Shown: piece by piece, positions 1 through 64,000 of the stretch
How the letters are laid out: every line of letters begins with the position of its first letter
Position numbering within the stretch: the stretch's first letter is position 1
Origin: Dehalococcoidia bacterium
GTDB taxonomy: Bacteria > Chloroflexota > Dehalococcoidia > Lucifugimonadales > UBA3495
Direction of reading: 5' to 3'
NCBI GenBank assembly: GCA_022825745.1
Contig: JAJDWF010000113.1
Span: 26,400-90,399 of the forward strand
DNA length: 64,000 nt
The notes under the pieces: model-generated
The model's database searches: none
What the model was told of the DNA's origin: nothing
What the model saw: the letters and a program-made list of their open reading frames with translations, nothing else
Program-made: the position numbers and the translations under genes

Positions 1-360
1 ATCGGCTATCTCTTCCTGTGGCTGGGAGACTGGCAAACGGCCATCGGCATCACGCTGGTGCTGGGGTTCATCCTGTGCGAGGGCATGATGGACGGCGCGG
101 GAGTCATCGTGTGGGCGGCCCTGGGCGAATACTTCGGACGCGACCGGTTCGCCACGTTGCGCGGCTACATCACGTTCGCGTATGCCTGGGCGCTGGTGGC
201 GTCGCCGGTGTACGCCGGATGGGTCGCCGACCGGTTCGGCGACTACGACTACGCCATCATACCGGGCGCGATTTGCGCCTTCGCCGCCGGCGCATGCTTC
301 CTGTTCATCAAAAAGCCGCCGGAACTGATGGCGGATGCGCCCGCCGCCGCCGACGATTAG
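1..360 (+). CDS. Membrane transporter C-terminal fragment (MFS-like); 5' end outside window
   Basis: Frame 1 is open from nt 1 to TAG 358-360. Hydrophobic helices (IGYLFLWLGDW.., GAICAFAAGACFLFI) resemble the last TM segments of a permease. Confidence 0.5.
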   Translation: MGYLFLWLGDWQTAIGITLVLGFILCEGMMDGAGVIVWAALGEYFGRDRFATLRGYITFAYAWALVASPVYAGWVADRFGDYDYAIIPGAICAFAAGACFLFIKKPPELMADAPAAADD

Positions 361-380
361 CCGGGAATCGGCGTCGCCCG

Positions 381-389
381 TGCTACAAT
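381..389 (+). promoter_or_regulatory. Extended -10 promoter element TGcTACAAT
   Basis: AT-rich hexamer with an upstream TG in a GC-rich intergenic region, 70 nt upstream of ATG 459. Confidence 0.4.
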
Positions 390-458
390 GCGCCCACTGA
401 CGGCCCATTGATTCCATCCTTTTCAAGACGCGATCCAATCTCGCAGCGGAGTTTGAAA

Positions 459-1793
459 ATGTCCACCATCCTGGAACAGTACATCGCCACCCACCCCGGC
501 TCCGCCGAGCGCTACCGTGAGGCCGTGGGCATCTTCCCCGGCGGCGTGACCCACGACAACCGCTACGCCGAGCCGTTCCCGCTGTACATCACCCACGGGC
601 AGGGGTCGCGCAAGTGGGACGTGGACGGCCACGAGTACATCGACTACGTTTCCGGCCACGGCGCGCTGATCTTGGGGCACTCGCACCCCGCCATCGCCGA
701 CGCCGTCGCCGAGCAGATCCGCCGGGGCACCCACCTGGGCGCCTGCACCGACGAGGAGGTGCGCTGGGCCCGGGCCATCATGAACCTGATGCCCGCCGTC
801 GAGCGCGTCCGCTTCCACAGCAGCGGCACCGAGGCCACCCTGATGGCCATGCGGCTGGCCCGCGCCTACACCGGACGCAACAAGGTCATCAAGCTCCAGG
901 ACCACTTCCACGGCTGGCACGACTACGCCATGGCCGGCTCCGACCGCCCTGCCCCCGGCATACCGCCGGAATCGTGGGGCAGCATGGTCATCGTTCCCGC
1001 CGGCGACCTGAACGCCGTGGAGCAGGCCATGGCGCGTGATTCTGACATCGCGGCCATCATCCTGGAACCCACCGGCGCTCACTACGGCCAATTGCCCTTC
1101 GACGTGCCCACCTACCTGGCCGGCCTGCGCGCGCTGTGCGACCAGCACGGCGTGGTCCTGATCTTCGACGAGGTGGTGACGGGATTCCGCGCCTCATCCG
1201 GCGGGGCGCAGGTGCGCTACGGCATCACGCCCGACCTGACCACCATGGCCAAGATCGTGGCCGGCGCGCTCCCCGGCGGCGCGGTGGGCGGCAAGGCCGA
1301 CATCGTCGATATGATCGCCCAGCGCGGCGACCCCGAGTGGGACAACACCGAGCGCGTCTATCATCCCGGCACCTTCAACGGCAACCCGCTGTCCGCCGTG
1401 GCCGGCGCGACCTGCCTGGAAATGATCGCCGCCGAGCCCGTCAACGAGCGGGCCGACGCCATGGCCGCCCGCCTCAAGGCCGGGCTGAACGAGGTGTTCA
1501 CGCGCATGGAGGCCAACGGCCACGCCTACGGTGTCGCCTCCATGATCCACTTCACGCTGGCCGACGGCGACTTTGACCACGAGTTCGGCCCCGACGTGAA
1601 CCGCCGCATCAAGGCCGCCGCCGGCTCCGCCGCGGTCACCGGCATCAAGCGCGCCCTGCAGAACCACGGCATCGACATCATGGGCCGCGACGCCTTCCTG
1701 GTGTCCGCCACCCACAACGAAGCCGACATCGACGCCACGCTGGCAGCCTTCGAGTCCACCCTGGCCGAAGTGCGCGCGGAGGGACTGGTGTAG
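459..1793 (+). CDS. Class-III PLP aminotransferase (glutamate-1-semialdehyde 2,1-aminomutase-like)
   Basis: MSTILEQ.. start. Motifs GHGALILGHSHP, HSSGTEATLMAMRLARAYTGR, FDEVVTGFR. The 18..458 part of the long ORF is an Arg-rich spurious extension. Confidence 0.85.
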   Translation: MSTILEQYIATHPGSAERYREAVGIFPGGVTHDNRYAEPFPLYITHGQGSRKWDVDGHEYIDYVSGHGALILGHSHPAIADAVAEQIRRGTHLGACTDEEVRWARAIMNLMPAVERVRFHSSGTEATLMAMRLARAYTGRNKVIKLQDHFHGWHDYAMAGSDRPAPGIPPESWGSMVIVPAGDLNAVEQAMARDSDIAAIILEPTGAHYGQLPFDVPTYLAGLRALCDQHGVVLIFDEVVTGFRASSGGAQVRYGITPDLTTMAKIVAGALPGGAVGGKADIVDMIAQRGDPEWDNTERVYHPGTFNGNPLSAVAGATCLEMIAAEPVNERADAMAARLKAGLNEVFTRMEANGHAYGVASMIHFTLADGDFDHEFGPDVNRRIKAAAGSAAVTGIKRALQNHGIDIMGRDAFLVSATHNEADIDATLAAFESTLAEVRAEGLV

Positions 1794-1830
1794 GGCAGCT
1801 TACCTTGATCCGACAATCGAGAGGTTAACC

Positions 1831-2571
1831 ATGGCAAGCTTTTGGGAAAAGATTACCGTTAACGGCGCGGAGATGGACATGTACGCCAGCGTGCCGTCCG
1901 GCAGCGCCGGCTTCAGCGCGCCGTATCCGGCGGTGCTGGTGGCGCAGCATGCCACCGGCGTTGACGCCTTCATCCAGGAAATCTGCGACCGGCTGGCCGG
2001 CGAGGGCTACGCCGCCGTCGCGCCCAACCTGTACCACCGGCACAGCGAGGAGGCCATCGCCGCGTCCGCTAACGGCGGGCCGCGCCCCAGCCCGGGCGCG
2101 CTGCTCAGCGACCCGGACATCGTGGCCGATATGAACGCCGCCATGGACTGGCTGCTCAATCACGACGCGGTGCAGAGCGACCGCATCGGCGTTACCGGCT
2201 TCTGCATGGGCGGGCGCGTGGCGTGGCTGGCCGCCGCCAGCAACCCCAACTTCAAGGCCGTCGTCCCCTACTACGGCGGCAACCTGATGACCACCTGGGG
2301 CGCCGGCCAAACTCCGCCCTTCGACCTGGCCGCCAACATCAACTGCCCCATGCTTTTCCACTTCGGCGAAATCGACGCCAACCCGTCGCAGGACGATATG
2401 CAAAAGCTCGACGCCGAGCTATCCCGCCTGGGTAAGGACCACACCTTCCACACGTATGCGGGAGCCGACCATGCCTTTATGAACCCCGCCGGCGGACGCT
2501 ACAACGAGGCCGCGGCGGTCACGTCCTGGCCGCGCACGCTGGAGTTTTTCGCCCAACACCTGAAAGGTTAA
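1831..2571 (+). CDS. Dienelactone hydrolase family protein (copy 1)
   Basis: 246 aa. GVTGFCMGGRVAW nucleophile-elbow region and DHAF near the C-terminus. Tandem paralogue of the next gene. Confidence 0.85.
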   Translation: MASFWEKITVNGAEMDMYASVPSGSAGFSAPYPAVLVAQHATGVDAFIQEICDRLAGEGYAAVAPNLYHRHSEEAIAASANGGPRPSPGALLSDPDIVADMNAAMDWLLNHDAVQSDRIGVTGFCMGGRVAWLAAASNPNFKAVVPYYGGNLMTTWGAGQTPPFDLAANINCPMLFHFGEIDANPSQDDMQKLDAELSRLGKDHTFHTYAGADHAFMNPAGGRYNEAAAVTSWPRTLEFFAQHLKG

Positions 2572-2594
2572 CAACGCACACAGGAGGTATCGTC

Positions 2595-3320
2595 ATGGCC
2601 AGTTTCTGGGAAAAGCTCACCGTTGACGGCAGTGAGATGGATATGTACGCCAGCGTGCCCAGCAGCAGCGCCGGCTTCACCGCGCCCTATCCGGCGGTGG
2701 TGGTGGCGCAGCACGGCGGCGGCGTGGACGAGTTCATCCAAACCATCTGCGACCGGCTGGCCGCCGAGGGGTACGCCGCCGTCGCGCCCAACCTGTACCA
2801 CCGCAACTCCGACGAGGTGATGAACGCCGACCCGCGCCCCCGTCCCTGGGACGTGCTCAGCGACCCCGACATCGTCGCCGACATCAACGCCACGGTGGAG
2901 TGGCTGCGCAACCATGACGCCGTCACCGACCGCATCGGCGTGACCGGCTTCTGCATGGGCGGTCGCGTGGCCTGGCTGGCGGCGGCATCGAACCCCCACT
3001 TCAGCGCCGTTGCCCCCTACTACGGCGGCAACCTGCTGGTGACCTGGGGCGCGGGCGAGACGCCGCCCTTCGAGCTGGCCGCCAACATCGACTGCCCCAT
3101 GCTGTTCCACTTCGGCGAGGTTGACGAGAACCCGTCCCAGGACGATATGCGCAAGTTCGACGAGGAGCTGAACCGCCTGGGCAAGGACCACCAGTTCTAC
3201 GTGTACCGCGACGCCGACCACGCCTTCATGGACTTCACCGGCCCGCGCTACCAGAAGGAAGCCGCCGACCGCTCCTGGCCGCGCACCCTGGAGTTCTTCG
3301 CGCAGCACCTGAAGGGGTAG
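2595..3320 (+). CDS. Dienelactone hydrolase family protein (copy 2)
   Basis: 241 aa, collinear and roughly 70% identical to copy 1 (MASFWEK.TV.G.EMDMYASVP.., GVTGFCMGGRVAWLAAASNP). Confidence 0.85.
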   Translation: MASFWEKLTVDGSEMDMYASVPSSSAGFTAPYPAVVVAQHGGGVDEFIQTICDRLAAEGYAAVAPNLYHRNSDEVMNADPRPRPWDVLSDPDIVADINATVEWLRNHDAVTDRIGVTGFCMGGRVAWLAAASNPHFSAVAPYYGGNLLVTWGAGETPPFELAANIDCPMLFHFGEVDENPSQDDMRKFDEELNRLGKDHQFYVYRDADHAFMDFTGPRYQKEAADRSWPRTLEFFAQHLKG

Positions 3321-3366
3321 TGGTCAGAGACGGGCGTCCTGCGATTTCGGGAACCGGACGGTCGCG

Positions 3367-3972
3367 CTAGGACAGCCAGGCGGTAACCTCGTCGGCCGGC
3401 GCGCGCACGGACGCGGAAGGCCGGGAGGGTTGCCCGATGAACAGCGCGCCCACCATGGTCCAGTCGGATTCGCCGCCCAGCGTCTCCGCCAGTTGCGGAT
3501 GGCGAGTAGTGTTGCCGGTGCTCCAGTCGCCGGCCAGGCCCTCGGCCACGGCGGCCAGCAGCAGGTTCTGCACGGCGCAGCAGGCGGCGGCGTAGTTCTC
3601 CTGGGTCAGTTCCTCGCTGTCGCCGGGAACGCTGTACACGTAGATCAGCGCCGGAGCGTCCAGCACGCGCTGGCGGCTGCCGTCGGCGTGCTCGTGGTTG
3701 CCGCTGCGGGCGAACAGGTTGTCGTAAGCCAGCTGGGCCACCTGCGCGCGTTTCTCGCCGCCCTTCTCCAGGACGTAGAACCGCCACGGATTGGTCAGCC
3801 GGTGGTTGGGCGCCCACACCGCGGCGTCCAGCATCCGCCGGAGGGCGTCCCGGTCGGGGACCGCATCGGAGAAGTCGTTGTTCATGCGGCGGTTGTGAAT
3901 CGCCTCGTAAACGGACACGCCGGTTTCGGGCGCGCTAACGTTGCCGCTGCGCAATCGGTTGCTGGTTGTCAT
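3367..3972 (-). CDS. Nitroreductase family protein
   Basis: Start MTTSNRL.. (CAT at 3970-3972). Motifs RRMNNDFSD, AAVWAPNHRLTNPWRF. The upstream part of ORF 3367..4188 is antisense to the repeat. Confidence 0.8.
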   Translation of the reverse strand: MTTSNRLRSGNVSAPETGVSVYEAIHNRRMNNDFSDAVPDRDALRRMLDAAVWAPNHRLTNPWRFYVLEKGGEKRAQVAQLAYDNLFARSGNHEHADGSRQRVLDAPALIYVYSVPGDSEELTQENYAAACCAVQNLLLAAVAEGLAGDWSTGNTTRHPQLAETLGGESDWTMVGALFIGQPSRPSASVRAPADEVTAWLS

Positions 3973-4056
3973 GCTAAACGCTCCCACGCCAGTAACGCTT
4001 ATCAAATCATTACGTGCGCACACTATACCGTTGTCAGCACGCTGATACAAGACTGA

Positions 4057-4326
4057 TCTCCCAGCGCTGACCGCAGAGGCTGGGAACACAAGACCCACCG
4101 GCACATCTGGGTGGCCGTGCGGCGCTTGACCGACGAGAATCCCAGCATGGGTCTGACCCGGCTTTTCCGAGCCGTCAATCACCTGCATTCCAACTTTTAC
4201 GAGAACGTTGACTCCGCCTCTGATGTCGCCGAGGCATTGGATGTAGTAGAGCGGTTCGTCGGCTTGCTGGAACCGATGGCGTATCAGACTGCGGCCGATT
4301 CCGGTTCCCGCGTGGGGTCAACATAG
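4057..4326 (+). pseudogene. PaREP1-like HEPN gene 3' fragment (copy 1); no start codon, stop lost
   Basis: Open frame ..RRGWEHKTHRHIWVAVRRLTDENPSMGLTRLFRAVNHLHSNFYENVDSASDVAEALDVVERFVGLLEPMA. TAG is mutated to TAT, so the frame runs into hicB. Homologous to CDS 56771..57145. Confidence 0.6.
4061..4283 (+). repeat. 223-bp direct repeat, copy 1
   Basis: Matches 4937..5159 at a constant offset of 876 nt with about 5 mismatches. Ends exactly at the hicB stop codon. Confidence 0.9.
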
Positions 4327-4559
4327 CGGCACACGGGCCGCTCCCACGCCGGCAGCAGTGGTCGGGGCAACGGTTCCGGAACCGTATCTTGATACTCGCC
4401 AGCGTCCTCAAGCCAAAGTCCCATCGCCTCTTTTATGCTTTGCAGCGCCTGCTCATAGGTGTTCCCGTGGGCCATACAGCCGGGCAACTCCGACACCTCA
4501 GCCACGTACAGCGCGTCCTCATCGCTCCAGTAGATGATGATTTCGTATTTATGCATCAC
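4284..4559 (-). CDS. hicB: HicB-family antitoxin
   Basis: MMHKYEIIIYWSDEDALYVAEVSELPGCMAHGNTYEQALQSIKEAMGLWLE is a typical HicB N-terminal fold sequence. Overlaps hicA by 4 nt. Confidence 0.8.
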   Translation of the reverse strand: MMHKYEIIIYWSDEDALYVAEVSELPGCMAHGNTYEQALQSIKEAMGLWLEDAGEYQDTVPEPLPRPLLPAWERPVCRYVDPTREPESAAV

Positions 4560-4810
4560 GGTTCCTCCAATTCGTATTGCAGGATAACACGGCGAACCTG
4601 TCTTACCTGGTACGGCTTGGCATCGCTGCCAATCCGTTGCAAGTTTATTCGCTCCACGCCGGGTTTGCGAAAGATATGATGACCGCCGCGTATCCGCTCG
4701 TCAAACTCCAGGCGGCGCAGCAGGGCGCACAAATCGCTAAACCTGATATTCGCGTCAGAATGTCCGCCGAGGATTCTTTGCATCAAGCGTGAACGTTGCC
4801 TCAACCTCAT
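4556..4810 (-). CDS. hicA: HicA-family mRNA interferase toxin
   Basis: IRFSDLCALLRRLEFDERIRGGHHIFRKPGVERINLQRIGSDAKPYQVRQVRRVILQY matches the HicA/YcfA pattern. Lies upstream of hicB in the usual toxin-first order. Confidence 0.8.
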   Translation of the reverse strand: MRLRQRSRLMQRILGGHSDANIRFSDLCALLRRLEFDERIRGGHHIFRKPGVERINLQRIGSDAKPYQVRQVRRVILQYELEEP

Positions 4811-4869
4811 CCCTCCGGCGGCATTGGACTAGTGGCAGATAGTATCCGGCCATGGTCAAATTTGCGTAG

Positions 4870-5160
4870 TGTGGGCTTATTGTACCCGGCCGCGCAGAGG
4901 CGGATGACGACCACGCCACTGCCCAAATAGTCAAGGCCATCGCCGACCGCAGAGGCTGGGAACACAAAACCCACCGGCACATCTGGGTGGCCGTGCGGCG
5001 CTTGACCGACGAGAATCCCAGCATGGGCCTGACCCGGCTTTTCCGAGCCGCCAATCATCTGCATTCCAACTTCTACGAGAACGTTGACTCCGCCTCTGAT
5101 GTCGCCGAGGCATTGGATGTAGTAGAGCGGTTCGTCGGCTTGCTGGAACCGATGGCGTAG
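4870..5160 (+). pseudogene. PaREP1-like HEPN gene, N-terminally truncated (copy 2)
   Basis: Frame open from 4870 (after TAG 4867-4869) to TAG 5158-5160 with no ATG/GTG/TTG before the internal Met. ..DHATAQIVKAIADRRGWEHKTHRH..RAANHLHSNFYENVD.. About 30 N-terminal codons are missing relative to 56771..57145. Confidence 0.6.
4937..5159 (+). repeat. 223-bp direct repeat, copy 2
   Basis: See copy 1. Together the repeats bracket the 653-bp hicAB segment 4284..4936. Confidence 0.9.
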
Positions 5161-5213
5161 GTAGGCACGCGCTCTCTCACCAGGGATGCGCTTACCACCA
5201 CGGCGTGAGTGGA

Positions 5214-5277
5214 CGCCGCCGCCGTCCGCGCCTTGGCCGCACACGCTGGAGCTTTTGCTGAACGCTCCAAGGGGTAA
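5214..5277 (+). pseudogene. Decayed 3' end of a third dienelactone hydrolase gene
   Basis: tggccgcacacgctggagcttttgctgaacgctccaaggggtaa versus the DLH 3' ends (tggccgcgcaccctggagttcttcgcgcagcacctgaaggggtag). Translates WPHTLELLLNAPRG versus WPRTLEFFAQHLKG, with a 1-nt indel before the stop. Confidence 0.5.
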
Positions 5278-5344
5278 TGGCCTCATTCCCAATCGGCGGA
5301 GTGGAAGGCGTGCTACACCACACGCCCACAAACGGCGGCGGCCA

Positions 5345-5914
5345 TCACCACATTTCGATGGCCTTGATTAGTAGGAATACTCCCAATCCTCCCGAGGCCC
5401 ATGCGATGGTCCACAGGATCAGTTCTGCGATATTTTCGCTGGTCAGAGCGGCATTGAACGAGTCAATGCACTTATTGTAAATGCCGGTGTCATCTTCTTT
5501 CTCCGACGCTATTTTGGCTGCTTTAGTGGCCACTGCCGCTAATGGCGGCATCGATACCAACCCCAAGAATGTCGCCAATCCTAGCTTCTCCTCAGCAATG
5601 CCGACCAATACCCCGGATACTGCTATCACACTCATTCCGATAAGCGCTATCAAGGTTGTGGCACCGAACCTTCGTCCTGTCCCGAGGTATAGCAGCGCTG
5701 CAAATACCAAACCAGCGACGGTAGCCACTACCACTTGTATCTCTGATTGACAGTCGTACAGTACGGACCCCGGTATTTGGATGACGTGCCGGGTTGTCCA
5801 CGGCAGAAAGCCCGCCGTGAGCATTGTGCCAGCCAAGGCTATTGTCAATATGGCCTTTAGCCACGGCCATGCCGTTCTGCTGAGGTTTGATGCTTGTTCC
5901 CGTATTCGCATCAT
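5345..5914 (-). CDS. Hypothetical multi-pass membrane protein
   Basis: Lower-GC ORF with 4-5 hydrophobic helices (WPWLKAILTIALAGTML.., VVVATVAGLVFAALLYL.., LIALIGMSVIAVSGVLVGI..). ATG at 5914 is preferred over TTG at 5932. Confidence 0.6.
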   Translation of the reverse strand: MMRIREQASNLSRTAWPWLKAILTIALAGTMLTAGFLPWTTRHVIQIPGSVLYDCQSEIQVVVATVAGLVFAALLYLGTGRRFGATTLIALIGMSVIAVSGVLVGIAEEKLGLATFLGLVSMPPLAAVATKAAKIASEKEDDTGIYNKCIDSFNAALTSENIAELILWTIAWASGGLGVFLLIKAIEMW

Positions 5915-5942
5915 TCGTCCGCTTTCGCCCAATTATCAGGCG

Positions 5943-6233
5943 TTAATAAGGGTGCCCCGGCGGTGGGACAGTTTGCCACCATACCGCGCATCTGGCGACG
6001 GTATTGGCCGGTAGAGAGGCTTCATGCCCCATTGGTCCCAGTGGGAGACGTAGCAGTCCTTGAGGACGTGTTCGGCGTGGATCTGTGCCGTCGGCCTGCT
6101 CTATTTGCTCTTCGGTATGCTTTGGTTGAAGGCTCTCGCTTCCCACGAACTGCGCGCAGGCTGTGGTGATGCTGAACACTGCCAGGGTAGTTGCGACGTT
6201 GCGGATGGATTGCCGCCCGGCCCAGCATATCAC
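5943..6233 (-). CDS. Possible small secreted protein or lipoprotein
   Basis: Signal-like N-terminus SIRNVATTLAVFSITTAC. Ends 11 nt before the membrane-protein gene. No homology recognised. Confidence 0.25.
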   Translation of the reverse strand: MICWAGRQSIRNVATTLAVFSITTACAQFVGSESLQPKHTEEQIEQADGTDPRRTRPQGLLRLPLGPMGHEASLPANTVARCAVWWQTVPPPGHPY

Positions 6234-6282
6234 GGCAAGCTACCGCAGCGTCCGCGCCCGGCATGGGCCGGCGGCTATGGCG

Positions 6283-6288
6283 TATAAT
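6283..6288 (+). promoter_or_regulatory. -10 hexamer TATAAT
   Basis: Perfect TATAAT in GC-rich DNA, 32 nt upstream of ATG 6320. Confidence 0.3.
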
Positions 6289-6319
6289 GCCGGCCACCAC
6301 CCAACAAAGGAGAACCCCC

Positions 6320-6844
6320 ATGCCCCGAGTAGCCTTAGACCTGGAACAGAAAGACGACCTCGCCGTGATCAAGTCCGACGGCTGGCGCGTGGCGCAGGGT
6401 CTCGAACCCGGCGAGCCCAACCAGGGCCTGGTCGCCGAGAAGCGCGGCAGCGACGCCCGCCTGCCCGACTACGACGATTCCGGCTGGGAGAGCGGTGCCG
6501 ACTTCCAGCAGCGCTATTCCGTCGGCCTCACCTTCGCCTGGTATCGCCTGCGGTTCACCATGCCCGAGACCGTCAAGGGACAGGACGTGAACACCTGCCG
6601 CGTCTGGTTCGAGACCAACGTGGACAACTACGGTGAGGTATTCGTCGACGGCAAGATCGACCGCAACATCGGCGTCGTGACCGGCAACAACACGCCCAAG
6701 CGCGTCCTGGTGGAGGAGCCGGGTGAGCCGGGCAAGGAGCACGTCATCGCGGTGCTGGTCGCCAACGCCCCTCTGGGCGAGCCCGTAGGCGCCATCTTCA
6801 TGCGCTACGCCACCCTGGCCTTCGAGTCCCAGCCTCCGCAGTAA
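6320..6844 (+). CDS. Stand-alone galactose-binding-like (GH2 N-terminal-like jelly-roll) domain protein
   Basis: SD AAGGAG is 8 nt upstream of the ATG. DDSGWESGADF..GLTFAWYRLRFTMPETVKGQDV..VWFETNVDNYGEVFVDGK follows the sugar-binding-domain pattern of GH2 enzymes. Confidence 0.6.
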   Translation: MPRVALDLEQKDDLAVIKSDGWRVAQGLEPGEPNQGLVAEKRGSDARLPDYDDSGWESGADFQQRYSVGLTFAWYRLRFTMPETVKGQDVNTCRVWFETNVDNYGEVFVDGKIDRNIGVVTGNNTPKRVLVEEPGEPGKEHVIAVLVANAPLGEPVGAIFMRYATLAFESQPPQ

Positions 6845-6853
6845 GCAAGGGTG

Positions 6854-7669
6854 ATGGCCGCCATGACCAAAACCACTTGCGACCCCCGCGCGCTGACCGT
6901 CGCGCAAGCCGTACACGAACGGCTGTGGTGCCAGGCCACTATCCTGTTCGGTTCCCGTGCTAGAGGAGACTTCGAGGAGCATAGCTCCGACATCGACATC
7001 ATGCTGCTCAATCCGGGAATGCCGGACCAACACTACAAAGATCGGGCTGCCGAATGGGCTGAGGGAATTGCTCGGGCCATCTATGAATACCCGGTGACGG
7101 TACAGTTGGTATGGCGCACTACGGAGGATTTCCGGCGGCGGCGGCGCTACGTGAACAGTGTGGAAACTCGCGCAGTGCATGATGGAGTCCTCATGGCAAG
7201 AGACCCGAAACGGCATGGTTCCACATACTATGAGGACGAAGAAACGGAGTGCGAGTACGATTGGATGAACTACAACAACCGGCTGTTTCATGCCGAATCG
7301 CATCTCGACTTGTTCAACACGGCCATTGAGACCGGTAAGAACGACTTGATGATAGGACAGCAGGCTCAAGCCGCGCTGGAGCATGGCATGAAAGCCCTGC
7401 TCGAAGCCCACGGCGTCAGATACCAGCGCACCCACAATATCGGTCATCTGCTGGGCCGCATCCGACAGGTTGACCCCGAACTGCGTGAGCTTTCGCTCGG
7501 CATCCCACCGGACATCTACTCCGCGTATGCCGGTGAGCAGGAATACGAGGAAGAAGCGAGAACACAGCCGCTCCTCACCGACCAGCTCGACTACCGGACG
7601 CTAACCGTTGCCGACGCCCAGCGCATCATCGACCGCGCCCGCGAAGTGCGGCAAGGCCGTACTGACTAG
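6854..7669 (+). CDS. Fused minimal nucleotidyltransferase (MNT) + HEPN domain protein
   Basis: N-terminus has [17 protein letters not shown] (GSx2RG and DxD NTase motifs). C-terminus has [27 protein letters not shown] (HEPN R-x5-H). Lower-GC patch. Start could be 6851, 6854 or 6863. Confidence 0.8.
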
Positions 7670-7710
7670 CGCCGCAACCCCGGTATCAACCCACCTCTGG
7701 AGGCATAACC

Positions 7711-9234
7711 ATGGCCACCCGCTCTTTCGCCGGCAACGTCAACGCGCCGGACTTCCCTGCCAGCGTCGAATGGATCAACACCGACCGCCCCCTGAGCATG
7801 GCCGACCTGCGCGGCAAGGTGGTGATCCTCGACTTCTGGACCTACTGTTGAATCAACTGCGTGCATGTGTTTCCGCAGTTGCGGAAAATGGAAGAGAAGT
7901 ATCCGGACGAGCTGGTGGTCATAGGCGTCCATTCCGCCAAGTTCCCCAACGAGAAGTACGCCGACAACGTGCTGCTGGCCGCCCAGCGCTACGAGCTGAA
8001 GCACCCCATCGTCAACGACGCCGAGTTCGAAGTGTGGCGGCAGTACGCCTGCCGCGCCTGGCCCACGCTGATGTTCGTTGACCCGGAGGGCAAGGTAATC
8101 GGCAAGCACGAGGGCGAGCTGCCCTACGAGGCGTTCGACGACCTGCTGGGCCGCATGATCGCCGAGTTCGACGAGCAGGGCATCATCGACCGCCGCGACC
8201 TGGGCCTCACGCCGGAGGCGGTGGAGGAAACCGCGCTGGCCTTTCCCGGCAAAGCGCTGGCCGACGGCCCGGGCAACCGCCTGTTCATCGCCGACACCAA
8301 CCACAACCGCATCGTCATCACCGATCTGGACGGCCAGGTGCAGGCCGTCGTCGGTTCCGGCGCGGAGGACTTCGCGGACGGCGACTACGCCACCGCCGCC
8401 TTCAACCACCCCCAGGGCATGGAACTGGTGGGCGATGTGCTGTACGTGGCCGACACCGAGAACCACGCCATCCGCCGGGTGGACCTCGCCGCCGGCATGG
8501 TGGACACCATCGCCGGCACCGGTCAGCAGGGACACGACCGCCGCGCCTCCGGCCCGGGCGCTCAGATCGCGCTCAGCAGCCCGTGGGACCTGGCGCACCA
8601 CGACGGCATCCTGTACATCGCCATGGCCGGCACCCACCAGCTATGGCGGCTGTCGCTGGCCGACGGCACGGTCTGTCCCCACGCCGGCACCGGCGGCGAG
8701 AACATCGACAACGGCCCGCTGGCCCAGGCGACGCTGGCCCAGCCCAGCGGCATCGTGGTCGGCAGTGACCGGGGCGGCAGTCCCATCCTCTACTTCGCCG
8801 ACTCCGAGACCAGCAGCGTGCGCAGCGCCGGCATCGACCCGGTCACCGGCCGCGTGGCGACGCTGGTGGGCATCGACCTGTTCGCGTTCGGCGACCGCGA
8901 CGGCGTGGAGCACAACGTCCGGTTGCAGCACCCCATCGGCATCGAGTGGCACGAAGGCGAGTTGTTCATCGCCGACACCTACAACCACAAGATCAAGAAG
9001 GTGCTGCCGCTTACCCGCTCGGTGCAGACCGTCCTGGGTTCCGGCGCCATGGGCCTGCACGACGGCGCCGGCAAGCTGGCGACCTTCAGCGAACCCAGCG
9101 GCCTGAGCTTCGCCGTCTTTGAGAACGGCCGGCAGCCCCTGCTCTACATCGCCGACACCAACAATCACGCCATCCGCGTCGCCGACTTCGAGGCCGACGA
9201 GGTGCGGACGCTGGAGATTACCGGCTTGTCTTGA
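7711..9234 (+). CDS. Thioredoxin-like + NHL-repeat protein (NHLRC2-like) with in-frame TGA at 7849-7851 (candidate selenocysteine, or a pseudogene)
   Basis: SD CTGGAGG precedes ATG 7711. Reads [59 protein letters not shown].., in the same frame as ORF 7861..9234. NHL repeats follow ([55 protein letters not shown]). Confidence 0.75.
7855..7880 (+). promoter_or_regulatory. Hairpin 4 nt downstream of the in-frame TGA (candidate bacterial SECIS)
   Basis: AACTGCG (7855-7861) pairs with CGCAGTT (7874-7880). 7-bp perfect stem with a 12-nt loop TGCATGTGTTTC. Confidence 0.4.
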
Positions 9235-9330
9235 CGCCGTCCGCGCCATCGGGCAACATAAATTCCCGGTGGCGACGCGGCGATGGCCGCGGCCATACCC
9301 GAACGAACTCAGGCCAACCCAGGAGAATAC

Positions 9331-9777
9331 ATGGCAACCCCTACCGTCGATCCCAATTCCGATACCGAATACGCCGTCCGCGCCGACGACAGCATCACGC
9401 TGATGGCCAGCAAGATCATCCGCGACGTGCTGGTAACCCGCGGCGAACCGATCCGGCGCGCCCAACTGTGGCAGGCGGTGGAACTGGCGATGGGGGAACG
9501 CAAACCCGACGTTGACGGAGTGCTGAAACGCGACTGGTTCAACAACCAGGGCACCGGCCCCGGCCGCTGGGAACTGACCGAGATTGCCGAGGCGCGGGAA
9601 TCGCCGTTCACCGATGCCAGCGGCGCGGTGAATCTGGCGGTGGTGGTGGAGTACCTGAGGGCCTGCCGAGGGGAGGCTCCCTACATCGGCGACGTGGGGG
9701 AGTTCATCAAAATCTGCCAGCCGGCCGTCGAGCTGGACGCGGCCTGGCTCGTGCCGGGCAGCCGCGCGATTGGCTAG
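9331..9777 (+). CDS. Hypothetical protein
   Basis: SD AGGAGA is 4-5 nt upstream of ATG 9331. 148 aa. No motif recognised. Confidence 0.5.
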   Translation: MATPTVDPNSDTEYAVRADDSITLMASKIIRDVLVTRGEPIRRAQLWQAVELAMGERKPDVDGVLKRDWFNNQGTGPGRWELTEIAEARESPFTDASGAVNLAVVVEYLRACRGEAPYIGDVGEFIKICQPAVELDAAWLVPGSRAIG

Positions 9778-10652
9778 TAGCCGTCCTGGCCGCCGCCCAG
9801 GCTGACCGACAGCACGCGCTCCCGGCCGGCCAGGTCGGGCTCCACGGTGATTTCGGCGTCCGGGAAAGTCTCTGACGCCAGGCGTCGCGCCTCGTCCATC
9901 TGCTCCGGGTCCATTTCCAGCAGGATGACCCCGTGGGCCTTCAACTTGTCCGGCTCGCCGGCCTGCGCGATCAGGCGGCGGATGTGGTCCAGCCCGTCCG
10001 CCCCGCCGTCCAGGGCCGCCACCGGCTCCCACTGGACTTCCGGCTGCAAAGTGGGGATGCGTTCGGTGGGCAGGTAGGGCAGGTTGGCCGCGATCACGTC
10101 CACCGGCTCCGGCAGCGATTCCAGCAGGTCGCCTTTCACCAGCGTGACCCGGTCGGCCACGTTGTGCATCCGCACGTTGTACGCCGCCACGTCCAGCGTC
10201 GGGTCAAAAGCGTCGCTGGCGTAGATGCGCGCGGCGGGCAGGTGGATGGCCAGGTTGACCGCGATGGCGCCGGTTCCCGTGCCCACGTCGGCGATGACCA
10301 GCTCGCGGCTCTCCATGCCCATCAGCGCCATGAACAGCGCGTGTTCCACCAGCGTTTCCGTCTCGGGCCGCGGGATCAGCACGTCCGGGTTGACCAGCAG
10401 GTTGACGCCGTAGAACTCCCGATAGTTCAGGATGTAGGCCAGCGGCTCGCGGGTTAGCCGTCGTTCCACGATGGCGGCCAGCTGCGCCTCCTGCTGCGCG
10501 GCCACCTGGGATTCCTGCTCGGCGAAAATGGCCTGGCGCGGCATCCGCATCACGTCCATCACCATCACCTCCGCCTCCAGCCGGGCATCGGGGATGCCGG
10601 CCGACTCCAGCGTGCGGTGGGTGGCCTGGATTACGTCGCGCAGGCTGGGCAT
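9774..10652 (-). CDS. prmC: Release-factor glutamine N5-methyltransferase
   Basis: HemK/PrmC layout with SAM motif IADVGTGTGAI and NLPY (NPPY variant). Immediately downstream of prfA. Confidence 0.85.
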   Translation of the reverse strand: MPSLRDVIQATHRTLESAGIPDARLEAEVMVMDVMRMPRQAIFAEQESQVAAQQEAQLAAIVERRLTREPLAYILNYREFYGVNLLVNPDVLIPRPETETLVEHALFMALMGMESRELVIADVGTGTGAIAVNLAIHLPAARIYASDAFDPTLDVAAYNVRMHNVADRVTLVKGDLLESLPEPVDVIAANLPYLPTERIPTLQPEVQWEPVAALDGGADGLDHIRRLIAQAGEPDKLKAHGVILLEMDPEQMDEARRLASETFPDAEITVEPDLAGRERVLSVSLGGGQDGY

Positions 10653-10659
10653 CAGGGCA

Positions 10660-11739
10660 TTACGCGGAGATGGCGGCCAGACCGCGCTCCTGGTCGTCGG
10701 TGATCAGGCGGTCGATGATCTCGTTGAGGCCGCCGTCCATCAGGCGCTGTATCCCGTGGGTGGACAGGCTGATCCGGTGGTCGGTGATGCGGTCCTGCGG
10801 GTAGTTGTAGGTGCGGATTTTCTCGCTGCGGTCGCCGCTCCCGATCTGTGCCTTGCGGTTGCTGGAAATCTCCGCCTGGTGGCGTTCCTGCTCGGCCGAG
10901 TACAGCCGGCTGCGCAGGATGGTCATGGCCTTGGACTTGTTCTTGTACTGCGAGCGTTCGTCCTGGCAGACCACCGTGATGCCCGTGGGTTCGTGCACAA
11001 TGCGCACGGCGGTCGCCACCTTGTTCACGTTCTGCCCGCCGTGTCCGCCGGCGTGGAATATGTCGATGCGCAGGTCGTCCTCTTTGATGTTGACCTCAAC
11101 CTCGTCGGCCTGGGGCAGCACGGCCACCGTGGCCGTCGAGGTGTGGATGCGGCCCTGGGCTTCGGTTTCGGGAACGCGCTGGACCCGGTGCACGCCGGCC
11201 TCGAACTTCAGCTTGCTGAAGGCGTTGCGCCCGTCCACGGAGAACGCGATGCGGCTGAACCCGCCCAGGTCGGAGGGATTGGAGTCGAGGATATCCACAT
11301 TCCAGCCCTGTTCCTGGGCGTAGCGTTGGTACATGCGGTAGAGGTCGGAAGCGAACAGCGACGCTTCCTGCCCGCCGGCGGCGGCGTGAATCTCCACGAT
11401 TACGTCGCGCTCGTCGTTGGGGTCTTTCGGCAGCAGCGCGATGCGCAGTTGCTGGGCCAGGTCGGAGAGGCGTACCTCCACGTCGTCCAGCTCCAGCTGG
11501 GCCATCTCGACCAGCTCGGGATCGCCGCCCTCGGTGATCAGGGCGCGCAGGTCGGCTTGTTCCTCGGCCAGGTTGCGGTGTTCCACGTCGATGGCCACCA
11601 GGTCTTCCAGGCCGGAGCGTTCGCGGTTCAGCTCGCCCAATCGAGCGTAATCGGCGGCAACCTCGGGTTGGGCCATTTCCGCTTCAATGGCCCGATACCG
11701 CTCCACAATGGGCTGCAACTTGTCGAAAATGTCGGCCAT
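10660..11739 (-). CDS. prfA: Peptide chain release factor 1
   Basis: Start MADIFDKLQPIVERY.. (CAT 11737-11739). GGQ motif AGGHGGQNVNKV. RF1-type PxT region not checked in detail. Confidence 0.9.
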   Translation of the reverse strand: MADIFDKLQPIVERYRAIEAEMAQPEVAADYARLGELNRERSGLEDLVAIDVEHRNLAEEQADLRALITEGGDPELVEMAQLELDDVEVRLSDLAQQLRIALLPKDPNDERDVIVEIHAAAGGQEASLFASDLYRMYQRYAQEQGWNVDILDSNPSDLGGFSRIAFSVDGRNAFSKLKFEAGVHRVQRVPETEAQGRIHTSTATVAVLPQADEVEVNIKEDDLRIDIFHAGGHGGQNVNKVATAVRIVHEPTGITVVCQDERSQYKNKSKAMTILRSRLYSAEQERHQAEISSNRKAQIGSGDRSEKIRTYNYPQDRITDHRISLSTHGIQRLMDGGLNEIIDRLITDDQERGLAAISA

Positions 11740-11853
11740 TACGCTCACGCCTGCCTGAAAAAACTGCAAATCAGTATAGCCTACCTCTTGAAAACTCGGC
11801 AAGGGAGCGAGCCCGCTTGAAATAAATTTGAAACCTTTAATCAGCGAAGTTGG

Positions 11854-11866
11854 GGTACAATGTACC
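11854..11866 (+). promoter_or_regulatory. Perfect 6-1-6 palindrome GGTACAaTGTACC overlapping a TACAAT -10-like hexamer upstream of glnII
   Basis: Located 30 nt upstream of ATG 11896. Three TTGAAA hexamers lie at 11788, 11817 and 11828 in the same AT-rich divergent prfA/glnII intergenic region. Confidence 0.35.
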
Positions 11867-11895
11867 AAAGCAATCTCCATTTTTGAGGTTTTGGC

Positions 11896-12912
11896 ATGAG
11901 TTACAAGGCAGAATACATCTGGATCGACGGACAGCAGCCCACGGCCAAGCTACGGTCGAAGGCGAAGATCGTGCCCGATGGCGAGGACCCTCCCATTTGG
12001 GGTTTCGACGGCTCCAGCACCAACCAGGCCCCGGGCGAAAACTCCGACTGCGTGCTCAGCCCGGTGCTCGTGGTTCCCGACCCGATCCGCGGCGGCAACA
12101 ACAAGCTGGTCATGTGCGAAGTCCTGCTTACCGACATGACGCCGCACCCGTCCAACACCCGGGCGGGGTGCGCCGCCGCGGCCGCGCAGTACGCCTCGAT
12201 GGACTTCTGGTTCGGCATCGAGCAGGAATACACCTTCTTTGACGGCATCAAGCCCCTGGGCTGGCCGGACAACGGCTTCCCCGCGCCCCAGGGCGGCTAC
12301 TACTGCGGCGTCGGTTCCGACGAGGTGTTCGGTCGCCCCGTCGTCGAGCAGCACATGGACGCCTGTCTCGACGCCGGCCTGGAGATTTCCGGCATCAACG
12401 GCGAGGTCATGCCGGCGCAGTGGGAGTTCCAGATCGGCCCCATCGGCGCGCCGGCCGTGGGCGACCACCTGTGGCTGGCCCGCTGGCTGCTCTACCGCAT
12501 CGGCGAGGACGTTGAGACCGTTGACGGGCGCCGCGGCATCAGCGCCACGCTGGACCCCAAGCCCGTCAAGGGCGACTGGAACGGCGCCGGCGCCCACACC
12601 AACTTCTCCACCAACCGGATGCGCGAGGACTACGACGCCTGCGTCGCGGCCGCCGAAGCCCTCCAGACCCGCCACGACCTGCACATCGCCAACTACGGCG
12701 ACCGCATCGAAGAGCGGCTCACCGGCCTGCACGAGACCTGCTCCTACCGCGAGTTCCGCTACGGCGTGTCCGACCGGGGCGCCTCGGTTCGCATTCCGTG
12801 GCAGGTCGCGCGCGACGGCAAGGGCTACATCGAAGACCGGCGCCCCAACGCCAACTGCGACCCCTACACCGTCACCCGCCTCATCATCGAAACCGTAGGC
12901 GGCGCAGCCTAA
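11896..12912 (+). CDS. glnII: Glutamine synthetase type II
   Basis: 338 aa. MSYKAEYIWIDGQQPTAKLRSKAKI.. is the canonical GSII N-terminus. Confidence 0.9.
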   Translation: MSYKAEYIWIDGQQPTAKLRSKAKIVPDGEDPPIWGFDGSSTNQAPGENSDCVLSPVLVVPDPIRGGNNKLVMCEVLLTDMTPHPSNTRAGCAAAAAQYASMDFWFGIEQEYTFFDGIKPLGWPDNGFPAPQGGYYCGVGSDEVFGRPVVEQHMDACLDAGLEISGINGEVMPAQWEFQIGPIGAPAVGDHLWLARWLLYRIGEDVETVDGRRGISATLDPKPVKGDWNGAGAHTNFSTNRMREDYDACVAAAEALQTRHDLHIANYGDRIEERLTGLHETCSYREFRYGVSDRGASVRIPWQVARDGKGYIEDRRPNANCDPYTVTRLIIETVGGAA

Positions 12913-12916
12913 CCCT

Positions 12917-12941
12917 GTCATTCCCGCTCTCGCGGGAATCC
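12917..12941 (+). repeat. REP-like hairpin GTCATTCCCGC-N-GCGGGAATCC (copy 1)
   Basis: GTCATTCCCGCTCTCGCGGGAATCC, 5 nt after the glnII stop. Same element at 20890, 41186 and 55957 (reverse). Confidence 0.8.
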
Positions 12942-12955
12942 AGACGGTTCCCTCA

Positions 12956-12983
12956 GTAGGGGCGGCCCACGCGTCGCCCCTAC
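12956..12983. terminator. Hairpin between convergent glnII and the SelA-like gene
   Basis: GTAGGGGCG (12956-12964) pairs with CGCCCCTAC (12975-12983). 9-bp stem with a 10-nt loop. Overlaps the TAG of the minus-strand gene. No clear U-tract. Confidence 0.4.
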
Positions 12984-14122
12984 GCGGTCAGGATCTCGCG
13001 CAGCCGCCGGATGACAACCTCGGTCTCGTCCTCGGTGAGGTTCAGCGGGTCCACCATCAGCTCGTCGGGCGGCCCCAGCTGCTGCAGGAATATCGGCGGG
13101 TCGCCCTGCTGTAGGGCGGCGCTCACCTCCCGGGGCGACGGCCCTGACCAGTCGTCGCCGCCGAAGTTGAGCACGGCGGTCGGGATCAGGTGGTTGAACC
13201 CGTCGTGCTCGAGGGTCACGCGCAGGCCCGGCACCTCCACCAGGCTGTCCACCACCCGCTGCGCCAGGGTGCGGTAGAACGCCATCTCCGCTGCCTCGTC
13301 CTCCTCCACGAACATGGACAGGGCGGTGACCAGCCCCAGGACCTCCTCCTTGGCGACCTTCATGGGCCGTCCGAGGAACTGCGCCGGGCTGGCGTTGGCC
13401 AGGGCGGCGTCGATGAGGTCGGCGCGCCCGCACAGGATGCCGGTGCCCTGCGGTCCGCGCACCCCCTTGCCGCCGCTGAAGATCACCATGTCCGCGCCGT
13501 CGTTCAGATAGCGGTGCAGGTTGGCCCGCGGCGGCAGCATGGACGCGGCGTCCACGATGACCGGCACGTCGTGGGCGTGGGCGATCTCACAGACCTGGTC
13601 CAGCGGCAGCATGCGCCGGCTGGTGTAAGGCGCGCACAGGTAGGCCACGGCGGCGGTGCGCTCGTTGATGGCCGCCTCCATCTCCCACGGGTGGCTGTAC
13701 AGGTAGTTGCCCACCTCGACGATCCTGGCGCCGGCGGCCCGGTAGGCGTGGTCGTAAGGAAACCGGTGCATGGTCTGGATGATGATCTCGTTCTTCATCC
13801 CGTCGGTGTCCGGCAGGCGGTGCATCTGCGCCGGGTCGCTGCCGGCGATGCAGGCCGCCGCCTGTAGCAGCAGCCCGCCGGCCGCGCCGCTACTGACCAT
13901 GGCGGCCTCCGCGCCCACCAGCCGGGCAATCTCCTCGCCGGCCCTCCGGTTCAGCTCGTCGATGTTGACCATGACGCGGGATGCGCCGGCCATCTGCTCC
14001 AGCACCTCGGGCCGGGTGCGGGTGCCGCCGAGCCGGGTCACCGAGCCGGAAGCGTTGATGATGGAGGTGACGCCTAGGCTGCGGTAAGCCTGTTCGGCGT
14101 CGGTAATGTTCTGCTGGGTCAA
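12980..14122 (-). CDS. SelA-family (DgaE-like) PLP-dependent enzyme
   Basis: 380 aa. VIFSGGKGVRGPQGTGIL resembles the SelA lysine loop FSGDKLLGGPQ. Lacks the N-terminal domain of genuine SelA. Confidence 0.7.
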   Translation of the reverse strand: MTQQNITDAEQAYRSLGVTSIINASGSVTRLGGTRTRPEVLEQMAGASRVMVNIDELNRRAGEEIARLVGAEAAMVSSGAAGGLLLQAAACIAGSDPAQMHRLPDTDGMKNEIIIQTMHRFPYDHAYRAAGARIVEVGNYLYSHPWEMEAAINERTAAVAYLCAPYTSRRMLPLDQVCEIAHAHDVPVIVDAASMLPPRANLHRYLNDGADMVIFSGGKGVRGPQGTGILCGRADLIDAALANASPAQFLGRPMKVAKEEVLGLVTALSMFVEEDEAAEMAFYRTLAQRVVDSLVEVPGLRVTLEHDGFNHLIPTAVLNFGGDDWSGPSPREVSAALQQGDPPIFLQQLGPPDELMVDPLNLTEDETEVVIRRLREILTA

Positions 14123-14245
14123 AGGAACCTCCCTGTGCGGGGCGACGGTAGTTGCGCAGGATTATAGCAAGGGACGGCAGTTGCACTATGGTAAGATTTC
14201 CGCGCTGTTCAAACTCGCCATGCGCACAAACTTGGAGGTAACAAC

Positions 14246-14872
14246 GTGACCACCGCCGACCGTCTGAACGTAATTCCGCTGGGAGAGGCCATGTTCACCC
14301 AGCGCGCCATCCGCCGCTTCCGGCCCGACCCCATTCCCGCCGACGTGATGGAGGACATCATGCAGTCCGCCATCCGCGCCCCCAACGGCGGCAACAACCA
14401 GGGCTGGCACTTCATCGTCGTGCAGAACGAAGAGATGCGCCGCAAGCTGGGCGACCTTTACCACGAGGCCTGGTGGGCCAAGCGCGCCGACGCTGGCATC
14501 ATGGGCCCGCAGGACATTCCGCCCGGCCCCAGCTCCATGCGCTCGGCCATGCGGCTCGCCAACGAGATCGGCGACGCGCCGGTGATGGTGCTCATCTGCG
14601 CCACGTCCAAGGGCGCGCAGGCGGCCGGCTCGGTGATACCGGCGGCGCAGAACATGCTGCTGGCGGCCCGGGCCTTCGGCATCGGCGGCACCATCGCCAC
14701 GCTGCACGCCGTAGTCGAGGAGCGCGTCCACGCCCTGTTCAACATCCCCGACACCGCGCAGATCGTGTACTGCATGCCCTTCGGCTACCCGCGCGGCAAC
14801 TTCGGCCCGGTAACCCGCCTCCCGCTCAACGAAGTCTGCTCCTACGACCGCTGGGGCGCCCCCCGGGATTAG
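14246..14872 (+). CDS. Nitroreductase family protein
   Basis: GTG start after GGAGGT. FTQRAIRRFRPDPIP..AIRAPNGGNNQGWHFIVV. Confidence 0.8.
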   Translation: MTTADRLNVIPLGEAMFTQRAIRRFRPDPIPADVMEDIMQSAIRAPNGGNNQGWHFIVVQNEEMRRKLGDLYHEAWWAKRADAGIMGPQDIPPGPSSMRSAMRLANEIGDAPVMVLICATSKGAQAAGSVIPAAQNMLLAARAFGIGGTIATLHAVVEERVHALFNIPDTAQIVYCMPFGYPRGNFGPVTRLPLNEVCSYDRWGAPRD

Positions 14873-14877
14873 GCCAC

Positions 14878-15894
14878 TTACCGCGTCCGTTCGTACCGGT
14901 AGTCCCGCGCCGTGCCGCGCTCCGGCGTCGCCGTCGGATTGTTGGGCAGGTAGGCGTAGTCGGGATCCACGCCGACCTTGGGGCCGAGAGTGTTGCGGAG
15001 CGTGCCGATGTGCTCGACCTCCAGCTCCACGGTGTCGCCCGGCTCCAGCCAGCGGGATGCCTCGTAGCCCTTGCGGATGGACTCGCGCACGGAGCCGCCG
15101 CCCACCGTGCCGCTGCCGATCACGTCTCCCGGCGCGATGCGGCTGTCCTTGGCGGCGCGCTCGATGATCTCGCCCCAGGTGTACCAGGCGTTGACCGTCT
15201 CGCCGTCCCGCAGCCAGTCGTCGCCGTTGACGCGGGCGTGGGCCTTGAGGTCCAGGCGGCCGTCCCTGATGTGAGGCATCAACTCGTCGGTGGTGACCAC
15301 CCACGGGCCGATGGACGACGCCGAGTCCTTGCCCTTGGCCGGGCCGAGGCCGAAGGCCATCTCGTCGAATTGCAGGTCCCGCGCGCTCCAGTCGTTGAAA
15401 ATGCAGAACCCGGCGACGTACTGCATAGCCTCGGACGCCGGCACGTTGCTGCCCGCCTTGCCGATGACGCAGCCGATTTCCAGCTCGTAGTCCAGCTGGT
15501 CCGACGCGGCGGGATAAGGCACGTCCTCGTCCGGCCCGTAAATGACCAGCGGGTTGGAGAAGTAGAACACCGGCATCCGGTACCACACCTCGTTGATTTC
15601 CCGCGTGCCCTGCGACGTGGCGTGTTCCTCATAGACGATGTAGTCGCGCACGGTGGGCGGCCGCAGCACCGGCGCGCGCAGCCGCACGTCGGCGAGCGCC
15701 ACCGCCGGCGCGGCCACGTTGCCGGCCAATGCGTCGCCCACCCGGTCAATGGCGGATTCGCCGGTATCCAGCAGCGCGCCAACGTCCCGGATGGTACGAC
15801 GCGCCCCCAGCAGCGAGCTAACGTCCACCACCGCATCATCCCGCAAAACGCCGCACCGCGGCCCGGTTCCGTTGTCGTAAGTCAGCAGTTTCAT
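14878..15894 (-). CDS. Fumarylacetoacetate hydrolase (FAH) family protein
   Basis: 338 aa. FAH-family layout with N-terminal MKLLTYDNG..CGVL and a C-terminal catalytic domain (GFCIFNDWSARD, GDVIGSGTVGGG). Confidence 0.8.
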   Translation of the reverse strand: MKLLTYDNGTGPRCGVLRDDAVVDVSSLLGARRTIRDVGALLDTGESAIDRVGDALAGNVAAPAVALADVRLRAPVLRPPTVRDYIVYEEHATSQGTREINEVWYRMPVFYFSNPLVIYGPDEDVPYPAASDQLDYELEIGCVIGKAGSNVPASEAMQYVAGFCIFNDWSARDLQFDEMAFGLGPAKGKDSASSIGPWVVTTDELMPHIRDGRLDLKAHARVNGDDWLRDGETVNAWYTWGEIIERAAKDSRIAPGDVIGSGTVGGGSVRESIRKGYEASRWLEPGDTVELEVEHIGTLRNTLGPKVGVDPDYAYLPNNPTATPERGTARDYRYERTR

Positions 15895-15918
15895 GTTCGC
15901 AGTTCCTCTTTGGTTTGA

Positions 15919-16317
15919 TTACACAATGTCGGAATACCCGGCCAACCGCTCGGCGTCGTTAATGTAGTCAGCGGTCTGGCGGATGCGACGATGGATTTCG
16001 TCCACTGGTTCACAGATGCCCAGATAAAAGCAGGTTCCATGCAGATGGCCCTGCCGGGAGTAATAGCGGCCGACCAGGAGGTTGTTGATGGCGTTGTCTG
16101 TAGCAGCCAGCCTGACCAGTCCTCGCGTAGTATCCGGGGAAAATTCAGATTCCTCGCCCGTTCGCGCCAGAATCAGCGCATCGGTAGCCCGCTTGGTGGC
16201 GCACCAAGCCTTCTCCGCAGCATCACGGATATCGCCGGCCTCCAGCAGCCGCAGCGCGTCAGCATGAACGGCGCGGGCGTCGGCAAAAATAGCGGGTACG
16301 CGGTCGGTGGTTAGCAT
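15919..16317 (-). CDS. PaREP1-like HEPN-superfamily protein
   Basis: AEKAWCATKRATDALILARTGEE..GRYYSRQGHLHGTCFYLG matches the PaREP1 pattern (EKxWxA..A..A...G... then LHxxFY). Overlaps the upstream GIY-YIG gene by 7 nt. Confidence 0.65.
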   Translation of the reverse strand: MLTTDRVPAIFADARAVHADALRLLEAGDIRDAAEKAWCATKRATDALILARTGEESEFSPDTTRGLVRLAATDNAINNLLVGRYYSRQGHLHGTCFYLGICEPVDEIHRRIRQTADYINDAERLAGYSDIV

Positions 16318-17027
16318 GAGGGTTTGGTCACTCCTATCCGTTCAATCATTTGCTGCAAAGTGTCCAGAAATGCTGGCGTGTAGTCGTCTTCGACATAGTT
16401 ATTATTCCACAGGCCGGACAGCCTGACCCGTTCCCGATCGCTGTGATGGCCCAGCCATCCTGGCGATGGCGGGTCAATCGGCTCGCGCCCGTAGTTACTG
16501 AGCAGCGCGATGGCATTGCGCTCTATGTAGCCGCGCAAACTATCTGGCCCCGGCTCGTCGTCCACGCACAGCCATAGGAATGGCATATCGCCAATAACAG
16601 CGCAGACCTGCCTCTCCATCGGCTGCTCGCTTTCCCTAACCTCTTTTGGAGCGTTACTGCCTTTCCCCCAACGGGGGAAAACCCGACTATTCCGTTCGAT
16701 GAGAGATTGCCCGACAATCAGTCGGAATATAGACCCACGATGATTGCCGCCGTTGCCATTGGCATTGCCACGATGCTGCGAAAGCCGGTTCCAAAGCGTG
16801 GCTTTAGCACTGGGTTTAAGCGCGTGGGTTCCCACCCGCACGATTCGGGGGCCGGTTACGGTGTCGGTACGGATTTCTCCTGCCTCCCGAAAGAAATAGA
16901 CACCCCTTTGCGGCCAGTCCATGCCCCCGTGGCACTCCGATAGCCGGCGCGCACCGCCTATGTTGCGTTCCAGTTGAGCCAGCAGTTCGTAGAACCGGGC
17001 TAGGTGGTATGCGCGCCGGCTGTTCAC
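16311..17027 (-). CDS. GIY-YIG nuclease family protein
   Basis: RGVYFFRE (GIY), IVRVGTH (YIG), HRGSIFR (catalytic Arg region), YIERNAIALLS (Glu/Asn). Lower GC than the flanks. Confidence 0.75.
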   Translation of the reverse strand: MNSRRAYHLARFYELLAQLERNIGGARRLSECHGGMDWPQRGVYFFREAGEIRTDTVTGPRIVRVGTHALKPSAKATLWNRLSQHRGNANGNGGNHRGSIFRLIVGQSLIERNSRVFPRWGKGSNAPKEVRESEQPMERQVCAVIGDMPFLWLCVDDEPGPDSLRGYIERNAIALLSNYGREPIDPPSPGWLGHHSDRERVRLSGLWNNNYVEDDYTPAFLDTLQQMIERIGVTKPSC

Positions 17028-17036
17028 AGCAGCCGA

Positions 17037-17654
17037 TCAGTGCATCGGCGAGAAGCTGGCCGGGATCATGATCTTGTTTTCCTGCTTCACCCGGCCCGGG
17101 GCGCCCGACGGCCACTGCGGAATCTTGCTGGCGGCGGCGCGGACCTCGGCGCGGTGGTTCAGGTCCTGGTAGGGCCAGACGTGCATCCACTTGTTCAGGT
17201 CGCCGAACTCGGTGAACATGCCGGCGGCCAGCGGGGAGAACTCCTCCCGGTAGGGCAAGGACTCTTCCCAGCGGCGCAGCAGTTCCGGCATCGCACCGTT
17301 CTCGTAGGTATAGACGCGCATTTCGTAGATGTTGCCCAGGGCCTGGTCGCCGCCCATGGGCCGCATGAAGGACGCAGGGTTCCAGATCTCCGAGTTCATG
17401 TTGAGGATGTTGCCGGGAGTGATCTTGGGCGGCCAGTTGGGGTCCTTGCCGGCCTCGGCGCGGATGCGGTTGCGCTCCTCCATGTCCTCGTAGCCCCAGA
17501 CGTGAATGATCTGGTTCAGCGGGCCGATCTCGGTGTGCCAGAAAGCGGCGATGGGCGAGTACTTCTCGCGGTGCGGCAGCGCCTCGGCAAAGGCTTCCTC
17601 GGCCTGGGGCACGGCGCCGGGTTTGAGGTCGTAGGTGCGGACTTCGTAAATCAT
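17037..17654 (-). CDS. NIPSNAP family protein (tandem domains)
   Basis: MIYEVRTYDLKPG..IIHVWGYEDMEERNRIR, then repeated as YEMRVYTYENG..MHVWPYQDLNHRAEVR. Confidence 0.8.
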   Translation of the reverse strand: MIYEVRTYDLKPGAVPQAEEAFAEALPHREKYSPIAAFWHTEIGPLNQIIHVWGYEDMEERNRIRAEAGKDPNWPPKITPGNILNMNSEIWNPASFMRPMGGDQALGNIYEMRVYTYENGAMPELLRRWEESLPYREEFSPLAAGMFTEFGDLNKWMHVWPYQDLNHRAEVRAAASKIPQWPSGAPGRVKQENKIMIPASFSPMH

Positions 17655-17750
17655 GGTTCACTCCTGAAAATGCGTGACGTCGGCTGGATGTTTATCCGGT
17701 AGGACGACGCCAGTGTAGCAACGGCTCAAGGCGGGGGCAACCGGCGGCGC

Positions 17751-17759
17751 TGGTATAAT
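17751..17759 (+). promoter_or_regulatory. Extended -10 promoter TGgTATAAT
   Basis: 47 nt upstream of ATG 17806 of the PaREP1-like pair. Confidence 0.45.
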
Positions 17760-17805
17760 GCGCGGCAGGCGAAGCACACGATCATGGAGATTCGCGAGGG
17801 ATAAG

Positions 17806-18177
17806 ATGAGCGCGCCGAAAATGGAAATGACACCCTTGGAATACGTGGACGCCTCCAAGCGTGAGCAGGCGGCCGGCAATCATATCAAGGCCGCGGCGCT
17901 GATGTGGCAGGCGACCCAGGCCACCTTCGCCGCGCTCGCTGACGCGCACGGCGTGGAGCTCAAGAGCCTGGACGAAGACGATCTGATTATGCTGGCCAGA
18001 GCGTTGGAAGCGGACGGCTCTGTGCCCAAGTGGCGCTACAGAGGGGGCCTTTCTCCGGGTTCTCTGCTAAAAGACCACGCTGAAATGGAAGTGTTGGAGA
18101 GTTATCAACTGGACTTGGCTTACGAAACCGCTGAGCAGTTCATCCGGGGGTGCTTTGACAACCGATCATCCCCCTGA
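17806..18177 (+). CDS. PaREP1-like helical protein, type A (cassette 1, first gene)
   Basis: ..YVDASKREQAAGNHIKAAALMWQATQATFAALADAHG.. aligns with 57142..57546 (..YLDAAAADYVAGDLKGSSANMWKASELAATAVAKSRG..). Confidence 0.65.
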   Translation: MSAPKMEMTPLEYVDASKREQAAGNHIKAAALMWQATQATFAALADAHGVELKSLDEDDLIMLARALEADGSVPKWRYRGGLSPGSLLKDHAEMEVLESYQLDLAYETAEQFIRGCFDNRSSP

Positions 18178-18556
18178 ACAGTACCGGCAAAGAGCCGTCC
18201 GCCATGAAGCCCGAGCGCGCAACTATCGCCGTCAGGCCGATTTACTATTGGAACGGGATAATGACACCGACTGCGCCGGCGCGCTCCTGTATGAAGCGGC
18301 CAAGCAGTGCATCAATGCAGTTGCCAACCAACGTGGGGAAAATCCCGGCACAACCGGCGGCAAGGTCAATGTACTACGAGAAGTTGCAGCAGAGGTTCCG
18401 AACGGGCCGGCCTTGATGCAAGGTTGGCAACGTGCCGACAAACTCCATATCTACGCCGACCGTGGTCACCTTGACGCCGACGAATATGATGAAGCATGGC
18501 AACAGGCCCAAGCCTTCATCACCGCCATGCTCACCATATATTCTCGCAACGCCTGA
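18155..18556 (+). CDS. PaREP1-like HEPN protein, type B (cassette 1, second gene)
   Basis: TTG start overlaps the upstream gene by 23 nt. ALLYEAAKQCINAVANQRG..WQRADKLHIYADRGHL aligns with 56771..57145 (MLWGAAIHSVNAVAMQRG..AARHRLHPNFDKGFL). Confidence 0.6.
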   Translation: MTTDHPPEQYRQRAVRHEARARNYRRQADLLLERDNDTDCAGALLYEAAKQCINAVANQRGENPGTTGGKVNVLREVAAEVPNGPALMQGWQRADKLHIYADRGHLDADEYDEAWQQAQAFITAMLTIYSRNA

Positions 18557-18570
18557 AAGGGAGGAAACCA

Positions 18571-18972
18571 ATGGAATACCGCATCAACCACGTTCACATC
18601 CGCGCCGCCGACCCCCACGCCACGGCGGCCTGGTACGAAAAGCACTTCAACGCCCGCATCGTATCCGAGCGCACGGTGATGCCCAACACCATCACCATCG
18701 GCATGGAGATGGGCGGGCAATGCCGGCTCAACGTATCGTCCAAGCCGCCGGGGTCGTCCGACGAGCGGGCCGTCGCCGAGCTGAACCGGCTGGGCCTGGA
18801 GCACTTCGGCTTCGACGTCGAGGACCTTGAGGCGGAGATGGAGCGGCTCACGGCGGCCGGCATCCGCACGGTGCTGCCCATCACCGACACGCCCACCGGA
18901 TCCCGGCTGTCCTACATCGAGGGCCCGGACGACGTGCTGATCGAACTGGTGCAGCCGGCGCCGGCGGCGTAA
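18571..18972 (+). CDS. VOC/glyoxalase family protein
   Basis: SD GGGAGGA precedes the start. MEYRINHVHIRAADPHATAAWYEKHF..LEHFGFDVEDLEAE. Confidence 0.8.
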   Translation: MEYRINHVHIRAADPHATAAWYEKHFNARIVSERTVMPNTITIGMEMGGQCRLNVSSKPPGSSDERAVAELNRLGLEHFGFDVEDLEAEMERLTAAGIRTVLPITDTPTGSRLSYIEGPDDVLIELVQPAPAA

Positions 18973-18989
18973 CACAAAGGAGCAGCAAC

Positions 18990-20390
18990 ATGGCGGATAT
19001 GCCTCTGCACTACCAGACCATTACCGAGGTGGCGGGCCGGCTGGCGTCGCGCGAGATTTCGCCGGTGGAGTTGACCCGGGCCATCCTGGACCGCATCGCC
19101 GCGCTGGACGGCGAGTTGAAAAGCTACGCCACCGTGATGGCTGAGCCGGCCATGGCGTCCGCGCGGTCCGCCGAATCCGAGATCGCCGCCGGACGCTACC
19201 GGGGCGGGCTGCACGGCGTGCCCATCGCCGTCAAGGATCTGTGTTTCACCACCGGCGTGGCGACCATGGGGGGCGCAAAGGTCCTGCGCGATTTCGTGCC
19301 CGACTTCGACGGAACGGTGGTGCGGAGGCTGAACGACGCCGGCGCTATCATCCTGGGCAAGCTGAACCTCACCGAAGGCGCGATGGCCGGATACAATCCC
19401 GAGTTCGACATACCCATCAACCCGTGGGGCGCCGACCGCTGGGCCGGCGCGTCGTCCAGCGGTTCCGGCGTAGCCACGGCGGCCGGCCTGTGCTACGGCT
19501 CGCTGGGCAGCGACACCGGCGGGTCGATCCGCTTCCCGGCGGCGGCGTGCGGCACGGCGGGCATCAAGCCGACGTGGGGCCGGGTCAGTCGCTACGGCGT
19601 GCTGGCGCTGGGCGAGTCGCTGGACCACGTGGGGCCCATGACCCGCAGCGCGGCCGACGCCGGCATCATGTTGCAGGCATTGGCCGGCCATGACCCCAAC
19701 GACCCGACGTCGCTGCGCGCGCCCGTGCCCGACATGCTGGCCGGCTTGGGCCAGGGCGTCGCCGGCGTCCGCATCGGCGTGGATGAGGAGTACATCGGCG
19801 GGGGCGACGTTGACGCGGAAGTTGCCGAGGCGGTGCTGGCCGGTGCGCGCCTGCTGGAAAGCCTGGGCGCAACGCTGGTTCCCGTCCAAATGCCGGACAC
19901 GCTGCCGTACTCCCGCGCCTGGGGCGTCTTATGCTCGGCGGAAGCCGCCACCGCCCACCGTGAAACCTTCCCGTCCCGCGCCGACGACTACGGCCCCTGG
20001 TTCCGCGGCTGGCTCGAAAAGGGGCGCGGCTACACGGCGGTTGACTACGCCGCCGCCAACCTGGTGCGCCTGGAGTGCAACGGCGTGCTGGCCGGCGTGT
20101 TTCAGGACATCGACGTGCTGGTGTGCCCGTCCATGACCGGGGTGGCGCATCGGGTGTCGCCGGAGGAACTCTACGGACCCATGGGCGAGGACGAATGGAC
20201 GTGGGGCCGGTTCACCATCCCCTACGACTTCAACGGCGCGCCCACGATCTCGCTGCCGTCCGGCCTGAACGGCGAGGGCCTGCCCCTCAGCATCCAGTTT
20301 ATCGGCAAGCACCTCGCCGAGCCGCTGTTGGTGCAGGTCGGCGACGCCTACGAGCGGGCAACGCAGCACAACCTGCGCCCGGGGATTTAG
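18990..20390 (+). CDS. Amidase (amidase-signature family)
   Basis: 466 aa. GGSSSGSG-type signature (GASSSGSGVATAAGL..GSDTGGSIRFPAA). Confidence 0.85.
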   Translation: MADMPLHYQTITEVAGRLASREISPVELTRAILDRIAALDGELKSYATVMAEPAMASARSAESEIAAGRYRGGLHGVPIAVKDLCFTTGVATMGGAKVLRDFVPDFDGTVVRRLNDAGAIILGKLNLTEGAMAGYNPEFDIPINPWGADRWAGASSSGSGVATAAGLCYGSLGSDTGGSIRFPAAACGTAGIKPTWGRVSRYGVLALGESLDHVGPMTRSAADAGIMLQALAGHDPNDPTSLRAPVPDMLAGLGQGVAGVRIGVDEEYIGGGDVDAEVAEAVLAGARLLESLGATLVPVQMPDTLPYSRAWGVLCSAEAATAHRETFPSRADDYGPWFRGWLEKGRGYTAVDYAAANLVRLECNGVLAGVFQDIDVLVCPSMTGVAHRVSPEELYGPMGEDEWTWGRFTIPYDFNGAPTISLPSGLNGEGLPLSIQFIGKHLAEPLLVQVGDAYERATQHNLRPGI

Positions 20391-20402
20391 GTTAGGGAAA
20401 GA

Positions 20403-20699
20403 CTAACCGCCACCGTCCGGCAGGGTGAACACGGTATTGCCATCGACATCATGCCGATGATTCGCCAGGGCAACTACGATCTCGTTGGTTCGTCGAACGT
20501 CGGCCGATAGTTGCCGGACTTCGGCCGCCAGTTGGCGAACGTCAGCCGATAGCTGACTGACCTCCGTTGCTATTCGGCTGAGTTCGGCGGCCTGCGTTTC
20601 CACACGCTGGAACAACTTACCCAGCGCAAAAGCGCCGCCCAGCAGAAAAAGCGTCACCGTAACGGCGGCGCCAATCAGCGCGTAGGTTTGTGGTTCCAT
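20403..20699 (-). CDS. Membrane-anchored coiled-coil protein
   Basis: N-terminal TM YALIGAAVTVTLFLLGGAFAL, then heptad repeats QLSADVRQLAAEVRQLSADVRR. Confidence 0.5.
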   Translation of the reverse strand: MEPQTYALIGAAVTVTLFLLGGAFALGKLFQRVETQAAELSRIATEVSQLSADVRQLAAEVRQLSADVRRTNEIVVALANHRHDVDGNTVFTLPDGGG

Positions 20700-20738
20700 T
20701 GCTACCTTCCAGCGTAGGCCCGTATTCTAGCACGGACG

Positions 20739-20798
20739 CTACGACCCCACTATCCGGTCGGCCACGCGCTCGCCAACCACGATCACGTCGTACTTCAT
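20739..20798 (-). pseudogene. Possible relic of the 5' end of an FAD-binding oxidoreductase gene
   Basis: GAGGAAGG SD, then ATG AAG TAC GAC GTG ATC GTG GTT GGC.. (MKYDVIVVGERVADRIVGS*). Dinucleotide-binding-like start, truncated after 19 codons. Confidence 0.25.
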
Positions 20799-20889
20799 TG
20801 CGCCTTCCTCGCTTGCGATATTCGGTTCCCGATTCTACACTATGCCAACCGTAGTTCCGGCGCACAGCCGTCGTTTCCGTCTGCCAACC

Positions 20890-20914
20890 GTCATTCCCCC
20901 GAGAGCGGGAATCG
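20890..20914 (+). repeat. REP-like hairpin (copy 2)
   Basis: GTCATTCCCCCGAGAGCGGGAATCG, in the intergenic region upstream of the DinB gene. Confidence 0.7.
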
Positions 20915-20955
20915 CAACGGCCTGGCCCGGCGCTTGATGGGGAGTTTCAAACACC

Positions 20956-21471
20956 ATGCTGACCGACCCGCAGGAGTTCCTGCGCTTCTTCGATTCCATA
21001 CACCGCCGCACCCTGCGCGACATCCAGGCGTTGCCGCCGGAGGCGCAGAACTGGACGCCGCCGGTGGGCGAGGGCGAGAAGTCGTGGAGCATCAACCAGA
21101 TCGTGCACCACATCTGCGAGTCGCGGATGTACTTCTCCCGGGCCTACCGCAACGAGGGCTGGCTGTACGACTGGGAGGTCCCCAGCACCGAGCGGCAGTC
21201 GGAGTGGATACCCGCGCTCAACGAGTCCCACGCCGAGTTTCACCGCCGTCTGGACGGCACGCCGGCGGAGTGGCTCAACCGGCGCATCAAGATGATCGAC
21301 ACCGACGGCACGCTGAGCGGGTGGCGCATCCTGATGATGCTGATCGAGCACGAGGTACACCACCGCTCGCAGATCGACACCTACTCCGGCCTCAACGGCT
21401 GGGACGTGCCGCAGATCTACGGCCGCACCCGCGAGCAAATCGACGAGTTGCAGGAATCGCAGCGGGGTTAA
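20956..21471 (+). CDS. DinB-family protein
   Basis: 171 aa with His triad spacing (IVHHICESR .. IEHEVHHRSQI). Confidence 0.75.
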   Translation: MLTDPQEFLRFFDSIHRRTLRDIQALPPEAQNWTPPVGEGEKSWSINQIVHHICESRMYFSRAYRNEGWLYDWEVPSTERQSEWIPALNESHAEFHRRLDGTPAEWLNRRIKMIDTDGTLSGWRILMMLIEHEVHHRSQIDTYSGLNGWDVPQIYGRTREQIDELQESQRG

Positions 21472-21478
21472 TCGGCCG

Positions 21479-21997
21479 CTACGGGTTGATGACGCTGCTG
21501 CGGTTCTGCACGATAAACGTCTCGCGGCGCTCCAGGTAGTCCGATACCAGGTTCACCAGCGCCTGGGGTCGCTCGCCGGCGATGTCGTGGCCGGCGGCGT
21601 ACACGAAGGCGATGTTGCAGTTGGGGATACGCTCGCGGTAGATGCCGGCCGCCTCGGGCCGCACCGACCGGTCCTCCTGTCCGAACACCACCAGCGTGGG
21701 ACACTGCACGTCGGGCAGGCGCGCTTCCAGTTCCGCCGTATCGTCGCCGTCGGCAGGCCGGATGGCCGTAGGCGACACCAGCGCCAGCACATCGACGGCT
21801 TCGGGATTCGCCAGGGCGTGCTGCAACGCGGCGTTGGCGCCGTCGGATATTCCCACCAGCCCGTACCGTTCCGACCCAGCTGCCGCGATTGACTCCGCCA
21901 CCCGCCAGTGAGCGGAAAGCCCGTCCCGCAGCGCCCGGGATTGCCCGGCCGCGCCGTCGAGTATCACCACCGTGCCGGTGGATTCTGCCGTCGCCAC
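21479..21997 (-). CDS. Small alpha/beta-hydrolase fold protein (no lid)
   Basis: 172 aa. GISDG nucleophile elbow, GQEDRSV, AAGHDI. Confidence 0.6.
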   Translation of the reverse strand: MATAESTGTVVILDGAAGQSRALRDGLSAHWRVAESIAAAGSERYGLVGISDGANAALQHALANPEAVDVLALVSPTAIRPADGDDTAELEARLPDVQCPTLVVFGQEDRSVRPEAAGIYRERIPNCNIAFVYAAGHDIAGERPQALVNLVSDYLERRETFIVQNRSSVINP

Positions 21998-22000
21998 GGC

Positions 22001-23104
22001 TTACAGCTCCTTGAGGCGGGGCAGCACCTCGCGCCCGAACAGGTCGATCTCCTGCATCACGTCGGCGTGGGTCAGGCTGGGCTGCTGGAAGAACAGGTCG
22101 ATGACGCCCATGCCGCAGCGGTCGTGGTACGCCTTGATCTCGTTGAACACCTTGTCGGGGCCGCCGACGAATGTGAGGCCGGGCGCGCCGCCCACGATGT
22201 CGCCGCTGGCGCTGCCGGCGAACACGTTGTGGTAGTCCACCTCCTGGCCGGCCCGCGTGGCCTGGATCACTTGGGACACCGACGAGCGCAGCGCCATGCC
22301 GGGGGCGCGGCCGTGGTCAATCTGGCGGTCGAACCACTCCTGGGCCTGCGCGTCGGTTTCGGCCAGGTAGATGCTGCCGCGAAACACCATCTGGTCGGGC
22401 CGGGGCTGCCAGCCGTTTTCACCGCACCAGGCGTGGTACTTGTCGGTGATGCTGCCGGTTTCGTCCACGGGTATGAAGGACACTCCCAGGCCGAGTTGAT
22501 GCTCGGCGGCGTAGCGCACGGCGTCGTCGCTGCGGGTAGCCACCAGCGCGGCCGGGAAAGGCTGCTGCACCGGGCGCGGCCACACCGCCACCGTGCGGTA
22601 CTGGTAATACTGTCCCTCCCACGAGAACGGTTCCGGCTCGGTCATGGCCTTGAGGATCAGGTCCATGCCCTCCAGCATCCGGCCCCGGCCTTCGGCGGGA
22701 TTGACGCCGTACACCTGGTCCTCGTTGGGGGTGCCGCGCAGGAAGCCCATCACCAGCCGGCCGTTGGTGAGGTTGTCCAGCAGGGTCAACTCCTCGGCGG
22801 CGCGGACCGGATTGTTCAGCGGCATCAGGGGGCCGAGCATGGCGATTTTGACCGTCTTGCAACGCTCGGCCACCGCCGCCGCCATCACCGCCGGAGTGCC
22901 CGTGGCGATGCGTCCGGAGTAGTGGTGCTCGGAGAAGCTGACCCACTCGAAGCCCATCTCCTCGGCGAACTCGCACTCCTCAATGCCGTCCTGGTAGCTC
23001 TGCACCGAGGTTGCGGGGTCGTTGTAACTGGGCGGCGTGGGCCAGGCCCGCGGAAACTCCCGCCGACGAGCGTACCCCATCGCCCCCAGATAGGATGCTT
23101 TCAT
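22001..23104 (-). CDS. LLM-class flavin-dependent oxidoreductase
   Basis: 367 aa luciferase-like pattern (FEWVSFSEHHYS.., LLDNLTNGRLVMGFLRG). Confidence 0.8.
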   Translation of the reverse strand: MKASYLGAMGYARRREFPRAWPTPPSYNDPATSVQSYQDGIEECEFAEEMGFEWVSFSEHHYSGRIATGTPAVMAAAVAERCKTVKIAMLGPLMPLNNPVRAAEELTLLDNLTNGRLVMGFLRGTPNEDQVYGVNPAEGRGRMLEGMDLILKAMTEPEPFSWEGQYYQYRTVAVWPRPVQQPFPAALVATRSDDAVRYAAEHQLGLGVSFIPVDETGSITDKYHAWCGENGWQPRPDQMVFRGSIYLAETDAQAQEWFDRQIDHGRAPGMALRSSVSQVIQATRAGQEVDYHNVFAGSASGDIVGGAPGLTFVGGPDKVFNEIKAYHDRCGMGVIDLFFQQPSLTHADVMQEIDLFGREVLPRLKEL

Positions 23105-23131
23105 GGTCTCGATGCTCCTGCTGACCTGCCG

Positions 23132-23383
23132 CTATCGTCCGAACAATTGTCGGCGCACTTCCGCCGTGGTAATTCCAAGATAATCAGCAACATACGATAG
23201 TATTGAGTTTAACGTGCCTACTCTCAATGCCTGATGTCGTGGAATAGCCACGCTATGCTCGTGTCCGCGGATGTTGGTTCGGAAAGTCATGTGGCTGCCG
23301 GTTTGACGGACGAATCGGTAGCCATAGTGTCGCCTGAGCAATCCGGCCAGGTCATCCCCTGATAGATCGCGCGGCAGCGTCAT
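23132..23383 (-). CDS. hicA: HicA-family toxin (second pair)
   Basis: LLRRHYGYRFVRQTGSHMTFRTN..HSVAIPRHQALRVGTLNSIL. 4-nt overlap with the upstream antitoxin gene. Confidence 0.75.
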   Translation of the reverse strand: MTLPRDLSGDDLAGLLRRHYGYRFVRQTGSHMTFRTNIRGHEHSVAIPRHQALRVGTLNSILSYVADYLGITTAEVRRQLFGR

Positions 23384-23601
23384 ACGGCGATCACTTCGTC
23401 TCTGACCAGGTGCAACCGGATTATTTTCGGAGCTGCTCCTTCGTCAAAATAACAGAGCACTGCATCTTTGACCATTGCCTTGAGGTCTGTCCAATCGTCC
23501 CCTTGCGTGAAAATGCCATACCCCAGTGCCCGGGCATCGTAACCGCCTTCGATAGCTTCGGTCACTTCAAAGATTATTTCGCTGGAAGGCATTGTGATCA
23601 C
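23380..23601 (-). CDS. hicB: HicB-like antitoxin (second pair)
   Basis: IIFEVTEAIEGGYDARALGYGIFTQGDDWTDLKAMVKDAVLCYFDEG..IIRLHL is the HicB_lk_antitox pattern. Confidence 0.7.
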   Translation of the reverse strand: MITMPSSEIIFEVTEAIEGGYDARALGYGIFTQGDDWTDLKAMVKDAVLCYFDEGAAPKIIRLHLVRDEVIAV

Positions 23602-23664
23602 TCCCTGATCGTGACAGTTGAGGCGATGGTAAGGGGGCCATCCGGCAGTGTCAACAAAGAGTTT

Positions 23665-23692
23665 GAGCGCCCTTCAAACGGGAAGGGCGCTC
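23665..23692 (-). terminator. Intrinsic-terminator-like hairpin downstream of the cupin gene
   Basis: GAGCGCCCTTC (23665-23675) pairs with GAAGGGCGCTC (23682-23692). 11-bp perfect stem with a 6-nt loop. On the minus strand it is followed by AAACTCTTTGTT. Confidence 0.6.
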
Positions 23693-23734
23693 TTGTGTCG
23701 CGTGTGGTTGCCAGCCGCAACCGCATGGTGGATA

Positions 23735-24307
23735 TTACCGGTCCATCACCACCATGGTGCCCTCATCGGGGTTGTACTGGTAGCGGGTGATGCGGTCCAG
23801 CTTCTGCGATTCCAGCCGCACCACCACCGCGCGGTCGCCGGTGACGTTCAGCGTGTTGTGGATCTCGCCGGGCAGGAAGAAAGCCACCTTGCCGTCCTTC
23901 TGGGTGAAGTCGCCGGTCTCCTGGAGCGTAATGGAATCCACGCCCTCGCCGGGATAGAACCAGCGCCACTTGGTCTGCTTGATGGCGCCGTCGTACACGC
24001 CGTACACCACCCAGGCGTTACCGTGGTCGTGGGGCAGGTTGTCCTGGTCGGGCCGCTGCACCGAGGCCATCAGCCAGAACCCGCCGCCGGGATGCCCGTA
24101 TTCCTCGTCCAGGTGCAGGTCGTAGCGTCCGTAGCCGCCCTCGTCGGGAAGTTCCAGCCGCTCCTCCAGCCAGCCGGGAGTCTTCAGCAGGAGCTCCATG
24201 CGCTCCGCCACGCCCGAAGCCTGGGCCAGCGGGTCCTCCGTGGAGTCGAAAATGCCGCGCACGTCGTCAAGAAATGCGTCCACCGAATAGGCCGTGGTCT
24301 GAGTCAT
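23735..24307 (-). CDS. Cupin-fold protein (cysteine-dioxygenase-like)
   Basis: 190 aa. PHDHGNAWVVYGVYDG .. GEIHNTLNV metal-binding cupin motifs. Confidence 0.65.
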   Translation of the reverse strand: MTQTTAYSVDAFLDDVRGIFDSTEDPLAQASGVAERMELLLKTPGWLEERLELPDEGGYGRYDLHLDEEYGHPGGGFWLMASVQRPDQDNLPHDHGNAWVVYGVYDGAIKQTKWRWFYPGEGVDSITLQETGDFTQKDGKVAFFLPGEIHNTLNVTGDRAVVVRLESQKLDRITRYQYNPDEGTMVVMDR

Positions 24308-24410
24308 GTTGAACCTCCAGGTAAGTCAATCTCCGATTTTGTTTATTGTGATGGGCAATAAGGGCCCGTGTCAACCGCCCGCCGCTTCCTCATGCGCCCC
24401 CATTTTCGGC

Positions 24411-24416
24411 TATAAT
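24411..24416 (+). promoter_or_regulatory. -10 hexamer TATAAT
   Basis: 57 nt upstream of ATG 24473. Confidence 0.3.
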
Positions 24417-24472
24417 CGCGCTCACAACGCTAATCCAATGGCTAGCAATCACCACCAAATCGGAGAACCCCC

Positions 24473-25621
24473 ATGCAACCCTTTGAAATAGCAATCAGCG
24501 ACGAAGTGCTGGACGATCTGCGCCAGCGTCTCAGCCTGACCCGTTGGCCCGACGAAATGCCCGGCGTCGGCTGGGACTACGGATCGAACCTCGATTACAT
24601 CAAGGAGCTGTGCGAGTACTGGCGCACCGACTTCGACTGGCGCGCGCAGGAGAAGAAGCTCAACGCCTTCAATCACTATAAGTCGGAGGTTGACGGCCTC
24701 AGCATCCACTTCATCCTGGAAAAGGGTACCGGGCCGAACCCCATGCCGCTGGTGATCACCCACGGCTGGCCCAGCACGTTCTTCGAGATGACCAAGATCA
24801 TCCCGCTGCTGGCCGACCCCGGCAGCCACGGCGGGGATCCGGCCGACTCCTTCGACGTAGTTGCCCCGTCCCTGCCCGGCTTCGGGTTCTCGCAGGCGTC
24901 GCAGGAACCGGGGATGCAGGTGCAGAAGGTGGCCGACCTGTGGGCCGGGCTGATGACCGAGAACCTGGGCTACCCCAAGTTCGCGGCCCAGGGCGGCGAC
25001 ATCGGCGCCGGCGTCACGTCGCGTCTCGGCTACGCCCACTCCGACAAGATGATCGGCGTACACCTGACGTCCATCACGCGGCCCACGCCGTACCTGGGGC
25101 CGGGTTCGCGTCCGCTCACCGAGGCTGAGCAGGCGCACTCCGACCAGCGCGAGCGTTGGCAGCAGTCCGAGGGCGGCTACAGCCACATCCAGGGCACCAA
25201 GCCGCAGACGCTGTCCTACGGCCTCAACGACTCCCCCGCTGGCCTGGCCGCGTGGATCGTGGAGAAGTACCGCACCTGGAGCGACTGCCACGGCGACGTT
25301 GAAAGCGCCTACACCAAGGACGAGTTGCTGACCACCGTGACCATCTACTGGGTCACGCAGACCATCGGCTCGTCGGTGCGCATGTACAAGGAGAACCAGA
25401 CCGGCGTGTGGGAGATGGCACAGGACGAAAAGGTCCCCACGCCGGCCGGCATGGCCATGTTCCCCCAGGAGATCGCCAAGCCGCCGCGCGAGTGGGCCGA
25501 GCGTTCCTACGACGTACGCCGCTGGCAGCAGATGCCTCGCGGCGGCCACTTCGCCGCGCTGGAGGAGCCTGAGCTATTGGCCCACGAGGTGCGCGAGTTC
25601 TTCCGTCCGTTCCGAGGATAG
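24473..25621 (+). CDS. Epoxide hydrolase (microsomal-type, with EHN N-terminal domain)
   Basis: MQPFEIAISDEVLDDLRQRLSLTRWPDE..FDWRAQEKKLNAFNHY..ITHGWPSTFFE. Confidence 0.85.
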   Translation: MQPFEIAISDEVLDDLRQRLSLTRWPDEMPGVGWDYGSNLDYIKELCEYWRTDFDWRAQEKKLNAFNHYKSEVDGLSIHFILEKGTGPNPMPLVITHGWPSTFFEMTKIIPLLADPGSHGGDPADSFDVVAPSLPGFGFSQASQEPGMQVQKVADLWAGLMTENLGYPKFAAQGGDIGAGVTSRLGYAHSDKMIGVHLTSITRPTPYLGPGSRPLTEAEQAHSDQRERWQQSEGGYSHIQGTKPQTLSYGLNDSPAGLAAWIVEKYRTWSDCHGDVESAYTKDELLTTVTIYWVTQTIGSSVRMYKENQTGVWEMAQDEKVPTPAGMAMFPQEIAKPPREWAERSYDVRRWQQMPRGGHFAALEEPELLAHEVREFFRPFRG

Positions 25622-25665
25622 CCCCTACTTGGGATAGCCCCTACCTGACGTAGCCCTACCTGAAC
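25619..25665 (+). repeat. Tandem 16/16/15-nt repeat TAGCCC(C)TACyTG..
   Basis: tagcccctacttggga / tagcccctacctgacg / tagccctacctgaac. The first unit contains the epoxide hydrolase stop. The third contains the stop of the convergent dioxygenase gene. Confidence 0.7.
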
Positions 25666-26702
25666 ACCGCCAGGCACTTGGTGGAGTTGAAGATGTACGT
25701 TTCGTACCAATCGACAATGTCCGCCTTGTAGCCCAACTCGTCCACCGCGCCCACGAGGCAGGCCCAGTTCAGCAGTTCCTGCTGGCCGGCGTCCTCGATC
25801 TGGGCGGTGGAGATGCGCGCCCACGCCTGGTAGTCGCCGTCCTTCATCTCCGCGAACCGCGCGCGGTCGGACTCGATGTCGGGGTACAGCCAGTGGTGCT
25901 TCTCGGTGAGGAAGGCGTGGGACCATGACGACGACGCGATCAGCGCCACCCGGTACGGCGATTCCTTGATGGCCTGCGCTGCCGCCGCGCCGATCTCCAT
26001 GCACCGCTTGGGCGACGGGCCGGGCGGGTCCGGGTCCGGCGAGTGCTCGACACTGCCGCCCCGGTTGCGGATCACGCGGCTGCCGTAGCAGTTCACCAGC
26101 ATGGGCACCACGGGATAGTCGAACCCCTTGCGGTCGTAGTCCAGGTACAGGATGGTGTTCAGGATGGCGTGGCCCAGCCCCGGCTCGTGCAGCGGCTGGT
26201 AGGCGTAGGCCATGTCCACGCCCCGGTCGATCATGCCGGACACCAGCGACCGCGCGCCGTCCTTGTGTCCCTGGTACTTGAAGGTGGTGCCCGCCGGCTC
26301 GTCCCAGACGTTGCGCCGGGTGGCGTGCCCCTCTTCGCCGAAAGGCCGGCACTCGAACTCGTCGTAGGCCAGCACGCAGAAAGGCGGGATGATGTCCTCG
26401 CGGAAGTTCTCGTACTGGTCGTCGCCCCAGATGACCACAAAGTCGGGGTTGAACTCGTCCAGCTCCTTGCGCAGCTTGCGGAAGCCGGCCACCATGCGCT
26501 CCCGCAGGCGCACCGCGGAGGCGTAGCCCTCGTCCTCGCCGTACTCGACGCGCATGGGCTCCGGCCAGTTGGACGGGTTTTTCATCTCCGCCGGCACGTT
26601 GTCGTTGGTGCGCAGGGTGCGCTTCAGCGATGATTCGCCGTCCTCGTCGGGCCGGATGAACGACGGCGAGTGGGTCAGTCCCAATCCCAGGATTTCCGCC
26701 AT
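25656..26702 (-). CDS. LigB-type (class III) extradiol ring-cleavage dioxygenase-like protein, copy 1
   Basis: 348 aa. IWGDDQYENF, SSSWSHAFL. Tandem paralogue of the next gene. Confidence 0.65.
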   Translation of the reverse strand: MAEILGLGLTHSPSFIRPDEDGESSLKRTLRTNDNVPAEMKNPSNWPEPMRVEYGEDEGYASAVRLRERMVAGFRKLRKELDEFNPDFVVIWGDDQYENFREDIIPPFCVLAYDEFECRPFGEEGHATRRNVWDEPAGTTFKYQGHKDGARSLVSGMIDRGVDMAYAYQPLHEPGLGHAILNTILYLDYDRKGFDYPVVPMLVNCYGSRVIRNRGGSVEHSPDPDPPGPSPKRCMEIGAAAAQAIKESPYRVALIASSSWSHAFLTEKHHWLYPDIESDRARFAEMKDGDYQAWARISTAQIEDAGQQELLNWACLVGAVDELGYKADIVDWYETYIFNSTKCLAVFR

Positions 26703-26732
26703 GATGATGCTCCTTTAGATGATGCTCCTTTA
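26703..26732 (-). repeat. Exact 15-nt tandem duplication carrying stop + Shine-Dalgarno (TAAAGGAGCATCATC x2 on the minus strand)
   Basis: gatgatgctccttta occurs at 26703-26717 and again at 26718-26732. Fills the gap between the two dioxygenase paralogues. Confidence 0.85.
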
Positions 26733-27776
26733 CTTGAAAATCGCCAGGCACTTGTTGGAGTTGAACACGTAGGTCTCCACGTAGTCCAGGATCTCCGGCT
26801 TGTAGTCCAGCGTGTCCATCGCCCCGGCCAGGCACATCCAGTTCAGCATTTCCTGCTGGCCGGCGTCCTCCACCTGGTCGGTGGACAGGCGGCTCCACGC
26901 CTCGTAGTCGCCGGCCTTGAGTTCCTCGAAGCGGGCGCGGTCGGACTCGACGTCGGGCCACAGCCAGTGGTTCTTCTCCACCAGGAAGGCGTGGGACCAC
27001 GACGACGACGCGATCAGCGCGACGCGGTACGGCGACTCCTTGAGCATCTTCGCGGTGGCCGCGCCGACCTGCATGCAGCGCTTGGGCGACGGGCCCGGCG
27101 GGTCGGGGTCGGGCAGGTACTCGATGGCGCCGCCCCGGTTGCGGATGACGCGGCTGCCGTAGCAGTTCACCAGCATCGGCACCACGGGGTAGTCGAATCC
27201 CTTGCGGTCGTAGTCCAGGTACAGCAGCGTGTTCAGGATGGCGTGGCCCAGGCCCGGCTGGTGCAGCGGCTGGTAGGCGTAGGCCATGTCCACGCCCCGG
27301 TCAATCAACCCGGACACCAGGTCCCGCGCGGCCTGCTTGTTGCCCTTGTACTTGAAGGTGGTCCCCGCCGGCTCGTTCCACACGTTGCGCCGGCCGGCGT
27401 GTCCCTCCACGCCGAAGGGCTGGCACTCGAAGTCGTCGTAGGCCAGCACGCAGAAGGGCGGGATGATGTCCTCGCGGAAGTTCTCGTACTGGTCGTCGCC
27501 CCAGATGACCACGAAGTCGGGGTTGAAAGCGTCCAGTTCCTCGCGGATGCGGCGGAAGCCGGCGACCAGGCGAGCCCGGTGTTCCAGCGACGACGCGTAG
27601 CCCTCGTCCTCGCCGTACTCGATGCGCATGGGTTCGGGCCACGCGCTGGGGTTCTTCATCTCCTCGGGCACGTTCTTGTTGCTGTTCAACGTGCGCTTGA
27701 GGGGAATGTTCTTGTCCTCGTCCGGCCCGATCAGGGGTGGGTAGTGCGTAAGGCCAAGGCCCAGGATTTCAGCCAT
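26730..27776 (-). CDS. LigB-type extradiol dioxygenase-like protein, copy 2
   Basis: Start MAEILGLGLTHYPP.. 348 aa, collinear with copy 1. Confidence 0.65.
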   Translation of the reverse strand: MAEILGLGLTHYPPLIGPDEDKNIPLKRTLNSNKNVPEEMKNPSAWPEPMRIEYGEDEGYASSLEHRARLVAGFRRIREELDAFNPDFVVIWGDDQYENFREDIIPPFCVLAYDDFECQPFGVEGHAGRRNVWNEPAGTTFKYKGNKQAARDLVSGLIDRGVDMAYAYQPLHQPGLGHAILNTLLYLDYDRKGFDYPVVPMLVNCYGSRVIRNRGGAIEYLPDPDPPGPSPKRCMQVGAATAKMLKESPYRVALIASSSWSHAFLVEKNHWLWPDVESDRARFEELKAGDYEAWSRLSTDQVEDAGQQEMLNWMCLAGAMDTLDYKPEILDYVETYVFNSNKCLAIFK

Positions 27777-27913
27777 TTCGTCACCTTCCGGTATAAGTGT
27801 GGCGCAGGCGCCCCATAATAACGCCATTTTGCGTGGCGAACCGAACCGTGTCAACCGGGGCCTGATATGGTATCCTTTCCCCCGCGCCGGTACGTTGCCG
27901 GCGCGCACACTGT

Positions 27914-28624
27914 ATGCAAAACCCAGGAGGCCCGGCTTTGTACCAGACCGTCAGCGACGCTACCCTGCAAGCCCTCGCCAATATCGACTCTCCCAGCATC
28001 TGCAACGCCATCGAGGGGTTCAACTTCCGGCCCAAGAACTCCGGCTTCATGCTGCCTGAAATCAAGACCGTGTTCCAGGACTTCCCGCCCATCGTCGGCT
28101 ATGCCGTAACCGGCGTGATCTCCGCCAACCGTCCCGAGGGACGCAGCGTGCCCCGCGAGGACTGGTGGGACCTCATCGTGTCGGTGCCGGAACCGCGCTT
28201 CATCGTGCTGCACGACATCGATAACCCGCCGCTGGGCGCCTACTGGGGCGAGGTGCAGTCCAACATCCACAAGGCGCTGGGCGCTTTGGCCGTCGCCACC
28301 GACGGCACCGTGCGCGACCTGGACGAAGTGCGCGAGCTCGGCTTCCAGTTCTTCGCCAAAGAGGTGTCGGTGTCCCACGCCTACGTCCACATGGTTGACA
28401 TGGGCATCCCCATCGACGTGGGCGGACTCACCGTATCCACCGGCGACCTGCTGCACGGCGACAAGCACGGCGTGACCAACATCCCCTTCGATCTGGCCGA
28501 CCGCATCCCCGACATGGTGGCGACCATCGCCGAGTACGAGCAGAAGACCATCGGCCTGTGCCAGTCCCCCGACTTCACCCTGGAAGCCCTGAAAGAAGTC
28601 GCCAAGATCACCCGCCCCTACTGA
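27914..28624 (+). CDS. RraA / 4-hydroxy-4-methyl-2-oxoglutarate aldolase family protein
   Basis: SPSICNAIEG..GAYWGEVQSN..ATDGTVRDLDEV..DLLHGDKHGV. The true start may be TTG 27938, 7 nt after AGGAGG. Confidence 0.7.
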   Translation: MQNPGGPALYQTVSDATLQALANIDSPSICNAIEGFNFRPKNSGFMLPEIKTVFQDFPPIVGYAVTGVISANRPEGRSVPREDWWDLIVSVPEPRFIVLHDIDNPPLGAYWGEVQSNIHKALGALAVATDGTVRDLDEVRELGFQFFAKEVSVSHAYVHMVDMGIPIDVGGLTVSTGDLLHGDKHGVTNIPFDLADRIPDMVATIAEYEQKTIGLCQSPDFTLEALKEVAKITRPY

Positions 28625-28641
28625 CGACCGAGCCGGATAAC

Positions 28642-29391
28642 ATGACTGTACGCAGAATACTCGCCCTTTGCATCGTAACGAGCATCGCCGCGCTGGTGGT
28701 GGCCGGTTGCGGTTTCATTCCCAACCCCACGGTCCCCGAACCGGACGAACCCACGGCCGCGCCGGCCGCCGCAACCCAGGCGCCTCAGCCTACGCCGACG
28801 GCAATCTCGGATACGGGATCATCCGCAGCCCAACCTGCCGCTCCGTCTCCGGAGGTCATGGTGAACCAGGGCCAGTCCGTCAAGCAGTGGTCGTCGCCGC
28901 CTCCGCTGACCATCGACCCGGGGTCGTCCTACACCGCCGTGCTGAGCACGTCGGCGGGGTCGATTACGGTGGAACTGCTCCCCGGGGAAGCGCCCAACAC
29001 CGTCAACAACTTCGTGTTCCTCGCGCGGCAGGGCTTTTACAACAACGTAATCTTCCACCGCACCATCGAGGGGTTCATGATCCAGGGCGGCGACCCCACC
29101 GGCACCGGCGGCGGCGGACCCGGTTACCGGTTCGCGGACGAGCAGGTGCAGCGCCCGTACTCTCGCGGCGTGCTGGCCATGGCCAACGCCGGCCCCAACA
29201 CCAACGGCAGCCAGTTCTTCATCATGCACGCCGACTACCCTCTGCCGCCCAACTACACCATCTTCGGGCAATCGGTGGCCGGCCTGGAAACCATCGACGC
29301 CATCGCCACCGCTCCCACGCAGCCGGGCGGCGAAGGCTCCACCCCGGTGAACCCGGTGGTCATCCAGTCCGTGGAAATAGTCGGCCCCTAG
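28642..29391 (+). CDS. Cyclophilin-type peptidyl-prolyl isomerase, lipoprotein
   Basis: Lipobox ALVVAGC. FHRTIEGFMIQGGDP..GVLAMANAGPNTNGSQFFI. Confidence 0.85.
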   Translation: MTVRRILALCIVTSIAALVVAGCGFIPNPTVPEPDEPTAAPAAATQAPQPTPTAISDTGSSAAQPAAPSPEVMVNQGQSVKQWSSPPPLTIDPGSSYTAVLSTSAGSITVELLPGEAPNTVNNFVFLARQGFYNNVIFHRTIEGFMIQGGDPTGTGGGGPGYRFADEQVQRPYSRGVLAMANAGPNTNGSQFFIMHADYPLPPNYTIFGQSVAGLETIDAIATAPTQPGGEGSTPVNPVVIQSVEIVGP

Positions 29392-29408
29392 ACCGAGGAC
29401 GGACCCGT

Positions 29409-30227
29409 ATGGCTTTTGAAACCCTGTTGTATGAGGAACGCGAGGGCATCGGCTACCTCACCCTGAACCGGCCCGAGAAGCTCAATGCCCTCAGCCCGAC
29501 GCTGATCTCCGAGTTCCGCGAGGCCATGGAGGCCATCGAGGCGGACCCGGACGTGCGGGTGGTGATCCTGACCGGAGCGGGCCGCGCGTTCTCCGCCGGG
29601 TTCGACATCGAGAGCGAGGCCAGCGGGCCCAGTGGCGAGCCGCTGTCGGTGGACGGCCGGCGTTCACGCCTCAAGCACAACATCGAGACCTTCCTGATGG
29701 TGTGGAACCTGAGCAAGCCCGTCATCGCCGCCGTCAACGGCTATGCCCTGGGCGGCGCGTGCGAACTGGTGCAGGTCTGCGACGTGAAAATCGCGTCCGA
29801 CCGCGCCATGCTGGGCGAGCCGGAGATCCGGCTGGGCTACGGCGCGCCGTTCCTGATCACGCCGTACTCCCTGAACCTGGCCCTGGCCAAAGAGATGATG
29901 CTCACCGGCGACATCATCGACGCCCACGAGGCGGCCCGCGTCGGCATGGTGAACCGCGTGGTGCCCCACGACAACCTGATGGCCGAGTGCGAGCGGGTGG
30001 CCCAGAAGATGCGCGGCATCTCCGCCATCGGCATCAAGACCACCAAGCTGTCCGTCAACCGCGCCCTGGAGTCCGCCGGGTTCCTGTCGGCGCTGAACCA
30101 CAACCTGGAGCTGATGACCCAGTTCGACACGGCGGAGACGCCCGAGCACGCCGAGTTCGCCCGCATCCGCGAGGAGCGCGGCTTGCGGGCCGCGCTGGAG
30201 TGGAGCCGCTCCCGCTTCCCGGACTAG
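29409..30227 (+). CDS. Enoyl-CoA hydratase/isomerase family protein
   Basis: GIGYLTLNRPEKLNAL..VVILTGAGRAFSAGFDI..AAVNGYALGGACEL. Confidence 0.85.
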   Translation: MAFETLLYEEREGIGYLTLNRPEKLNALSPTLISEFREAMEAIEADPDVRVVILTGAGRAFSAGFDIESEASGPSGEPLSVDGRRSRLKHNIETFLMVWNLSKPVIAAVNGYALGGACELVQVCDVKIASDRAMLGEPEIRLGYGAPFLITPYSLNLALAKEMMLTGDIIDAHEAARVGMVNRVVPHDNLMAECERVAQKMRGISAIGIKTTKLSVNRALESAGFLSALNHNLELMTQFDTAETPEHAEFARIREERGLRAALEWSRSRFPD

Positions 30228-31120
30228 CCGCCGCGCGTTACCTCCACGCCGGCCAGTTGCTCGATGAAGTGCAGGATGGCCGAGTGGTCGGCGTCCTGCT
30301 CGCCGTCGTTGATCAGCGAGCCCAGCATCTGCTGAACCAGGGCGGTCACCGGCAGCGGCACGTTGAGCTCGCCGGCGGTCTGCAAGACGTTGCGCAGGTC
30401 CTTCTGGTGCAGGCGGATGCGGAATCCGGCGCGGAAGTTGCGGTCCAGCATCATAGGCGCCTTGGCTTCCATCACCGCGCTGCCGGCCAGGCCGCCGCGG
30501 ATGGCGTTGAACACGCGCTCCGGGTCGACGCCGGCCTTCTGGGCCAGCACCATCGCCTCGCTGAGCGCCTCGATGTTGGCGGCCACGATGATCTGGTTGG
30601 CCAGCTTGGTGATGTTGCCGGCTCCCACGTCGCCGGTGAGTACCACGTTGCCGCCCACCACGTCCAGCACCGCCTTGCAATCGTCGAACACGCCCTCGTC
30701 GCCGCCCACCATCACGGCCAGGGTGCCGGCGATGGCCCCCGGCTCGCCGCCACTGACCGGCGCGTCCAGGAACTTCACGCCCTTCTCGTCGCAGGCCGCG
30801 CCGATCTTCTGGGACATGGACGGCGCGATGCTGCTCATGTCGATGATGACCGAGCCGGGTTCCGCGCCTTCCAGCACGCCCTCGGGTCCCAGGATGGCCC
30901 GCTCGGAGTCAGCCGAGTCGGGCAGCATGGTGATGGTGCGGACGTTGCCCGCCGCCGCGCCCGCCGGCGAGGATGCAGCCGTCGCGCCCTCCGTAGCCAG
31001 CTCCTCCATCGGCTCGCCCACGATGTCATAGACCGTAAGCTCGTAGCCGGCCGCCATCAGGTTGCGCGCCATCGGCTTGCCCATAATCCCCAGCCCGACG
31101 AATCCAATCCGCTCTGCCAT
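30224..31120 (-). CDS. NAD(P)-dependent 3-hydroxyisobutyrate/2-hydroxy-3-oxopropionate reductase family dehydrogenase
   Basis: MAERIGFVGLGIMGKPMARNL.. Rossmann start. 298 aa. Confidence 0.85.
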   Translation of the reverse strand: MAERIGFVGLGIMGKPMARNLMAAGYELTVYDIVGEPMEELATEGATAASSPAGAAAGNVRTITMLPDSADSERAILGPEGVLEGAEPGSVIIDMSSIAPSMSQKIGAACDEKGVKFLDAPVSGGEPGAIAGTLAVMVGGDEGVFDDCKAVLDVVGGNVVLTGDVGAGNITKLANQIIVAANIEALSEAMVLAQKAGVDPERVFNAIRGGLAGSAVMEAKAPMMLDRNFRAGFRIRLHQKDLRNVLQTAGELNVPLPVTALVQQMLGSLINDGEQDADHSAILHFIEQLAGVEVTRGG

Positions 31121-31308
31121 TGCATATCCTCCGTTCGTTGGTTACCGTTCCGCGCGCGGCGGCTCGGCCGTATATTCGTATAGCAACAGCATTATACCCG
31201 CAATGCGACTCTAATCGGCTTATCGTAGCGTCTCAGATTGAAATCCACGGGTTCGAACGCGGCTTACAAGAGCCGCGCTTGAGTTCGCTGTATCCACCCT
31301 TAGCGGCT

Positions 31309-31515
31309 CTACGTCGGGGTCCAAAATTTCTCAACTTCAATCAGAGTGCAACCCCGGTCTTTAGCTATGAGCTTGCACGATTCGATGCAGGCACGGTAAT
31401 CTGCCTCACTCAATCCCCCAATACTCCTGAATGACCGCAAGCCTTTAATGATATGCGGGGATCCACGGAACTCGATCCGTAGGTTTGGGCCTACCCGGCC
31501 CGCTAGACCCCCCAC
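31309..31515 (-). CDS. Hypothetical small protein or gene fragment
   Basis: 68-aa ORF (..GLSEADYRACIESCKLIAKDRGCTLIEVEKFW). No motif recognised. Confidence 0.25.
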   Translation of the reverse strand: MGGLAGRVGPNLRIEFRGSPHIIKGLRSFRSIGGLSEADYRACIESCKLIAKDRGCTLIEVEKFWTPT

Positions 31516-31577
31516 CCAGTAGGGAGTGAGGCCGGGGGAGTTGACATCAGGTCGGAAGCGTCGTGTAGCATGATGAT

Positions 31578-31745
31578 ATGTTTGCCGCAGTCATCACCGC
31601 TATCGGGGCCTCAACCGGGTTTACCGCCGTTCTCCTGTTGGAGCGGATGGCGGGCCACACTGGCTTTGGGTTTCTTGTCTTCTGTGCAGTTGTTGCTCTA
31701 GGCGGACTCGTCGCTTACGCTCTTTCCTTAGCCGGATATCCGTAA
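31578..31745 (+). CDS. Possible 55-aa two-TM peptide
   Basis: MFAAVITAIGASTGFTAVLLLERMAGHTGFGFLVFCAVVALGGLVAYALSLAGYP. TTGACA at 31541-31546 lies upstream. Mutually exclusive with the antisense ORF 31621..31839. Confidence 0.25.
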   Translation: MFAAVITAIGASTGFTAVLLLERMAGHTGFGFLVFCAVVALGGLVAYALSLAGYP

Positions 31746-31839
31746 TGAACCACATCATCAGGGAGCCCAAGCCGAGGGCTGCAATGCCCAAGGCTTGTAA
31801 GGCGGTGATGGTAACGGGATAATCTAGCCACACCTTCAA
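31621..31839 (-). CDS. Possible 72-aa single-TM protein
   Basis: ITALQALGIAALGLGSLMMWFI followed by a basic tail. Overlaps the plus-strand small ORF. Confidence 0.25.
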   Translation of the reverse strand: MKVWLDYPVTITALQALGIAALGLGSLMMWFITDIRLRKERKRRVRLEQQLHRRQETQSQCGPPSAPTGERR

Positions 31840-31869
31840 TCAACAACGCGGAGGAGACTATAAACCCTG

Positions 31870-32124
31870 CTACACGAGGCCGGCAGCGAGCGCGGCACGG
31901 GTCGCCTCCCCGTCGCCACAATATAAATCAGCGCACCGAGCGACAAGCTCCAGTGCGCTGTGAGTTCCTGATTGGAGCACGGCGTCCTCCGCGTCCTCGA
32001 ATGTTCTTGGTTGGTCCATCAGGGTCATAGGGACTGCCCCCAGTTGGGCGCGTTGGGTATAGTCTGGTGGTTGCGCCCACTCGTCCATAATAGTACATCT
32101 GCACCAAATGGTGCAATTGATCAA
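31870..32124 (-). CDS. Hypothetical small protein (possible fourth gene of the cassette)
   Basis: TTG start overlaps the upstream TGA (agTTGAtc). Alternative ATG at 32088. No motif recognised. Confidence 0.3.
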   Translation of the reverse strand: MINCTIWCRCTIMDEWAQPPDYTQRAQLGAVPMTLMDQPRTFEDAEDAVLQSGTHSALELVARCADLYCGDGEATRAALAAGLV

Positions 32125-32609
32125 CTCAATTTCCTGGACAGACTGTCCTTCAGTTTTTCTGTAATGATATAACCATCCCTGATCGAACGTTCTAGGACTG
32201 CTTTGACCTTTGGTGCTGAGTAGCGTTCTACATCACATAGGTCGATTGATTGAACCAGTTCGAAAATGTCGTTTGCTGTCAAATTCACAATATCGTGATG
32301 GAGGTCATTGGCCCCATGGTGTGGCGTCCCCCCGGGGGACTGGACCGCCTGTAGATTCATTTTACTAAGCAGGTCGGCCTCGATGACCGTATAATCAAAA
32401 TTAGAGAGATTCTTTCGGCCAGCGGCCAACCCAGCCACGACTTGCTGAATCTCATCTTCAGAATCGACCAAGTACACGGAAAGCTTATTAGATTTTGTGT
32501 CAAAATCGCCGAGAGCATCGCCTTGCCGGCTTGATGCTAGCCCTCCGGCCCACGAGGGATTGGACCAACGGCCTCGGCGCACCATCCTGAGGAACCCCGA
32601 CACCGGCAC
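32121..32609 (-). CDS. Hypothetical protein (cassette gene 3, 162 aa)
   Basis: GTG start overlaps the stop of gene 2 by 1 nt (TAGTG). ..DALGDFDTKSNKLSVYLVDSEDEIQQVVAGLAAG..GANDLHHDIVNLT.. No family recognised. Confidence 0.55.
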   Translation of the reverse strand: MPVSGFLRMVRRGRWSNPSWAGGLASSRQGDALGDFDTKSNKLSVYLVDSEDEIQQVVAGLAAGRKNLSNFDYTVIEADLLSKMNLQAVQSPGGTPHHGANDLHHDIVNLTANDIFELVQSIDLCDVERYSAPKVKAVLERSIRDGYIITEKLKDSLSRKLS

Positions 32610-33349
32610 TACCCATTACCACTAAATTGGTCGATGACCAATTTCAAGCCATCTCTTACCCACTCCTCGGCCTCCGAAGCATGGGCCGTTTTCAAAGCTG
32701 GTAGCACGGACGGGTCATCCAAGAATGATAGACCAAGACCAGCAGCATCCCGGATTCTGCTATCTGACGATTTGAGACTGTCCGTAAGCACGCGCAGACG
32801 CCTCTCACGAGAAGGTTCGTGTTCAATCAGCCCGAATTGCCGCAGAAGTTCCTCGCCTGTTTCGTTCTCGTTTTCCATCCGCAACAGAACGCGCTCCCAG
32901 GCAGCAACAGCCACCGGGCCGTAACTCACGACGGATTCATGGACGCGCGTTGCGAACTCGGAGTCCATGCCGTCCTCAAATCTTTCGTTTTCAGCATCGC
33001 GAACGAACAGCACAAACCGCCCTGCTAGTTCGTTTTCACACAGCAGTTCCTGTTCAATGCTATCAGCGGTGGAATTTCCCACAGGCTGGTCTAGCATGCG
33101 ATAAGTGCTGGAGGGGTCAGCGACAGCAGGCAGTATCTCTTTACCCATACGGGCAATAGCCCACGCATCCCATAGTGCAACACCGTCTTCAGACCACAAT
33201 TGCTCTGGGTCATCCGCGTAATCCGGGTTTGTTGATGCCGGAGGCACGAATCGTCCGCGTATGACTTCACCTCCAAGCCAGAAGTACCCCTGACGTAGCG
33301 CAGTCATATCAAACGCAGCAGAGATTGTCGATGTAGTGGCAGTGGTCAT
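32609..33349 (-). CDS. Hypothetical protein with C-terminal HEAT-like repeat (cassette gene 2, 246 aa)
   Basis: ATGA overlap with gene 1. C-terminal SSDSRIRDAAGLGLSFLDDPSVLPALKTA resembles a PBS-lyase/HEAT repeat. Confidence 0.6.
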   Translation of the reverse strand: MTTATTSTISAAFDMTALRQGYFWLGGEVIRGRFVPPASTNPDYADDPEQLWSEDGVALWDAWAIARMGKEILPAVADPSSTYRMLDQPVGNSTADSIEQELLCENELAGRFVLFVRDAENERFEDGMDSEFATRVHESVVSYGPVAVAAWERVLLRMENENETGEELLRQFGLIEHEPSRERRLRVLTDSLKSSDSRIRDAAGLGLSFLDDPSVLPALKTAHASEAEEWVRDGLKLVIDQFSGNG

Positions 33350-34128
33350 GCTACGTCCCCCTCGTGAGCTATCTCCAAGGCCATTTCCATGAGCTCGGAA
33401 AGGACATCTTTGGCTTTGTCAGCCGGGATGCTTCTGCTTGCATCAACATGGGCGGTGTTGATGTCTAGTTGCAAACTCGCAGCGAATTGTATCCTGCTCC
33501 CTGATGCCACGGGACTGCCGTCCCCTACTCGACCAAATGAAACGGTTTGCCCTTGTGCTATTGACCAAGTGGCCAATCGATTGATCCATATCCCGGAAGA
33601 AACTTGACTCCGGCGTCTTCGATTAACTTGGAATGAGAAGTCTGGAGCATCAAGGCCTTCAAATTGGAATCTTGGGAGCGTGAGACTAAGCTTTGCGTAT
33701 GCCTCGGAAAGGCTAGGCGCGGGGGCGAGGAGCAATGCACCAACCGCTAGACGATTGATGCTCGGAGTCATGTTGATCAAGAGTTGGCTGGCTGGGGACA
33801 ATTCCCGCATAGCCTGCTGGTACCCCCTTTCAAACTTGTTCCATACGTCAGTACTTCCTGGCGGCGGAATATTGACCGGTTGCGCGAGGATATCAGTCCG
33901 TTCGGCGCGAATGTTCATAGTCCATTGCGTATCGCCAATTTGTCCTCCAACCACCCTGACACCCTCAAGATTCTTGGTATCATCCTGTTGAGGGGTGGAG
34001 CCGAAAGCTTCCGTCCAATAACCGTGGATTTTATCCCCCAAGTCGATGGCGGAATGGAATATGGTAATGCGTAGTTGTTGAGCCAGCCATTCGATATTCG
34101 GCTTAGCCCTTTCAGGTGTAGTTGTCAT
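33346..34128 (-). CDS. Hypothetical protein (cassette gene 1, 260 aa)
   Basis: Long ORF in the low-GC islet. No catalytic or binding motif recognised. Confidence 0.6.
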   Translation of the reverse strand: MTTTPERAKPNIEWLAQQLRITIFHSAIDLGDKIHGYWTEAFGSTPQQDDTKNLEGVRVVGGQIGDTQWTMNIRAERTDILAQPVNIPPPGSTDVWNKFERGYQQAMRELSPASQLLINMTPSINRLAVGALLLAPAPSLSEAYAKLSLTLPRFQFEGLDAPDFSFQVNRRRRSQVSSGIWINRLATWSIAQGQTVSFGRVGDGSPVASGSRIQFAASLQLDINTAHVDASRSIPADKAKDVLSELMEMALEIAHEGDVA

Positions 34129-34196
34129 AATCTTAATTCATTGATGACAGTGTCCATACGCCGGCTCAAGCCAAGCGGCTACTTGCTTGCCGCGAT

Positions 34197-34226
34197 GCTA
34201 TAGCCTATGAGCGCATATCCTGTCAA
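34197..34226 (-). promoter_or_regulatory. Sigma70-like promoter TTGACA-N18-TATAGC for the cassette
   Basis: Minus-strand TTGACA (34226-34221) and TATAGC (34202-34197), about 70 nt upstream of ATG 34128. Confidence 0.35.
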
Positions 34227-34308
34227 CCCTTTGTCCCCATTGTAACACCCACCGTGCCTAGGGCGATAATGGGATGATCCTATTCCATTTGCTTTGACAA
34301 GATATGTC

Positions 34309-34620
34309 TCACCCGTTCCGGAAGAGACTTTCCAGCGTTTGAGTCTCGTCGCCTTCCACCAGTGCCCATTCGTCGCTGTCAAGGAAACTTCCCTCGAACT
34401 TCCAGTCCGGCTTTCCGCCAGGCAGGTTTTCGCTGGCATAAAGGCAGCAGGCGCGTATGTCCTCAACGGACAGTTGGGGATAGTGCTTTATGATGTCGCC
34501 CTCTTTTGTTCCGCCAGCCAACAGGTAGAGGACGAAGGAAACGGAGATTCGAGTTCCCTTCACCCGAGGCTTGCCCATCAGAAAATCCCGGTCGGATACG
34601 ATGCGCTCCATCAAGTCCAT
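34309..34620 (-). CDS. DUF433-domain protein (antitoxin-like) with atypical C-terminal extension
   Basis: SD GGGAGG precedes the start. DFLMGKPRVKGTRISVSFVLYLLAGGTKEGDIIKHYPQLSVEDIRACCLYA is the DUF433 pattern. About 35 extra acidic residues at the C-terminus. Confidence 0.7.
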   Translation of the reverse strand: MDLMERIVSDRDFLMGKPRVKGTRISVSFVLYLLAGGTKEGDIIKHYPQLSVEDIRACCLYASENLPGGKPDWKFEGSFLDSDEWALVEGDETQTLESLFRNG

Positions 34621-34748
34621 AATGCAACCTCCCAGCCCTGCCGGAACGGGGCTGTGCGTACCTCATATCCTAACACGCTATCAATTCCACAAGGTTCCAC
34701 CGGCTTTGACCGCGCCTGAATACCCTGGCGGGCTAAAGCCACCGCCCG

Positions 34749-36008
34749 CTACGGACTTATAACCAACGCCGAATCAACCGCCGCGGCGGCATCCCCCAGC
34801 GGCGCAGCAATCAGCTCGGCCAGAGACGTGGCGATGGTAGCGCACTCAGCGGACATATTGACCACCAGGTCCACCGGCGTATCGGCGGGAATGCCGGCCT
34901 TTTGCAACCCAACCGCCGGATCCCGCCAGGTTCCACCACCGTCCGCCCCCAGTATGACAACGGCCCGGCCGGACGCCGCAATCCCCGCGAGGTCGTCGAT
35001 CCGCTCCACCGACCCGCAAACGGATTCCAGCGGCGAAAGGCCACGCCGTTCCAGCGCGAGCCGGTAGAATCCGGGCGCCGGTATCAACGAAACAGTGCCT
35101 ACGGATTCCTCAAGGTCCGACAATAGCGACGGCATCGACTCGGCAGGATCGCCCAGCGTAACCACCATCGACCACAGGCCGGCCCGTATGTCCCGCACCA
35201 GCCGGTTCACCAACTCGGCGCGGTTGTCCGCGTTCAGCGTCAATTCCACCGAGCGGATCCAGCGTCGCGCCACCGCCAGCGCGGCCGGCGACCCGATGAC
35301 GTAATCGGCGTTGGCGAGCATTTCCCGCGTCGGCATCGGAACGGACGCCGGGTCGCCCGTGCCCAGGCCGGCTACGGTCACCGCTCGTTCCGCCGAGCGG
35401 AACGCCGCCACGAACCTGCGGGTTTCCACCACCTGCCGGGCGTGGTTGCCCTCGTGTCCCGAGGTGCGTTCGATCAGGTCCAGCAGCGACAGCGCCGGGT
35501 AGTTGTTCTCGGGATTGTACGGCGTGGCCGGCAGGTCCAACTGCGCCGGCGACAGGCCGGTTATCAACGCGCGGAACCGCTGGTAGTTAGCCTCCAGGCG
35601 GGCCACGTCGGCGGCGATGCGGTCCTCCCGGCCATCGAACGGCGGCAGCATCTCCCGCTCGCCCGAGGCAATCTCTTCCAGCGCCTGCACAAAATTCTCG
35701 GTCAGCAAATGCTGCATCACCTCCCACACCGACCAGCGCGAACCCAGGAACGCCTCCGCCTCGTCCACGCCGTCCAGCGCCGCCAGCAGCGCGGCGTGGC
35801 CGTCATCCAGCCGCCGCAGGGCGCGCTGCTGCCGCTCGGTTGGGGAAAGGACTTCGTTCTGCACGTCATCGGGCACACCGTGGGAAACCATGAAAATTAC
35901 CTGCCGGAGTAGGTTCGTTGATTCAGCCGGAATATTATTGCACACGGCAGCCGCTCGCTGAGCCGAACGCAATCGGTTATCATTCAATATGGTCTCCCTC
36001 AACGACAC
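34749..36008 (-). CDS. DinB-like domain fused to a tetrapyrrole (CbiE/CobL-type) methylase-like domain
   Basis: N-terminal WSVWEVMQHLL..SGHEGNHARQV (DinB_2-like). C-terminal VTVAGLGTGDP..ADYVIG..VVTLGDP..LIPAPG. The start may be ATG 35891 instead of GTG 36008, which would overlap the divergent gene. Confidence 0.6.
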   Translation of the reverse strand: MSLRETILNDNRLRSAQRAAAVCNNIPAESTNLLRQVIFMVSHGVPDDVQNEVLSPTERQQRALRRLDDGHAALLAALDGVDEAEAFLGSRWSVWEVMQHLLTENFVQALEEIASGEREMLPPFDGREDRIAADVARLEANYQRFRALITGLSPAQLDLPATPYNPENNYPALSLLDLIERTSGHEGNHARQVVETRRFVAAFRSAERAVTVAGLGTGDPASVPMPTREMLANADYVIGSPAALAVARRWIRSVELTLNADNRAELVNRLVRDIRAGLWSMVVTLGDPAESMPSLLSDLEESVGTVSLIPAPGFYRLALERRGLSPLESVCGSVERIDDLAGIAASGRAVVILGADGGGTWRDPAVGLQKAGIPADTPVDLVVNMSAECATIATSLAELIAAPLGDAAAAVDSALVISP

Positions 36009-36786
36009 CTATAGTTCCGGCGTGCGGCCCGGGCAAACCCTGTCCGCGCGCCGGGTGCAACGCGAGTTGGACCGGCTCCTCGAATTGGCGGAGTCGGGCG
36101 TCGCCGCGTCAACCCTGCACGTGCCGTCCTCCGGCGCCCACGACGGCGTTACCATCGCGGCGTTGGCCAGGCACCGGGACGGCCCCTCGTGGATTGACGC
36201 GCTGGAACGCGCCAGCAACCAGGCGCTGCGCTCGCCGACGGGCGTGGCTGCTTTCCGGGTCGGGAACGCCGGCATCGCCATATTGCCGCCCTTTCCCATG
36301 GACGCCACGAGCCTGGACGTAGGCATCAACGACCTGCCGCTGCGCGCGCTGCTGGCGACCCGTTTCACCGTGGGCGTCGCGCTGGTGCGGCTGGGCCGTT
36401 ACGCCGTCGCGGTGTATGAGGGGCAGCAGTTGGCGGTCTCGAAAACCGACACTCGCTACGTGAAGAGCAAGCACCACGCCGGCGGTACGTCCCAGCAGAG
36501 GTTCCGGCGCGTCCGGGAAAACCAGATTCACCGGCTGTACGTCGAGGCGTCGGACGTGCTGGAACGGCAGTGGCGGCCCTGGCTCGACCGGCTGGACTAC
36601 GTCGCGCTGGGCGGAGAGGCCGCCACCGTCAACGGATTCGTCAAAGAGTGCCCCATGCTCGCCCGGCTGTCCTCCATCACCTTGCCGCGCCGCCTGGACG
36701 TGCGCGAACCCAACCGCGCCGCGCTGGACCAGGTGGGCGCGTTGCTCTACCAGTGCCGCGCCTACCCGCTGCGGTGGGACGACTGA
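35989..36786 (+). CDS. Vms1/ANKZF1-like (VLRF1-family) peptidyl-tRNA hydrolase
   Basis: 265 aa. eRF1-like core with KSKHHAGGTSQQRFRRVRENQ (GG-x-SQxRF loop). Confidence 0.65.
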   Translation: MVSLNDTYSSGVRPGQTLSARRVQRELDRLLELAESGVAASTLHVPSSGAHDGVTIAALARHRDGPSWIDALERASNQALRSPTGVAAFRVGNAGIAILPPFPMDATSLDVGINDLPLRALLATRFTVGVALVRLGRYAVAVYEGQQLAVSKTDTRYVKSKHHAGGTSQQRFRRVRENQIHRLYVEASDVLERQWRPWLDRLDYVALGGEAATVNGFVKECPMLARLSSITLPRRLDVREPNRAALDQVGALLYQCRAYPLRWDD

Positions 36787-36817
36787 CCAACACCCGCCAA
36801 ATCCGCCGCTCCCCCAA

Positions 36818-36826
36818 TGCTATAAT
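36818..36826 (+). promoter_or_regulatory. Extended -10 TGcTATAAT, 7 nt upstream of the mutS2 ATG (leaderless-type arrangement)
   Basis: tgctataat ttcgccc ATG. No SD fits between the -10 and the start codon. Confidence 0.45.
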
Positions 36827-36833
36827 TTCGCCC

Positions 36834-39284
36834 ATGCAGCAGGCGGACGAACAGCCCATCCCTTCCGATGCAGAATCCGGCGGCAGCTTCCGGCGCGCGC
36901 TGGGGCTGCTGGAATTCGACGAAATACGCCGGCAACTGTCCGCTGCCACCCGCACCGCCGTCGGCGCGGAGTCCGCCGCCGAACTCACCCCCTCCGCCGA
37001 CCCGCGCGACGTCGCCGTGCGTCAGCAGGAAACCGCCGAGGCGCGCCGCCTGCTCGACACCGCCACTGCCCTGGAAGCGGGGCCATCCGCCGACCTGCGC
37101 CCCGCCGTCCATCGCGCCCTGCTGGGCGGCGTCCTGAGCGGCGAGGAACTGCACAACATCGGAACGCTGGCCGCCGCCGCCCGCTGGAATCGCAACGCCC
37201 TGTCCCACCGGGAAGACCTGCCCATCCTGGCCGCCGTTACCCAGAACCTGCCCGACCTGCCCGATCTCGAAAGCGCAGTCAACCGCGCCATCGGTCCCGC
37301 CGGTGAAGTGCTGGACAACGCATCGCCCGAGCTTTCCCGCCTGCGCCGGGAGTCGCGCTCATCCTACTCCGCCCTCAACGACGTGATGCAGCGCACGCTG
37401 CGCCGCTACCAGCGTTCCGGCATCGCCCAGGAGGACATCGTAACCGAGCGCAACGGGCGCATGGTGCTGCTGGTCAAGACCGACTTCAAGGGCAAGGCCC
37501 CCGGCATCGTCCACGACGTATCCGACAGCGGCGCCACCGTGTTCATCGAACCCATGCCGGCCATCGACCTGGGCAACCGCTGGCGCGAGACTCGCTTGGC
37601 CGAGCAGCGCGAGGAGGAACGGGTGCTGCGCCAACTGTCCTCCCTGGTGGGCCGTTACGCCGAGGACATCAACCTGATGGCGCACCTGCTGGGCCGCCTG
37701 GATCTGGCCGTGGCCAAGGGCCGCTACGCCGCCGGCATGAGGGCGGTGCCGCCCAGCCTGCCGGAACCCGGCGCGCCGCGCCGGCTGCGGCTGACGGGCG
37801 CCCGCCACCCGCTGCTCACCGGCGACGTGGTGCCCACCACCATCAGCATCGACGCCGACCATCCGGTGCTGCTCGTCACCGGCCCCAACGCCGGCGGCAA
37901 GACCGTGGCCCTCAAGACCGTCGGCCTGCTGGCCATGATGGCCCACGCCGGCCTCCAGATCCCGGCCAACGAGGCCGACCTGCCCCTGTTTGACGGCATC
38001 TACGCCGACATCGGCGACCAGCAGAGCATCTTCGAGTCTCTCTCCACGTTCAGCAGCCACATCCGCAACATCGAGCGTATTCTGGACGTGGTCACGCCGC
38101 GCTCGCTGGTGCTGATCGACGAACTGGGTTCGGCCACCGACCCTGAAGAAGGTTCGGCCCTGGCCATCGCCCTGCTGGCGCATCTGCGGGACTGCGGCGC
38201 GATGGTGGTGGCGACCACGCACCACCGCAACGTCGCCCGCCTGGCCCAGGAAGAGCCGGGCATGGTCAACGCCAGCGTTGACCTCAATCCCCGCACGCTG
38301 GAACCGACGTACCGCCTGACTCACGGCGTGCCGGGCCGCAGCTACGCCCTGACCATAGCCGCCCGCCTGGGGTTGCCCGAGACCGTAATCGCCGATGCGC
38401 AGACCCACCTGGAGCCGTCCCACGTGCAGACCGACCGGCTGTTGCAGGAATTGCAGGAGGAACGGCTCACCGTGTCCGAACTGCGCCAGCAGGCCGAGCA
38501 GGCGCTCGCCGACGCCCGCCGGCATGAGGCGGAAATCGCCGAACGGCTCGAAGCGGTGGAGGACACCAAGGCCCAATTGGTGGAAGATGCCCGTCGCGAG
38601 CTTGCCGAGGAAATCGCGGAAGTCGCCGGCCGCATCCGCCAGGCCGAGCGTTCCTTGCGGCGGGAGCAGGATCGCCAGGACGCTGTCAGCCGGAACGCCC
38701 AACGCCCGGACGTCGATTCGCAATCGGACGTCGATTTGCAGGCGGAACGCGAGCGGTTGGTCGAGGCCCAGCGCGAGGTGGTGTCGCCGGAGTGGGCGCC
38801 GATTCCCGTGGAGCGTCCGCCCTGGTACCACGACCTGCGTGTCGGCGACCGCGTGTACATCCGTGGCGTGTCCCGACCGGTGGAGGTGGTCACGCCGCCC
38901 GACGAGCAGCAGGAAATCGAGGTCGTCATCGGCAGCATGCGCGCCCGGCTGCCCGTGTACCAGTTGGACCGGGCGGCCGACCGCGTCCATCCCGCCGCTG
39001 AGCAGGCCGGCGTCGTCTATCGGCGCCCGGAGGCCAAGCGCACGCTCAGCCCCGAGGTCAACCTGCACGGCTACCGCGTTGACGAGGCCCTGAACGTCAT
39101 CGACTCCCTGCTGGACGACGCGGCCCTGGAGGGCATGACCTCGCTGAAAATCGTCCACGGCAAGGGCACCGGCGCGCTGCGCCGCGCCATCCGCGAATAC
39201 CTCACCGGCCACCCGCTCGTGGCAACCACCGAGCCAGGCGAAGGCGGCTCAGCCGCCGGCGTAACGGTGGTGCAACTGCGCTGA
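36834..39284 (+). CDS. mutS2: Endonuclease MutS2 (MutS ATPase + C-terminal Smr domain)
   Basis: Walker A TGPNAGGKT and LIDELGSATDP. C-terminal Smr LHGYRVDEAL..KIVHGKGTGALR. Confidence 0.9.
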   Translation: MQQADEQPIPSDAESGGSFRRALGLLEFDEIRRQLSAATRTAVGAESAAELTPSADPRDVAVRQQETAEARRLLDTATALEAGPSADLRPAVHRALLGGVLSGEELHNIGTLAAAARWNRNALSHREDLPILAAVTQNLPDLPDLESAVNRAIGPAGEVLDNASPELSRLRRESRSSYSALNDVMQRTLRRYQRSGIAQEDIVTERNGRMVLLVKTDFKGKAPGIVHDVSDSGATVFIEPMPAIDLGNRWRETRLAEQREEERVLRQLSSLVGRYAEDINLMAHLLGRLDLAVAKGRYAAGMRAVPPSLPEPGAPRRLRLTGARHPLLTGDVVPTTISIDADHPVLLVTGPNAGGKTVALKTVGLLAMMAHAGLQIPANEADLPLFDGIYADIGDQQSIFESLSTFSSHIRNIERILDVVTPRSLVLIDELGSATDPEEGSALAIALLAHLRDCGAMVVATTHHRNVARLAQEEPGMVNASVDLNPRTLEPTYRLTHGVPGRSYALTIAARLGLPETVIADAQTHLEPSHVQTDRLLQELQEERLTVSELRQQAEQALADARRHEAEIAERLEAVEDTKAQLVEDARRELAEEIAEVAGRIRQAERSLRREQDRQDAVSRNAQRPDVDSQSDVDLQAERERLVEAQREVVSPEWAPIPVERPPWYHDLRVGDRVYIRGVSRPVEVVTPPDEQQEIEVVIGSMRARLPVYQLDRAADRVHPAAEQAGVVYRRPEAKRTLSPEVNLHGYRVDEALNVIDSLLDDAALEGMTSLKIVHGKGTGALRRAIREYLTGHPLVATTEPGEGGSAAGVTVVQLR

Positions 39285-39351
39285 CCAGATTTGCGGTGAG
39301 ACTCAGCGGATTCGAGAGACTCGTCGGATTATAGGCGAAAGCGGCCACGCC

Positions 39352-39597
39352 TTAGTCCCGCCGGTCCGTAAAGTCCTCATCCGAATCCAAAACGTAATCG
39401 TCGTCGTAATACCAGTCAAACTCTTCGTCGTCGCGCCGGCGCAGCTTTCCCCAGACCAATTTGCCCACCACCACGACCACGGCCAGCAGCACCAGGCCGC
39501 TGATGATCCATATATCCAGATATGCCAGAAAGGTCAGGTCGGCAGCCTGTACGGCGACGGACTGTATGGCGACGAAAAGGATGCTGGGCGGGTTCAT
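39352..39597 (-). CDS. Small membrane protein with acidic tail
   Basis: Start MNPPSILFVAIQS.. Two hydrophobic helices, then DDEEFDWYYDDDYVLDSDEDF. Confidence 0.4.
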   Translation of the reverse strand: MNPPSILFVAIQSVAVQAADLTFLAYLDIWIISGLVLLAVVVVVGKLVWGKLRRRDDEEFDWYYDDDYVLDSDEDFTDRRD

Positions 39598-39755
39598 GGG
39601 CGCTCCGGGGCGCAAAATCGCCGAATCTCGCAGGGCCCCAAGTATGCCCCGGTCGGAATGATTTACAATAATAGCACCTGCCCCGCCGGGTTTGCCTGGA
39701 ACCCCGTTGACATCTAAAGGCGATGCAAGGCCCAGAGGCGACACGAAGCGGGCTG

Positions 39756-40691
39756 ATGGTGAAGATTATGAAAGAGACCGTAAATGCCTTCCTTCAGTAT
39801 CTGATCGTCGAGCGTGGCTTTTCCCAGAACACGCTGGACGCTTACAGCAACGACCTGAACCAGTTCCGCCAATTCGTCTCCGAATACCTCGACGACTCGG
39901 ACGACGACCCCGAAGTCTTGCGCGAGGTGGACCTCGACCTGCTGAACGCATACATCAGCGAGCTTCGCGAAAAAAAGGGCTATCGGGATTCGACGGTCGC
40001 CCGCAAGGTGGCTGCCGTCCGCTCCTTCTTTGGCTACCTGAGCGCCAACGAACTGATCAGCGAAGACCCCACCGAGACTCTTGGTTCGCCGCGAGTGGGG
40101 CGGGCCATGCCTAAATTCATTTCCGAAGACGACGTGAAACTGCTGCTCGGCACCGCCGCCGATACCGGTACTCCGGAAGGCCGCCGCGACGCCAGCATCC
40201 TGGAACTGCTCTACGCCACCGGCGTCCGGGTCAGCGAGTTGGTTGCCCTCAACGTGCAGGACATCGACTTTGAAGAGGGCTTCATCCGCGCCTGGGGCAA
40301 GGGCGCCAAGGAGCGCATCGTATATGTGTATCCCGAAGCCCTGGTCAACCTGCGCGAATACATCGGCGGTGCGCGGGCTGAAATGGTCGCCAACAAGAAA
40401 GGCGAAACCGCGCTCTACGTCAACAACCGGGGCGAGCGCCTGACCCGCCAATGGGTCTGGAACATCCTCAAAACCGCCGCCAAAAAGTCCGGCGTTGACC
40501 CGAAAATCACACCCCACACGCTGCGCCACAGCTTCGCCACGCACCTGCTGCAGAACGGCGCGTCGCTGCGCCACGTGCAGGAACTCCTGGGCCACTCCAA
40601 CATCTCCACCACCCAGGTGTACACCCACCTCACCGACACCCACGTACGCGACGAGTACCGCCGCAGCCACCCCCGCGCTATTGAGGGCTAA
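39756..40691 (+). CDS. Tyrosine site-specific recombinase XerC/XerD-like
   Basis: FLQYLIVERGFSQNTLDAYSNDL.., RHSFATHLL, LLGHSNISTTQVYTH. Start could be 39723, 39756 or 39768. Confidence 0.85.
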   Translation: MVKIMKETVNAFLQYLIVERGFSQNTLDAYSNDLNQFRQFVSEYLDDSDDDPEVLREVDLDLLNAYISELREKKGYRDSTVARKVAAVRSFFGYLSANELISEDPTETLGSPRVGRAMPKFISEDDVKLLLGTAADTGTPEGRRDASILELLYATGVRVSELVALNVQDIDFEEGFIRAWGKGAKERIVYVYPEALVNLREYIGGARAEMVANKKGETALYVNNRGERLTRQWVWNILKTAAKKSGVDPKITPHTLRHSFATHLLQNGASLRHVQELLGHSNISTTQVYTHLTDTHVRDEYRRSHPRAIEG

Positions 40692-40829
40692 ACCGCACAT
40701 TCCGCCGCGTTTGCTGGTATTATTGAATCATGCCAACGGCCATTTCATACAACCGCCGTTCCCATTCATATACTGACTGCAAATTGCGCTGATGAACGCC
40801 CTCCGGCGTCCCGGCGCACGGAGGTCGCA

Positions 40830-41168
40830 ATGCCAAGCAAGGGCAAACGAATCGCGTCGCGCCAGAACAACCTGCGCCGGCGCCGCAACAACGCCAACCG
40901 CACCAATCCCCCCGCCGGCGCCAGGGCAACCGCCGTAGCGGAGCCGGTACCGGCTCCGGCGAGCGCCCCAACCGCGTCACCGAGTCCGGCGCCAGCCGCC
41001 GCCCCCACGGGCGCGGGCCGCCCCATCGGGCGCTCCGAAACGCAGCCCCGGGGCCGCCGCTTTGATCGCCCCGCGGCCTACAACCACGTGGGTTCGGAGC
41101 TGAGGCGCATCGGAATTTTCTCCGGCGTGCTGGTCGTGGTGCTGGTCGCCGTGTCCTTCGTAATCTAG
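40830..41168 (+). CDS. Hypothetical tail-anchored protein (basic N-terminus, Pro/Ala-rich linker)
   Basis: MPSKGKRIASRQNNLRRRRNN.. C-terminal TM IGIFSGVLVVVLVAVSFVI. Confidence 0.45.
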   Translation: MPSKGKRIASRQNNLRRRRNNANRTNPPAGARATAVAEPVPAPASAPTASPSPAPAAAPTGAGRPIGRSETQPRGRRFDRPAAYNHVGSELRRIGIFSGVLVVVLVAVSFVI

Positions 41169-41185
41169 GACACGCTACCGGCGCC

Positions 41186-41210
41186 GTCATTCCCGCGCAG
41201 GCGGGAATCC
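41186..41210 (+). repeat. REP-like hairpin (copy 3)
   Basis: GTCATTCCCGCGCAGGCGGGAATCC, 18 nt after stop 41168 and 16 nt before uvrC. Confidence 0.8.
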
Positions 41211-41226
41211 AGCGGCCGAGAGCATC

Positions 41227-43098
41227 ATGGTTCGGCAAGAGTTTGACCATCGCGTACTGGTAACGCCGGAGCGCCCGGGCGTTTATCTGATGAAGAACGC
41301 CCGGGGCGCGGTCATCTACGTGGGCAAGGCCGCCGTGCTGCGGAACCGCCTCCGCTCCTACTTCGGATCGCCGGCCGGCCTGGATCGCAAGACGCGCCGG
41401 ATGGTCAGCGAGCTGGCGGACTTCGAGTACATCGTCACCGACACCGAGGCCGAAGCGCTGATCCTGGAAAACACCCTGATCAAGCGCCACCGTCCCTACT
41501 TCAACGTCCGTCTCAAGGACGACAAGACCTACCCGTTCCTGAAAGTTGACCTGGCCGAGGAATTCCCGCGGGTGTACATCACCCGGGGCGCCCACACCGA
41601 CGGCGCTCGTTACTTCGGCCCCTTCGCCAGCGCCGGCAGCGTCCGCCAGTCCATGGACCTGGTCAAGAAGCTGTTCCCGTACCGTTCCTGCACCAAGCGC
41701 ATCACCGGAACCGATCCGCGCCCCTGCCTGGAATACTACATCCACCGCTGCGTCGGCCCGTGCGCCGGCCTGGCCACCCGCGAGGAATACGACGAGGTGA
41801 TCAAGCAGGTCATCCTGTTCCTGGAGGGCAACACCGAAACGGTCACCGGGCAGCTCAAGGACAAGATGGAACAGGCCGCCGAGTCGCTGGAGTTCGAGCG
41901 CGCCGCCGTGCTGCGGGACCAGATGGGGGCCATCCAGAAATTCGAGGAGGAACGCACCGTCAAGGTGGATTCCGGGCGCGCCATGGACCTGGACGTCATC
42001 GCCGTTTCCGTGGCCGACCCCGACTCGCGCGTGCGGGAAGCCTGGGTTGAGGTGTTCTTCATCCGGCGGGGCAAGCTGATCGGACGCGACCACTTCTTCA
42101 TGGAAGGGCCGGAGGACGATGAACCCGGCGCCATCATCGCCCAGTTTGTGCAGCAGTTCTACGCCAACGCGCTGGAGATTCCGCCCACGATCCTGATCCA
42201 GCACGACCCGCCGGAGGAGGACGCCCAACTGTTGCAGGATTTCCTGCGCAACCGGCGCGGCGGCGCGGTTCGCCTCTACCGTCCCCAGCGCGGCGAGAAC
42301 CGCAAGCTGGTGCAGGTAGTGGCCGAAAACGCCGCCGAGGGCCTGGCCCAGCATCGCGCCAAGTGGCTCAATCGCTCCGACGTAGTGCAGGGAGCCCTCA
42401 CCGAGCTTGAGGAGGAACTCAGCCTGCCCGCCGCTCCCGTGCGCATGGAGTGTTACGACATCTCCCACATCCAGGGCAGCAACCTGGTGGGCAGCATGGT
42501 CGTCTTTGACGACGGCAAGCCCCGCACCCGCGACTATCGCCGCTTCAAAATCAAGGCCGTGGACGGCGTTGACGACTACGCCAGCATGAAAGAGATGCTG
42601 ACCCGGCGTTTCAAGCGGCTCAGCCAGGCCATCGACAACCCCGACCCCGACGGTAAGGTGGACACCTGGGGCGTCATGCCCGACCTGGTAATCATCGACG
42701 GCGGCAAGGGCCACCTGTCCGCCGCCCGGGAGGTCATGCTGCACCTGGGCCTGGAGCAGATTCCCCTGTGCTCGCTGGCCAAGGAAAACGAGGAAATCTT
42801 CGTGCCTCACACGCCGGAGCCCATCGTGCTGCCCCGGGACTCCCAGGCCCTGTATCTCATGCAGCGCATCCGCGACGAAGCCCACCGCTTCGCCATCACC
42901 TTCCACCGCAACCTGCGCTCCAAGGGCAGCCTGAAATCGCCCATCGACATGGTCACCGGCATCGGCCCCAAGCGCAAGCGGATGCTGCTGCGCCGCTTCG
43001 GTTCCCTGCAAGGCATCAAGGAAGCCACCGTTGAGGACATCGCCGCCGTCCCCGGCCTGACCCGTTCCCTCGCCATAAGACTCAAACAGACCATATAA
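41227..43098 (+). CDS. uvrC: Excinuclease ABC subunit C
   Basis: GIY-YIG N-terminus (PGVYLMKNARGAVIYVGKA), UVR and RNase H-like regions, C-terminal HhH. 623 aa. Confidence 0.9.
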   Translation: MVRQEFDHRVLVTPERPGVYLMKNARGAVIYVGKAAVLRNRLRSYFGSPAGLDRKTRRMVSELADFEYIVTDTEAEALILENTLIKRHRPYFNVRLKDDKTYPFLKVDLAEEFPRVYITRGAHTDGARYFGPFASAGSVRQSMDLVKKLFPYRSCTKRITGTDPRPCLEYYIHRCVGPCAGLATREEYDEVIKQVILFLEGNTETVTGQLKDKMEQAAESLEFERAAVLRDQMGAIQKFEEERTVKVDSGRAMDLDVIAVSVADPDSRVREAWVEVFFIRRGKLIGRDHFFMEGPEDDEPGAIIAQFVQQFYANALEIPPTILIQHDPPEEDAQLLQDFLRNRRGGAVRLYRPQRGENRKLVQVVAENAAEGLAQHRAKWLNRSDVVQGALTELEEELSLPAAPVRMECYDISHIQGSNLVGSMVVFDDGKPRTRDYRRFKIKAVDGVDDYASMKEMLTRRFKRLSQAIDNPDPDGKVDTWGVMPDLVIIDGGKGHLSAAREVMLHLGLEQIPLCSLAKENEEIFVPHTPEPIVLPRDSQALYLMQRIRDEAHRFAITFHRNLRSKGSLKSPIDMVTGIGPKRKRMLLRRFGSLQGIKEATVEDIAAVPGLTRSLAIRLKQTI

Positions 43099-43120
43099 AC
43101 CGCGCCGCCGGAGCGTTCTT

Positions 43121-43126
43121 TATAAT
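43121..43126 (+). promoter_or_regulatory. -10 hexamer TATAAT
   Basis: In the uvrC-downstream intergenic region, about 145 nt upstream of the next CDS. Confidence 0.25.
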
Positions 43127-43267
43127 GCGGCTGGGCTGACGTAATCCCGCAAACCCGCCATCCGTTCGCCTTGCCACAAACCCCGACGGTACATTACCAT
43201 TGGGCTATCAGAGGGCTTCTGAATCGCGGAGCCGGCCGGCCGCACCGCGGCTGGCGACGACCTCACT

Positions 43268-44038
43268 GTGACCGGGTGGCAGGGAATGATCAAACTCAAC
43301 ATCACATTGCCGTCGGGCGCTCAGGTGTCCATCGAGGCCGACGATAAAGACCTGGTGCGCGAGATACTATACTCGACGATGCCGCACCTGAACGGCGTCG
43401 CGCATCAGTCGAACGGCGAGGCCAACGTCCACACGCCCGAGGCCGCCGCTCATCACAACGGCTCTCACACCAACGGCCACGGCTCCGCTCCCGTCCAGCC
43501 CGCTCCGGCGTCCAACGGAGCCGACCCCACGCGAGTCGCCGCCACCAACGGTGCTGCCGGCGGCAACCCTGCGCCGAGCCCTCACGCCCCCGGTACCGCC
43601 GAGACAGCCGCGCCCGTGGCAGAGTCGCAACCCACGCCGGCCGCGCCAACCACGGCCGCTGCGCCGCCGCCGCCTCCCGCTCCGGTTTTCAGCCCATCCA
43701 CCCCCGACGAGCACGAATACATCGCCTTCTGCCAGCGGGTAAACCCCCTGGGCGATATGCGCCGCGTGGTGGTCGCCGCCGAAGCCGCCGACCGTCATCT
43801 GAACGTGCGCAGCGTCGATCCCGACGAACTGGAACGCCTCTTCACCCTGGCCGGTTGGCCTATCCCGCACAGCTTCGTCCAAACCCTGCGCAACGCCGCC
43901 CGCACCAAGTTCCGCTGGCTGGAACGCATCTCAGGCCAGGCCGGACACTATCGCGTAACCGACACCGGACGCAGCATCGTGCTGGGCGAAAACGCCCCCT
44001 CCCGCAAGAACCCGTCGGACGGCGACCCGCAAAGCTGA
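43268..44038 (+). CDS. Hypothetical protein with low-complexity Pro/Ala linker
   Basis: GTG 43268 or ATG 43286 (MIKLNITLPSG..). Structured C-terminal domain (EHEYIAFCQRVNPLGDMRRVVVAAEAAD..). No family recognised. Confidence 0.5.
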   Translation: MTGWQGMIKLNITLPSGAQVSIEADDKDLVREILYSTMPHLNGVAHQSNGEANVHTPEAAAHHNGSHTNGHGSAPVQPAPASNGADPTRVAATNGAAGGNPAPSPHAPGTAETAAPVAESQPTPAAPTTAAAPPPPPAPVFSPSTPDEHEYIAFCQRVNPLGDMRRVVVAAEAADRHLNVRSVDPDELERLFTLAGWPIPHSFVQTLRNAARTKFRWLERISGQAGHYRVTDTGRSIVLGENAPSRKNPSDGDPQS

Positions 44039-44071
44039 ATCCAATTCGGCCGTTACAGGAGACAATCAGCA

Positions 44072-45001
44072 ATGGCAAAAGTAGGATTTATTGGCCTGGG
44101 CACCATGGGCGCCAGCATGGCGTACAACTGCCTGAACGGCGGCAACGACATGGTGGTCCATGACATCCGCCGCGAAGCCGCTACCCAGCACCTGGAGGCT
44201 GGCGCTACGTGGGCTGACACACCCCGCGAGGTCGCCGAGTCCACCGACGTGGTGTTCACCTCGCTGCCGGGCCCGGTGGAAGTGGAGGCCGTTTCGCTGG
44301 GCGAGGACGGTATCATGTCCGGGATGTCCGGCGGCAAAGCTTATTTCGACCTCAGCACCAGTTCGCCCACGCTGATCCGGCAGATTCACGACCGGGTCGC
44401 CCCTATGGGCATCAACGTGCTGGACGCCCCCGTAAGCGGTGGCCCGGCCGGTGCCGCCAGCGGTCGCCTGGCCATCTGGGTCGGCGGCGACAAGGCCGTG
44501 TTCGACCAGCACAAGGCGGTGCTGGACTCCATCGGCGACGCCGCCTACTACGTGGGCCCCATCGGCAGCGGCGCCGTCGCCAAGCTGGTGCACAACTGCG
44601 CCGGCTACATCGTGCAGACCGCCCTGGCCGAGGTGTTCACCATGGGCATCAAGGCCGGCGTGGACCCGCTGGCCCTCTGGCTCGCCGTCCGCAAGGGCGC
44701 CGGCGGACGCCGGGGCATGTTCGAGGGCCTGGCCCAGCACTTCCTGATCAACGACTACGACCCGCCGGACTTCGCCCTGCGCCTGGCCCGCAAGGACGTT
44801 GATCTGGCGGTGGCCGTGGGCCGCGAGTTCGACGTGCCCATGAAGCTCGCCAACACCACCCTGGCCGAGATGACCGAGGCGCTCAACCGCGGCTGGGCCG
44901 GCCGCGACTCCCGCGTCGCCATGCTGCTCCAACAAGAGCGCGCCGGCATCGAGTTCGAGGTCGACCCGGAAGACATCCGCCGCGCCTTGGAAGCAGAGTA
45001 A
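44072..45001 (+). CDS. NAD(P)-dependent HIBADH-family dehydrogenase (second copy)
   Basis: MAKVGFIGLGTMGASMAYN.. 309 aa. Confidence 0.85.
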   Translation: MAKVGFIGLGTMGASMAYNCLNGGNDMVVHDIRREAATQHLEAGATWADTPREVAESTDVVFTSLPGPVEVEAVSLGEDGIMSGMSGGKAYFDLSTSSPTLIRQIHDRVAPMGINVLDAPVSGGPAGAASGRLAIWVGGDKAVFDQHKAVLDSIGDAAYYVGPIGSGAVAKLVHNCAGYIVQTALAEVFTMGIKAGVDPLALWLAVRKGAGGRRGMFEGLAQHFLINDYDPPDFALRLARKDVDLAVAVGREFDVPMKLANTTLAEMTEALNRGWAGRDSRVAMLLQQERAGIEFEVDPEDIRRALEAE

Positions 45002-45041
45002 GGCGGGTAGGATATACTGGGATCTCTGACGGGGTTCCATC

Positions 45042-46061
45042 ATGGTCGTGCGAGCAAGTGGCATAAATCCGGCAATGCTGCGCTGGGCGCGAGAACGGGC
45101 GGGCTACTCCATTGAGGAAGTGGCCCGCCGGATGAGGGTGCCAGCTGAACGAGTAAAAGGATGGGAGTCGGGTCGGACCTGCCCAACTTGGAGACAAGTA
45201 GAAAGCTTGGCTCAACGGCTTTACCACCGGAGCGCCACGCTGTTCTTCTTGAACCATCCTCCTGAGGAACCCACGATTTACGACGAATTCCCGCAATTGC
45301 CGGCCAGCGTACTGAGCGACCTGCACCCCGATACTCTATACGCGATTCGGCAAGCCAGAGCCCGGCAGCACTATCTAAGGTTGTTGGCGCCGTTTCAAGA
45401 CGCCTCTACCAATCAGGTAATGCTCGACCTGAGGAACCGAGCGTACTCGGGCGATCCGCATTCGTTGGCACGACTGGCCGAACAGTATCTCGACCCAAGC
45501 CCTGACCAGGAAACAGATCATGCAACCGGCGGAGCGTCCGCCTCTTATTGGCGGAAATGGGTTGAAGGCGCCGGCGCCTGGGTTTTCCTGCGCGGTTTCA
45601 AGCAGGAAGACATAGCAGGGTTTTGCTTGTGGGAATACCGATTTCCAGTTATCTACGTGAACCATGCTTTGTCGCTACCGCGCATGTCCGCCACCATCCT
45701 CAGGCAATTCTCGCACTTGCTTTTCGATTTCAACCACATCGAAAGGACTGACGAAAGTCATTACCTAACTTTCTTGTCTGGCGATGCGCTGGTAGTTGAA
45801 CAGGCGTGCAATGAATTTGCAAAAGAATTGATGGATACGCATGAAAGCGAGGGAAGCCTGACTCCTTCAATTGCCCTACGCAACGGCGGTGGAAACTATT
45901 ATTCAGACCAAGCAATTCGTTTGGGCAAAAAATACTTGCAGGCCGCATTTTTCGCGTTTGACGACGAGCGCATTGACGAAGCCATGCTGTCGTCGGCGCT
46001 TGGAGTGAAAGCCGAACAGATCAACCACCTGGAATCATTCGCGTGGCAGGGTGAGATATAG
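45042..46061 (+). CDS. XRE-type HTH + ImmA/IrrE-like domain protein with degenerate HExxH
   Basis: N-terminal LRWARERAGYSIEEVARRMRV (HTH). ILRQFSHLLFDF sits where the ImmA family has HELGHLL (His to Arg, Glu to Gln). Confidence 0.65.
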   Translation: MVVRASGINPAMLRWARERAGYSIEEVARRMRVPAERVKGWESGRTCPTWRQVESLAQRLYHRSATLFFLNHPPEEPTIYDEFPQLPASVLSDLHPDTLYAIRQARARQHYLRLLAPFQDASTNQVMLDLRNRAYSGDPHSLARLAEQYLDPSPDQETDHATGGASASYWRKWVEGAGAWVFLRGFKQEDIAGFCLWEYRFPVIYVNHALSLPRMSATILRQFSHLLFDFNHIERTDESHYLTFLSGDALVVEQACNEFAKELMDTHESEGSLTPSIALRNGGGNYYSDQAIRLGKKYLQAAFFAFDDERIDEAMLSSALGVKAEQINHLESFAWQGEI

Positions 46062-46062
46062 C

Positions 46063-46560
46063 ATGACGTTGTACGTCTTGGATACCAACACCTTGAGTAC
46101 GATATTTCGCTTTTACTATCAGAATGTGTTCGTAACATTCTGGACGATGTTCGATAATTTGTTGGTGAACAGAGGCGCGATATCGGTTCGGCAGGTACGC
46201 CCGGAACTTGAGCGATGGGGAGGTTCGGATGCTTGGATCCGTCATTTGCTGGCCAATAATCCTGACTTCTTCGCTGACAATACGCTCAATGAGCTTGGCG
46301 CCATGGGCGAGTTTATGAATTCGTCGCCTCTGGCAACGGCGTTAGCAGGGTGGATGCACAATATCGGTCCCGATGAACCGACTGTTGCAGACCCATATTT
46401 GATCGCAAAGGCGATGTTGTCGTCCGATCTGGCAACGGTGGTTACCCAAGAGAGCCCGGCTCGAAACTCGACCTCCCGTATCCCTTATGTCTGCGGGCAG
46501 TTGGGTGTCCCCTGCATCAATCTTGAGCAGATGATGAGCCAACTGGGCTGGCGATTCTAG
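46063..46560 (+). CDS. DUF4411 (PIN-like) family protein
   Basis: MTLYVLDTNTLSTIF.. N-terminal acidic PIN-like motif, ..DPYLIAKAM.., VVTQES. The ATG is 1 nt after the stop of the upstream gene. Confidence 0.65.
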   Translation: MTLYVLDTNTLSTIFRFYYQNVFVTFWTMFDNLLVNRGAISVRQVRPELERWGGSDAWIRHLLANNPDFFADNTLNELGAMGEFMNSSPLATALAGWMHNIGPDEPTVADPYLIAKAMLSSDLATVVTQESPARNSTSRIPYVCGQLGVPCINLEQMMSQLGWRF

Positions 46561-46575
46561 TCCCCAGCCAGCCAA

Positions 46576-48063
46576 CTAATCCGCCGCTGCCGGTTCCCAC
46601 CGCAGCACCGGCCGCCGCGCCGCCGTAGCCTCGTCCAGGCGCGACACGGGCGTGCTATGCGGCGCGTGCTGCACCAGTTCCGGCTCGGTGGTCGCCTCGG
46701 CGTCGATGGCGCGCAGGGCGTCGATAAAAGCGTCCAGCGTCTCCTTGGTCTCCGACTCGGTCGGCTCAATCATCAGCGCTTCATGCACGATTAGCGGGAA
46801 ATACATCGTCGGCGCGTGGAACCCGTAGTCCAGCAGCCGCTTGGCGACCTCCAGCCCGCTGACCCCGCGCTCCCGTTGCCGGTCGGCGGAGAACACCACC
46901 TCGTGCATGCAGGTGCGGTCGTAGGGCAGCGCGTAGATATCCTTCAGCGCGTGCATGATGTAGTTGGCGTTCAGCACCGCGTTGCCGCTGATGGATTGCA
47001 GGCCCGCCGCGCCCAGCGTGCGGATGTACGTGTAGGCCCGCACCAGCACGCCGAAGTTGCCGTGGAACCCGCTGATCTTGCCGATGCTCTCCGCCGGTTC
47101 CGACAGGGTGAACTCGCCGGCCCCGTTCCCCGGATCAACGACGCGCTCCACCACCGGCGCGGCCAGGTAGGGCGCGAGGATCTCGCCGCAGCACACCGGG
47201 CCGGCGCCCGGCCCGCCGCCGCCGTGGGGCGTGCTGAAAGTCTTGTGCAGGTTCAGGTGGCAAACGTCGAAGCCCAGCTCGCCCAGCTTGGCCCGGCCCA
47301 GCAGCGCGTTCATGTTGGCGCCGTCGCCATACACCAGGCCGCCGCACTCATGCACCACCTGGCACACCTCCAGGATGTGGCTGTCGAACAGACCCAAAGT
47401 GCTGGGCAGGGTGATCATCACGCCGGCCAGGTCGTCGCCGGCGATTTCACGCAGGGCCGCCAGGTCGGTATTGCCGTCCGCGTCCGATGGAATCGTCACC
47501 ACGTCGAACCCGGCCATGGCCGCCGACGCTGGGTTGGTGCCGTGGGCGCTATCGGGTATGCCCATCTTGGTGCGTCCCGAATCGCCCCGCGCCAGGTGGT
47601 AGGCCCGCATCATCAGGACGCCGGCCAACTCGCCGTGTGCCCCGGCCAGGGTGGCCAGGCTGGTGGCGGACATGCCGGTCACCTCGGTGAGGAATTCCTG
47701 CAACCGGTACAGCAACTCCAGCGCGCCTTGCGACTGCTCGGCCGGCTGTTGCGGGTGGATGCCGGCGAACCCGGGCAGGAACGCCACCTCGTCGTTGACC
47801 TTGGGGTTGTACTTCATGGTGCACGACCCCAACGGATAGAAGTGGGTGTCGATGCTGAAGTTCAGCTGGCTCAGGGAGGTGAAATACTGCACCACCTCGG
47901 GCTCGGAGACCTCGGGCAGCGGCAGCGAATCCCGCAGATACGCGGCATCCAGTGGGGGCGCGGCCGGCACGTCCAGTTCCGGCGTGATGACGCCCACGCG
48001 GCCGGATACGCTGCGGTCCATGAGCATCCTGGTGGTGTCGCGGTTTCCGCCTTTGTTCAGCAT
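46576..48063 (-). CDS. gcvPB: Glycine dehydrogenase (decarboxylating) subunit 2
   Basis: FYPLGSCTMKYNPK, NLHKTFSTPHGGGGPG. Start uncertain (48063, 48027 or 48117). Confidence 0.9.
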   Translation of the reverse strand: MLNKGGNRDTTRMLMDRSVSGRVGVITPELDVPAAPPLDAAYLRDSLPLPEVSEPEVVQYFTSLSQLNFSIDTHFYPLGSCTMKYNPKVNDEVAFLPGFAGIHPQQPAEQSQGALELLYRLQEFLTEVTGMSATSLATLAGAHGELAGVLMMRAYHLARGDSGRTKMGIPDSAHGTNPASAAMAGFDVVTIPSDADGNTDLAALREIAGDDLAGVMITLPSTLGLFDSHILEVCQVVHECGGLVYGDGANMNALLGRAKLGELGFDVCHLNLHKTFSTPHGGGGPGAGPVCCGEILAPYLAAPVVERVVDPGNGAGEFTLSEPAESIGKISGFHGNFGVLVRAYTYIRTLGAAGLQSISGNAVLNANYIMHALKDIYALPYDRTCMHEVVFSADRQRERGVSGLEVAKRLLDYGFHAPTMYFPLIVHEALMIEPTESETKETLDAFIDALRAIDAEATTEPELVQHAPHSTPVSRLDEATAARRPVLRWEPAAAD

Positions 48064-48132
48064 GTTAGGGTTGTCTCCGGTTACAAGTGTACTGTGCTGG
48101 GGATGCGCAATCGCCACATCGCCCGGCCCCCG

Positions 48133-49458
48133 CTACGCGATTTCTGACAGCGCCGAGACCAGGGCGTCGATTTCGGCGCGGGTGTTCATCTCGGTTACGC
48201 AGAGCAGCATTCCGTTGTCGAACCGGTCGCTCACGTCCAGGCCGCCCAGGATGTTGCGCTCCATCAGCCGGCGGTTCACTTCGGCCGGCGGCTGCGGGCA
48301 GGACACTACGAACTCCTGGAAGAACGCGCCTGATTGGGGCAGGGAATATCCGTCCAGCTTGCCGATTTCAGCGGCGGCGTAGTGCGCCTTGTGGTAGCAC
48401 AGTTCCGCCGCTTGGCGCAGCCCGTTCCGGCCCATGGCGGCCAGGTAGATCGACGAGGCCAGTGCGTACAGGGCCTCGTTGGTGCAGATGTTGGAGGTGG
48501 CGCGCTCCCGGCGGATGTGCTGCTCCCGGGTTTGCAGGGTCAGCACGTAGCCGGTGCGCCCCTCGGTGTCGGTGGTGCGCCCCACCAGGCGGCTGGGCAT
48601 CTGGCGGATGTACTGCTGCTTGCAGCTGAACAGGCCCAGGTACGGGCCCCCGAAGGACGGCGGGATGCCCAGGGGTTGGCCCTCGCCCGTAACGATGTCC
48701 GCGCCGAACTCGCCGGGCGGCTTCAGCATCCCCATGGCCAGCGGGTCGGCGGACACCACCAGCAGCGCGCCGTCGGCGTGGGCCGCCTCGCCCAACGCTT
48801 GCAGGTCCTCCAGCGAACCGTAGAAGTTGGGGTACTGCGCCACGATGCCGGCGGTGGCCTCGGTGATCGCGCCGGTGACCTGGTCGGCCGGCGTGATGTC
48901 GATGGTGATGCCCTGGGCCTGGCAGTAGGTGGCGATTACCTGGCGGTAGGCCGGCGACACCGTGTCGGCGACGATAACCTGCTGGCGCCGGGTGACGCGG
49001 CAGGCCATCAGCACGGCCTCGGCCACGCTGGTGGCCCCGTCGTACATGCCGGCGTTGGCGACCTCCATGCCGTACAGGGCGCTGATCATGGTCTGGAACT
49101 CGAAGATTACCTGCAACGTGCCCTGGGACACTTCCGGCTGGTAAGGCGTGTAGGCGGTCAGGAACTCGCCCCGCGTCATGATCGCCTTGACGATGGACGG
49201 TATGAAGTGGTGGTACGAGCCGGCGCCCAGGAAGGACGGGCCGCTGGCCAGTGGCCGGTTCCGCGCCGCCAGCTCGTTCAGCTCGCGCTGGATCTCCAGC
49301 TCCGAAAGCGGCGCCGGCAATTCCAGCGTCGGGTTGCGGTAACCATCCGGAATGTCCGCAAACAACTCGTCGATGTTCCGCAAGCCGATGGCGGCCAGCA
49401 AATCGTCCTGCTCGGCAGGCGTGTTGGGAATGTAATGTGACTGAAAGTTGGTTACCAT
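48133..49458 (-). CDS. gcvPA: Glycine dehydrogenase (decarboxylating) subunit 1
   Basis: Start MVTNFQSHYIPNTPAEQDDLLAAIG.. TAYTPYQPEVSQGTLQ. Confidence 0.9.
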   Translation of the reverse strand: MVTNFQSHYIPNTPAEQDDLLAAIGLRNIDELFADIPDGYRNPTLELPAPLSELEIQRELNELAARNRPLASGPSFLGAGSYHHFIPSIVKAIMTRGEFLTAYTPYQPEVSQGTLQVIFEFQTMISALYGMEVANAGMYDGATSVAEAVLMACRVTRRQQVIVADTVSPAYRQVIATYCQAQGITIDITPADQVTGAITEATAGIVAQYPNFYGSLEDLQALGEAAHADGALLVVSADPLAMGMLKPPGEFGADIVTGEGQPLGIPPSFGGPYLGLFSCKQQYIRQMPSRLVGRTTDTEGRTGYVLTLQTREQHIRRERATSNICTNEALYALASSIYLAAMGRNGLRQAAELCYHKAHYAAAEIGKLDGYSLPQSGAFFQEFVVSCPQPPAEVNRRLMERNILGGLDVSDRFDNGMLLCVTEMNTRAEIDALVSALSEIA

Positions 49459-49564
49459 TCGGGATAGCTCCGCTGGTGGAGGTTTAGGGCGCATTGAGTA
49501 TGTTTTGCATTTTAGCGACGAATTGCAAGGTCGCGATGCGGTTTTGCGCGATGTGAAATCTCTT

Positions 49565-50761
49565 TCACGCCAGCACGCGGTACCGGTAGCTGGATTCCAG
49601 CAAGTCCCCCTCCGCAAACCGGGTGAACCGCAGCGGCGTCAGGTCAACGTCCCGGGCGCGCCCCTCCACCACCAACTCGGCAACGGCCTTGCCGATGGCC
49701 GGGGACAACTTGAACCCATGCCCGCTGAACCCGATGCCGCAGTAGAGGCCGCCGACCCCGGGTACCGCGTCCAGCACCGGATGCCAGTCGGGCGTGGTGG
49801 TGAACAGTCCCGACCACCCGCCCCGGTAATACGCGTCGGCCATGCCGGGGATGCGCCGGGCCAGCTTGCCCCGGGCGATTGCCGCCTCCGACAACTCCAG
49901 GCCCTGGGGATAAACGTCCGGGTCGGATTGTTCGTTGTCGTCTCCGAACCCCATGGTGGTGAAGTTGGAGCCGTCGGGCCGGAAGGAGAAGGACTGGCTG
50001 ATGTCGCCGACGGTGGGATGGTTGGGCACCCGCTCCAGGGGACGGGCCACGGTGGCGATCTGGTGCCGCACGGGAATCAGGGGCACGTCAACTCCCACGC
50101 CGGCGAGCACCTGTTTTGACCATGGGCCGGCGGCGACGATGACGGTGTCGGTAGCAATGCGGTCGCCGTCGGCGGTCACCACGGCCTGCACCCGGTCGCC
50201 CTGCGTTTCGATTCCGGCGGCGGGGGTGCGCATCAGGATGCGCGCGCCGGCCTCGCGGGCCCGGGCAGCGTAGGATACGGTGACCTGGTAGGGGTCGGCG
50301 TAACCCGAGTTCGGCTCCCAGGCGGCCCGCTCGTCGTCGTACAGCGTGACCATCGGCGCCACCTGCGCCAGGTCGTCCCGGGACACCACCGACGTCGGCA
50401 CCCCCAGCTCCTGCTGCATGGCGACGTTGCGTTCCAGGCCGGCCTCATCCGCTTCGTTGACCACCACCAGGTAGCCGGTATTCACAAACCCCGAAGTGCC
50501 GCCCACCCTGGCGTCAAAGTCGGCGAAAACTTGCAGGCTCTGCCACGCCAGTTCGGTGGTCACGGCGTTGGAGTAGTGCATCCGGCAGATGGCCTGGGAG
50601 CGGCCCGTGCTGCCGGAGCCGAGCACGTCGCGTTCCAGCAGTACCGTGTTGGCAACGCCCAGCCTCGCCAGGTGATACTGGATCGCGCAGCCCATAACGC
50701 CGCCGCCGATGATCACGGCGTCGGCGGTTGACGGGACGGACGGTGCGGGATTACTCGGCAT
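49565..50761 (-). CDS. FAD-dependent oxidoreductase (DAO family, sarcosine/glycine oxidase beta-like)
   Basis: DAVIIGGGVMGCAIQYHLAR. 398 aa. Confidence 0.8.
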   Translation of the reverse strand: MPSNPAPSVPSTADAVIIGGGVMGCAIQYHLARLGVANTVLLERDVLGSGSTGRSQAICRMHYSNAVTTELAWQSLQVFADFDARVGGTSGFVNTGYLVVVNEADEAGLERNVAMQQELGVPTSVVSRDDLAQVAPMVTLYDDERAAWEPNSGYADPYQVTVSYAARAREAGARILMRTPAAGIETQGDRVQAVVTADGDRIATDTVIVAAGPWSKQVLAGVGVDVPLIPVRHQIATVARPLERVPNHPTVGDISQSFSFRPDGSNFTTMGFGDDNEQSDPDVYPQGLELSEAAIARGKLARRIPGMADAYYRGGWSGLFTTTPDWHPVLDAVPGVGGLYCGIGFSGHGFKLSPAIGKAVAELVVEGRARDVDLTPLRFTRFAEGDLLESSYRYRVLA

Positions 50762-51191
50762 CTCCTTTCCAGGAAAGGATGCGCTTGACGTTGATTACGA
50801 TGGCAACGAGTTTCTGATCGCCCTGCGTCAATTCGTTGGCGTCCTCCTCCCCACGCTCGTCCCCTTCGTAGCGGGAGAAGATGCTGCGCACCGCCTCCTT
50901 GATGTTGTCGGTGGTCACGGTGGCGTCGCCCTCCAGGATGACGTACTGGTAAGGCCACTCGTCGGTGGCTATGGAAAGCGAGACCTTGGGGTTGCGGCGG
51001 ATGTTCCGGGTCTTGACGGCGGACTCGCCGGATACGACGGTTATGGTGCCGGTCTCGGGTTCGCTGCCGGCTTGCCATTGGTACCAGACCGGAGAGATGT
51101 GGGGGCCGCCATTTCGCCGGATGGAAGCGAAATGGGCCACGTGGGCGCCGGCAAGATAGTCGTCAACTTCCTGGGGAGTTAGCCGCGGCAT
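50751..51191 (-). CDS. PPOX-class (pyridoxamine 5'-phosphate oxidase-like / F420-binding) protein
   Basis: Start MPRLTPQEVDDYLAGAHVAHFASIRRNGGPHISPVWY.. Confidence 0.7.
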   Translation of the reverse strand: MPRLTPQEVDDYLAGAHVAHFASIRRNGGPHISPVWYQWQAGSEPETGTITVVSGESAVKTRNIRRNPKVSLSIATDEWPYQYVILEGDATVTTDNIKEAVRSIFSRYEGDERGEEDANELTQGDQKLVAIVINVKRILSWKGDAE

Positions 51192-51281
51192 TGTAACCTC
51201 TAGCCATCGGAGAACAGTGGACGCTGTGGTCCGAGAGTTGTAGATTATTGGAAATATCATACCATAGCGCGGAGACGTGAT

Positions 51282-52160
51282 ATGAACATCGGCTTTTCCC
51301 TTTCCAACAACCAGGGCCTTGCCAACGTGCAGGACGTGGTCAGCGTCGCCGCCCGCGCCGAGGAACTGGGCTACGATTCCGTCTGGGCCAGCGACCACGT
51401 TTTCAACGTCAGCTACGTGTACGAGCGCCTCGGCAACCGCCCCTACTACGACCCCATGACCATTCTGACCTACGCCGCCGCCCAGACTAGCCGCGTCATC
51501 CTGGGCACCAGCGTGCTGGTGCTGCCGTATCACAACCCCATGCGCCTGGCCAAGCAGGCCGCCACCCTGGACCAGCTATCCGGCGGCCGCGTCGCGCTGG
51601 GCGTGGGCGTCGGCGTGATTGACACGGAAATCGAGGCCATGGGCGTGCCCTTCTCCGAGCGCGGCCCGTACACCGACGAGTCCATCGAGATCATGAAGAC
51701 CCTGTGGTGCGACGACAACCCCCGGTACGACGGGCGCTTCTTCCAGTTCGCGGACATGGCGTTCTCACCGCGCCCGGTGCGTCCCGAGGGCATCCCGCTG
51801 ATCATCGGCGGCACCAGCCGCGCCGCCATCCGACGGGCCGCCCGCCACGGCGACGGCTGGCATCCCACCGCCATGCCGCCGGAGGACCTCGCCCAGGGCA
51901 TCCGCTACCTCCACGAACGGGCGGAGCGCGCCGACCGCGACCCTGCCACCATTCCCGTGTCGGTCAGCGTCCCCTTGCAGGGCGGCCGGCCCGGCCGGTT
52001 CACGCTGGGTACCGACCCTGCGGAGATGCGCGCCAACGCCCAGGCCTACCGCGACATCGGCGTCTCACGCATCGTGGTGTCCCCCTACTCCGGCGACCCG
52101 GCAGAGGTGTTCCCCGCCATGGAAACCGTCGCATCCGAAGTCATGCCGGCCGTAGCGTGA
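51282..52160 (+). CDS. LLM-class F420-dependent oxidoreductase
   Basis: GYDSVWASDHV.., LDQLSGGRVALGVGVG. 292 aa. Confidence 0.8.
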   Translation: MNIGFSLSNNQGLANVQDVVSVAARAEELGYDSVWASDHVFNVSYVYERLGNRPYYDPMTILTYAAAQTSRVILGTSVLVLPYHNPMRLAKQAATLDQLSGGRVALGVGVGVIDTEIEAMGVPFSERGPYTDESIEIMKTLWCDDNPRYDGRFFQFADMAFSPRPVRPEGIPLIIGGTSRAAIRRAARHGDGWHPTAMPPEDLAQGIRYLHERAERADRDPATIPVSVSVPLQGGRPGRFTLGTDPAEMRANAQAYRDIGVSRIVVSPYSGDPAEVFPAMETVASEVMPAVA

Positions 52161-52183
52161 ACCCTCGTATTGGAGATTTGATC

Positions 52184-54124
52184 TTGACCACCAGCAGCCC
52201 CACCATCGCCCCCTACGGTTCCTGGCGCTCGCCCATCACTGCCGACGCCATCGTCGCGGAGTCCATCAGCATCGGGCAGGTTGCCATCGACGGCGACGCC
52301 ATCCTGTGGACCGAGGGCCGGCCCTCGGAGGGCGGCCGCAACGTCATCATGCGTACGACGCCGGACGGCGCGGTCTCCGAAGTGAACCCGGCGCCGTTCA
52401 ACGCAAGGACGCGGGTGCATGAGTACGGCGGCGGCGCGTGGATTGCCCACGCCGGCACGGTGTGGTTCTCCAACTTCGACGACCAGCGCATCTACCGTCA
52501 GGAGCCGGACGGCGAACCGCAGCCCATCACGCCGGACACGCCCCTCCGCTACGCCGACGCCACCCTCGACCACCGGCGCAGCCGCCTCATCTGCGTCCGC
52601 GAGGACCACTCGGACCCCGACAACATCGTCAACACCATCGCGGCGGTTCCGGCGGATGGGCCGGGCGAGCAGGCGGTGCTGTTCGATGGTTGGGATTTCG
52701 TGTCGTCGCCACGCCTTAGCCCCGATGGCGCGACGCTGGCGTGGCTGTCGTGGAATCACCCTAACATGCCCTGGGACGGAACCCACCTGTGGACGGCCCC
52801 GGTGTTGGACGACGGCACGCTGGGCGACGCCACGCTGGTCGCCGGCGGCGAGCGCGTCTCGGTGTTTCAACCGGAATGGTCGCCCGACGGCGTGCTGCAC
52901 TACGTGTCCGAGGAATCGGGCTGGTGGAACCTCTACCGCCTGGGCGACAGCGGGCCGGAAACTCTGTACCGCGACGATGCCGAGTACGCCCGCCCGCAGT
53001 GGGTGTTTGCCAGCCGCACCTACGGGTTCGCCGGGGACGGCGACATCGTGTGCGCGGTGAACCGCCGCGGCGCGTGGTCGCTGAACCGCCTGAATCCCAA
53101 CCGTGGCGTCATGCAGCCGTTGAGCGTCCCGGCCGGCGAGATGGGCCGCGGCGATCTGGCCGTGTCCGGCATCACGGCGGTGGTCGTGGCCGGCGACGCC
53201 GAGCGGCCCATGTCCCTGATGCGGGTGAACCTGAATACCGGGTATTGGGAAACGCTGAAAGCCGCGTCAGCAACGCAAGTGGACGCCGGCTACGTCTCGC
53301 CGGCCCAGACCATCGAGTTTCCGTCCAACGAGGGCCGGCCGGCTTACGCCCTCTACTACGCGCCCAGGAATCCCGAGTACCAGGCGCCGGAGGGCGAGTT
53401 GCCGCCGCTGCTCGCTTTGAGCCACGGCGGGCCGACCGGCGCTGCGTCGGGCGCGCTGGACATGGCGGTGCAGTTCTGGACCAGCCGGGGCTTTGCCGTG
53501 GTGGACGTGAACTACGGCGGCAGCGTGGGCTATGGCCGCGCCTACCGGCAGCTGCTCAACGGCAACTGGGGCATCGTGGACGTGGACGACTGCGCCAACG
53601 CCGCCCTCCACCTGGTGCACCAGGGACTGGCCGACGGCGACCGCCTGGCGATCCGTGGCGGTAGCGCCGGCGGCTACACCACGCTGGCGGCATTGACGTT
53701 CCGCAACGTCTTCGCGGCCGGCGCCAGCTACTACGGCGTGTCCGACCTCACCGCGCTGGCGGCGGACACGCACAAGTTCGAGTCGCGTTACCTGGACCGG
53801 CTGGTCGCGCCGTATCCGGAGGGCAAGGACACCTACGAGCGCCGGTCCCCCATCAACCACACCGACGGGCTGTCGTGCCCCATCATCCTGCTGCAAGGGT
53901 TAGAGGACCGCATCGTACCGCCCAACCAGGCCGAGATGATGTTCGACGCGGTTCGCGGCAAGGGCATACCGTGCGCCTACCTGCCCTTTGAGGGCGAACA
54001 GCACGGGTTCCGCCGCGCCGAAAACATCAAGCGCGCGCTGGAGGCCGAGCTATACTTCTACTCCCAGGTATTCGGCTTCGACCTGGCCGACCCGGTGGAC
54101 CCGGTGCCGATCGAGAATTTGTGA
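52184..54124 (+). CDS. S9 family serine peptidase (beta-propeller + alpha/beta-hydrolase)
   Basis: APYGSWRSPITAD.. propeller. GGSAGGYT nucleophile. TTG start after GGAG. The upstream part of ORF 51704.. overlaps the LLM gene and is not coding. Confidence 0.8.
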   Translation: MTTSSPTIAPYGSWRSPITADAIVAESISIGQVAIDGDAILWTEGRPSEGGRNVIMRTTPDGAVSEVNPAPFNARTRVHEYGGGAWIAHAGTVWFSNFDDQRIYRQEPDGEPQPITPDTPLRYADATLDHRRSRLICVREDHSDPDNIVNTIAAVPADGPGEQAVLFDGWDFVSSPRLSPDGATLAWLSWNHPNMPWDGTHLWTAPVLDDGTLGDATLVAGGERVSVFQPEWSPDGVLHYVSEESGWWNLYRLGDSGPETLYRDDAEYARPQWVFASRTYGFAGDGDIVCAVNRRGAWSLNRLNPNRGVMQPLSVPAGEMGRGDLAVSGITAVVVAGDAERPMSLMRVNLNTGYWETLKAASATQVDAGYVSPAQTIEFPSNEGRPAYALYYAPRNPEYQAPEGELPPLLALSHGGPTGAASGALDMAVQFWTSRGFAVVDVNYGGSVGYGRAYRQLLNGNWGIVDVDDCANAALHLVHQGLADGDRLAIRGGSAGGYTTLAALTFRNVFAAGASYYGVSDLTALAADTHKFESRYLDRLVAPYPEGKDTYERRSPINHTDGLSCPIILLQGLEDRIVPPNQAEMMFDAVRGKGIPCAYLPFEGEQHGFRRAENIKRALEAELYFYSQVFGFDLADPVDPVPIENL

Positions 54125-54161
54125 GGTGCGTGGTTCGACAAGTTCATCATGAGCGGAACGA

Positions 54162-55346
54162 TTAGTAAGCCGCCTGCAGCACCTCAATAATCGGGCCGGC
54201 GTCAACCACGGGCTTGGGGTTGGTGCTCAGGCTCCGGTCCTGCAGCGTCGCGGTGGCGATGTACTCCAAGCCGTCCTCCGGCACTCCCACCTCGCGCAGC
54301 GTCCGGGGCAGCTCCAGGTCCCGGCATAGCTCGTCCACCGCGTCGGCGGCGGCCAGCCCGGCCTCCTCGTCGGTCATCGTCGAGTTGGCGACGCCGATGG
54401 CCTCGGCGATCATGCGCTGGCGGTCGGCGCAGGCGTCCAGGTTGTAGCGCATGGTGTGGGGCAGCAGGATGGCGTTGGCCTCGCCATGTGGCACGTCGTA
54501 CAGCCCGCCCACGTGGTGGCACGTTGCGGTGTTCAACCCCAGCCCGCCGAAAGACGCCAGCGACGCCATGGCGCAGGCGGTCTTGGTGGTCAGCAACGTG
54601 TCGATGTCGCCGTCCTTGCAGCGGGGCAGGTTCTCGAATAGCAGCCGGATGGCGTGCAGCGCCATGCCGTCGCCGATGGGATTGCGCCCGGTGGAATAGA
54701 CCGTCTCGATGGCGATGCGCAGCTGACCGATGGCAGTGGACACCAGGATTCGCAGCGGCGTGGTGGCCAATGCCTGCCCGTCCACGATGATCGTGCGGGG
54801 AGTTACGCCGTCGCCGGCGATGCTCAGCTTGCGTCCCTGCTCGTGGTCGGTGATGCCGCCACCGCCGCGGCTGAACTCGGCGCAACCCATGGTGGTGGGC
54901 ACGCCGATGATGGGCAGCTTGGGCGAAGGCGTCGGCGGCACGATGATCTTGTCCGGCGGCTCGAAGAAAATGGCATAGTCGCGGATGTCGCCGCCCTCGG
55001 CCAGCAGGGTCGCCATGGCCTTGGTGGTGTCGTGGGTGCTGCCGCCGCCCACGCTGATGAAAACGTCGGGCTGCGTCTCCTGCGCCATGGCGACGCCGGC
55101 CTCAACCGTATCGACAGGCGAGTGGGGCGCGACGCCCGAGTAAGTGCCAACGTACCGCGAACCCAGCGCCTCCTGCACGCGCGGCACCACGTCGCACGCC
55201 CTGAGAATCGTCGGCCCGCAGGTAATCATCGCGCGGCTGCCGCCCAGTCCGTCCACCACGGCCGGCAAGTCGTTGATGGCAGCCTCGGCGCAAACGATGT
55301 CCTGGTGCAGCGGGTCATATCGGTATTGCAAAGTGCTGGCGGGCAT
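54162..55346 (-). CDS. Iron-containing alcohol dehydrogenase family (maleylacetate-reductase-like)
   Basis: ISVGGGSTHDTTKA and His-rich metal site CHHVGG..PHGEAN. Confidence 0.8.
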   Translation of the reverse strand: MPASTLQYRYDPLHQDIVCAEAAINDLPAVVDGLGGSRAMITCGPTILRACDVVPRVQEALGSRYVGTYSGVAPHSPVDTVEAGVAMAQETQPDVFISVGGGSTHDTTKAMATLLAEGGDIRDYAIFFEPPDKIIVPPTPSPKLPIIGVPTTMGCAEFSRGGGGITDHEQGRKLSIAGDGVTPRTIIVDGQALATTPLRILVSTAIGQLRIAIETVYSTGRNPIGDGMALHAIRLLFENLPRCKDGDIDTLLTTKTACAMASLASFGGLGLNTATCHHVGGLYDVPHGEANAILLPHTMRYNLDACADRQRMIAEAIGVANSTMTDEEAGLAAADAVDELCRDLELPRTLREVGVPEDGLEYIATATLQDRSLSTNPKPVVDAGPIIEVLQAAY

Positions 55347-55420
55347 AATGAATTTCTCCTGGTGAAGTTACAAGTGGAGGCAAATAATCATTCGCCCCAA
55401 CACCGGATTGGAATGGTCTT

Positions 55421-55939
55421 CTACTGCCCCAGCCCCCGCTGCATCCCCCGCAGGTAGCCGGCCTGGCCGCCGTGCTGGTTGACCTCCCAGATGAGCAGGC
55501 GGAACATATCCGCCACCGCCATGCTTTCGCCCCTCCGGTTGGTCATCTGCGTGTTGACCAGCGATTCGTCGTCGTGCTGGCTGAGGAACTCCAGCAGGTT
55601 GTTGCGGGCCGCGTCGGCGTACTCCATGAGCAGGGCCTTGTCGGGACACTTCCAGCTGGTCAGGTCTTCGACGGTGTAACCGAAACCGACGTTCATCGGC
55701 TCCGGCGCGAATCCCAGGCGCCCGGCCCACTCCCGCTCGTACAGCTGCGTGTCCTGCTTGGCCAGCGACTGCACCCACATGTCCAGCGCGCGCCCGTAGT
55801 GCCAGACGATGAACCCGATGGAATGGCACTGCTCGTTGGGAGTGAACTCGATCTCGTCCTGGGTCAGCCCGTCCACGTAGCGGACCAGCCACTCCCAGTT
55901 GTTGTCGAAAGATTCCTTGATGAATTGCTGCAGCGCCAT
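55421..55939 (-). CDS. DinB-family protein
   Basis: GGAGG SD is 6 nt upstream. IGFIVWHYGRALD .. WEVNQHGGQAGYL. Confidence 0.75.
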   Translation of the reverse strand: MALQQFIKESFDNNWEWLVRYVDGLTQDEIEFTPNEQCHSIGFIVWHYGRALDMWVQSLAKQDTQLYEREWAGRLGFAPEPMNVGFGYTVEDLTSWKCPDKALLMEYADAARNNLLEFLSQHDDESLVNTQMTNRRGESMAVADMFRLLIWEVNQHGGQAGYLRGMQRGLGQ

Positions 55940-55956
55940 GGTTGCCTCCATACCCT

Positions 55957-55981
55957 GGATTCCCTCGCCGGCGGGAATGAC
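55957..55981 (-). repeat. REP-like hairpin (copy 4, inverted orientation)
   Basis: The reverse complement reads GTCATTCCCGCCGGCGAGGGAATCC. Intergenic. Confidence 0.75.
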
Positions 55982-55989
55982 GAAAACTG

Positions 55990-56778
55990 TCAGGTCGTCC
56001 ACACGGGCGGACGTTTTTCCAGGAAAGCGGTGATGCCCTCATGCGCGTCGTCTTCCAGCAGGTTGTCCACCATCACCTTGCCTGCAAACTGGTACGCCGA
56101 CGGACGGTCCATTTCAATTTGCTGGTAGAACGCCGCCTTGCCCAACGCCAACGTCTGCGCGCTGGCCGATGCGATCTGCCTGGCGAGGTCCATCACCTGC
56201 TCTTCCAGCTCTTCCGCCGGTGCGATGCGGCTGATCAGTCCGAACTCCAACGCTTCCCGCGCCGATATGGGCCGCCCCGTCAGCAGCATTTCCATGGCCT
56301 TCTTGGGCATCACGGAGCGCGCCACGGCAACGCCCGGCGTGGTGCAGAACAGGCCGATCTGCACGCCCGGCGTGGCAAACGCGGCGGTGTCCGCTGCGAC
56401 GGCTATGTCGCAGGTGGCAACCAACTGGCACCCGGCGGCGGTCGCCAGACCCTGCACCTGCGCGATCACCGGCTTGGGCAGCAGGCGGATACCCTCCATG
56501 ACGCGAGTGCAGGCGTCAAAGACGGCGGTGTAGTCCTCGGCGTCCCCGTTCACCAACTCGTTAAGGTCGTGCCCCGAGCTGAACACCGGCCCCTCAGAGC
56601 GTATCACCACCACGCGGGCTTCGGGATCCTTCGCAATCCAATCCAGCCATTCTTCCAACGCCGCCAGCGTGCGCGATGACAACACGTTGCGCTTCCTCGG
56701 GTTGGTCAGCGTCAGCACAGCGATGCCGTCAAGGGTGCGGTCGTAAGATAGGGTTTCGGAGTGAAGTTCTTTAACCAT
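55990..56778 (-). CDS. Enoyl-CoA hydratase/isomerase family protein
   Basis: Start MVKELHSE.. IAVLTLTNPRKRNVL..VFSSGHDL..AQVQGLATAAGCQL. Confidence 0.85.
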   Translation of the reverse strand: MVKELHSETLSYDRTLDGIAVLTLTNPRKRNVLSSRTLAALEEWLDWIAKDPEARVVVIRSEGPVFSSGHDLNELVNGDAEDYTAVFDACTRVMEGIRLLPKPVIAQVQGLATAAGCQLVATCDIAVAADTAAFATPGVQIGLFCTTPGVAVARSVMPKKAMEMLLTGRPISAREALEFGLISRIAPAEELEEQVMDLARQIASASAQTLALGKAAFYQQIEMDRPSAYQFAGKVMVDNLLEDDAHEGITAFLEKRPPVWTT

Positions 56779-57145
56779 ATTCACCTCCGGATTTAGCAAT
56801 TTCCAGCATCCGATCAACAAAATGCTGCACATCCTGGCGGTAATCGTTAAACTGCGCTTCAGTGAGGAAGCCTTTGTCGAAATTGGGATGTAGCCGATGT
56901 CGGGCGGCCCAAAACCCGCCAGTCAGTACACTATCTTCATATTGGTCTGCGAGACGGTCAACCACATCGCTTTTGTGGCTATACTTCCCGTGATCCCACC
57001 CTCGCTGCATGGCGACAGCGTTGACCGAGTGGATTGCGGCGCCCCACAACATTTCGGAAGCGAGCAAGTTTTCACCGCTGGCTAGCATTTGCTCAGCGGC
57101 CTGCAAACAGGATGCCACCATTCGGATGTGGTCGTTGGGGGTCAT
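56771..57145 (-). CDS. PaREP1-like HEPN protein, type B (cassette 2, second gene)
   Basis: EMLWGAAIHSVNAVAMQRGWDHGKYSHKSDV..FWAARHRLHPNFDKGFL. ~47% GC. ATGA overlap with the upstream partner. Its stop overlaps the downstream enoyl-CoA hydratase start by 8 nt. Confidence 0.7.
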   Translation of the reverse strand: MTPNDHIRMVASCLQAAEQMLASGENLLASEMLWGAAIHSVNAVAMQRGWDHGKYSHKSDVVDRLADQYEDSVLTGGFWAARHRLHPNFDKGFLTEAQFNDYRQDVQHFVDRMLEIAKSGGEYG

Positions 57146-57546
57146 GCAGATTGGTCATGCTGTGCGGCCTGATCCATCAGCTGAGTTACGAACCGTAGTA
57201 TGATTGGTCGTGCCATCCTGATTTCACCACGCTCCAAAAAATCGTCCCGGATATTGTCCCAAAGGGTATCGGCGACGGCCCAACTCGCGGACAGGTGTAA
57301 ATCTGAGACCTCTTTGTTCAGGGTGCGTACCGCCGACTCCAAGTCGTCTTTGGTCTGGTGAGGCCAACCTCTGGATTTGGCGACTGCGGTTGCGGCCAGT
57401 TCGCTGGCCTTCCACATATTTGCGGAGCTGCCTTTTAGGTCACCAGCTACGTAGTCGGCAGCAGCAGCATCCAGATACTGGTAAGGCGTCTTAGGCGCCG
57501 GCTTGCGACTAGACGCTTTTTGAGTACGCGGTTTTGCGGTCATCAT
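57142..57546 (-). CDS. PaREP1-like helical protein, type A (cassette 2, first gene)
   Basis: SSANMWKASELAATAVAKSRGWPHQTKDDL..TLWDNIRDDFLE. Paralogue of 17806..18177. Confidence 0.65.
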   Translation of the reverse strand: MMTAKPRTQKASSRKPAPKTPYQYLDAAAADYVAGDLKGSSANMWKASELAATAVAKSRGWPHQTKDDLESAVRTLNKEVSDLHLSASWAVADTLWDNIRDDFLERGEIRMARPIILRFVTQLMDQAAQHDQSA

Positions 57547-57678
57547 TGGCTTGCTTCCCTTTCCACTAGCGCAGGTTAGGCGTGTCGGGCAACCTCGCTA
57601 TTGCCTCACACTGTATTCACCAACTCTACGAAACTATCTTGTAGCCGTTGGCGCCGCGTTTCATAGCTGTCCAACACG

Positions 57679-58851
57679 CTACCCGCGCGGCAACCCCAAC
57701 CCCCGGCTGGCGATGATGTTGCGCTGCACTTCGCTGGTGCCCGCCGCGATGGTGTGCGAGAACGCCCGCAGCCAGTGCTCCTGCATGTCGGCTTCCATGG
57801 GCGTCCACTTGGCGTCGCGCAGGCCGCCGTACATGCCCATGACCTCCAGGCACGACGCGGTGGTGCGCTGCACGGTCTCGCTGCCGAACACCTTGGACAT
57901 GGACGCTTCCTTGTTGGGCACCAGGCCCTCGCCCTGCATCCACGCCACGTTGTAGGCGATCAGCCGCGCCACCTCGCACTCGATGTAGCGGTCGGCCAGC
58001 GCGTTGCGCACCCACGGCTCCTGGCTCAGCGGCTTGCCGTTGCGCGAGATGCCGTCGGCCCACTTTCGAGTGTCGTCCAGGTGCCGGAACGCCGCCGCCG
58101 AGTAGTCGATACCGGAACGCTCGAAGTCCAGCAGCGTCACCGCAACGTACCAGCCGCGGTTCTCCTCGCCCACGATGTTGCGGGCCGGCACGCGTACGTT
58201 GTCAAAGATAATCTGGTTGAACTCGTGCCGGTTGCCCATGTTGATGATGGGGCGCACCTCGATGCCCGGCGTCTTCATGTCCACCAGGAAGAAGCTGATG
58301 CCCCGGTGCTTGGGCGCGTCGGTGTCGGTGCGGGTGAGCAGCATGATCCAGTCGCCCCGGTGTCCCATGGACGTCCAGATCTTGCTGCCGTTGATGACGA
58401 ACTCGTCGCCGTCGCGGATGGCCCGGGTGCTCAGCGACGCCAGGTCGGAGCCGGATTCGGGCTCGCTGTACCCCTGGCACCACTGTACCTCGCCTTTGGC
58501 CACCGGCGGCAGGTGCTCGGCCTTCTGCTCGTCGGTGCCGTGGATCATCAGGGTCGCGCCCATCATGCGCACGCCAAAGTTGTCCCGGCCCGGCGCGCGG
58601 TGGTAGGTCATGGCCTCGTTGAAGATGGCCGTGCGTACCGGCGATGCCTTCTGCCCGCCGTACTCCTCCGGCCAGTGCATGGTCAGCCAGCCCCGGTCGG
58701 CCAGCTTGCGCCGCATGTCCAGCGTGCGATTCCAGTTTTCCTCGCCTTCACCTCGTTCCCCCAGTTCCCACTGCGGCACGTATTCTTCGGAGATGAACTG
58801 CTGGAGGTCGCTCTGGAAAGTGGCGTCCTCGGTACTGAACTGGAACTCCAT
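57679..58851 (-). CDS. Acyl-CoA dehydrogenase family protein
   Basis: 390 aa. QGYSEPESGSDLAS motif, with C-terminal ..GTSEVQRNIIA. Confidence 0.85.
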   Translation of the reverse strand: MEFQFSTEDATFQSDLQQFISEEYVPQWELGERGEGEENWNRTLDMRRKLADRGWLTMHWPEEYGGQKASPVRTAIFNEAMTYHRAPGRDNFGVRMMGATLMIHGTDEQKAEHLPPVAKGEVQWCQGYSEPESGSDLASLSTRAIRDGDEFVINGSKIWTSMGHRGDWIMLLTRTDTDAPKHRGISFFLVDMKTPGIEVRPIINMGNRHEFNQIIFDNVRVPARNIVGEENRGWYVAVTLLDFERSGIDYSAAAFRHLDDTRKWADGISRNGKPLSQEPWVRNALADRYIECEVARLIAYNVAWMQGEGLVPNKEASMSKVFGSETVQRTTASCLEVMGMYGGLRDAKWTPMEADMQEHWLRAFSHTIAAGTSEVQRNIIASRGLGLPRG

Positions 58852-58908
58852 GATAGTAATCTCCTGGTGGTTTGGAGGGGTTGCCCTGGGTTGTTGGCGA
58901 AATCGGGA

Positions 58909-59448
58909 TTAGTATCTGGTTATGACGCCGCAGGCCGCACGCCCGCCGGCGCCGGCGTCTTCGCCATAGGTGTCCGGCTTTTCGTGGATGATAATGGCCG
59001 AACCATCGGCGTCGAAGAGGGAATGGTCCATGTCGGCGTCGAGGGTAACCGCAGCGGTGAGGTAATCGGCGCGCGCTGCGCCGTCGGCGTCGGCGTAAAT
59101 GTTTGGCAAGTCGCCGGCGTGTACGCCAGCTGGGTTATTGTAGCCATGGCCAACGTCACCCGGATTGAAGTGGTCCCCGGCCGCGGCAAAATCGGGCGAG
59201 CAAGTTCCCACGGTGTGAATGTGGAAGCCGTGCCCGCCGGGAGCCAGCCCGTCCACTTCCGCCGCTACCAGCACGCCGTGATGCGTTTGCGTCAGTGTGA
59301 CTAGGCCCATGCTCGAACCGTCCGGGCCGACCATTGCGGCGATGGCTTGCGCGCCAACATCCTGTGGCTGGGTTGAAGCCTGTCCGCAGGCCAGCGCAGC
59401 AAGCATGGCGGCGACAATAACGACGACCATGATGAGAGTTCGCAACAT
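58909..59448 (-). CDS. sodC: Cu/Zn superoxide dismutase, exported (lipobox-like LAALACG)
   Basis: GFHIHTVGTC, GDHFNP, HAGDLPNI, IIIHEKPD. Confidence 0.9.
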   Translation of the reverse strand: MLRTLIMVVVIVAAMLAALACGQASTQPQDVGAQAIAAMVGPDGSSMGLVTLTQTHHGVLVAAEVDGLAPGGHGFHIHTVGTCSPDFAAAGDHFNPGDVGHGYNNPAGVHAGDLPNIYADADGAARADYLTAAVTLDADMDHSLFDADGSAIIIHEKPDTYGEDAGAGGRAACGVITRY

Positions 59449-59503
59449 ATCGTTTCAACGTCTCCGGGGAAACTGAACGGGCCAATCTTACCACGCTGCT
59501 GCG

Positions 59504-60355
59504 TTACATTTGGCTGTAGCCGCTGCCCGGGCCGCGCGTGTCGTCCACGCCCCAGCCGCGACCTTCGTCGATCCAGCCGAACTCCAGCAGGATTTGCTGG
59601 CTGTAACAGACGCGGCCGGTTACCTTGTCCACGGGTTCCGAGGCCAGCAGCAGCGTCGCCTGCGCCAGTAGCTCCGGCGGCTCGCCGCTCGGGTCGTCCA
59701 TACCCTCGACCAGGTGATGGAACACGGTACCCGGCGTCGGCACCACCAACGAGGGCGCTACCGCCGTTACGGAGATGCCGTATTCGTACACCTCCTGGGC
59801 CAGCCCCTGGGAGAACCGCTCCAGCGCAGCCTTCTCCGCGCCGTAGCAGGTGCCGTTGTTGGCCGGCGTGGTGTACGGCCCGCGGCCCGGTCCCACGGCG
59901 GAGCCGGAGGAGATGTTGACGATGCTGCCCGACTTACGCTCAATCATGTCCGTCAGCGCCAGCTGGCTCAGGATGAACGGAGCGTGGAAATTCACCGCCC
60001 ACGAGCGCATCCACCGGTTGACGGGAAAGTCCTTGATGGGCAGGTAGTAGGTGAGCGCCGCGTTGTTCACCAGCACGTCCACCGGGCCGTAGATGCGTCG
60101 CGCCTCCGACACCAGCATCTCGCAGTCCTCTGGCAGCGAAATGTTGGCGGCCACAGGCGTCGCCTCGCCGCCGGCCTCCTTGATGTCGGCGATGGTCTTG
60201 GCCAGCGAGCCTTCCAGCGGATGGTCGCCCTCGTTGACGGTGCGTGCGGCGCAAATGACGCGAGCGCCCTCAGCGGCAAACAGGCGGCTGATTTCAGCGC
60301 CGATACCACGGCTGGCGCCGGTGACAATGGCGGTTTTTCCTTCAAGTCGGGGCAT
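59504..60355 (-). CDS. SDR-family oxidoreductase
   Basis: TGASRGIGAEI, NNAA, YGAEKAAL. Confidence 0.85.
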   Translation of the reverse strand: MPRLEGKTAIVTGASRGIGAEISRLFAAEGARVICAARTVNEGDHPLEGSLAKTIADIKEAGGEATPVAANISLPEDCEMLVSEARRIYGPVDVLVNNAALTYYLPIKDFPVNRWMRSWAVNFHAPFILSQLALTDMIERKSGSIVNISSGSAVGPGRGPYTTPANNGTCYGAEKAALERFSQGLAQEVYEYGISVTAVAPSLVVPTPGTVFHHLVEGMDDPSGEPPELLAQATLLLASEPVDKVTGRVCYSQQILLEFGWIDEGRGWGVDDTRGPGSGYSQM

Positions 60356-60367
60356 ATTGGGTGTTCC

Positions 60368-60817
60368 TTATTGGCTTTCGTTATGCGTTCCATTTTGCGA
60401 GGGAGGTGGTTCGGTGAAGGGTTGGCCATCGCGTTCCGCGGCTTCGCGTCGTTCCAGCCAGGCTTCCCAGAGCCGGTCCCGTTCCTGAATAGCTTCGGCT
60501 CGGCCTTCCTCTCGGGCTTCTTCGCGCCAAAGACGCTTGCGAAATTCTGCCAGTACCATTCTTGTTCCCTCCACGATTCCGAATGCGAGCGGGAATGCAA
60601 TGCCGACGCTTACTGCGGCAGCGATGATTGAGATTATAGCAATTTCGGGCCAAGTTAGCGGCGGGCTCTCGGCGGTTACGATTCGGGCGTAACTGAGTAG
60701 GCCGGTCAGCAAGGCCCAGATAATGTAAAACGCCGACAGGAACCAGCCGATGTGCCGGGCTATGATGTCAAAAGCGTTCCTGCGGTCGTTACCGCTCTTG
60801 TCTCGCTGGGCTGCCAC
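60368..60817 (-). CDS. Hypothetical membrane protein with charged coiled C-terminus
   Basis: Three hydrophobic helices, then RKRLWREEAREEGRAEAIQERDRLWEAWLERREAAERD. Lower GC. Confidence 0.5.
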   Translation of the reverse strand: MAAQRDKSGNDRRNAFDIIARHIGWFLSAFYIIWALLTGLLSYARIVTAESPPLTWPEIAIISIIAAAVSVGIAFPLAFGIVEGTRMVLAEFRKRLWREEAREEGRAEAIQERDRLWEAWLERREAAERDGQPFTEPPPSQNGTHNESQ

Positions 60818-60818
60818 G

Positions 60819-61652
60819 CTACCCGTCCAGCAAGTCGGACAGCAACGCTTCGTTCATCGTAAAACTTTCAGACTCAGCGGGAAAATCCCCGGCGCGCACG
60901 TCGTCCGCGTACTGGCGAAATGCGGCGGCTATGTCGTCGGCCAGCGTGGCATAGCGCCGGGCATGCTTGGGCAGGAAGTCGGAGAACAGCCCCAGCATAT
61001 CGTGAAACACCTGCACCTGCCCGTCGCAATCGGGACCGGCCCCGATGCCGATGGTGGGTATGCTGAGCCGCTCGGTAATCACCCTGGCCAACGGGCTGGG
61101 CACGCATTCCAGCACCACCGAGTACGCACCGGCGTCCTGCAAGGCTACCGCGTCATCCAGCAGACGCCGGGCCGTCGCGCGAGTGCGACCCTGCACCCGG
61201 TAGCCGCCCAACGCGTTCACCGACTGCGGCGTCAGGCCGATGTGTCCCATGACCGGCGCGCCGGCATCCACGATGCGCCGCACGGTGTCGGCGATGGCGA
61301 CGCCGCCCTCCATCTTGACGGTGTGCGCGCCGCCCTCCTGCATCAGCCGGCCGGCGTTGCGCATCGCCTCGTTGGCGTCAACCTGGTACGCCATGAATGG
61401 CAGGTCGGCCACGATCAGCGCATCGGACGCGCCCCGGCTCACCATCCGCGTGTGGCGCACCATATCGTCCATGGTGACGGGTATGGTGGAATCGTACCCC
61501 AGCACCACCATGCCCAGGCTGTCCCCCACCAGGACGATGGGAATGCCGGCGGCGTCGGCGATGCGAGCGGCGGTATAGTCGTAAGCGGTGACCATGGGAA
61601 TCTTCTCCCCGTCCCGCTTCATCTGGGCCAGCTTACGGATGGTAGTCGCCAT
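60819..61652 (-). CDS. panB: 3-methyl-2-oxobutanoate hydroxymethyltransferase
   Basis: [26 protein letters not shown]. Confidence 0.9.
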
Positions 61653-61667
61653 AGTGAGCCGATTGTA

Positions 61668-62552
61668 TCAGCCCGGCCCCCGCGCTGTCCGCCTCAATCG
61701 CGCCAACTCCCCCTCCCCAACCCCCTTCGCCCGCGCCAAGGGCACCGACGCAGCCGTCAACTCCCGGTACAGCGCCAACAGATGCGGCGCGTGCTCGGAC
61801 AGCAGCGACAGGTGCGCCGCGATGGTGTCGGCGTCCCCGCGCACTGCCGGGCCGGTTACGGCGTTGACGGGTCCGGCGGCGGCGATGGCCTCGATAGTGG
61901 CGCGAGACAACGGCGCCACGGCCCGAACGCCGTCCTCCTCGGTGAAACCCATGCGGGCCCACAGGCCGATGGCCGCGTCCAGCAGCGTGCCTACGTACCC
62001 GCAGGCCAGCACCGCGCTGGCGTGGTACAGCGGACGCAGTTCGTCGGGGATGGTTATGGCCCGCCCGTCCAGTCGCTCGGCCAGCGACGGCAGGTAATCG
62101 GCCAGCCATCCGGTAGCCGACACCGCGAAAGTTACGCCCGACAGCCGCCGCGCCGCCTCCGTGGAGTCGCCCAGGCCGGCGAAAGTCTGGAACGGGTGCA
62201 TCGCACCAACGGCTGCGCCGGCGCCGGACGCCGCGTCCAGCAGCTCAATGGACGCCGCGCCGCAACAATGCACGACGCCCTGGCCGGCGCGCCAATTCAC
62301 CGACAAAGCTACATCCGCGATTGCCCCGTCCGGCGTGGTGATGAACACCAGGTCGCAAGCATCCGCCACGTCCTGCGCCGTCTCCATAGCTGCACTGCCA
62401 TCAATCCGCTCCGCCAGCCATTCCGCGCTGGCCCGGCTGCGGCTGGACACGGCAACCACTTCGCAGCCCACGCCGTCCAGCGCCAGCGCCAACCCACGCC
62501 CCAGCGTTCCCGCGCCCACGAACCCGATGCGCACGTTGTCACCCGATGCCAT
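61668..62552 (-). CDS. Rossmann-fold NAD(P)-binding protein, DUF2520/COG5495-like (possible PanG-type ketopantoate reductase)
   Basis: IGFVGAGTLGRGLALAL.. N-terminus. Helical C-terminal domain. Adjacent to panB. Confidence 0.55.
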   Translation of the reverse strand: MASGDNVRIGFVGAGTLGRGLALALDGVGCEVVAVSSRSRASAEWLAERIDGSAAMETAQDVADACDLVFITTPDGAIADVALSVNWRAGQGVVHCCGAASIELLDAASGAGAAVGAMHPFQTFAGLGDSTEAARRLSGVTFAVSATGWLADYLPSLAERLDGRAITIPDELRPLYHASAVLACGYVGTLLDAAIGLWARMGFTEEDGVRAVAPLSRATIEAIAAAGPVNAVTGPAVRGDADTIAAHLSLLSEHAPHLLALYRELTAASVPLARAKGVGEGELARLRRTARGPG

Positions 62553-63522
62553 GATTCAACTCTCCAACCGCTGGAATCCCAGCCAACCCGGCAGCCGACC
62601 GCACCGCATCGATCACCGCCAGCGCGACCACGTGCGTTGCCGCCGCCACGATGGCGGTCATGTTGACGGGCGATGGGTTATGCCCCGTCGCCACGCAGAA
62701 CAGCGTGTCCCCGTCGCCCATGGTGTGGCACGGGCGGATGGTCAGCGCGAGCCCGTCGTGCGCCGACGACGCCACGAAGTTCGCCTGCGCCTTGTCCAGC
62801 CCGGCGTCCGTGGCGACGATGCCGATGGTGGTGTTGGTCATCGTCACATCACTCGGCGGATACTCGCCGGAGAGAATGATCTCCAAGGGATCGGCCATCG
62901 TCCCGTCGTCGCGCCGCGGCCCGGCGATCAACCCGCCATCCCGGTGGTCGTGGATGCCGCCCCAGGCGTTGACGGCAACAGCCGCGCCCACCGAAACGCC
63001 GCTGGGCAGCGTGCAGTACGCCGACCCGATACCACCCTTGACCACGCCGGCCGGCCCCAACCCCTTGGCCACCGTCGCCCCGGTTCCCGCGCCCACCGAG
63101 CCGGATGCCAGCGGCGCGTCGCTCGCGGCATCGGCTGCGGCATATCCCGCCGTAGCGTCGGGCCGCACGTCGGCCCGGCCCACGCCCAGGTCGTAGAGGA
63201 TGGCCGCGGGAACGATGGGCACGCATCCGTGCGGCGTTTCAAACCCGATGCCCCGTTCCTCCAGCCACCGCTGCACGCCGTCGGCCGCCGCCAGCCCGAA
63301 CGCGCTCCCGCCGCTCAGCAGGATGGCGTGGACCCGGTCCACCCGTCGCATCGGGTCCAGCAGGTCGGTTTCCCGCGTCCCCGGCGACCCGCCGCGCACC
63401 GCCACGCCTCCAACGGCGCTTTCCCCGCACAGCATGACCGTGCATCCCGTGGCGGCGTCGGCATCCGTCCAATGGCCGGCAGCGATGCCGGGAACGGCGG
63501 TGATGGTTCCGGCGGTCACCAT
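62539..63522 (-). CDS. P1/S58 family peptidase (DmpA/BapA-like aminopeptidase)
   Basis: GHWTDADAATGCTVML..RGGSPGTRETDLL..ILLSGGSAFGL..NTTIGIVATDA. Confidence 0.8.
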   Translation of the reverse strand: MVTAGTITAVPGIAAGHWTDADAATGCTVMLCGESAVGGVAVRGGSPGTRETDLLDPMRRVDRVHAILLSGGSAFGLAAADGVQRWLEERGIGFETPHGCVPIVPAAILYDLGVGRADVRPDATAGYAAADAASDAPLASGSVGAGTGATVAKGLGPAGVVKGGIGSAYCTLPSGVSVGAAVAVNAWGGIHDHRDGGLIAGPRRDDGTMADPLEIILSGEYPPSDVTMTNTTIGIVATDAGLDKAQANFVASSAHDGLALTIRPCHTMGDGDTLFCVATGHNPSPVNMTAIVAAATHVVALAVIDAVRSAAGLAGIPAVGELNHGIG

Positions 63523-63531
63523 GATGGCCGC

Positions 63532-64000
63532 TTACTCACTGGCCTCAACCGACGCCAGCAACTCCTCCGCCCGTTCCAGCAGTATGCGCTGCCGTTCGGC
63601 GCTGATTCCCTGGTTTTCCAGGTACATGCGCAGGGCCGTCAGCGGTTGCAGGTCGGTGGGTTCCGCGTCCAGGCGTCGCCGCGTTTCGTCGGTCAGGTCG
63701 CGGGCGATGCTGGCGACGTAGTGAGCCGGCGAGAGCGCGGCCCGCAGGTCAACGTCCCGCACCCGTCCCGACTGCTCACCCGACAGGCGCAGGCGGAGGC
63801 GCACGATTGCGCCGGCCACCGGCCGCCGCTCGATGGCCCGCACCACGAACTCCGTCGGGTTGCCCTCGTTCTCCGGCACGTTGGCGTCCACGGTTACGAA
63901 CGGACGCGCCGCGATGCGCTCGAAGCGAAAGTCCGTCAGACGCCTGCCCTGCGGCGCGGCCGGGTCGATGTCTATGATGCAAAAGCCCTTCTCGTCGGCC
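63532..64000 (-). CDS. DNA-repair exonuclease (SbcD/Mre11-like metallophosphoesterase) C-terminal part; 5' end outside window
   Basis: The frame stays open to the window edge (..KGFCIIDIDPAAPQGRRLTDFRFERIAARPFVTVDANVPE..). Typical C-terminal beta-domain context. Assignment is tentative. Confidence 0.45.
   Translation of the reverse strand, partial: ADEKGFCIIDIDPAAPQGRRLTDFRFERIAARPFVTVDANVPENEGNPTEFVVRAIERRPVAGAIVRLRLRLSGEQSGRVRDVDLRAALSPAHYVASIARDLTDETRRRLDAEPTDLQPLTALRMYLENQGISAERQRILLERAEELLASVEASE

What the first reader, a model, noticed from the sequence alone, without database searches (positions are those of the whole stretch)
7711..9234. In-frame TGA replaces the first Cys of the CxxC redox motif in a thioredoxin-NHL protein: candidate selenoprotein with a downstream hairpin
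Reading from ATG 7711 (SD CTGGAGG upstream) gives ..[25 protein letters not shown].. in the same frame as the long ORF 7861..9234. Homologues of this family (NHLRC2-like) as I recall them carry FWTYCCINC. The TGA (7849-7851) therefore falls on the N-terminal Cys of the C-I-N-C redox pair, giving U-x-x-C, the classic placement of Sec in thiol oxidoreductases. Four nt downstream is a perfect 7-bp hairpin (AACTGCG/CGCAGTT, 7855-7880) with a 12-nt G/U-containing loop, which suits a bacterial SECIS. TGA is a normal stop elsewhere in the window (for example 18175-18177 and 54122-54124), so a reassigned genetic code is unlikely.
Basis: partly seen in the sequence, partly recalled or inferred. Interest (0 to 1): 0.75.

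Follow-up and report, generated by a model that had tools for sequence, protein, structure and literature searches.

The report
Selenocysteine form of NHLRC2/SOQ1-type oxidoreductase

Summary
ATG 7711 reads in frame through TGA 7849-7851 (FWTYC-TGA-INC) to the stop at 9232-9234. The product is a 507-residue thioredoxin-like + NHL-propeller protein, homologous to plant SOQ1 (E 3e-127) and human NHLRC2 (E 7e-118).

The selenoprotein reading is strongly supported:
- The TGA sits at this column in all 80 related Dehalococcoidia/SAR202 species genomes fetched, in 118 of 120 metagenome contigs, and in 11 of 11 divergent relatives (45-56% identity).
- Cys forms from other phyla have FWTYCCINC at the same place.
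- The sequence upstream of the TGA evolves like coding sequence.
- It is the only TGA in the window with coding signal on both sides, and TGA ends other genes there.

The likely SECIS is UUUCCGC-AGUU-GCGGAAA at 7870-7887. Its five core codons are the only ones in the gene, apart from the UGA and the codon before it, with no synonymous change across 81 orthologues. It shows compensatory changes in distant relatives and meets all four published bacterial SECIS criteria.

No Sec machinery lies in the window. Published data report it, or a large set of selenoproteins, in two genomes that carry the orthologue.

Verdict: a real, mis-annotated selenoprotein and a new member of a known kind. Interest is moderate, because it marks the NHLRC2 Cys-90 position as redox-catalytic.

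The parts
7699..7703 (+). Shine-Dalgarno-like GGAGG, 7 nt upstream of the start codon
   Evidence: Read directly from the sequence.
7711..9234 (+). Complete selenoprotein gene: 507 codons including one Sec codon, with TGA 9232-9234 as the true stop. Databases hold only truncated products of 438-471 aa that start after the Sec codon.
   Evidence: Translation. 118 of the 120 best database homologues cover only 87-91% of the query. tblastn matches residues 1-506 across the TGA in 80 genomes. Codon-position variability upstream of the TGA is 0.136/0.088/0.327, against 0.134/0.064/0.290 downstream.
7741..8148 (+). Thioredoxin-like domain (residues about 11-146; Thioredoxin_8 / AhpC-TSA / Redoxin)
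   Evidence: Pfam hits. PDB alignments to SOQ1 7DJJ, NHLRC2 6GC1 and DipZ.
7846..7848 (+). Cys46 codon directly before Sec (the 'CU' dipeptide). It is always TGT in the 81 SAR202-type orthologues. Elsewhere it can be TGC, or the residue can be Gly or Ala.
   Evidence: Zero synonymous variation. TGC in 50 of 120 metagenome contigs. Gly or Ala in L205 and L207-L210.
7849..7851 (+). In-frame UGA read as selenocysteine (Sec47). This is the N-terminal, attacking position of the U-I-N-C redox motif and corresponds to Cys-90 of human NHLRC2.
   Evidence: TGA at this column in 80/80 genomes, in 118/120 metagenome contigs and in 11/11 divergent representatives. It aligns with the second Cys of CCINC in Cys forms.
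7858..7860 (+). Cys50, the resolving cysteine of the UxxC motif
   Evidence: Invariant Cys in all orthologues. Corresponds to NHLRC2 Cys-93.
7870..7887 (+). Proposed SECIS hairpin: 5' arm UUUCCGC (7870-7876), loop AGUU (7877-7880), 3' arm GCGGAAA (7881-7887). It encodes F-P-Q-L-R-K. The loop starts 25 nt after the UGA.
   Evidence: TTT CCG CAG TTG CGG are the only degenerate codons, apart from UGA and the codon before it, with zero synonymous variation among 245 conserved columns. It is the RNAalifold consensus. 100% of cells pair in 79 distinct sequences. In the 36-sequence set, 97% pair and 3 pairs change on both sides, with 0/500 shuffles reaching the covariation score. Free energy -9.5 kcal/mol, z = -3.98. 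Meets the bSECIS criteria quoted.
7855..7880 (+). It shares 7874-7880 with the hairpin above, so the two cannot form together. Not supported as the SECIS.
   Evidence: No compensatory change. Top pair broken in 49/79 and 27/36. Loop and spacing fall outside the bSECIS model.
8233..9228 (+). NHL-repeat beta-propeller domain (residues about 175-506). The protein ends directly after it, with no C-terminal domain.
   Evidence: Pfam NHL, E 4e-19. Aligns to the NHL domains of SOQ1 7DJM and NHLRC2 6G7W.

Best explanation
Window 7711-9234 is one gene for a cytoplasmic selenoprotein of 507 residues: a thioredoxin-like domain fused to an NHL beta-propeller, orthologous to the Trx-NHL core of plant SOQ1 and human NHLRC2.

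How the recoding works (inferred). Translation starts at ATG 7711. When UGA 7849-7851 reaches the ribosomal A site, the mRNA hairpin UUUCCGC-AGUU-GCGGAAA (7870-7887) recruits SelB carrying Sec-tRNA(Sec). The loop begins 25 nt downstream of the UGA and has G-U at loop positions 2-3. Selenocysteine is inserted instead of termination. The same 18 nt also encode Phe-Pro-Gln-Leu-Arg-Lys, so in Sec forms the RNA structure dictates this peptide; Cys forms in other phyla have I-P-D-L there.

How the protein works (inferred). Sec47 takes the N-terminal, solvent-exposed nucleophile position of the active-site motif (C-U-I-N-C here, C-C-I-N-C in Cys forms). Cys50 resolves it into a selenenylsulfide. The motif faces the cup of the propeller, which most likely holds the substrate. 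The enzyme is therefore most likely a reductase of a protein disulfide, or a relay for reducing oxidised residues, as reported for SOQ1.

Shown here: the conserved TGA, the Cys/TGA pairing, coding constraint on both sides, and the conserved, covarying hairpin. Inferred: actual Sec insertion, SelB binding, the substrate, and the physiological reductant.
For: - TGA conservation. TGA at the same column in 80/80 GTDB species genomes at 62-95% protein identity, in 118/120 metagenome contigs, and in 11/11 N-terminally truncated cluster representatives at 45-56% identity.
- Cys/TGA pairing. Cys homologues carry FWTYCCINC. Variants with FWTYGCINC show that the Cys aligned with Sec is the conserved one.
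- Coding constraint. Codon-position variability upstream of the TGA equals that downstream. No internal start is conserved: codon 51 is ATG in only 45/81, and elsewhere it encodes Val, Ala, Leu or Ile.
- Standard code. This is the only TGA in the window with coding GC3 on both sides. About ten window genes, including this one, end in TGA.
- Hairpin 7870-7887. Five consecutive codons have zero synonymous variation, against 0 of the other 238 conserved degenerate columns. It is the RNAalifold consensus. Compensatory changes are U-A to C-G (L203, L206), U-A to G-C (L205), G-C to C-G with Arg to Gly (L210), and C-G to G-C (L212). L207 has a redesigned 9-bp stem with its GUU loop at the same offset. 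All four bSECIS criteria of PMC13188914 are met.
- Sec use in orthologue-bearing genomes. SAR202 bin87 (the genome of L025) has SelA, SelB and SelD COGs (PMC5649159 Table S4). Dehalococcoidia UBA1141 (the genome of L073) is listed with 49 selenoprotein genes (PMC13326102). A deiodinase-like TGA gene lies within 10 kb in L003, L006 and L007.
- Homology. SOQ1 7DJJ E 3e-127 and NHLRC2 6GC1 E 7e-118.
Against: - No selA, selB, selD or tRNA-Sec lies in the 64 kb window or in the 10-kb flanks of the 80 loci. The rest of this genome could not be read.
- The SelA-like gene at 12983-14161 belongs to the DgaE family and is not SelA.
- Within the SAR202 clade the hairpin is invariant, so covariation rests on about ten distant sequences.
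- One Cys form (P0107/L081) keeps the identical hairpin, so the hairpin is not strictly tied to TGA. A recent Sec-to-Cys change would explain this.
- Rfam holds no matching model.
- There is no protein-level evidence of Sec.
- NHLRC2 showed no insulin-reductase activity (PMC6107167), so the catalytic role of the motif is still debated.
Confidence: 0.87

Rival explanations
1. The gene is a selenoprotein, but the SECIS is the first reader's hairpin (7855-7861 / 7874-7880), or the two overlapping hairpins alternate.
For: It is a perfect 7-bp stem in the window and the minimum-free-energy fold there (-11.1 kcal/mol). Six of its seven pairs are kept in all orthologues, through C-G to U-G changes.
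Against: - Its 5' arm is the Asn-Cys codons of the active site, so it is conserved for protein reasons.
- The only variation is C/T opposite G, which does not discriminate between models.
- The top pair is broken in 49/79 and 27/36 sequences, and no compensatory change is seen.
- It does not explain why 7870-7873 and 7881-7886 are invariant.
- It is disrupted in L207 and L210, where the other hairpin is kept.
- Its 12-14-nt loop and 10-nt spacing fall outside the bSECIS model.
Confidence: 0.06
2. UGA 7849 is decoded as something other than selenocysteine: Cys, Trp or Gly, through a suppressor or special tRNA, or through hairpin-stimulated read-through.
For: Sequence analysis alone cannot tell which residue is inserted. 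No Sec machinery was seen in the DNA available. The hairpin could in principle stimulate read-through.
Against: - The UGA sits exactly on the catalytic Cys of a CxxC motif, the classic Sec/Cys pair position.
- The hairpin fits the SelB-type bSECIS model, including G-U in the loop.
- Orthologue-bearing genomes have SelA/SelB/SelD or many selenoproteins.
- TGA is an ordinary stop elsewhere in the window.
Confidence: 0.04
3. The TGA is a true stop. The locus makes a 46-residue peptide and, separately, a protein of about 450 residues from an internal start. This is how it is annotated in all databases.
For: Gene callers produce products of 438-471 aa starting at various codons after the TGA. GTG 7861 and ATG 7888 exist in the window.
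Against: - This would split the CxxC motif and the thioredoxin fold.
- The upstream 46 codons are under the same purifying selection and stay in the same frame in every orthologue.
- No internal start codon or Shine-Dalgarno site is conserved.
- Cys forms are continuous.
Confidence: 0.02
4. The gene is a pseudogene, or the TGA is a sequencing or assembly error.
For: A single in-frame stop in a single assembly could be an error. One contig (L167) has TAA at this column and one (L115) is disrupted upstream.
Against: The same TGA appears in more than 200 independent assemblies from sponges, seawater, lakes and soils, with intact reading frames on both sides.
Confidence: 0.01

Closest known systems
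NHLRC2 (human; PDB 6GC1/6G7W) and SOQ1 lumenal region (Arabidopsis; PDB 7DJJ)
   Same: Thioredoxin-like (Trx8-type) domain followed by an NHL beta-propeller, aligned end to end (E 7e-118 and 3e-127). The active-site context is identical, ILDFWTYC-x-INC. The cis-Pro region (RAWPT) is conserved.
   Different: - Sec replaces the second Cys of CCINC (NHLRC2 Cys-90).
- The window protein has no C-terminal beta-stranded domain, although some Sec forms (L211, L212) do have one, with a Cys pair.
- It has no HAD domain, no transmembrane helix and no signal sequence, so it is probably cytoplasmic.
- No Sec form of this family is mentioned in the NHLRC2 or SOQ1 papers read.
Known bacterial UxxC thioredoxin-fold selenoproteins: Prx-like thiol:disulfide oxidoreductase (PF00578), thiol-disulfide isomerase-like (cd02966, TlpA-like), Redoxin family protein (PF08534)
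   Same: Sec at the N-terminal position of a UxxC motif in a TlpA/Redoxin-type thioredoxin fold. Matches PF00578, PF08534 and PF13905. Abundant Cys homologues exist. A short hairpin SECIS lies just downstream.
   Different: Those families are listed as single-domain proteins. None of the 119 families in the 2026 inventory is described with an NHL propeller or linked to NHLRC2/SOQ1. Short marine metagenome reads of this gene may already have been counted under 'Prx-like' or 'Trx-like' in 2005 and 2008. This could not be checked, because the representative accessions are not available here.
Bacterial SECIS elements (E. coli fdhF type; bSECISearch consensus)
   Same: A stem-loop inside the coding region directly after UGA, with a 4-nt apical loop carrying G-U, a 7-bp stem, 25-nt spacing and -9.5 kcal/mol. 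All are within the published limits.
   Different: It is very short and lacks an obvious lower stem or bulged U. Its sequence is almost invariant over a large clade. The G-U sits at +30/+31 from the U of UGA, compared with +21/+22 in the neighbouring deiodinase-like gene of the same organisms.
DipZ / DsbD C-terminal thioredoxin domain (PDB 2HYX)
   Same: The closest non-NHL structural relative of the Trx domain (E 2e-23). It has an S-C-I-N-C active site.
   Different: DipZ is a membrane-anchored, extracytoplasmic electron relay with no NHL propeller and no Sec.

Membership tests
Bacterial selenoprotein gene (Sec-UGA plus SECIS) | In-frame UGA aligned with a conserved (catalytic) Cys in homologues | tested here: met
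   TGA 7849-7851 aligns with the second Cys of FWTYCCINC in about 110 Cys forms and in SOQ1 and NHLRC2. The TGA is conserved in 80/80, 118/120 and 11/11 sequences.
Bacterial selenoprotein gene (Sec-UGA plus SECIS) | Protein-coding constraint continues in the same frame on both sides of the UGA | tested here: met
   Variability by codon position is 0.136/0.088/0.327 upstream and 0.134/0.064/0.290 downstream. GC3 is 0.93 upstream and 0.82 downstream.
Bacterial selenoprotein gene (Sec-UGA plus SECIS) | bSECIS model: 3-9-nt apical loop, 4-16-bp upper stem, G in the first two loop positions, 16-37 nt between UGA and the loop, MFE <= -7.5 kcal/mol (PMC13188914) | tested here: met
Hairpin 7870-7887 has loop AGUU (4 nt, G then U at positions 2-3), a 7-bp stem, 25-nt spacing and -9.5 kcal/mol.
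Bacterial selenoprotein gene (Sec-UGA plus SECIS) | The hairpin is conserved beyond what the protein requires, with compensatory changes | tested here: met
   Zero synonymous variation in 5 consecutive codons, against 0 of the other 238 columns. 3 pairs change on both sides, and 0/500 shuffles reach the covariation score. Further variants in L207 and L212.
Bacterial selenoprotein gene (Sec-UGA plus SECIS) | selA, selB, selC (tRNA-Sec) and selD present in the same genome | not testable with these tools
Indirect support: bin87 (L025) has SelA/SelB/SelD COGs; UBA1141 (L073) has 49 selenoprotein genes; a deiodinase-like TGA gene lies near the orthologue in L003, L006 and L007.
Bacterial selenoprotein gene (Sec-UGA plus SECIS) | Selenium demonstrated in the protein (75Se labelling or mass spectrometry) | not testable with these tools
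   This needs an experiment. The organisms are uncultured.
NHLRC2 / SOQ1 Trx-NHL family | Trx8-type thioredoxin-like domain with a CC(I/V)NC motif and the adjacent cis-Pro | tested here: met
   Pfam Thioredoxin_8, E 1e-13. The motif is C-U-I-N-C. RAWPT is invariant and aligns with SOQ1 and NHLRC2. The motif is described in PMC6107167.
NHLRC2 / SOQ1 Trx-NHL family | NHL-repeat beta-propeller directly after the Trx domain | tested here: met
   Pfam NHL, 68 bits. Residues 174-506 align with the propeller-only structures 7DJM and 6G7W. The number of blades was not counted on a model.
NHLRC2 / SOQ1 Trx-NHL family | C-terminal beta-stranded domain with a conserved Cys pair | tested here: not met
   The window protein ends at residue 507, right after the propeller. 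The domain is present in other Sec forms (L211, L212) and in many bacterial Cys forms. The window protein is therefore the two-domain bacterial architecture.
Previously listed UxxC Trx-fold selenoprotein families (Prx-like, thiol-disulfide isomerase-like, Redoxin family) | Same family as the published representative sequences | not tested
   The representative accessions (WP_010940744.1, MGB1650493.1, HEU0032618.1) cannot be fetched here. The domain hits overlap, but none of those families is described with an NHL domain.
Reassigned genetic code (UGA as a sense codon genome-wide) | UGA frequent inside genes and not used as a stop | tested here: not met
   There is only one in-frame TGA with coding signal on both sides in 64 kb. 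About ten genes end in TGA. RF1 is present; RF2 was not seen in the window.

The most novel reading that the evidence does not exclude
This is an unrecognised selenoprotein family: the selenocysteine form of the NHLRC2/SOQ1 enzyme. It is widespread in SAR202 Dehalococcoidia of oceans, sponges and lakes, and in a soil clade, and every database entry seen here is truncated.

Nature replaced the residue equivalent to NHLRC2 Cys-90 with Sec many times over. That marks this residue as the catalytic redox nucleophile of a family whose biochemical function is unresolved; NHLRC2 is the gene mutated in the fatal childhood FINCA disease and was reported inactive in the classical reductase assay. It also provides a naturally hyper-reactive two-domain version (Trx-NHL only) for trapping substrates.
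Probability: 0.5. Interest if true: 0.6.

Novelty: new member of a known kind. Interest (0 to 1): 0.48.

Why it matters
1. Annotation. Hundreds of Dehalococcoidia/SAR202 genomes and metagenome contigs carry this gene truncated by about 50 residues, losing the active site. 118 of the 120 best database hits are truncated this way. A family-specific model would fix this.

2. Biochemistry. Sec/Cys pairs are a reliable marker of catalytic redox cysteines. Finding one in the CCINC motif argues that the NHLRC2/SOQ1 thioredoxin-like domain performs real redox chemistry. This bears on the debate over NHLRC2, which showed no insulin-reductase activity, and on the recent proposal that SOQ1 relays electrons for methionine-sulfoxide reduction.

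3. RNA and protein co-constraint. The SECIS fixes the peptide FPQLRK in Sec forms, whereas Cys forms have IPDL. One Cys form still carries the relic hairpin.

4. Ecology. It adds to the evidence that SAR202 and sponge-symbiont Chloroflexi are rich in selenoproteins.

Tried and rejected
- Rfam. Nothing at gathering thresholds on the whole window and only noise at permissive thresholds around the site. Rfam has no usable bacterial SECIS model.
- tRNA-Sec. ARAGORN found none in the window or in the 80 loci.
- Sec machinery in the window. Pfam and NCBIfam scans of about 45 window ORFs found no SelA, SelB or SelD. The apparent SelA hit at 12983-14161 is a DgaE-family ammonia lyase.
- Folding energy of the 55-nt region. 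It is not distinctive (z = -0.25), so energy alone could not decide between the hairpins. Comparative data were needed.
- Covariation within the SAR202 set. There is none, because the hairpin is invariant there. It appeared only after DNA was fetched for truncated representatives from the 50%-identity library.
- N-terminal protein query. It returned only short fragments under 190 aa. These were useful for the Cys motif but not for architecture.
- BSepDB supplementary tables. They are not held in the library, so I could not check whether this gene is among the 49 selenoproteins of UBA1141.
- Other in-frame TGAs in the loci. Most of the 39 hits look like antisense or adjacent-gene artefacts. Only the deiodinase-like gene was convincing.
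- The hairpin elsewhere in the window. A search with up to 3 mismatches found only the site itself.
- Bias to note. The metagenome scan required the exact hairpin sequence, so the 118/120 figure shows coupling of the hairpin with TGA, not the frequency of Sec forms.
Full report
**1. The observation**

The sequence is as described.
- GGAGG lies at 7699-7703, 7 nt before ATG 7711.
- Translating 7711-9234 gives MATRSFAG...[24 protein letters not shown]...EITGLS*. The only internal stop is TGA 7849-7851, and the terminal stop is TGA 9232-9234.
- AACTGCG (7855-7861) and CGCAGTT (7874-7880) are complementary around a 12-nt loop.
- TGA is an ordinary stop elsewhere, for example at 18175-18177 and 54122-54124.
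- The window is 64.6% G+C. With GC3 as a coding signal, this is the only TGA in 64 kb with coding-like sequence on both sides in the same frame: GC3 is 0.93 upstream and 0.82 downstream.

**2. What the protein is**

With Cys in place of the stop, the 507-residue product matches Thioredoxin_8, AhpC-TSA and Redoxin over residues 11-146, and NHL repeats after that.

Against solved structures it aligns end to end with the lumenal Trx-NHL region of Arabidopsis SOQ1 (7DJJ, E 3e-127) and with human NHLRC2 (6GC1, E 7e-118). The motif [12 protein letters not shown] is identical in both. In NHLRC2 this is the CCINC motif, residues 89-93. It lies at the N-terminus of helix alpha-1, in the cleft facing the cup of the propeller (PMC6107167). 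Sec47 therefore corresponds to NHLRC2 Cys-90, and Cys50 to Cys-93.

The window protein stops right after the propeller, so it lacks the C-terminal domain found in SOQ1 and NHLRC2. It has no signal peptide or membrane segment at its N-terminus; this is read from the sequence and is an inference.

**3. Is the TGA conserved?**

A search of the large protein collection gave a telling result. Of the best 120 homologues, down to 62% identity, 118 are 438-471 aa long and cover only 87-91% of the query. They begin at assorted codons just after the TGA: [30 protein letters not shown].

I fetched DNA for relatives from one genome per GTDB species. That gave 80 loci, all Dehalococcoidia, SAR202 or Chloroflexota MAGs, many from sponges.
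- Every one has TGA at the same column, within FWTYC-TGA-[IV]NC.
- tblastn aligns residues 1-506 across the stop.
- Variability by codon position in the 44 codons upstream of the TGA is 0.136/0.088/0.327. This is practically the same as downstream, 0.134/0.064/0.290, so the N-terminal 46 residues are under protein-level selection in this frame.
- No internal start is conserved. Codon 51 (GTG in the window) is ATG in 45 of 81 sequences, and in the rest encodes Val, Ala, Leu or Ile.

Cys forms from other phyla (Verrucomicrobia, Acidobacteria, Planctomycetes and others) have FWTYCCINCMH[IV]IPDL. In the rarer FWTYGCINC variants the first Cys of the pair is lost, while the one aligned with the TGA is kept.

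**4. Which hairpin?**

In a codon alignment of the 81 orthologues, 245 conserved columns have degenerate codons. Their mean synonymous entropy is 1.12 bits. Only seven columns show no synonymous variation at all:
- Cys46 (TGT),
- the TGA itself,
- five consecutive codons, TTT CCG CAG TTG CGG (7870-7884).

Together with the following AAA/AAG these form UUUCCGC-AGUU-GCGGAAA (7870-7887). Several of these codons are not the preferred ones in this G+C-rich gene. For example, Phe42 is TTC in 74 of 81 sequences, and Leu is mostly CTG.

RNAalifold returns exactly this hairpin as the consensus. All cells pair, and the only variation is U-A to U-G.

- Its 5' arm is the Asn-Cys codons of the active site.
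- Its only variation is C/T opposite G, which tells us nothing.
- Its top pair is broken in 49 of 79 sequences.

Because the hairpin is invariant in SAR202, I looked further out. An exhaustive search of 50%-identity cluster representatives listed about a dozen N-terminally truncated family members among roughly 75 full-length Cys forms. I fetched DNA for 11 of the truncated ones. All 11 have TGA at the same column. The residue before it is Cys, Gly or Ala. Each has a hairpin at the same place:

| Locus | Hairpin | Change relative to the window |
|---|---|---|
| L203, L206 | CUUCCGC-AGUU-GCGGAAG | U-A to C-G |
| L205 | CUGCCGC-AGUU-GCGGCGG | U-A to G-C |
| L210 | CUUCCCC-AGUU-GGGGAAG | G-C to C-G, changing Arg to Gly |
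| L212 | GUCGCGC-AGUU-GCGCCGG | C-G to G-C |
| L207 | GUUCGCUCC-GUU-GGAGCGGAU | different 9-bp stem encoding F-A-P-L-E-R-I, with GUU at the same offset from the UGA |

On a 36-sequence alignment, the hairpin at 7870-7887 has 97.2% of cells paired. Three pairs change on both sides (9 cells), and the covariation score is 0.166 against 0.100 +/- 0.013 in shuffles (0 of 500 reach it). The slid-register controls drop to 34-71% paired.

The published bacterial SECIS model (PMC13188914, Fig. 2 legend) sets four criteria:

|---|---|---|
| Apical loop of 3-9 nt | 4 nt (AGUU) | 12 nt (fails) |
| Upper stem of 4-16 bp | 7 bp | 7 bp |
| G in the first two loop positions, usually followed by G or U | G at position 2, then U | G at position 2 |
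| 16-37 nt between UGA and the loop | 25 nt | 10 nt (fails) |
| MFE <= -7.5 kcal/mol | -9.5 kcal/mol, z = -3.98 | -11.1 kcal/mol |

**5. Coupling of the hairpin with TGA**

I scanned metagenome contigs for AAYTGYNNNCAYNNNTTTCCGCAGTTGCGGAA.
- 118 have TGA at the Sec column.
- One has TAA and one is disrupted upstream.
- None has Cys.
- A large soil clade reads [27 protein letters not shown].

This scan required the hairpin, so it shows coupling, not prevalence.

One Cys form (P0107/L081, 57% identity, TGC at the column) retains the identical 18 nt. I read this as a recent Sec-to-Cys change with a relic SECIS.

Sec forms encode [FLIV]-P-Q-L-R-K here, while distant Cys forms encode I-P-D-L. The RNA element therefore appears to dictate this stretch of the protein.

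**6. Sec machinery**

The window holds no tRNA and no selA, selB or selD among about 45 ORFs scanned.
- The gene at 12983-14161 that touches the SelA Pfam model is a DgaE-family lyase. It scores 216 bits against that subfamily and 53 against selA, whose cut-off is 268.
- The release factor at 10663-11949 is RF1.

The rest of the genome is out of reach, so this defining feature is untested for this organism. Indirect evidence is good:
- SAR202 bin87 (MPNC00000000) is the genome of locus L025, whose orthologue is 89% identical. It is listed with COG1921 SelA (3 copies), COG3276 SelB (1) and COG0709 SelD (1) in Table S4 of PMC5649159.
- Dehalococcoidia bacterium UBA1141, the genome of L073, is among the ten bacteria with the most selenoprotein genes (49) in BSepDB (PMC13326102).
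- In L003, L006 and L007 a second in-frame-TGA gene lies within 10 kb. It reads AFGSYT-U-PPF, matches Pfam T4_deiodinase at E 1e-35, and has a GCGCUCA-GUC-UGAGCGC hairpin 13 nt after its UGA. Deiodinase-like proteins are an established bacterial selenoprotein family.

**7. Mechanism proposed**

Shown here: one continuous, selected reading frame, with a conserved UGA on the catalytic Cys position and a conserved, covarying hairpin 25 nt downstream.

Inferred from the established bacterial pathway (SelA, SelB, SelC, SelD, as summarised in PMC13188914): SelB carrying Sec-tRNA(Sec) binds the 7870-7887 hairpin and delivers Sec to UGA 7849.

Inferred from thioredoxin-fold chemistry and the NHLRC2 and SOQ1 structures: Sec47 is the exposed nucleophile and Cys50 resolves it to a selenenylsulfide. 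The motif faces the propeller cup, which docks the substrate.

A 2024 preprint reports that the SOQ1 Trx-like domain is redox-active and passes electrons to a Cys pair in its C-terminal domain. That pair gives methionine-sulfoxide-reductase activity towards the lipocalin LCNP (10.1101/2024.11.01.621559). The window protein lacks that domain, so it would act directly on a substrate or partner. Sec forms that have the extra domain, with a Cys pair, also exist (L211, L212). The physiological substrate and reductant are unknown.

Gene neighbourhood gives no clue to function. A hypothetical gene (6191-6844) is adjacent in 74 of 80 loci. A HEPN/nucleotidyltransferase gene is inserted between the two in the window and in 20 other loci. 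PrmC and RF1 follow downstream.

**8. Comparison with what is known, and novelty**

The kind is well known: a thioredoxin-fold UxxC selenoprotein with a canonical bacterial SECIS. The 2026 inventory of 119 prokaryotic selenoprotein families lists Prx-like thiol:disulfide oxidoreductase, thiol-disulfide isomerase-like (TlpA-like) and Redoxin family proteins with UxxC. It lists nothing with an NHL domain or any link to NHLRC2/SOQ1.
- Full-text searches for selenoprotein or selenocysteine together with NHL, NHLRC2 or SAR202 found no description.
- NCBIfam has no specific model.
- Every database entry seen is truncated.
- Short reads of the Trx part may have been counted among the 'Prx-like' or 'Trx-like' subfamilies in the Sargasso Sea and GOS surveys. 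I could not test this.

I therefore class it as a new member of a known kind, with about an even chance that the family as such is unreported.

**9. Verdict**

- Real feature: the selenoprotein reading is about 0.9 likely, and hairpin 7870-7887 as the SECIS about 0.85.
- Interest is moderate. A Sec/Cys pair in a thioredoxin fold will not surprise a selenoprotein specialist. It does give evolutionary evidence for redox catalysis at the CCINC motif of a family with unresolved function and a human disease link. It also exposes a systematic annotation error across an abundant ocean and sponge-symbiont lineage.

Noticed in passing
L003:21313, L006:17166, L007:13848 (+ strand; TGA positions): A second in-frame-TGA gene lies within 10 kb of the orthologue in three SAR202 genomes. 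It is a protein of about 250 aa with AFGSYT-U-PPF, matches Pfam T4_deiodinase at E 1e-35, and has a hairpin GCGCUCA-GUC-UGAGCGC starting 13 nt after the UGA. It is a deiodinase-like selenoprotein. The gene is absent from the window.
   Followed up: partly
window 31100-34700: Low-G+C island (48-59%, against 65-70% around it). It holds three tandem minus-strand ORFs (32121-32609, 32609-33349, 33346-34128) with no Pfam match apart from a weak HEAT hit. It may be horizontally acquired. Function unknown.
   Followed up: partly
window 6845-7669 (+) and 6191-6844 (+): A HEPN + nucleotidyltransferase gene sits directly upstream of the selenoprotein gene and has a relative in only 21 of 80 related loci (in at least one, L009, elsewhere on the opposite strand). 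It separates the selenoprotein gene from a conserved hypothetical gene (no Pfam or NCBIfam hit) that is its neighbour in 74 of 80 loci.
   Followed up: partly
window 12983-14161 (-): A PLP enzyme that hits the SelA Pfam model is really a DgaE-family (SelA-related) ammonia lyase. It could be mistaken for Sec machinery.
   Followed up: yes
L211:473-2218 and L212:1001-2698: These Sec forms of the same family have TGA at the same column and also carry an extra C-terminal domain of about 130 aa with a Cys-x7-Cys pair. It resembles the SOQ1/NHLRC2 C-terminal domain that the window protein lacks.
   Followed up: partly
L081:383-1876 (P0107): A Cys form (TGC at the Sec column, 57% identity) still carries the exact TTTCCGCAGTTGCGGAAA hairpin. 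This looks like a relic SECIS after a Sec-to-Cys change. A Thioredox_DsbH (YyaL-like) gene follows it.
   Followed up: partly
L167 and L115 (metagenome contigs): L167 has TAA instead of TGA at the Sec column. L115 has a disrupted reading frame just upstream of the INC codons. These may be decaying copies or assembly errors.
   Followed up: no
window 35962-36786 (+) and 36420-39284 (+): An Actinobacteria/Chloroflexi VLRF1-type release-factor-like gene (acVLRF1, E 1e-29) lies next to a MutS2/Smr gene. This pairing suggests ribosome rescue or quality control.
   Followed up: no
window 7846-7848: The Cys codon just before the UGA is TGT in all 81 SAR202-type orthologues, although TGC is the commoner Cys codon in this gene (65 of 81 at Cys50). 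In a soil clade it is TGC. This may be a clade-specific context effect on UGA recoding.
   Followed up: partly

Follow-up and report, generated by a model that had tools for sequence, protein, structure and literature searches.

The question raised by this locus is what three tightly packed genes of no recognisable pathway are for, and how they came to lie where they do. The window, by which we mean the whole 64,000-nucleotide stretch of Dehalococcoidia DNA that was analysed, carries them on the minus strand: gene A (33346-34128; 260 aa, ATG start), gene B (32609-33349; 246 aa, ATG start), and gene C (32121-32609; 162 aa, GTG start). A preliminary description of this DNA had reported three chained minus-strand open reading frames of 260, 246, and 162 aa and had proposed a candidate undescribed conflict or defence system; its coordinates were matched exactly. 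Both stop/start overlaps were found again in the sequence, ATGA between A and B (33346-33349, minus strand) and TAGTG between B and C (reported at 32609; 32607-32611, minus strand). It had also proposed profile and fold searches as a check. Applied to the window proteins and diverse homologues, such searches (Pfam, NCBIfam, PADLOC, PDB sequences, and Foldseek) gave no confident match of A, B, or C to a housekeeping pathway; in the family libraries (Pfam, NCBIfam, PADLOC, and PHROGs), the only matches were to HEAT_2 for B and to phrog_10743 for C.

Homologous trios, sought as evidence of co-occurrence across genomes, were found widely and in the same order and coupling. Both features are kept in at least 13 independent loci, down to ~26% identity (among our numbered loci, the same order and overlaps were seen in L001-L004, L010, L013-L018, and L025). 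The hosts are scattered among Dehalococcoidia, Anaerolineae, and Phototrophicaceae (mostly Chloroflexota), with one Alphaproteobacterium. Of the 14 loci that hold an A-family gene, 13 have the 4-nt overlap between A and B (ATGA; TTGA in L010), at identities as low as 26%; the single exception was L007, where the upstream gene was not demonstrable as A. At the B/C junction, the genes overlap by 1-44 nt or are separated by a gap of no more than 6 nt. The recurrence of the A/B overlap together with a tight B/C junction far exceeds chance. A Shine-Dalgarno-like element, GAGGGGGA (33356-33363, minus strand), precedes the B start by 7-8 nt and falls within the final codons of A (Glu-Gly-Asp), at the place of the C-terminal Gly-Asp that the A family conserves. 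GGGGGAC, GGAGAC, GGAGAT, GGCGAT, or GGTGAC precedes ATGA in all of the 13 overlapping loci except L004, and we infer that the element at 33356-33363 is the ribosome-binding site for B. The three genes are translationally coupled into a single unit, which is kept together across phyla and moves between genomes.

The base composition of the cassette departs sharply from that of its surroundings. GC content of 32121-34128 is 52.3%, as compared to 66.5% and 67.2% in the flanks, in agreement with the low-GC islet first described (~50% vs ~65%); the cassette segment is the GC minimum among 248 sliding 2-kb windows, and GC3 of its genes is 52-54% vs 80-92% in adjacent genes. An empty site was observed in L030 and L031 (flanking protein identity to the window 74% and 70%, respectively), where an NAD-binding dehydrogenase gene stands 90-110 nt after a DinB_2/TP_methylase gene. 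Because the same flanking genes occur in these two relatives with nothing between them, the segment at ~31210-34735 (ends approximate; ~3.5 kb; 53.6% GC as a whole) is an insertion, carrying DUF433, A, B, C, and a non-conserved 0.9-kb tail. Horizontal acquisition, previously a suggestion, is now shown by this empty site in two related genomes. Neither an integrase nor terminal direct or inverted repeats of note were found at the insertion, no tRNA was found in the window, and an Rfam search of the islet for non-coding RNA returned no match.

Two further reading frames share the insertion. The DUF433 gene (34309-34620; profile match 1.8e-18), which the preliminary description had placed beside the cassette, is present but is not part of a conserved unit: it stands beside the trio in the window's own species (L011) only and is absent from all other trio loci. 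A DUF433-based toxin-antitoxin pair was rejected; no adjoining partner toxin was recognised in the ORF list or by Pfam, and there is no co-conservation with the trio. The possible fourth frame, D (31870-32124), does overlap C by TTGA as described, but its conservation ends with the window's own species. Because both are absent from all other trio loci, D and DUF433 were rejected as parts of the system. Upstream of A, a candidate promoter region (34197-34247, minus strand) comprises TGTTACAAT (34247-34239) and the string TTGACA-N18-TATAGC, present at 34226-34197 as previously reported and likewise a candidate. Promoter-like matches in the region did not exceed those in shuffled sequence (5 found vs 2.5 ± 1.5 expected), and no operator or promoter element was conserved in the DNA upstream of A among L001, L002, L003, and the window.

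The company kept by the trio elsewhere bears more directly on its function. Neighbours include SIR2_2-DUF4020 with type ISP fragments and IS elements (L002), a type III-like restriction-modification set of ResIII-GmrSD_N-N6_N4_Mtase-UvrD (L004-6), type ISP restriction-modification with FRG-TPR (L007), and type I hsdRSM with PDDEXK and a resolvase (L010). Transposases and a recombinase adjoin L001 and a resolvase adjoins L028/29; small serine recombinases have been reported to mark defence loci (PMC13552941). In raw counts, recognisable defence genes (restriction-modification or SIR2) lie within 8 kb in ~4 of ~13 independent chromosomal contexts; ~5 others have transposase, recombinase, resolvase, or capsid genes, and ~4 are housekeeping. 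Plain housekeeping neighbourhoods surround L003, L017, and L018-20, and L013, L015, and L016 show synteny across genera, so that the locus looks vertically inherited there. Such neighbours, and synteny conserved in three Chloroflexota genomes, would suit a cellular regulatory or stress module that has nothing to do with genetic conflict and is mobile by chance. We consider that reading very improbable in view of the inserted DNA of foreign composition, the patchy distribution, the carriage on plasmids and in prophages, the hypervariable N-terminus of B, and the swapping of modules, the last three of which are described below.

Gene C encodes the most conserved component of the cassette. Its family comprises 2,451 clusters at 50% identity (E ≤ 1e-3), is named 'hypothetical protein' in every source giving a name, and has no Pfam, NCBIfam, or PADLOC model. 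The phage family phrog_10743, of unknown function, matches window C at 6e-8 (residues 6-161 vs profile positions 4-164 of 178), an Acinetobacter prophage C protein at 2e-85, and a Klebsiella plasmid C protein at 2e-24. Conserved residues are R8, W15, D31, D35, T38, S44, D72, Y73, T95, N101, H104, and R129. Among 164 sequences, H104 is found in all, R129, S44, and D72 in 161 each, and W15 in 160; N101 and R8 are also near-invariant, R8 occurring in 154, with alignment gaps in 6 of the other 10. GTG is the right start of C, since the alternative ATG (M9) would drop R8. The earlier statement that no enzymatic motif is recognisable thus holds for known motifs but not for the protein at large, which has an enzyme-like set of invariant polar residues.

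The structure predicted for C (AF2; pLDDT 80.6) is alpha/beta, and Foldseek against the PDB and BFVD found no significant fold match. The best PDB folds included ADP-ribosyltransferase/Tpt1-like chains (TMq 0.35 for 8tg3, 0.30 for 6d0i, and 0.28 for 4z9d) at E > 0.4 and probability ≤0.23. Membership in the ADP-ribosyltransferase/Tpt1 group was not supported: the protein is without an R-S-E, ExE, H-Y-E, or R-H-R-R motif and without a profile match, and TM is ≤0.35. A relationship to anthrax lethal factor, raised by a PDB-profile match at E = 0.13, was dropped because the match vanished with a deeper profile. In L010 an unrelated 154-aa protein replaces C while A and B are kept, and in a truncated C paralogue, X, both R8 and R129 are missing, as is the G-x-T...N loop. 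We propose C as a candidate enzymatic effector or toxin because it is the most conserved component, has an enzyme-like residue set, is swapped in L010, and has a degenerate paralogue in X.

Gene B, with 45 homologues, falls into two parts that have evolved very differently. The C-terminal module of ~150 aa (32609-33073, minus strand) consists of HEAT-type repeats (ETGEELLRQLG ... RIRDAAGLGLSFLDDPSALPAL). Window B matches Pfam HEAT_2 (PF13646) at 8.5e-5 and 23.2 bits, under the curated cut-off of 27.7 bits; its orthologues in L004 (41.2 bits) and L018 (35.7 bits) pass that cut-off, so HEAT_2 membership holds for the family, and the HEAT-like repeat noted at the outset at the C-terminus of the middle protein was borne out. 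Against PDB sequences B matched designed alphaRep and HEAT chains (2.7e-5) and nothing else, and against PADLOC it gave sub-threshold HEAT-ARM or OloA noise only. The N-terminal segment of 92 residues (33074-33349, minus strand) is hypervariable and S/T/P/A-rich, with small and polar residues (STPAGQN) making up 49% of it; mean pairwise identity there is 25% vs 65% for the remainder in the same 26 sequences. In L027 a SAM-methyltransferase domain stands in its place. The segment is a candidate specificity, sensor, or labile element, and B is read as a binder or sensor because of its HEAT repeats, the contrast in identity between its two ends, and this exchange of its N-terminus. L027 has B-C without A, and from this one locus B-C may work without A; L028 could still have carried an A, because its contig ends just upstream of B.

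Gene A has 15 homologues, down to 28% identity, which share the motifs W-x3-LR-x-T-x-F, RLA-x-G, DF-x-F-x-INRRR-x-S, INRL-x-x-WS, and L-x-LDINT and a C-terminal GD. No match was found in Pfam, NCBIfam, PADLOC, or PHROG, or among PDB sequences. The AF2 model (pLDDT 85, pTM 0.84) is a two-lobed alpha/beta protein with two similar sheet-plus-helix halves. The top Foldseek matches were TBP chains 7o4i_O and 7edx_P (probability 0.90 and 0.57), at a TM of only 0.22-0.31 and E ≥ 1.6e-3, followed by START/PYL, EspG, and Med18/20; A is tentatively modelled as a TBP-like (helix-grip) pseudo-dimer. A may resemble TIGR04255 in its N-terminal L-R-x-x-F and C-terminal LD-x-D motifs. Assignment to that family was not supported, as 19 diverse A-type proteins gave no NCBIfam match even at E ≤ 10, and a literature search found no paper mentioning TIGR04255.

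Three-gene cassettes of the same size and order, with a C-family member as the last gene, also occur in Acinetobacter prophages and on small plasmids of Klebsiella and Acinetobacter. Two such plasmids, one a 4.4-kb ColE1-type plasmid of Klebsiella and the other a 7.5-kb MOBQ plasmid of Acinetobacter, have the cassette as their only annotated cargo besides replication/mobilisation genes and short ORFs, according to the incomplete PLSDB gene table; one cassette adjoins RelB/YafQ on a 134-kb plasmid. In the Acinetobacter prophages it lies after the lysis genes, at the prophage end. The Acinetobacter baumannii prophage proteins were found on at least 1,000 contigs, and those of the small plasmids of Klebsiella and Enterobacter on hundreds. 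Comparison of the gammaproteobacterial first gene with A was negative for homology by HMM and hhalign, a D-x-N-T motif being the only common point; the second gene gave a weak hhalign match to B (E = 0.005 vs ~0.6 for controls) that does not demonstrate homology. Close relatives of A or C were not found among IMG/VR viral contigs, nor was a DNA-level match to the Klebsiella cassette in E. coli complete genomes.

As cargo of small plasmids, with RelB/YafQ alongside in one case, the cassette could be a tripartite addiction module like toxin-antitoxin-chaperone systems, with C as toxin, B as an antitoxin with a disordered extension, and A as chaperone, mainly stabilising mobile elements rather than blocking phages. 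B precedes C with an overlapping stop/start, as in type II toxin-antitoxin pairs, its N-terminus is S/T/P-rich and fast-evolving, and EspG secretion chaperones are among the Foldseek matches of A. High-copy ColE1-type plasmids, however, have little need for addiction; chromosomal copies adjoin restriction-modification and SIR2 genes; A has no SecB similarity; and no DNA-binding domain is available for autoregulation. We judge addiction as the main role to be unlikely, though since many toxin-antitoxin modules also defend, it is not cleanly separable from a defence role. Prophage and small-plasmid carriage, with restriction-modification systems often adjacent, would also be expected of a mobile-element weapon or counter-defence (e.g. 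anti-restriction or inter-element competition) that overcomes host immunity, and HEAT-type binders could sequester a host defence protein. Such a role is decidedly improbable: chromosomal copies occur in non-mobile housekeeping contexts, one of them syntenic across genera, and a conserved enzyme-like C with an effector swap in L010 suits an effector-based system better than an inhibitor.

The recurrence of the trio beside restriction systems, together with the C-family cassettes in prophages and on small plasmids, makes the trio probably an undescribed phage-defence or toxin-antitoxin-like module. Our preferred reading, which we hold to be somewhat probable, is of a three-gene conflict module that is self-contained and was acquired horizontally, its likeliest kind being an anti-phage (abortive infection) system of toxin-antitoxin-like type. 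The candidate conflict or defence system of the preliminary description is supported to this extent, a defence function being what we infer from association only. Points against a conflict module are the few defence neighbours, the housekeeping contexts, the cross-genus synteny, the lack of close IMG/VR relatives, the C fold without a match, and the weak case for relating the first two gammaproteobacterial genes to A and B. The proposed mechanism is as follows: C would be the effector enzyme, its active site drawn from the near-invariant R8, D31, D35, S44, D72, N101, H104, and R129. B would bind and restrain C through its conserved HEAT-repeat C-terminal module, and its fast-evolving S/T/P-rich N-terminus would be the specificity element, either recognising an invader protein or serving as a labile, degradable segment. 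For A, TBP-like and rich in conserved Arg and Asn, we suggest an accessory role in loading, stabilisation, or sensing, possibly as a chaperone of B or through binding of nucleic acid or a ligand. Were the cell infected or B lost, C would be released and would halt the cell or the phage.

A bolder form of the same idea can be put forward tentatively, as possible but less probable: that the trio is the first known case of an unnamed and very widespread anti-phage system in which C (the phrog_10743 family), an effector enzyme of new fold or chemistry, is controlled by a HEAT partner with a diversifying sensor tail and by a TBP-like protein, active on clinical Klebsiella/Enterobacter plasmids and in Acinetobacter baumannii prophages. 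Should the cassette prove to serve defence or addiction, the prokaryotic immune repertoire would gain an entire group of new protein families. Because versions of it are very common in clinical bacteria, it could shape phage-therapy outcomes and plasmid ecology. An invariant R/D/S/N/H/R set in a 160-aa protein of no assignable fold may signify a new effector chemistry, and the Klebsiella ColE1-type plasmid (cassette at NZ_OW968434, positions 220-2031) is a ready-made, E. coli-compatible test object.

A literature search found no description of the trio, and no model in PADLOC-DB v2.0.0 was matched by A, B, C, or D of the window, by 70 diverse C-family members, or by the trio proteins of L004, L007, L018, and L021. 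Rst_3HP ('HP + HP + HP'), three hypothetical proteins encoded in the P2 hotspot and protective against P1 (Rousset et al. [quoted passage not shown] Its protein sizes are unlike those of the trio, and identity with it was rejected in a comparison that covered two of its three proteins, Hp2 and Hp3 (Table S2, PMC9122126): Hp2 (359 aa) and Hp3 (227 aa) reached no more than 0.5 bits with the profiles of A, B, and C and had no BLASTP match to the cassette proteins. For C, ADP-ribosyltransferase-fold enzymes (Tpt1/KptA, ParT (RES), and pertussis-like PltA) recur among the best, non-significant PDB fold matches. Predicted strands 1 and 2 of C bear a conserved Arg and a conserved Ser, respectively, which by our reading recalls R-S-E-type transferases; we treat this theme as a lead only.

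The effector of DSR2 is controlled by its HEAT region, to which a structural protein of the phage binds. HEAT-type repeats, as in B, are found in the defence proteins DSR2 (a SIR2 effector fused to a HEAT-repeat sensor), AbiK, and Abi-P2 (PMC11263360, PMC9508834). Each of these is one large polypeptide that includes a known catalytic domain (SIR2, polymerase), whereas the HEAT module of the trio is ~150 aa, sits on a separate protein, and is paired with an unassigned 160-aa protein; homology extends to the generic repeat only. In architecture, the trio recalls toxin-antitoxin-chaperone (TAC) systems such as HigBA-SecB and the anti-phage CmdTAC (= PD-T4-9). A type II toxin-antitoxin or TAC system of known family was not supported, as no toxin, antitoxin, or SecB match was found in Pfam, NCBIfam, or PADLOC, and the folds matched by A were TBP, START, and EspG rather than SecB. 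Its gene order is not that of TAC systems, and none of its proteins resembles a PADLOC model in sequence or profile; the model of A is a TBP/EspG-like pseudo-dimer and not SecB, B is a 250-aa HEAT protein and not a small DNA-binding antitoxin, and C is not recognisable as a member of any toxin family. What it shares with them is three small co-translated genes on mobile DNA and the combination of a conserved enzyme-like component, a partner whose extension is variable and probably disordered, and an accessory of chaperone-like size, and CmdTAC demonstrates that three-gene trios of this kind can be phage defences.

The genes A, B and C form one translationally coupled unit. The chain of three minus-strand ORFs put forward in the preliminary description was borne out by the ORF read-out and the junction sequences: gene A (33346-34128; 260 aa, ATG start) and gene B (32609-33349; 246 aa, ATG start) overlap in ATGA at 33346-33349, and the stop of B overlaps the start of gene C (32121-32609; 162 aa, GTG start) in TAGTG at 32607-32611. 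GTG is the right start of C, since residue R8 sits upstream of the alternative ATG and is retained by 154 of the 164 aligned members, 6 of the remaining 10 having a gap in the alignment there; the family alignment itself begins at 'MP-x-FLR'. The 4-nt A/B overlap was retained in 13 of the 14 loci holding an A-family gene (ATGA, or TTGA in locus L010), the exception being L007, and B/C junctions across homologous loci had an overlap of 1-44 nt or a gap of at most 6 nt. The Shine-Dalgarno-like GGAGA or GGGGA ahead of the A/B overlap consists of codons for the conserved C-terminal Gly-Asp of A, such that protein motif and Shine-Dalgarno-like element coincide. Gly-Asp codons of this type lie 7-8 nt 5' of the B start in the window (33350-33363) and at the equivalent junctions of 11 other loci.

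Word-indexed searches returned 15 homologues of A, 45 of B and 11 of C. The trio is conserved as a unit across phyla, and its order is identical across homologous genomic contexts. Co-occurrence in other genomes was observed at L001 (A/B/C of 260/255/160 aa), L002 (258/252/160 aa), L003 (270/254/160 aa; a Dehalococcoidia genome, same contig as L012), L004-6 (257/238/159 aa), L018-20 (256/262/167 aa), L025 (260/201/276 aa), L014 in an Alphaproteobacteria genome and L017 in Phototrophicaceae. In L007/8 a 262-aa gene, its kinship to A unproven, precedes B (305 aa) and C (161 aa). Three loci carry a four-gene form, A-B-X-C, with gene X at L013:11262-11627, L015:7898-8239 and L016:11589-11954. In L010, the place of C after A and a long B (L010:8768-9991, 407 aa) is taken by a 154-aa protein (L010:9988-10452) that is unrelated to C and had no match in Pfam or PHROG; this variant looks like an effector swap.

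The cassette was acquired horizontally in this genome. Its GC content of 52.3%, as compared to 66.5% and 67.2% in the flanks, is the lowest among 248 sliding 2-kb windows, and its GC3 is 52-54% as compared to 80-92% in adjoining genes; the low-GC islet of the preliminary description is real, as is the adjoining DUF433 gene (34309-34620; Pfam 1.8e-18). Scanning metagenome contigs with the flanking DinB_2/TP_methylase protein (34749-36008) recovered two relatives, L030 and L031, whose copies have 74% and 70% identity, respectively, to that of the window. Both share the gene order MutS2, baeRF, DinB_2/TP_methylase, NAD-binding dehydrogenase, enoyl-CoA hydratase, PPIase, with the islet-flanking genes just 90-110 nt apart. 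Junction alignment with these empty-site relatives placed the foreign segment at roughly 31210-34735 (~3.5 kb); it carries DUF433 and the trio, together with a 0.9-kb tail of small ORFs. An integrase, a tRNA and terminal repeats were looked for at the insertion and none was found, nor were any Rfam families in the islet.

The proposed fourth ORF, D, exists (31870-32124), but is not conserved with the trio: among trio loci, D and DUF433 were found only in the window's own species (L011) and were therefore excluded from the conserved unit. The proposed promoter motif, TTGACA-N18-TATAGC, is present (34226-34197, minus strand), and an extended -10-like TGTTACAAT was read at 34247-34239 (minus strand); promoter-like matches were no more frequent than in shuffled sequence, and conservation of the DNA upstream of the cassette was sought between homologous loci and not found. 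The tail (31210-32120) holds small ORFs only: D (84 aa) and ORFs of 72 aa (31621-31839, minus strand), 55 aa (opposite strand) and 68 aa, of which the 72- and 55-aa products both look hydrophobic by eye. The search for D covered L011, and that for the 72- and 68-aa ORFs covered L011, L030 and L031; these two ORFs were absent from the two empty-site relatives. Elsewhere in the 64-kb window, GC is lowered at about 4000-6250 and 44500-47000 (57-58%, 2-kb windows). The flanking minus-strand gene at 34749-36008 encodes a 419-aa protein, DinB_2 fused to a tetrapyrrole-methylase-like domain, with 70-74% identity in the two relatives. Beyond it, a baeRF_family10/acVLRF1 release-factor-like gene (35989-36786, plus strand) lies immediately upstream of MutS2/Smr (36570-39284, plus strand), also in L030 and L031, and could represent a ribosome-rescue pairing.

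At other chromosomal sites, the module often adjoins restriction-modification and other defence or mobile-element genes: ResIII-GmrSD_N-N6_N4 methylase-UvrD (L004-6), type ISP restriction-modification and FRG-TPR (L007), type I hsdR/S/M, PDDEXK and a resolvase (L010), transposases and a large serine recombinase (L001), and a small resolvase (L028/29). The neighbours in L002 are SIR2_2-DUF4020, type ISP restriction-modification fragments and IS elements, in what looks like a composite defence island; a 1,029-aa SIR2_2 protein and then a DUF4020 gene (L002:339-3428) precede the trio by 4.5 kb, a stretch that holds IS110 and type ISP fragments. Plain housekeeping genes surround L003, L017 and L018-20. 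Directly upstream of the four-gene cassette, on the same strand, the three syntenic Chloroflexota genomes carry a lone 591-612-aa gene (L013:7734-9509, L015:4469-6244, L016:8017-9855) whose product has a major-capsid domain of HK97 type (1.1e-14 for Pfam Phage_capsid, about 1e-6 for capsid chains in the PDB) and an N-terminus that by eye resembles an HK97-type prohead protease; a RecD2 helicase lies on the other side. No further phage genes were recognised within 10 kb, where only a minority of neighbours is annotated.

The C family is also carried by plasmids and prophages, as the last gene of similar-sized three-gene cassettes. For a 4.4-kb ColE1-type Klebsiella plasmid (L021, NZ_OW968434), an incomplete PLSDB gene table lists, apart from short ORFs and genes for replication control, no cargo other than the cassette (229/199/173 aa). 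Only two cassette genes are annotated on a 5-kb Enterobacter plasmid, encoding 213 aa (resembling Klebsiella B at 4e-17) and 183 aa (C). Cassettes ending in a C-family gene occur on a 7.5-kb MOBQ Acinetobacter plasmid, on a 134-kb A. lwoffii plasmid, where RelB/YafQ is the neighbour, and at the right end, after the lysis genes, of Acinetobacter prophages Ab105-1phi, AbTJ and MD-2021a; the Acinetobacter proteins were found on 1,000 or more contigs. Sources that name the cassette proteins call them 'hypothetical protein', the one exception being a partial entry, 'Rha family regulator'; for the small plasmids, the naming was checked with the Klebsiella proteins. L021, L032 (NZ_CP083817) and L033 (NZ_CP114612) are clinical or environmental plasmids of 4.4-7.5 kb with such cassettes and, in the same incomplete gene table, few annotations other than replication, mobilisation and short ORFs. 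Homology of the gammaproteobacterial third gene to C is solid (hhalign 98.7% for the Klebsiella protein), and the window C matches the same PHROG, phrog_10743, as the phage and plasmid proteins. For the second gene, the case for homology to B is weak (hhalign E=0.005; mismatched controls about 0.6), and the first shares with A only size, position and a D-x-N-T motif and, in the Klebsiella protein, the Gly-Asp at the C-terminus.

Protein A yielded an AF2 model of two similar sheet-plus-helix halves (pLDDT 85, pTM 0.84). Its top PDB matches were TATA-box-binding protein chains (probability 0.90), then START/PYL, EspG and Med18/20, all with TM of at most 0.31, so that the model suggests a TBP-like protein in general fold class only. 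Its conserved residues are Arg/Asn-rich (INRRR-x-S, INRL, LDINT). In B, residues 1-92 had 25% mean pairwise identity as compared to 65% for the remaining ~150 residues of the same 26 sequences; this conserved part is the HEAT-type repeat module glimpsed earlier at the C-terminus. In the two-gene variant L027 (L027:4107-5992), where A is absent, a SAM-dependent methyltransferase domain replaces the variable N-terminus of B ahead of the HEAT module, in a fusion of 398 aa, and the C gene that comes next encodes a fusion to DUF4926.

A profile search with C against 1.84 billion representatives recovered 2,451 clusters at E<=1e-3, of which 1,414 reached E<=1e-10; with few exceptions, the 150 best hits listed were stand-alone proteins about 160-170 aa long. 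Pfam, NCBIfam and PADLOC gave no match beyond noise for 70 diverse members. Over the 164 aligned sequences, H104 was invariant, and R129, S44 and D72 (161 each), W15 (160), N101 (158), D31 (157) and D35 (155) were nearly so; the conserved polar residues have the pattern expected of an active site. Modelled with AF2, C is an alpha/beta domain (pLDDT 80.6). Fold searches gave no significant match; ADP-ribosyltransferase-fold proteins (Tpt1/KptA, ParT, PltA) recur among weak hits (TM at most 0.35), and the one viral match that was confident is to a giant-virus protein, itself uncharacterised. X is a truncated C paralogue (113-121 aa) without R8, the G-x-T...N loop or the C-terminal part bearing R129; it might serve as a decoy or inhibitor built into the cassette.

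The trio likely has a role in conflict, as defence and/or addiction. A division of labour is plausible: C would be the effector enzyme, being the most conserved component, with an invariant polar set, swapped in L010 and with X as a dead paralogue; the HEAT module of B would hold C, its variable N-terminus conferring specificity or lability, and A would be an accessory chaperone or binder of nucleic acid or ligand. The main rival reading, an addiction module resembling toxin-antitoxin-chaperone systems, fits most of the data, and addiction and defence are not mutually exclusive.

Searches of Pfam, NCBIfam and PADLOC linked the trio to no known system, the HEAT-type module of B being the only match, and no component matched a PADLOC model. 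Rst_3HP, the published system of three hypothetical proteins, was ruled out by direct comparison of its Hp2 and Hp3, which are unrelated, and a description of this trio was sought in the full-text literature and not found; the trio proteins are thus new families. The likeness to TAC/CmdTAC and to DSR2 is one of functional analogy only. The probable logic, in which mobile DNA carries an effector held under restraint, is of an already known kind, and the chemistry of the effector has a substantial chance of being new.

Follow-up and report, generated by a model that had tools for sequence, protein, structure and literature searches.

In Cas13, Csm6, RnlA and numerous toxins, RNase activity resides in HEPN domains. 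One branch of this fold, PaREP1/PaREP8 (Pfam PF05942), makes up what Anantharaman et al. 2013 (PMC3710099) call the HEPN-T(Parep1/8) clade, in which a His is conserved but the Arg of the Rx4-6H motif is not (PMC3710099). PaREP1 is known mainly from thermophilic archaea, and is classed among the HEPN toxin-like domains for which no antitoxin or other partner is known (PMC3710099, PMC3632139). The solved PaREP1 structures, 2q00 and 2jpu, have Sulfolobus solfataricus as their source. In short, this branch of the HEPN domains has solved structures but is an orphan in function.

Here we describe a pair of small genes, A2 (A-type) and B2 (B-type), in a 64-kb stretch of DNA (the window) from a sponge-associated marine SAR202 (Dehalococcoidia) bacterium. 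The pair lies between an acyl-CoA dehydrogenase (ACAD) gene and an enoyl-CoA hydratase (ECH) gene (Table 1). A sequence-only reading of the window had called A2 and B2 as ORFs joined by an ATGA and had B2 overlapping the ECH start by 8 nt. Both ORFs are present on the minus strand, the peptides it quoted are found in their translations, and both overlaps can be read in the sequence. The ATGA, contained in the junction sequence GCATGACC, probably represents translational coupling of B2 to A2. The 3' end of B2 reads ...GGAGGTGAATATGGTTAA, with the ECH ATG at 56778-56776, and the GAGGTGAATATGG junction was also found in the congener G018. With respect to composition, the same reading was right that the cassette is poorer in G+C than its roughly 65% flanks (63-66% in the flanking genes, 63.7% in the genome), but its value of about 47% was too low, the cassette being at 54.1%. 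The contrast is sharper at third codon positions (GC3 of 57-58% in the cassette versus 81-93% in the flanks). Purifying selection acts on A2 and B2, with dN/dS across five loci of 0.11-0.16 and 0.11-0.20, respectively, and these ratios together with the confident fold predictions described below led us to reject the idea that the two are spurious ORFs in a low-GC spacer.

Table 1. Positions of the A2/B2 cassette, its flanking genes and the other family copies in the window.
Feature	Positions	Strand	Remarks
PaREP1 C-terminal fragments (two), 4111-4326 and 4987-5160	4061..5160	plus	within 223-nt direct repeats
Single H-bearing PaREP1 gene	15919..16317	minus	PF05942 29.4 bits
Cassette 1: A1 17758-18177 and B1 18155-18556	17758..18556	plus	distant paralogous A+B pair
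Enoyl-CoA hydratase (ECH), downstream of cassette	55990..56778	minus	262 aa from ATG at 56778; PF00378 E 1.2e-56
Block divergent from the orthologous G018 locus	56600..57700	minus	sliding identity profile; cassette and first ~170 nt of ECH
ECH start codon overlapping last B2 codons and stop	56771..56778	minus	8 nt, ATGGTTAA; sequence read
B2, B-type partner gene, PaREP1 family, HEPN-fold (predicted)	56771..57145	minus	124 aa; ORF call
Shine-Dalgarno-like element GGAGGTG for ECH, within B2 3' end	56782..56788	minus	sequence read
ATGA, A2 stop/B2 start overlap	57142..57145	minus	sequence read
A2, A-type partner gene	57142..57546	minus	134 aa; ORF call
Spacer, ACAD stop to A2 start	57547..57678	minus	132 nt; ~15 nt in orthologous cassettes
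Acyl-CoA dehydrogenase (ACAD), upstream of cassette	57679..58851	minus	three ACAD Pfam domains

Against PF05942 (gathering cut-off 24.4 bits) B2 scored 31.1 bits (E 2.4e-7), whereas A2 fell just under the threshold with 21.2 bits (E 2.9e-4). Since A2 does not reach the cut-off alone, it is tied to the PaREP1 family through the match between A-type and B-type profiles (hhalign probability 99.4%, E 4e-21). PaREP1 was the sole Pfam match of A2, with none of the DNA-binding domains (RHH, HTH or AbrB) of typical antitoxins, and the A-type subfamily is annotated as hypothetical only. The B-type profile matched 2jpu/2q00 in the PDB (E 3.4e-7), and its His is aligned in that match. A sequence search there with B2 by itself yielded nothing significant (AcrVA1, E 0.19), and of two A-type profiles, neither of which recovered a HEPN or PaREP1 chain, one had no significant match and the other found designed miniproteins (E 0.007-0.009). 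AF2 models of both proteins are confident (pLDDT 90.4 for B2 and 90.5 for A2), with A2 predicted to be a single helical bundle that follows a 20-residue disordered N-terminus. For both models the top Foldseek match was 2q00_A (TM 0.70/0.73 for B2 and 0.68/0.75 for A2), followed by the HEPN domains 2hsb, 1wol, 1o3u and 1ufb, and B2 additionally showed weak structural matches to the HepT toxins 7bxo, 6m6w and 7ae6 (TM ~0.5). An NCBIfam search returned nothing meaningful, and no PADLOC-DB 2.0 model matched A2, B2, A1, B1 or the single copy at E <= 0.1. Profiles and models together show A2 and B2 to be paralogous members of the PaREP1 family with the HEPN fold. The PaREP1-like assignment of the sequence-only reading has thereby held up on the Pfam, profile and structural matches, and no unrelated family claims either protein. 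Its view of the family as mainly archaeal agrees with published accounts (PMC3710099, PMC3632139).

The locus resembles described PaREP1/PaREP8 genes in that B2 falls within the sequence profile, both proteins have a predicted helical HEPN-type fold (TM 0.68-0.75 to 2q00), B2 has the conserved His without the canonical Arg, there is no MNT partner, and tandem paralogues and lineage-specific expansions occur. It differs in its host, a mesophilic sponge-associated bacterium rather than the thermophilic Crenarchaeota from which the family was described, and the archaeal, mostly thermophilic distribution by which the family is described, a trait of range rather than of structure, does not fit here. 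It also differs in its unit, a heterologous A+B pair of fixed make-up within a metabolic operon, and in its A-type, which lies under the Pfam threshold and has Arg or another residue at the position of the PaREP1 His. HEPN-MNT (HepT-MntA) systems share with it a small HEPN-fold protein whose gene lies downstream of the partner gene and overlaps it, the weak B2 matches to HepT, and their nature as mobile, patchy modules. The partner of B2, however, is a HEPN-fold paralogue and not a nucleotidyltransferase (the neighbours are ACAD, A2, ECH and DinB), B2 is without Rx4-6H, and neutralisation by AMPylation cannot apply. Lastly, Cas13, Csm6/Csx1, RnlA and RNase L/Ire1 KEN would share the proposed principle of two HEPN motif helices juxtaposed into one site, and their tandem-HEPN arrangement is mimicked by natural two-domain fusions in the PaREP1-like family. 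Those composite dimers of the Cas13 type, unlike A2/B2, hold two Rx4-6H motifs; here the His is in B, the Arg (or another residue) is in A, and activity is putative.

ECH orthologues of 81-93% identity were found in every congener searched (17/17, plus G018 and G021), and ACAD is 95-98% identical in congeners. What separates the two genes varies among them: a gap of 5-15 nt with no insert in three congeners (G003, G004 and G010), a DUF6883 gene and DUF4926 region in nine other congener loci, and A+B in G000, G016, G018 and G021 as well as in metagenome contigs. Relative to G018, nucleotide identity is 57-84% in the sharply bounded divergent block versus 84-97% in the flanking ACAD and ECH body, and dS in the cassette reaches 1.0-2.2 against 0.32-0.36 in the ACAD tail, or 3-7 times the flank. 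At the ACAD/ECH junction the pair forms a discrete insert of foreign composition, and the junction is a hotspot for differing small two-gene modules among congeners. The suggestion of the earlier reading that the cassette had been inserted into this transcription unit is supported by the three congeners in which ACAD and ECH are adjacent and by the other two-gene modules seen there in further congeners. A strain-specific insertion was rejected, as at least four species, and several contigs from metagenomes, have the cassette. The DUF6883/DUF4926 modules are likewise low-G+C small pairs that abut ECH at exactly the same junction, but are of unrelated folds and families, and DUF4926 often forms an in-frame fusion with ECH, in contrast to the simple overlap of B2. 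The junction also shows clearly how a metabolic operon can contain a hotspot for small putative conflict modules, with empty, alternative and replaced states all on hand for comparison.

A scan of 56600-57800 found no promoter, including no consensus promoter in the spacer ahead of A2, and no convincing terminator. The cassette showed no flanking repeats, direct or inverted, of the kind expected at a transposon or integration site. A tblastn search with B2 of plasmid and phage collections, which are poor in SAR202, had no match and thus gave no sign that known mobile replicons carry it. The only RNA match was an exact 151-nt contig from a coral metatranscriptome that falls within A2, which is too little to show co-transcription.

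Given such tight coupling to ECH, whose ribosome-binding site lies inside B2, A2 and B2 might be a domesticated pair of helical bundles that is not catalytic and has a role in the cell, for instance as a regulator or adaptor of the adjacent operon or its enzymes. Synteny in at least four species, purifying selection and the position of many family members directly upstream of housekeeping genes are compatible with such a role, as is the lack of a canonical catalytic motif (see below). In its own genome, seven loci (B2-ECH, the C114 pair and five singles) place a PaREP1-like gene at most 41 nt upstream of a co-directional, confirmed housekeeping or metabolic gene. These downstream genes, however, are functionally unrelated to one another (MnmA-type tRNA enzyme, radical-SAM methylthiotransferase, CoA-transferase, amidohydrolase, FAA hydrolase, DAO oxidoreductase and ECH), the GC3 of the pair is foreign, and copy number varies widely among congeners. 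In addition, the insert-free junctions of three congeners, and the unrelated modules that occupy it in others, imply that the pathway does not need A2/B2, and we regard domestication as improbable.

The motif region separates the two subfamilies. B2 has His86 within the motif LHPNFDKGF, and this His is invariant in 20/20 own-genome and 21/21 related-locus B-types or singles. B2 reads R82-H-R-L-H86, or R-x3-H, although this Arg is not kept (related B-types have VAMQIH). The column of the B-type His is occupied in A2 by Trp96 (TGG), where A2 orthologues have Arg. Hence B2 fits the PaREP1 trait of a conserved His without a conserved Arg and A2 does not, while the canonical Rx4-6H motif is absent from both B2 (R-x3-H) and A2 (W-x4-D), which counts against a catalytic site. 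Arg stands at the His position in 15/18 related-locus A-types and 58/119 global representatives, but in only 2/8 A-types of the own genome, and the full R-x4-H is present in 12 of the 18 related-locus A-types. Because A-types conserve a motif of their own, R-[DE]-N-A-x-[H/Y], the notion that A is merely a dead copy was rejected. Nor is constraint on A2 relaxed, its dN to the outgroup locus L006 being 0.43 against 0.41-0.42 for its orthologues.

An overlapping B-type gene follows the A-type gene in 18/18 cases among Dehalococcoidia genomes, and the own genome holds eight tandem sets together with ten H-bearing singles that lack an A partner. In the tree the A-types make one clade and the paired B-types another group, and partner genes give matching sister pairs (A_C71 with A_C114, and B_C71 with B_C114). 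A-type and B-type are old sister subfamilies whose members duplicate and move as a unit, with A always ahead of B. Natural two-domain fusions account for 24 of the best 150 global matches, R-H and H-R combinations among them.

This layout, of two small co-directional genes with A upstream, B downstream and a 4-nt overlap, fits a classical type II toxin-antitoxin system in which B2 would be a HEPN-type RNase toxin and A2 a degenerate paralogue that neutralises it through an inactive heterodimer, and the 'missing antitoxin' of PaREP1 (PMC3632139) would then be a dead copy of the toxin. A2 is indeed without the His that B2 keeps, the distribution is patchy with variable copy number, and other small two-gene, toxin-antitoxin-like modules sit at the same hotspot. 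Yet A-types are not simply decayed, as their Arg and R-x4-H frequencies attest, A2 has no antitoxin-type DNA-binding domain, and the stable A-B and B-A fusions would be unusual for a labile antitoxin. The H-bearing singles are moreover hard to square with B-types as toxins that need A. We rate a classical type II system as rather unlikely.

Strict A-then-B pairing and natural fusions would also suit a stable complex, namely an obligate heterodimeric enzyme with one asymmetric HEPN-like site, to which A gives the Arg (and a His or Tyr at +5) and B the His. In alignments the A-type Arg falls exactly on the B-type His, the [DE]-N that comes next matches the pattern of canonical HEPN R-N/D motifs, and HEPN active sites are generally composite across the dimer (PMC3710099). 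Such an enzyme could be an RNase for defence or RNA processing, with the R96W copy of the window impaired. That Arg is kept in so few A-types of the own genome, and that A2 has Trp under undiminished constraint, speaks against it, and we think it unlikely.

Our preferred reading, which we place slightly on the probable side, is that A2/B2 constitutes a putative heteromeric conflict module of HEPN-fold proteins, similar to a toxin-antitoxin system. Because HEPN domains usually work as pairs, A2 and B2 may form a heterodimer that would bring the invariant His of B beside the equivalent site of A, usually an Arg and often within R-x4-H/Y, but a Trp in this species. The module would be selfish or defensive and would target RNA in the manner of a toxin-antitoxin system, and it would have no part in fatty-acid metabolism. 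It would ride on the ACAD/ECH operon transcript, with ECH taking its ribosome-binding site and start context from the 3' end of B2, and this dependence of the ECH start could help to retain the insert. The absence of PADLOC, plasmid and phage matches and of a DNA-binding domain in A2, as well as the ten H-bearing singles, argue against a simple toxin-antitoxin version of this reading.

The picture of the family at large is changed here by massive expansion in mesophilic sponge-symbiont bacteria, by fixed pairing with an unannotated sister subfamily, and by the complementary residues that partners carry at the motif position. We consider it a long shot that the partner of the orphan PaREP1 branch is this database-unrecognised paralogue, and that the two form an obligate A:B heterodimer with a split active site (Arg from A, often R-x4-H/Y, and the invariant His from B) as a new asymmetric form of HEPN RNase. 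Were this so, dozens of copies would have accrued in sponge-symbiont SAR202 by lodging ahead of housekeeping genes, whose translation then became module-dependent, and the R96W copy would be naturally altered and kept for its coupling to ECH or for a changed specificity. The expansion, the pairing and the complementary residues offer a concrete hypothesis for how PaREP1 works, with many natural variants in the form of fusions, pairs, singles and an Arg-to-Trp allele.

A genome-wide census, which the earlier reading had also suggested, gave about 30 family domains in 2.99 Mb. PF05942 matches number 7-82 per congener genome, and the family is present in 6/172 Chloroflexota genera sampled. These figures and the deviant GC3 are not those of uniform core genes. 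The patchy occurrence with high copy number in this genus, and the HicAB pair and PADLOC candidate gene among the neighbours in the window, suggest conflict-like behaviour. All related loci found belong to Dehalococcoidia/SAR202 MAGs, a taxonomic range that is a lower bound as the A-type related-locus search used a closer alignment set, and sequencing runs with the locus are mostly sponge metagenomes, some marine and some unlabelled.

The window itself contains seven family members, in agreement with the earlier count (A1, B1, A2, B2, the single gene and two C-terminal fragments), where about 0.64 would be expected per 64 kb (Poisson estimate about 5e-6). The claimed alignment of A2/B2 with cassette 1 stands as homology, but its closeness is limited: A2 is 25% identical to A1 (E 3e-7) and B2 is 30% identical to B1 (E 3e-11), compared with 27% between A2 and B2 (E 1e-7). 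Identities of 25-30% between cassettes point to old paralogues and not recent copies, and a recent duplication of cassette 1 was rejected on this basis and on the separate tree groups of the A and B genes. The single gene overlaps by 7 nt an upstream ORF (16311-17027) that matches the PADLOC model PDC-M57B (E 2.4e-84; a PADLOC candidate gene), and the 223-nt direct repeats that hold the two PaREP1 fragments bracket a HicB/HicA pair.

The acyl-CoA dehydrogenase (ACAD) and enoyl-CoA hydratase (ECH) genes of the window are separated by two paired PaREP1-like genes, A2 and B2 (the cassette), both of which were found, on the minus strand, exactly where the sequence-only reading had placed them. The ATGA overlap it had described between the two is seen in the sequence, and the 8-nt overlap it had proposed between B2 and ECH agrees with the ECH start codon at 56778-56776, B2 ending in GGAGGTGAATATGGTTAA and containing the GGAGGTG ribosome-binding site for ECH. 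Its estimate of about 47% G+C for the cassette was too low, as we measured 54.1%, compared with 63-66% for the flanks and 63.7% for the genome; the contrast is sharper at third codon positions (57-58% versus 81-93%). One 151-nt contig of coral metatranscriptome run X25, an exact match to A2 (window 57297-57447), was the sole RNA-level trace of the cassette found.

Positions of the cassette, its flanking genes and other PaREP1-associated features of the window
Feature	Position	Strand	Description
A2	57142..57546	-	ORF, 134 aa
B2	56771..57145	-	ORF, 124 aa
ACAD	57679-58851	-	flanking gene, acyl-CoA dehydrogenase
ECH	55990-56778	-	flanking gene, enoyl-CoA hydratase
DinB-family gene		-	flanking gene, co-directional with ACAD and ECH
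Single PaREP1 gene	15919-16317	-	H-bearing, no A partner
PDC-M57B homologue	16311-17027	-	ORF, 238 aa
HicB	4284-4559	-	toxin-antitoxin pair
HicA	4556-4810	-	toxin-antitoxin pair
Direct repeats	4061-4283, 4937-5159		223 nt each

The gene order ACAD-ECH-DinB is kept throughout the genus, with identities among congeners of 95-98% for ACAD and 81-93% for ECH, and it is the ACAD/ECH junction that varies. The junction is empty in the congener genomes G003, G004 and G010 (5-15 nt from ACAD stop to ECH start), which bears out the earlier proposal that the cassette was inserted into this unit. Nine other congener loci hold a DUF6883 gene and a DUF4926 region of low G+C (53-58%), with G006, G009 and G011 differing, and an A+B pair is present in the window, in three further species of the genus (G016, G018, G021) and in metagenome contigs, with the A2 and B2 orthologues placed between ACAD and ECH in every case. 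The A+B pair is shown to be an insertion at a polymorphic hotspot, foreign in composition and coupled to ECH. The DUF6883/DUF4926 junctions sometimes carry an extra upstream gene, encoding either a protein of 184-287 aa that weakly matches GmrSD_C (21.6 bits, under the cut-off; loci L026 of G001 and L029 of G012) or a HATPase_c_4-like protein of 286-426 aa (L032 of G011 and L033 of G006). DUF4926 is frequently fused in frame to ECH, and the fusion is retained in some A+B loci; no stop separates the two in L022, L027, L009/L039 and L006 (open frames of 324-401 aa), and the L006 gene call is one product with DUF4926 and ECH_1.

Nucleotide identity between the window and G018 is 84-97% in ACAD and the ECH body, and drops to 57-84% between about 57700 and 56600. 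Measured between the window and three orthologues, cassette dS is 1.0-2.2, versus 0.32-0.36 in the adjoining ACAD tail, while within the three orthologues cassette divergence equals flank divergence; a relative-rate comparison with L006 as outgroup found no acceleration in the window lineage. From the bounded divergence, the raised dS and the unaccelerated rate, we read the window cassette as probably an old divergent allele brought in by replacement and not a product of local decay. On sequence evidence, pairwise dN/dS (0.11-0.16 for A, 0.11-0.20 for B) shows the cassette genes to be real and under purifying selection.

Measured against the Pfam PaREP1 cut-off (PF05942, 24.4 bits), B2 (31.1 bits) and the single gene lie above and A2 slightly below (21.2 bits); B1 of cassette 1, a distant paralogous A+B pair in the window, and two fragments in the window give sub-threshold matches, and its partner A1 has no Pfam PaREP1 match. 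A profile of the H-bearing own-genome copies matches the PaREP1 structure 2jpu/2q00 (E 3.4e-7) and aligns their conserved His, and the profiles of the A-type (upstream) and B-type (downstream, His-bearing) partners match one another with 99.4% probability. AlphaFold models of A2 and B2 are confident (pLDDT 90.5 and 90.4), their top structural match being 2q00 (TM 0.68-0.75), followed by the classical HEPN domains 2hsb, 1wol, 1o3u, 1ufb and sacsin, with HepT toxins as weaker matches. These results show A2 and B2 to be members of the PaREP1 family with a HEPN-type fold. Residues 57-101 of B2 also resemble the anti-CRISPR RNase AcrVA1, weakly and without significance (E 0.19); the centre of this resemblance is aaRHrlHpNfDkgFLtE (B2) against afRHKFHSNKDSLFLSE (AcrVA1).

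The PaREP1 family itself is already known: PaREP1/8 has been assigned to the HEPN-T clade and described as archaeal, with tandem Parep operons, no MNT link, Arg absent and His kept, and no antitoxin identified (PMC3710099, PMC2701414, PMC3632139). The literature searched describes neither a bacterial PaREP1 expansion, nor a fixed A+B architecture, nor an A subfamily that lacks annotation and has a motif of its own, nor an operon-embedded hotspot.

An iterated HMM recovered 30 domains in 29 ORFs of the 2.99-Mb assembly, including eight tandem sets. One of these is a fused double A followed by B (contig C144, 15125-17301, plus strand), in which a single open frame with two A-type domains precedes an overlapping B-type gene; the public protein P0023 (251 aa) is a relative of this double A. 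PF05942 matches occur in all 25 genomes of the genus (7-82 per genome), in 5 of 16 other genera sampled of the order, and, at the level of the phylum, in only 15 of 301 genomes (6 of 172 genera). The census, which the sequence-only reading had proposed as a check, thus found a patchy, lineage-specific expansion and not a core gene set. The host is a Dehalococcoidia/SAR202 bacterium, since related loci bear those names, and the locus is held chiefly by sponge metagenomes.

Coupling to ECH is therefore usual for family members of this genome, where a PaREP1-like gene is frequently followed, after 0-41 nt, by a co-directional housekeeping or metabolic gene (contigs C50, C77, C97, C114 and C124, and window 14878-16317); among the products of these downstream genes are an MnmA-type tRNA enzyme, a UPF0004/radical-SAM methylthiotransferase, a DAO oxidoreductase, a CoA-transferase III, an amidohydrolase and an FAA hydrolase. 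Such placement would suit a domesticated, non-catalytic role, which we consider quite improbable given that the same operon is empty or carries alternative modules in congeners.

A tree built from the copies of the window's genome places 9 of 10 A-types in one clade, 7 of 8 paired B-types in another group and most singles (H-bearing genes without an A partner) in a third, and sister relations agree between partner genes (C71 is joined to C114 in the A and B clades alike). An A-type alignment scan of species-representative genomes returned 18 loci, Dehalococcoidia throughout, and in all 18 an overlapping B-type gene follows the A gene (degraded in three). A is inherited together with B, and by tree and alignment the two are evidently distinct, co-evolving subfamilies. 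The A-type profile has only 522 relatives (E <= 1e-3) among 1.84 billion representative proteins, and two-domain fusions make up 24 of the 150 top-ranking ones; none of the relatives listed from a search of 5.8 billion proteins has a Pfam annotation, and those few to which a source gives a name are called hypothetical.

HEPN domains carry a catalytic motif at the site where the partners differ. The His is invariant in B-types and singles (20/20 in the window's genome, 21/21 in related loci), and the same column is Arg in the A-types of 15 of the 18 related loci, 12 of these 15 reading R-D-N-A-x-H, formally Rx4H, and in 58 of 119 global A-type representatives. Own-genome A-types are more diverse (Arg kept in only 2 of 8); A2 has Trp96 (TGG), as do two independent metagenome contigs, and four A2 orthologues have Arg (CGG or CGT). 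To regard A as a 'dead copy' of B is too simple, because each partner conserves its own, differing residue at this site. Arg/His complementarity might point to a heterodimeric enzyme with a split site, an unlikely arrangement when most A-types of the window's genome have lost the Arg. HEPN precedent, strict pairing and the natural fusions suggest that A and B form a heterodimer. A classical toxin-antitoxin system, with A as the inhibitory paralogue, would fit the gene order and is possible, if doubtful, in view of the conserved Arg in A, the fusions and the singles without a partner. With moderate confidence, we favour an RNA-targeting conflict element as the role of the A+B module, based on the known roles of the superfamily, the hotspot behaviour, the expansion pattern, and the HicAB and PDC-M57B-homologue neighbours.

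The ORF upstream of the single PaREP1 gene, which it overlaps by 7 nt, has no Pfam match but is similar to PDC-M57B, a candidate defence protein of PADLOC (E 2.4e-84), which would connect this H-type gene with a candidate anti-phage system. The HicB/HicA pair is flanked on both sides by direct repeats 97% identical to each other, each containing a C-terminal fragment of a PaREP1 gene, and the arrangement at 4061-5160 suggests that a duplication or insertion of 876 nt disrupted a PaREP1 family member.
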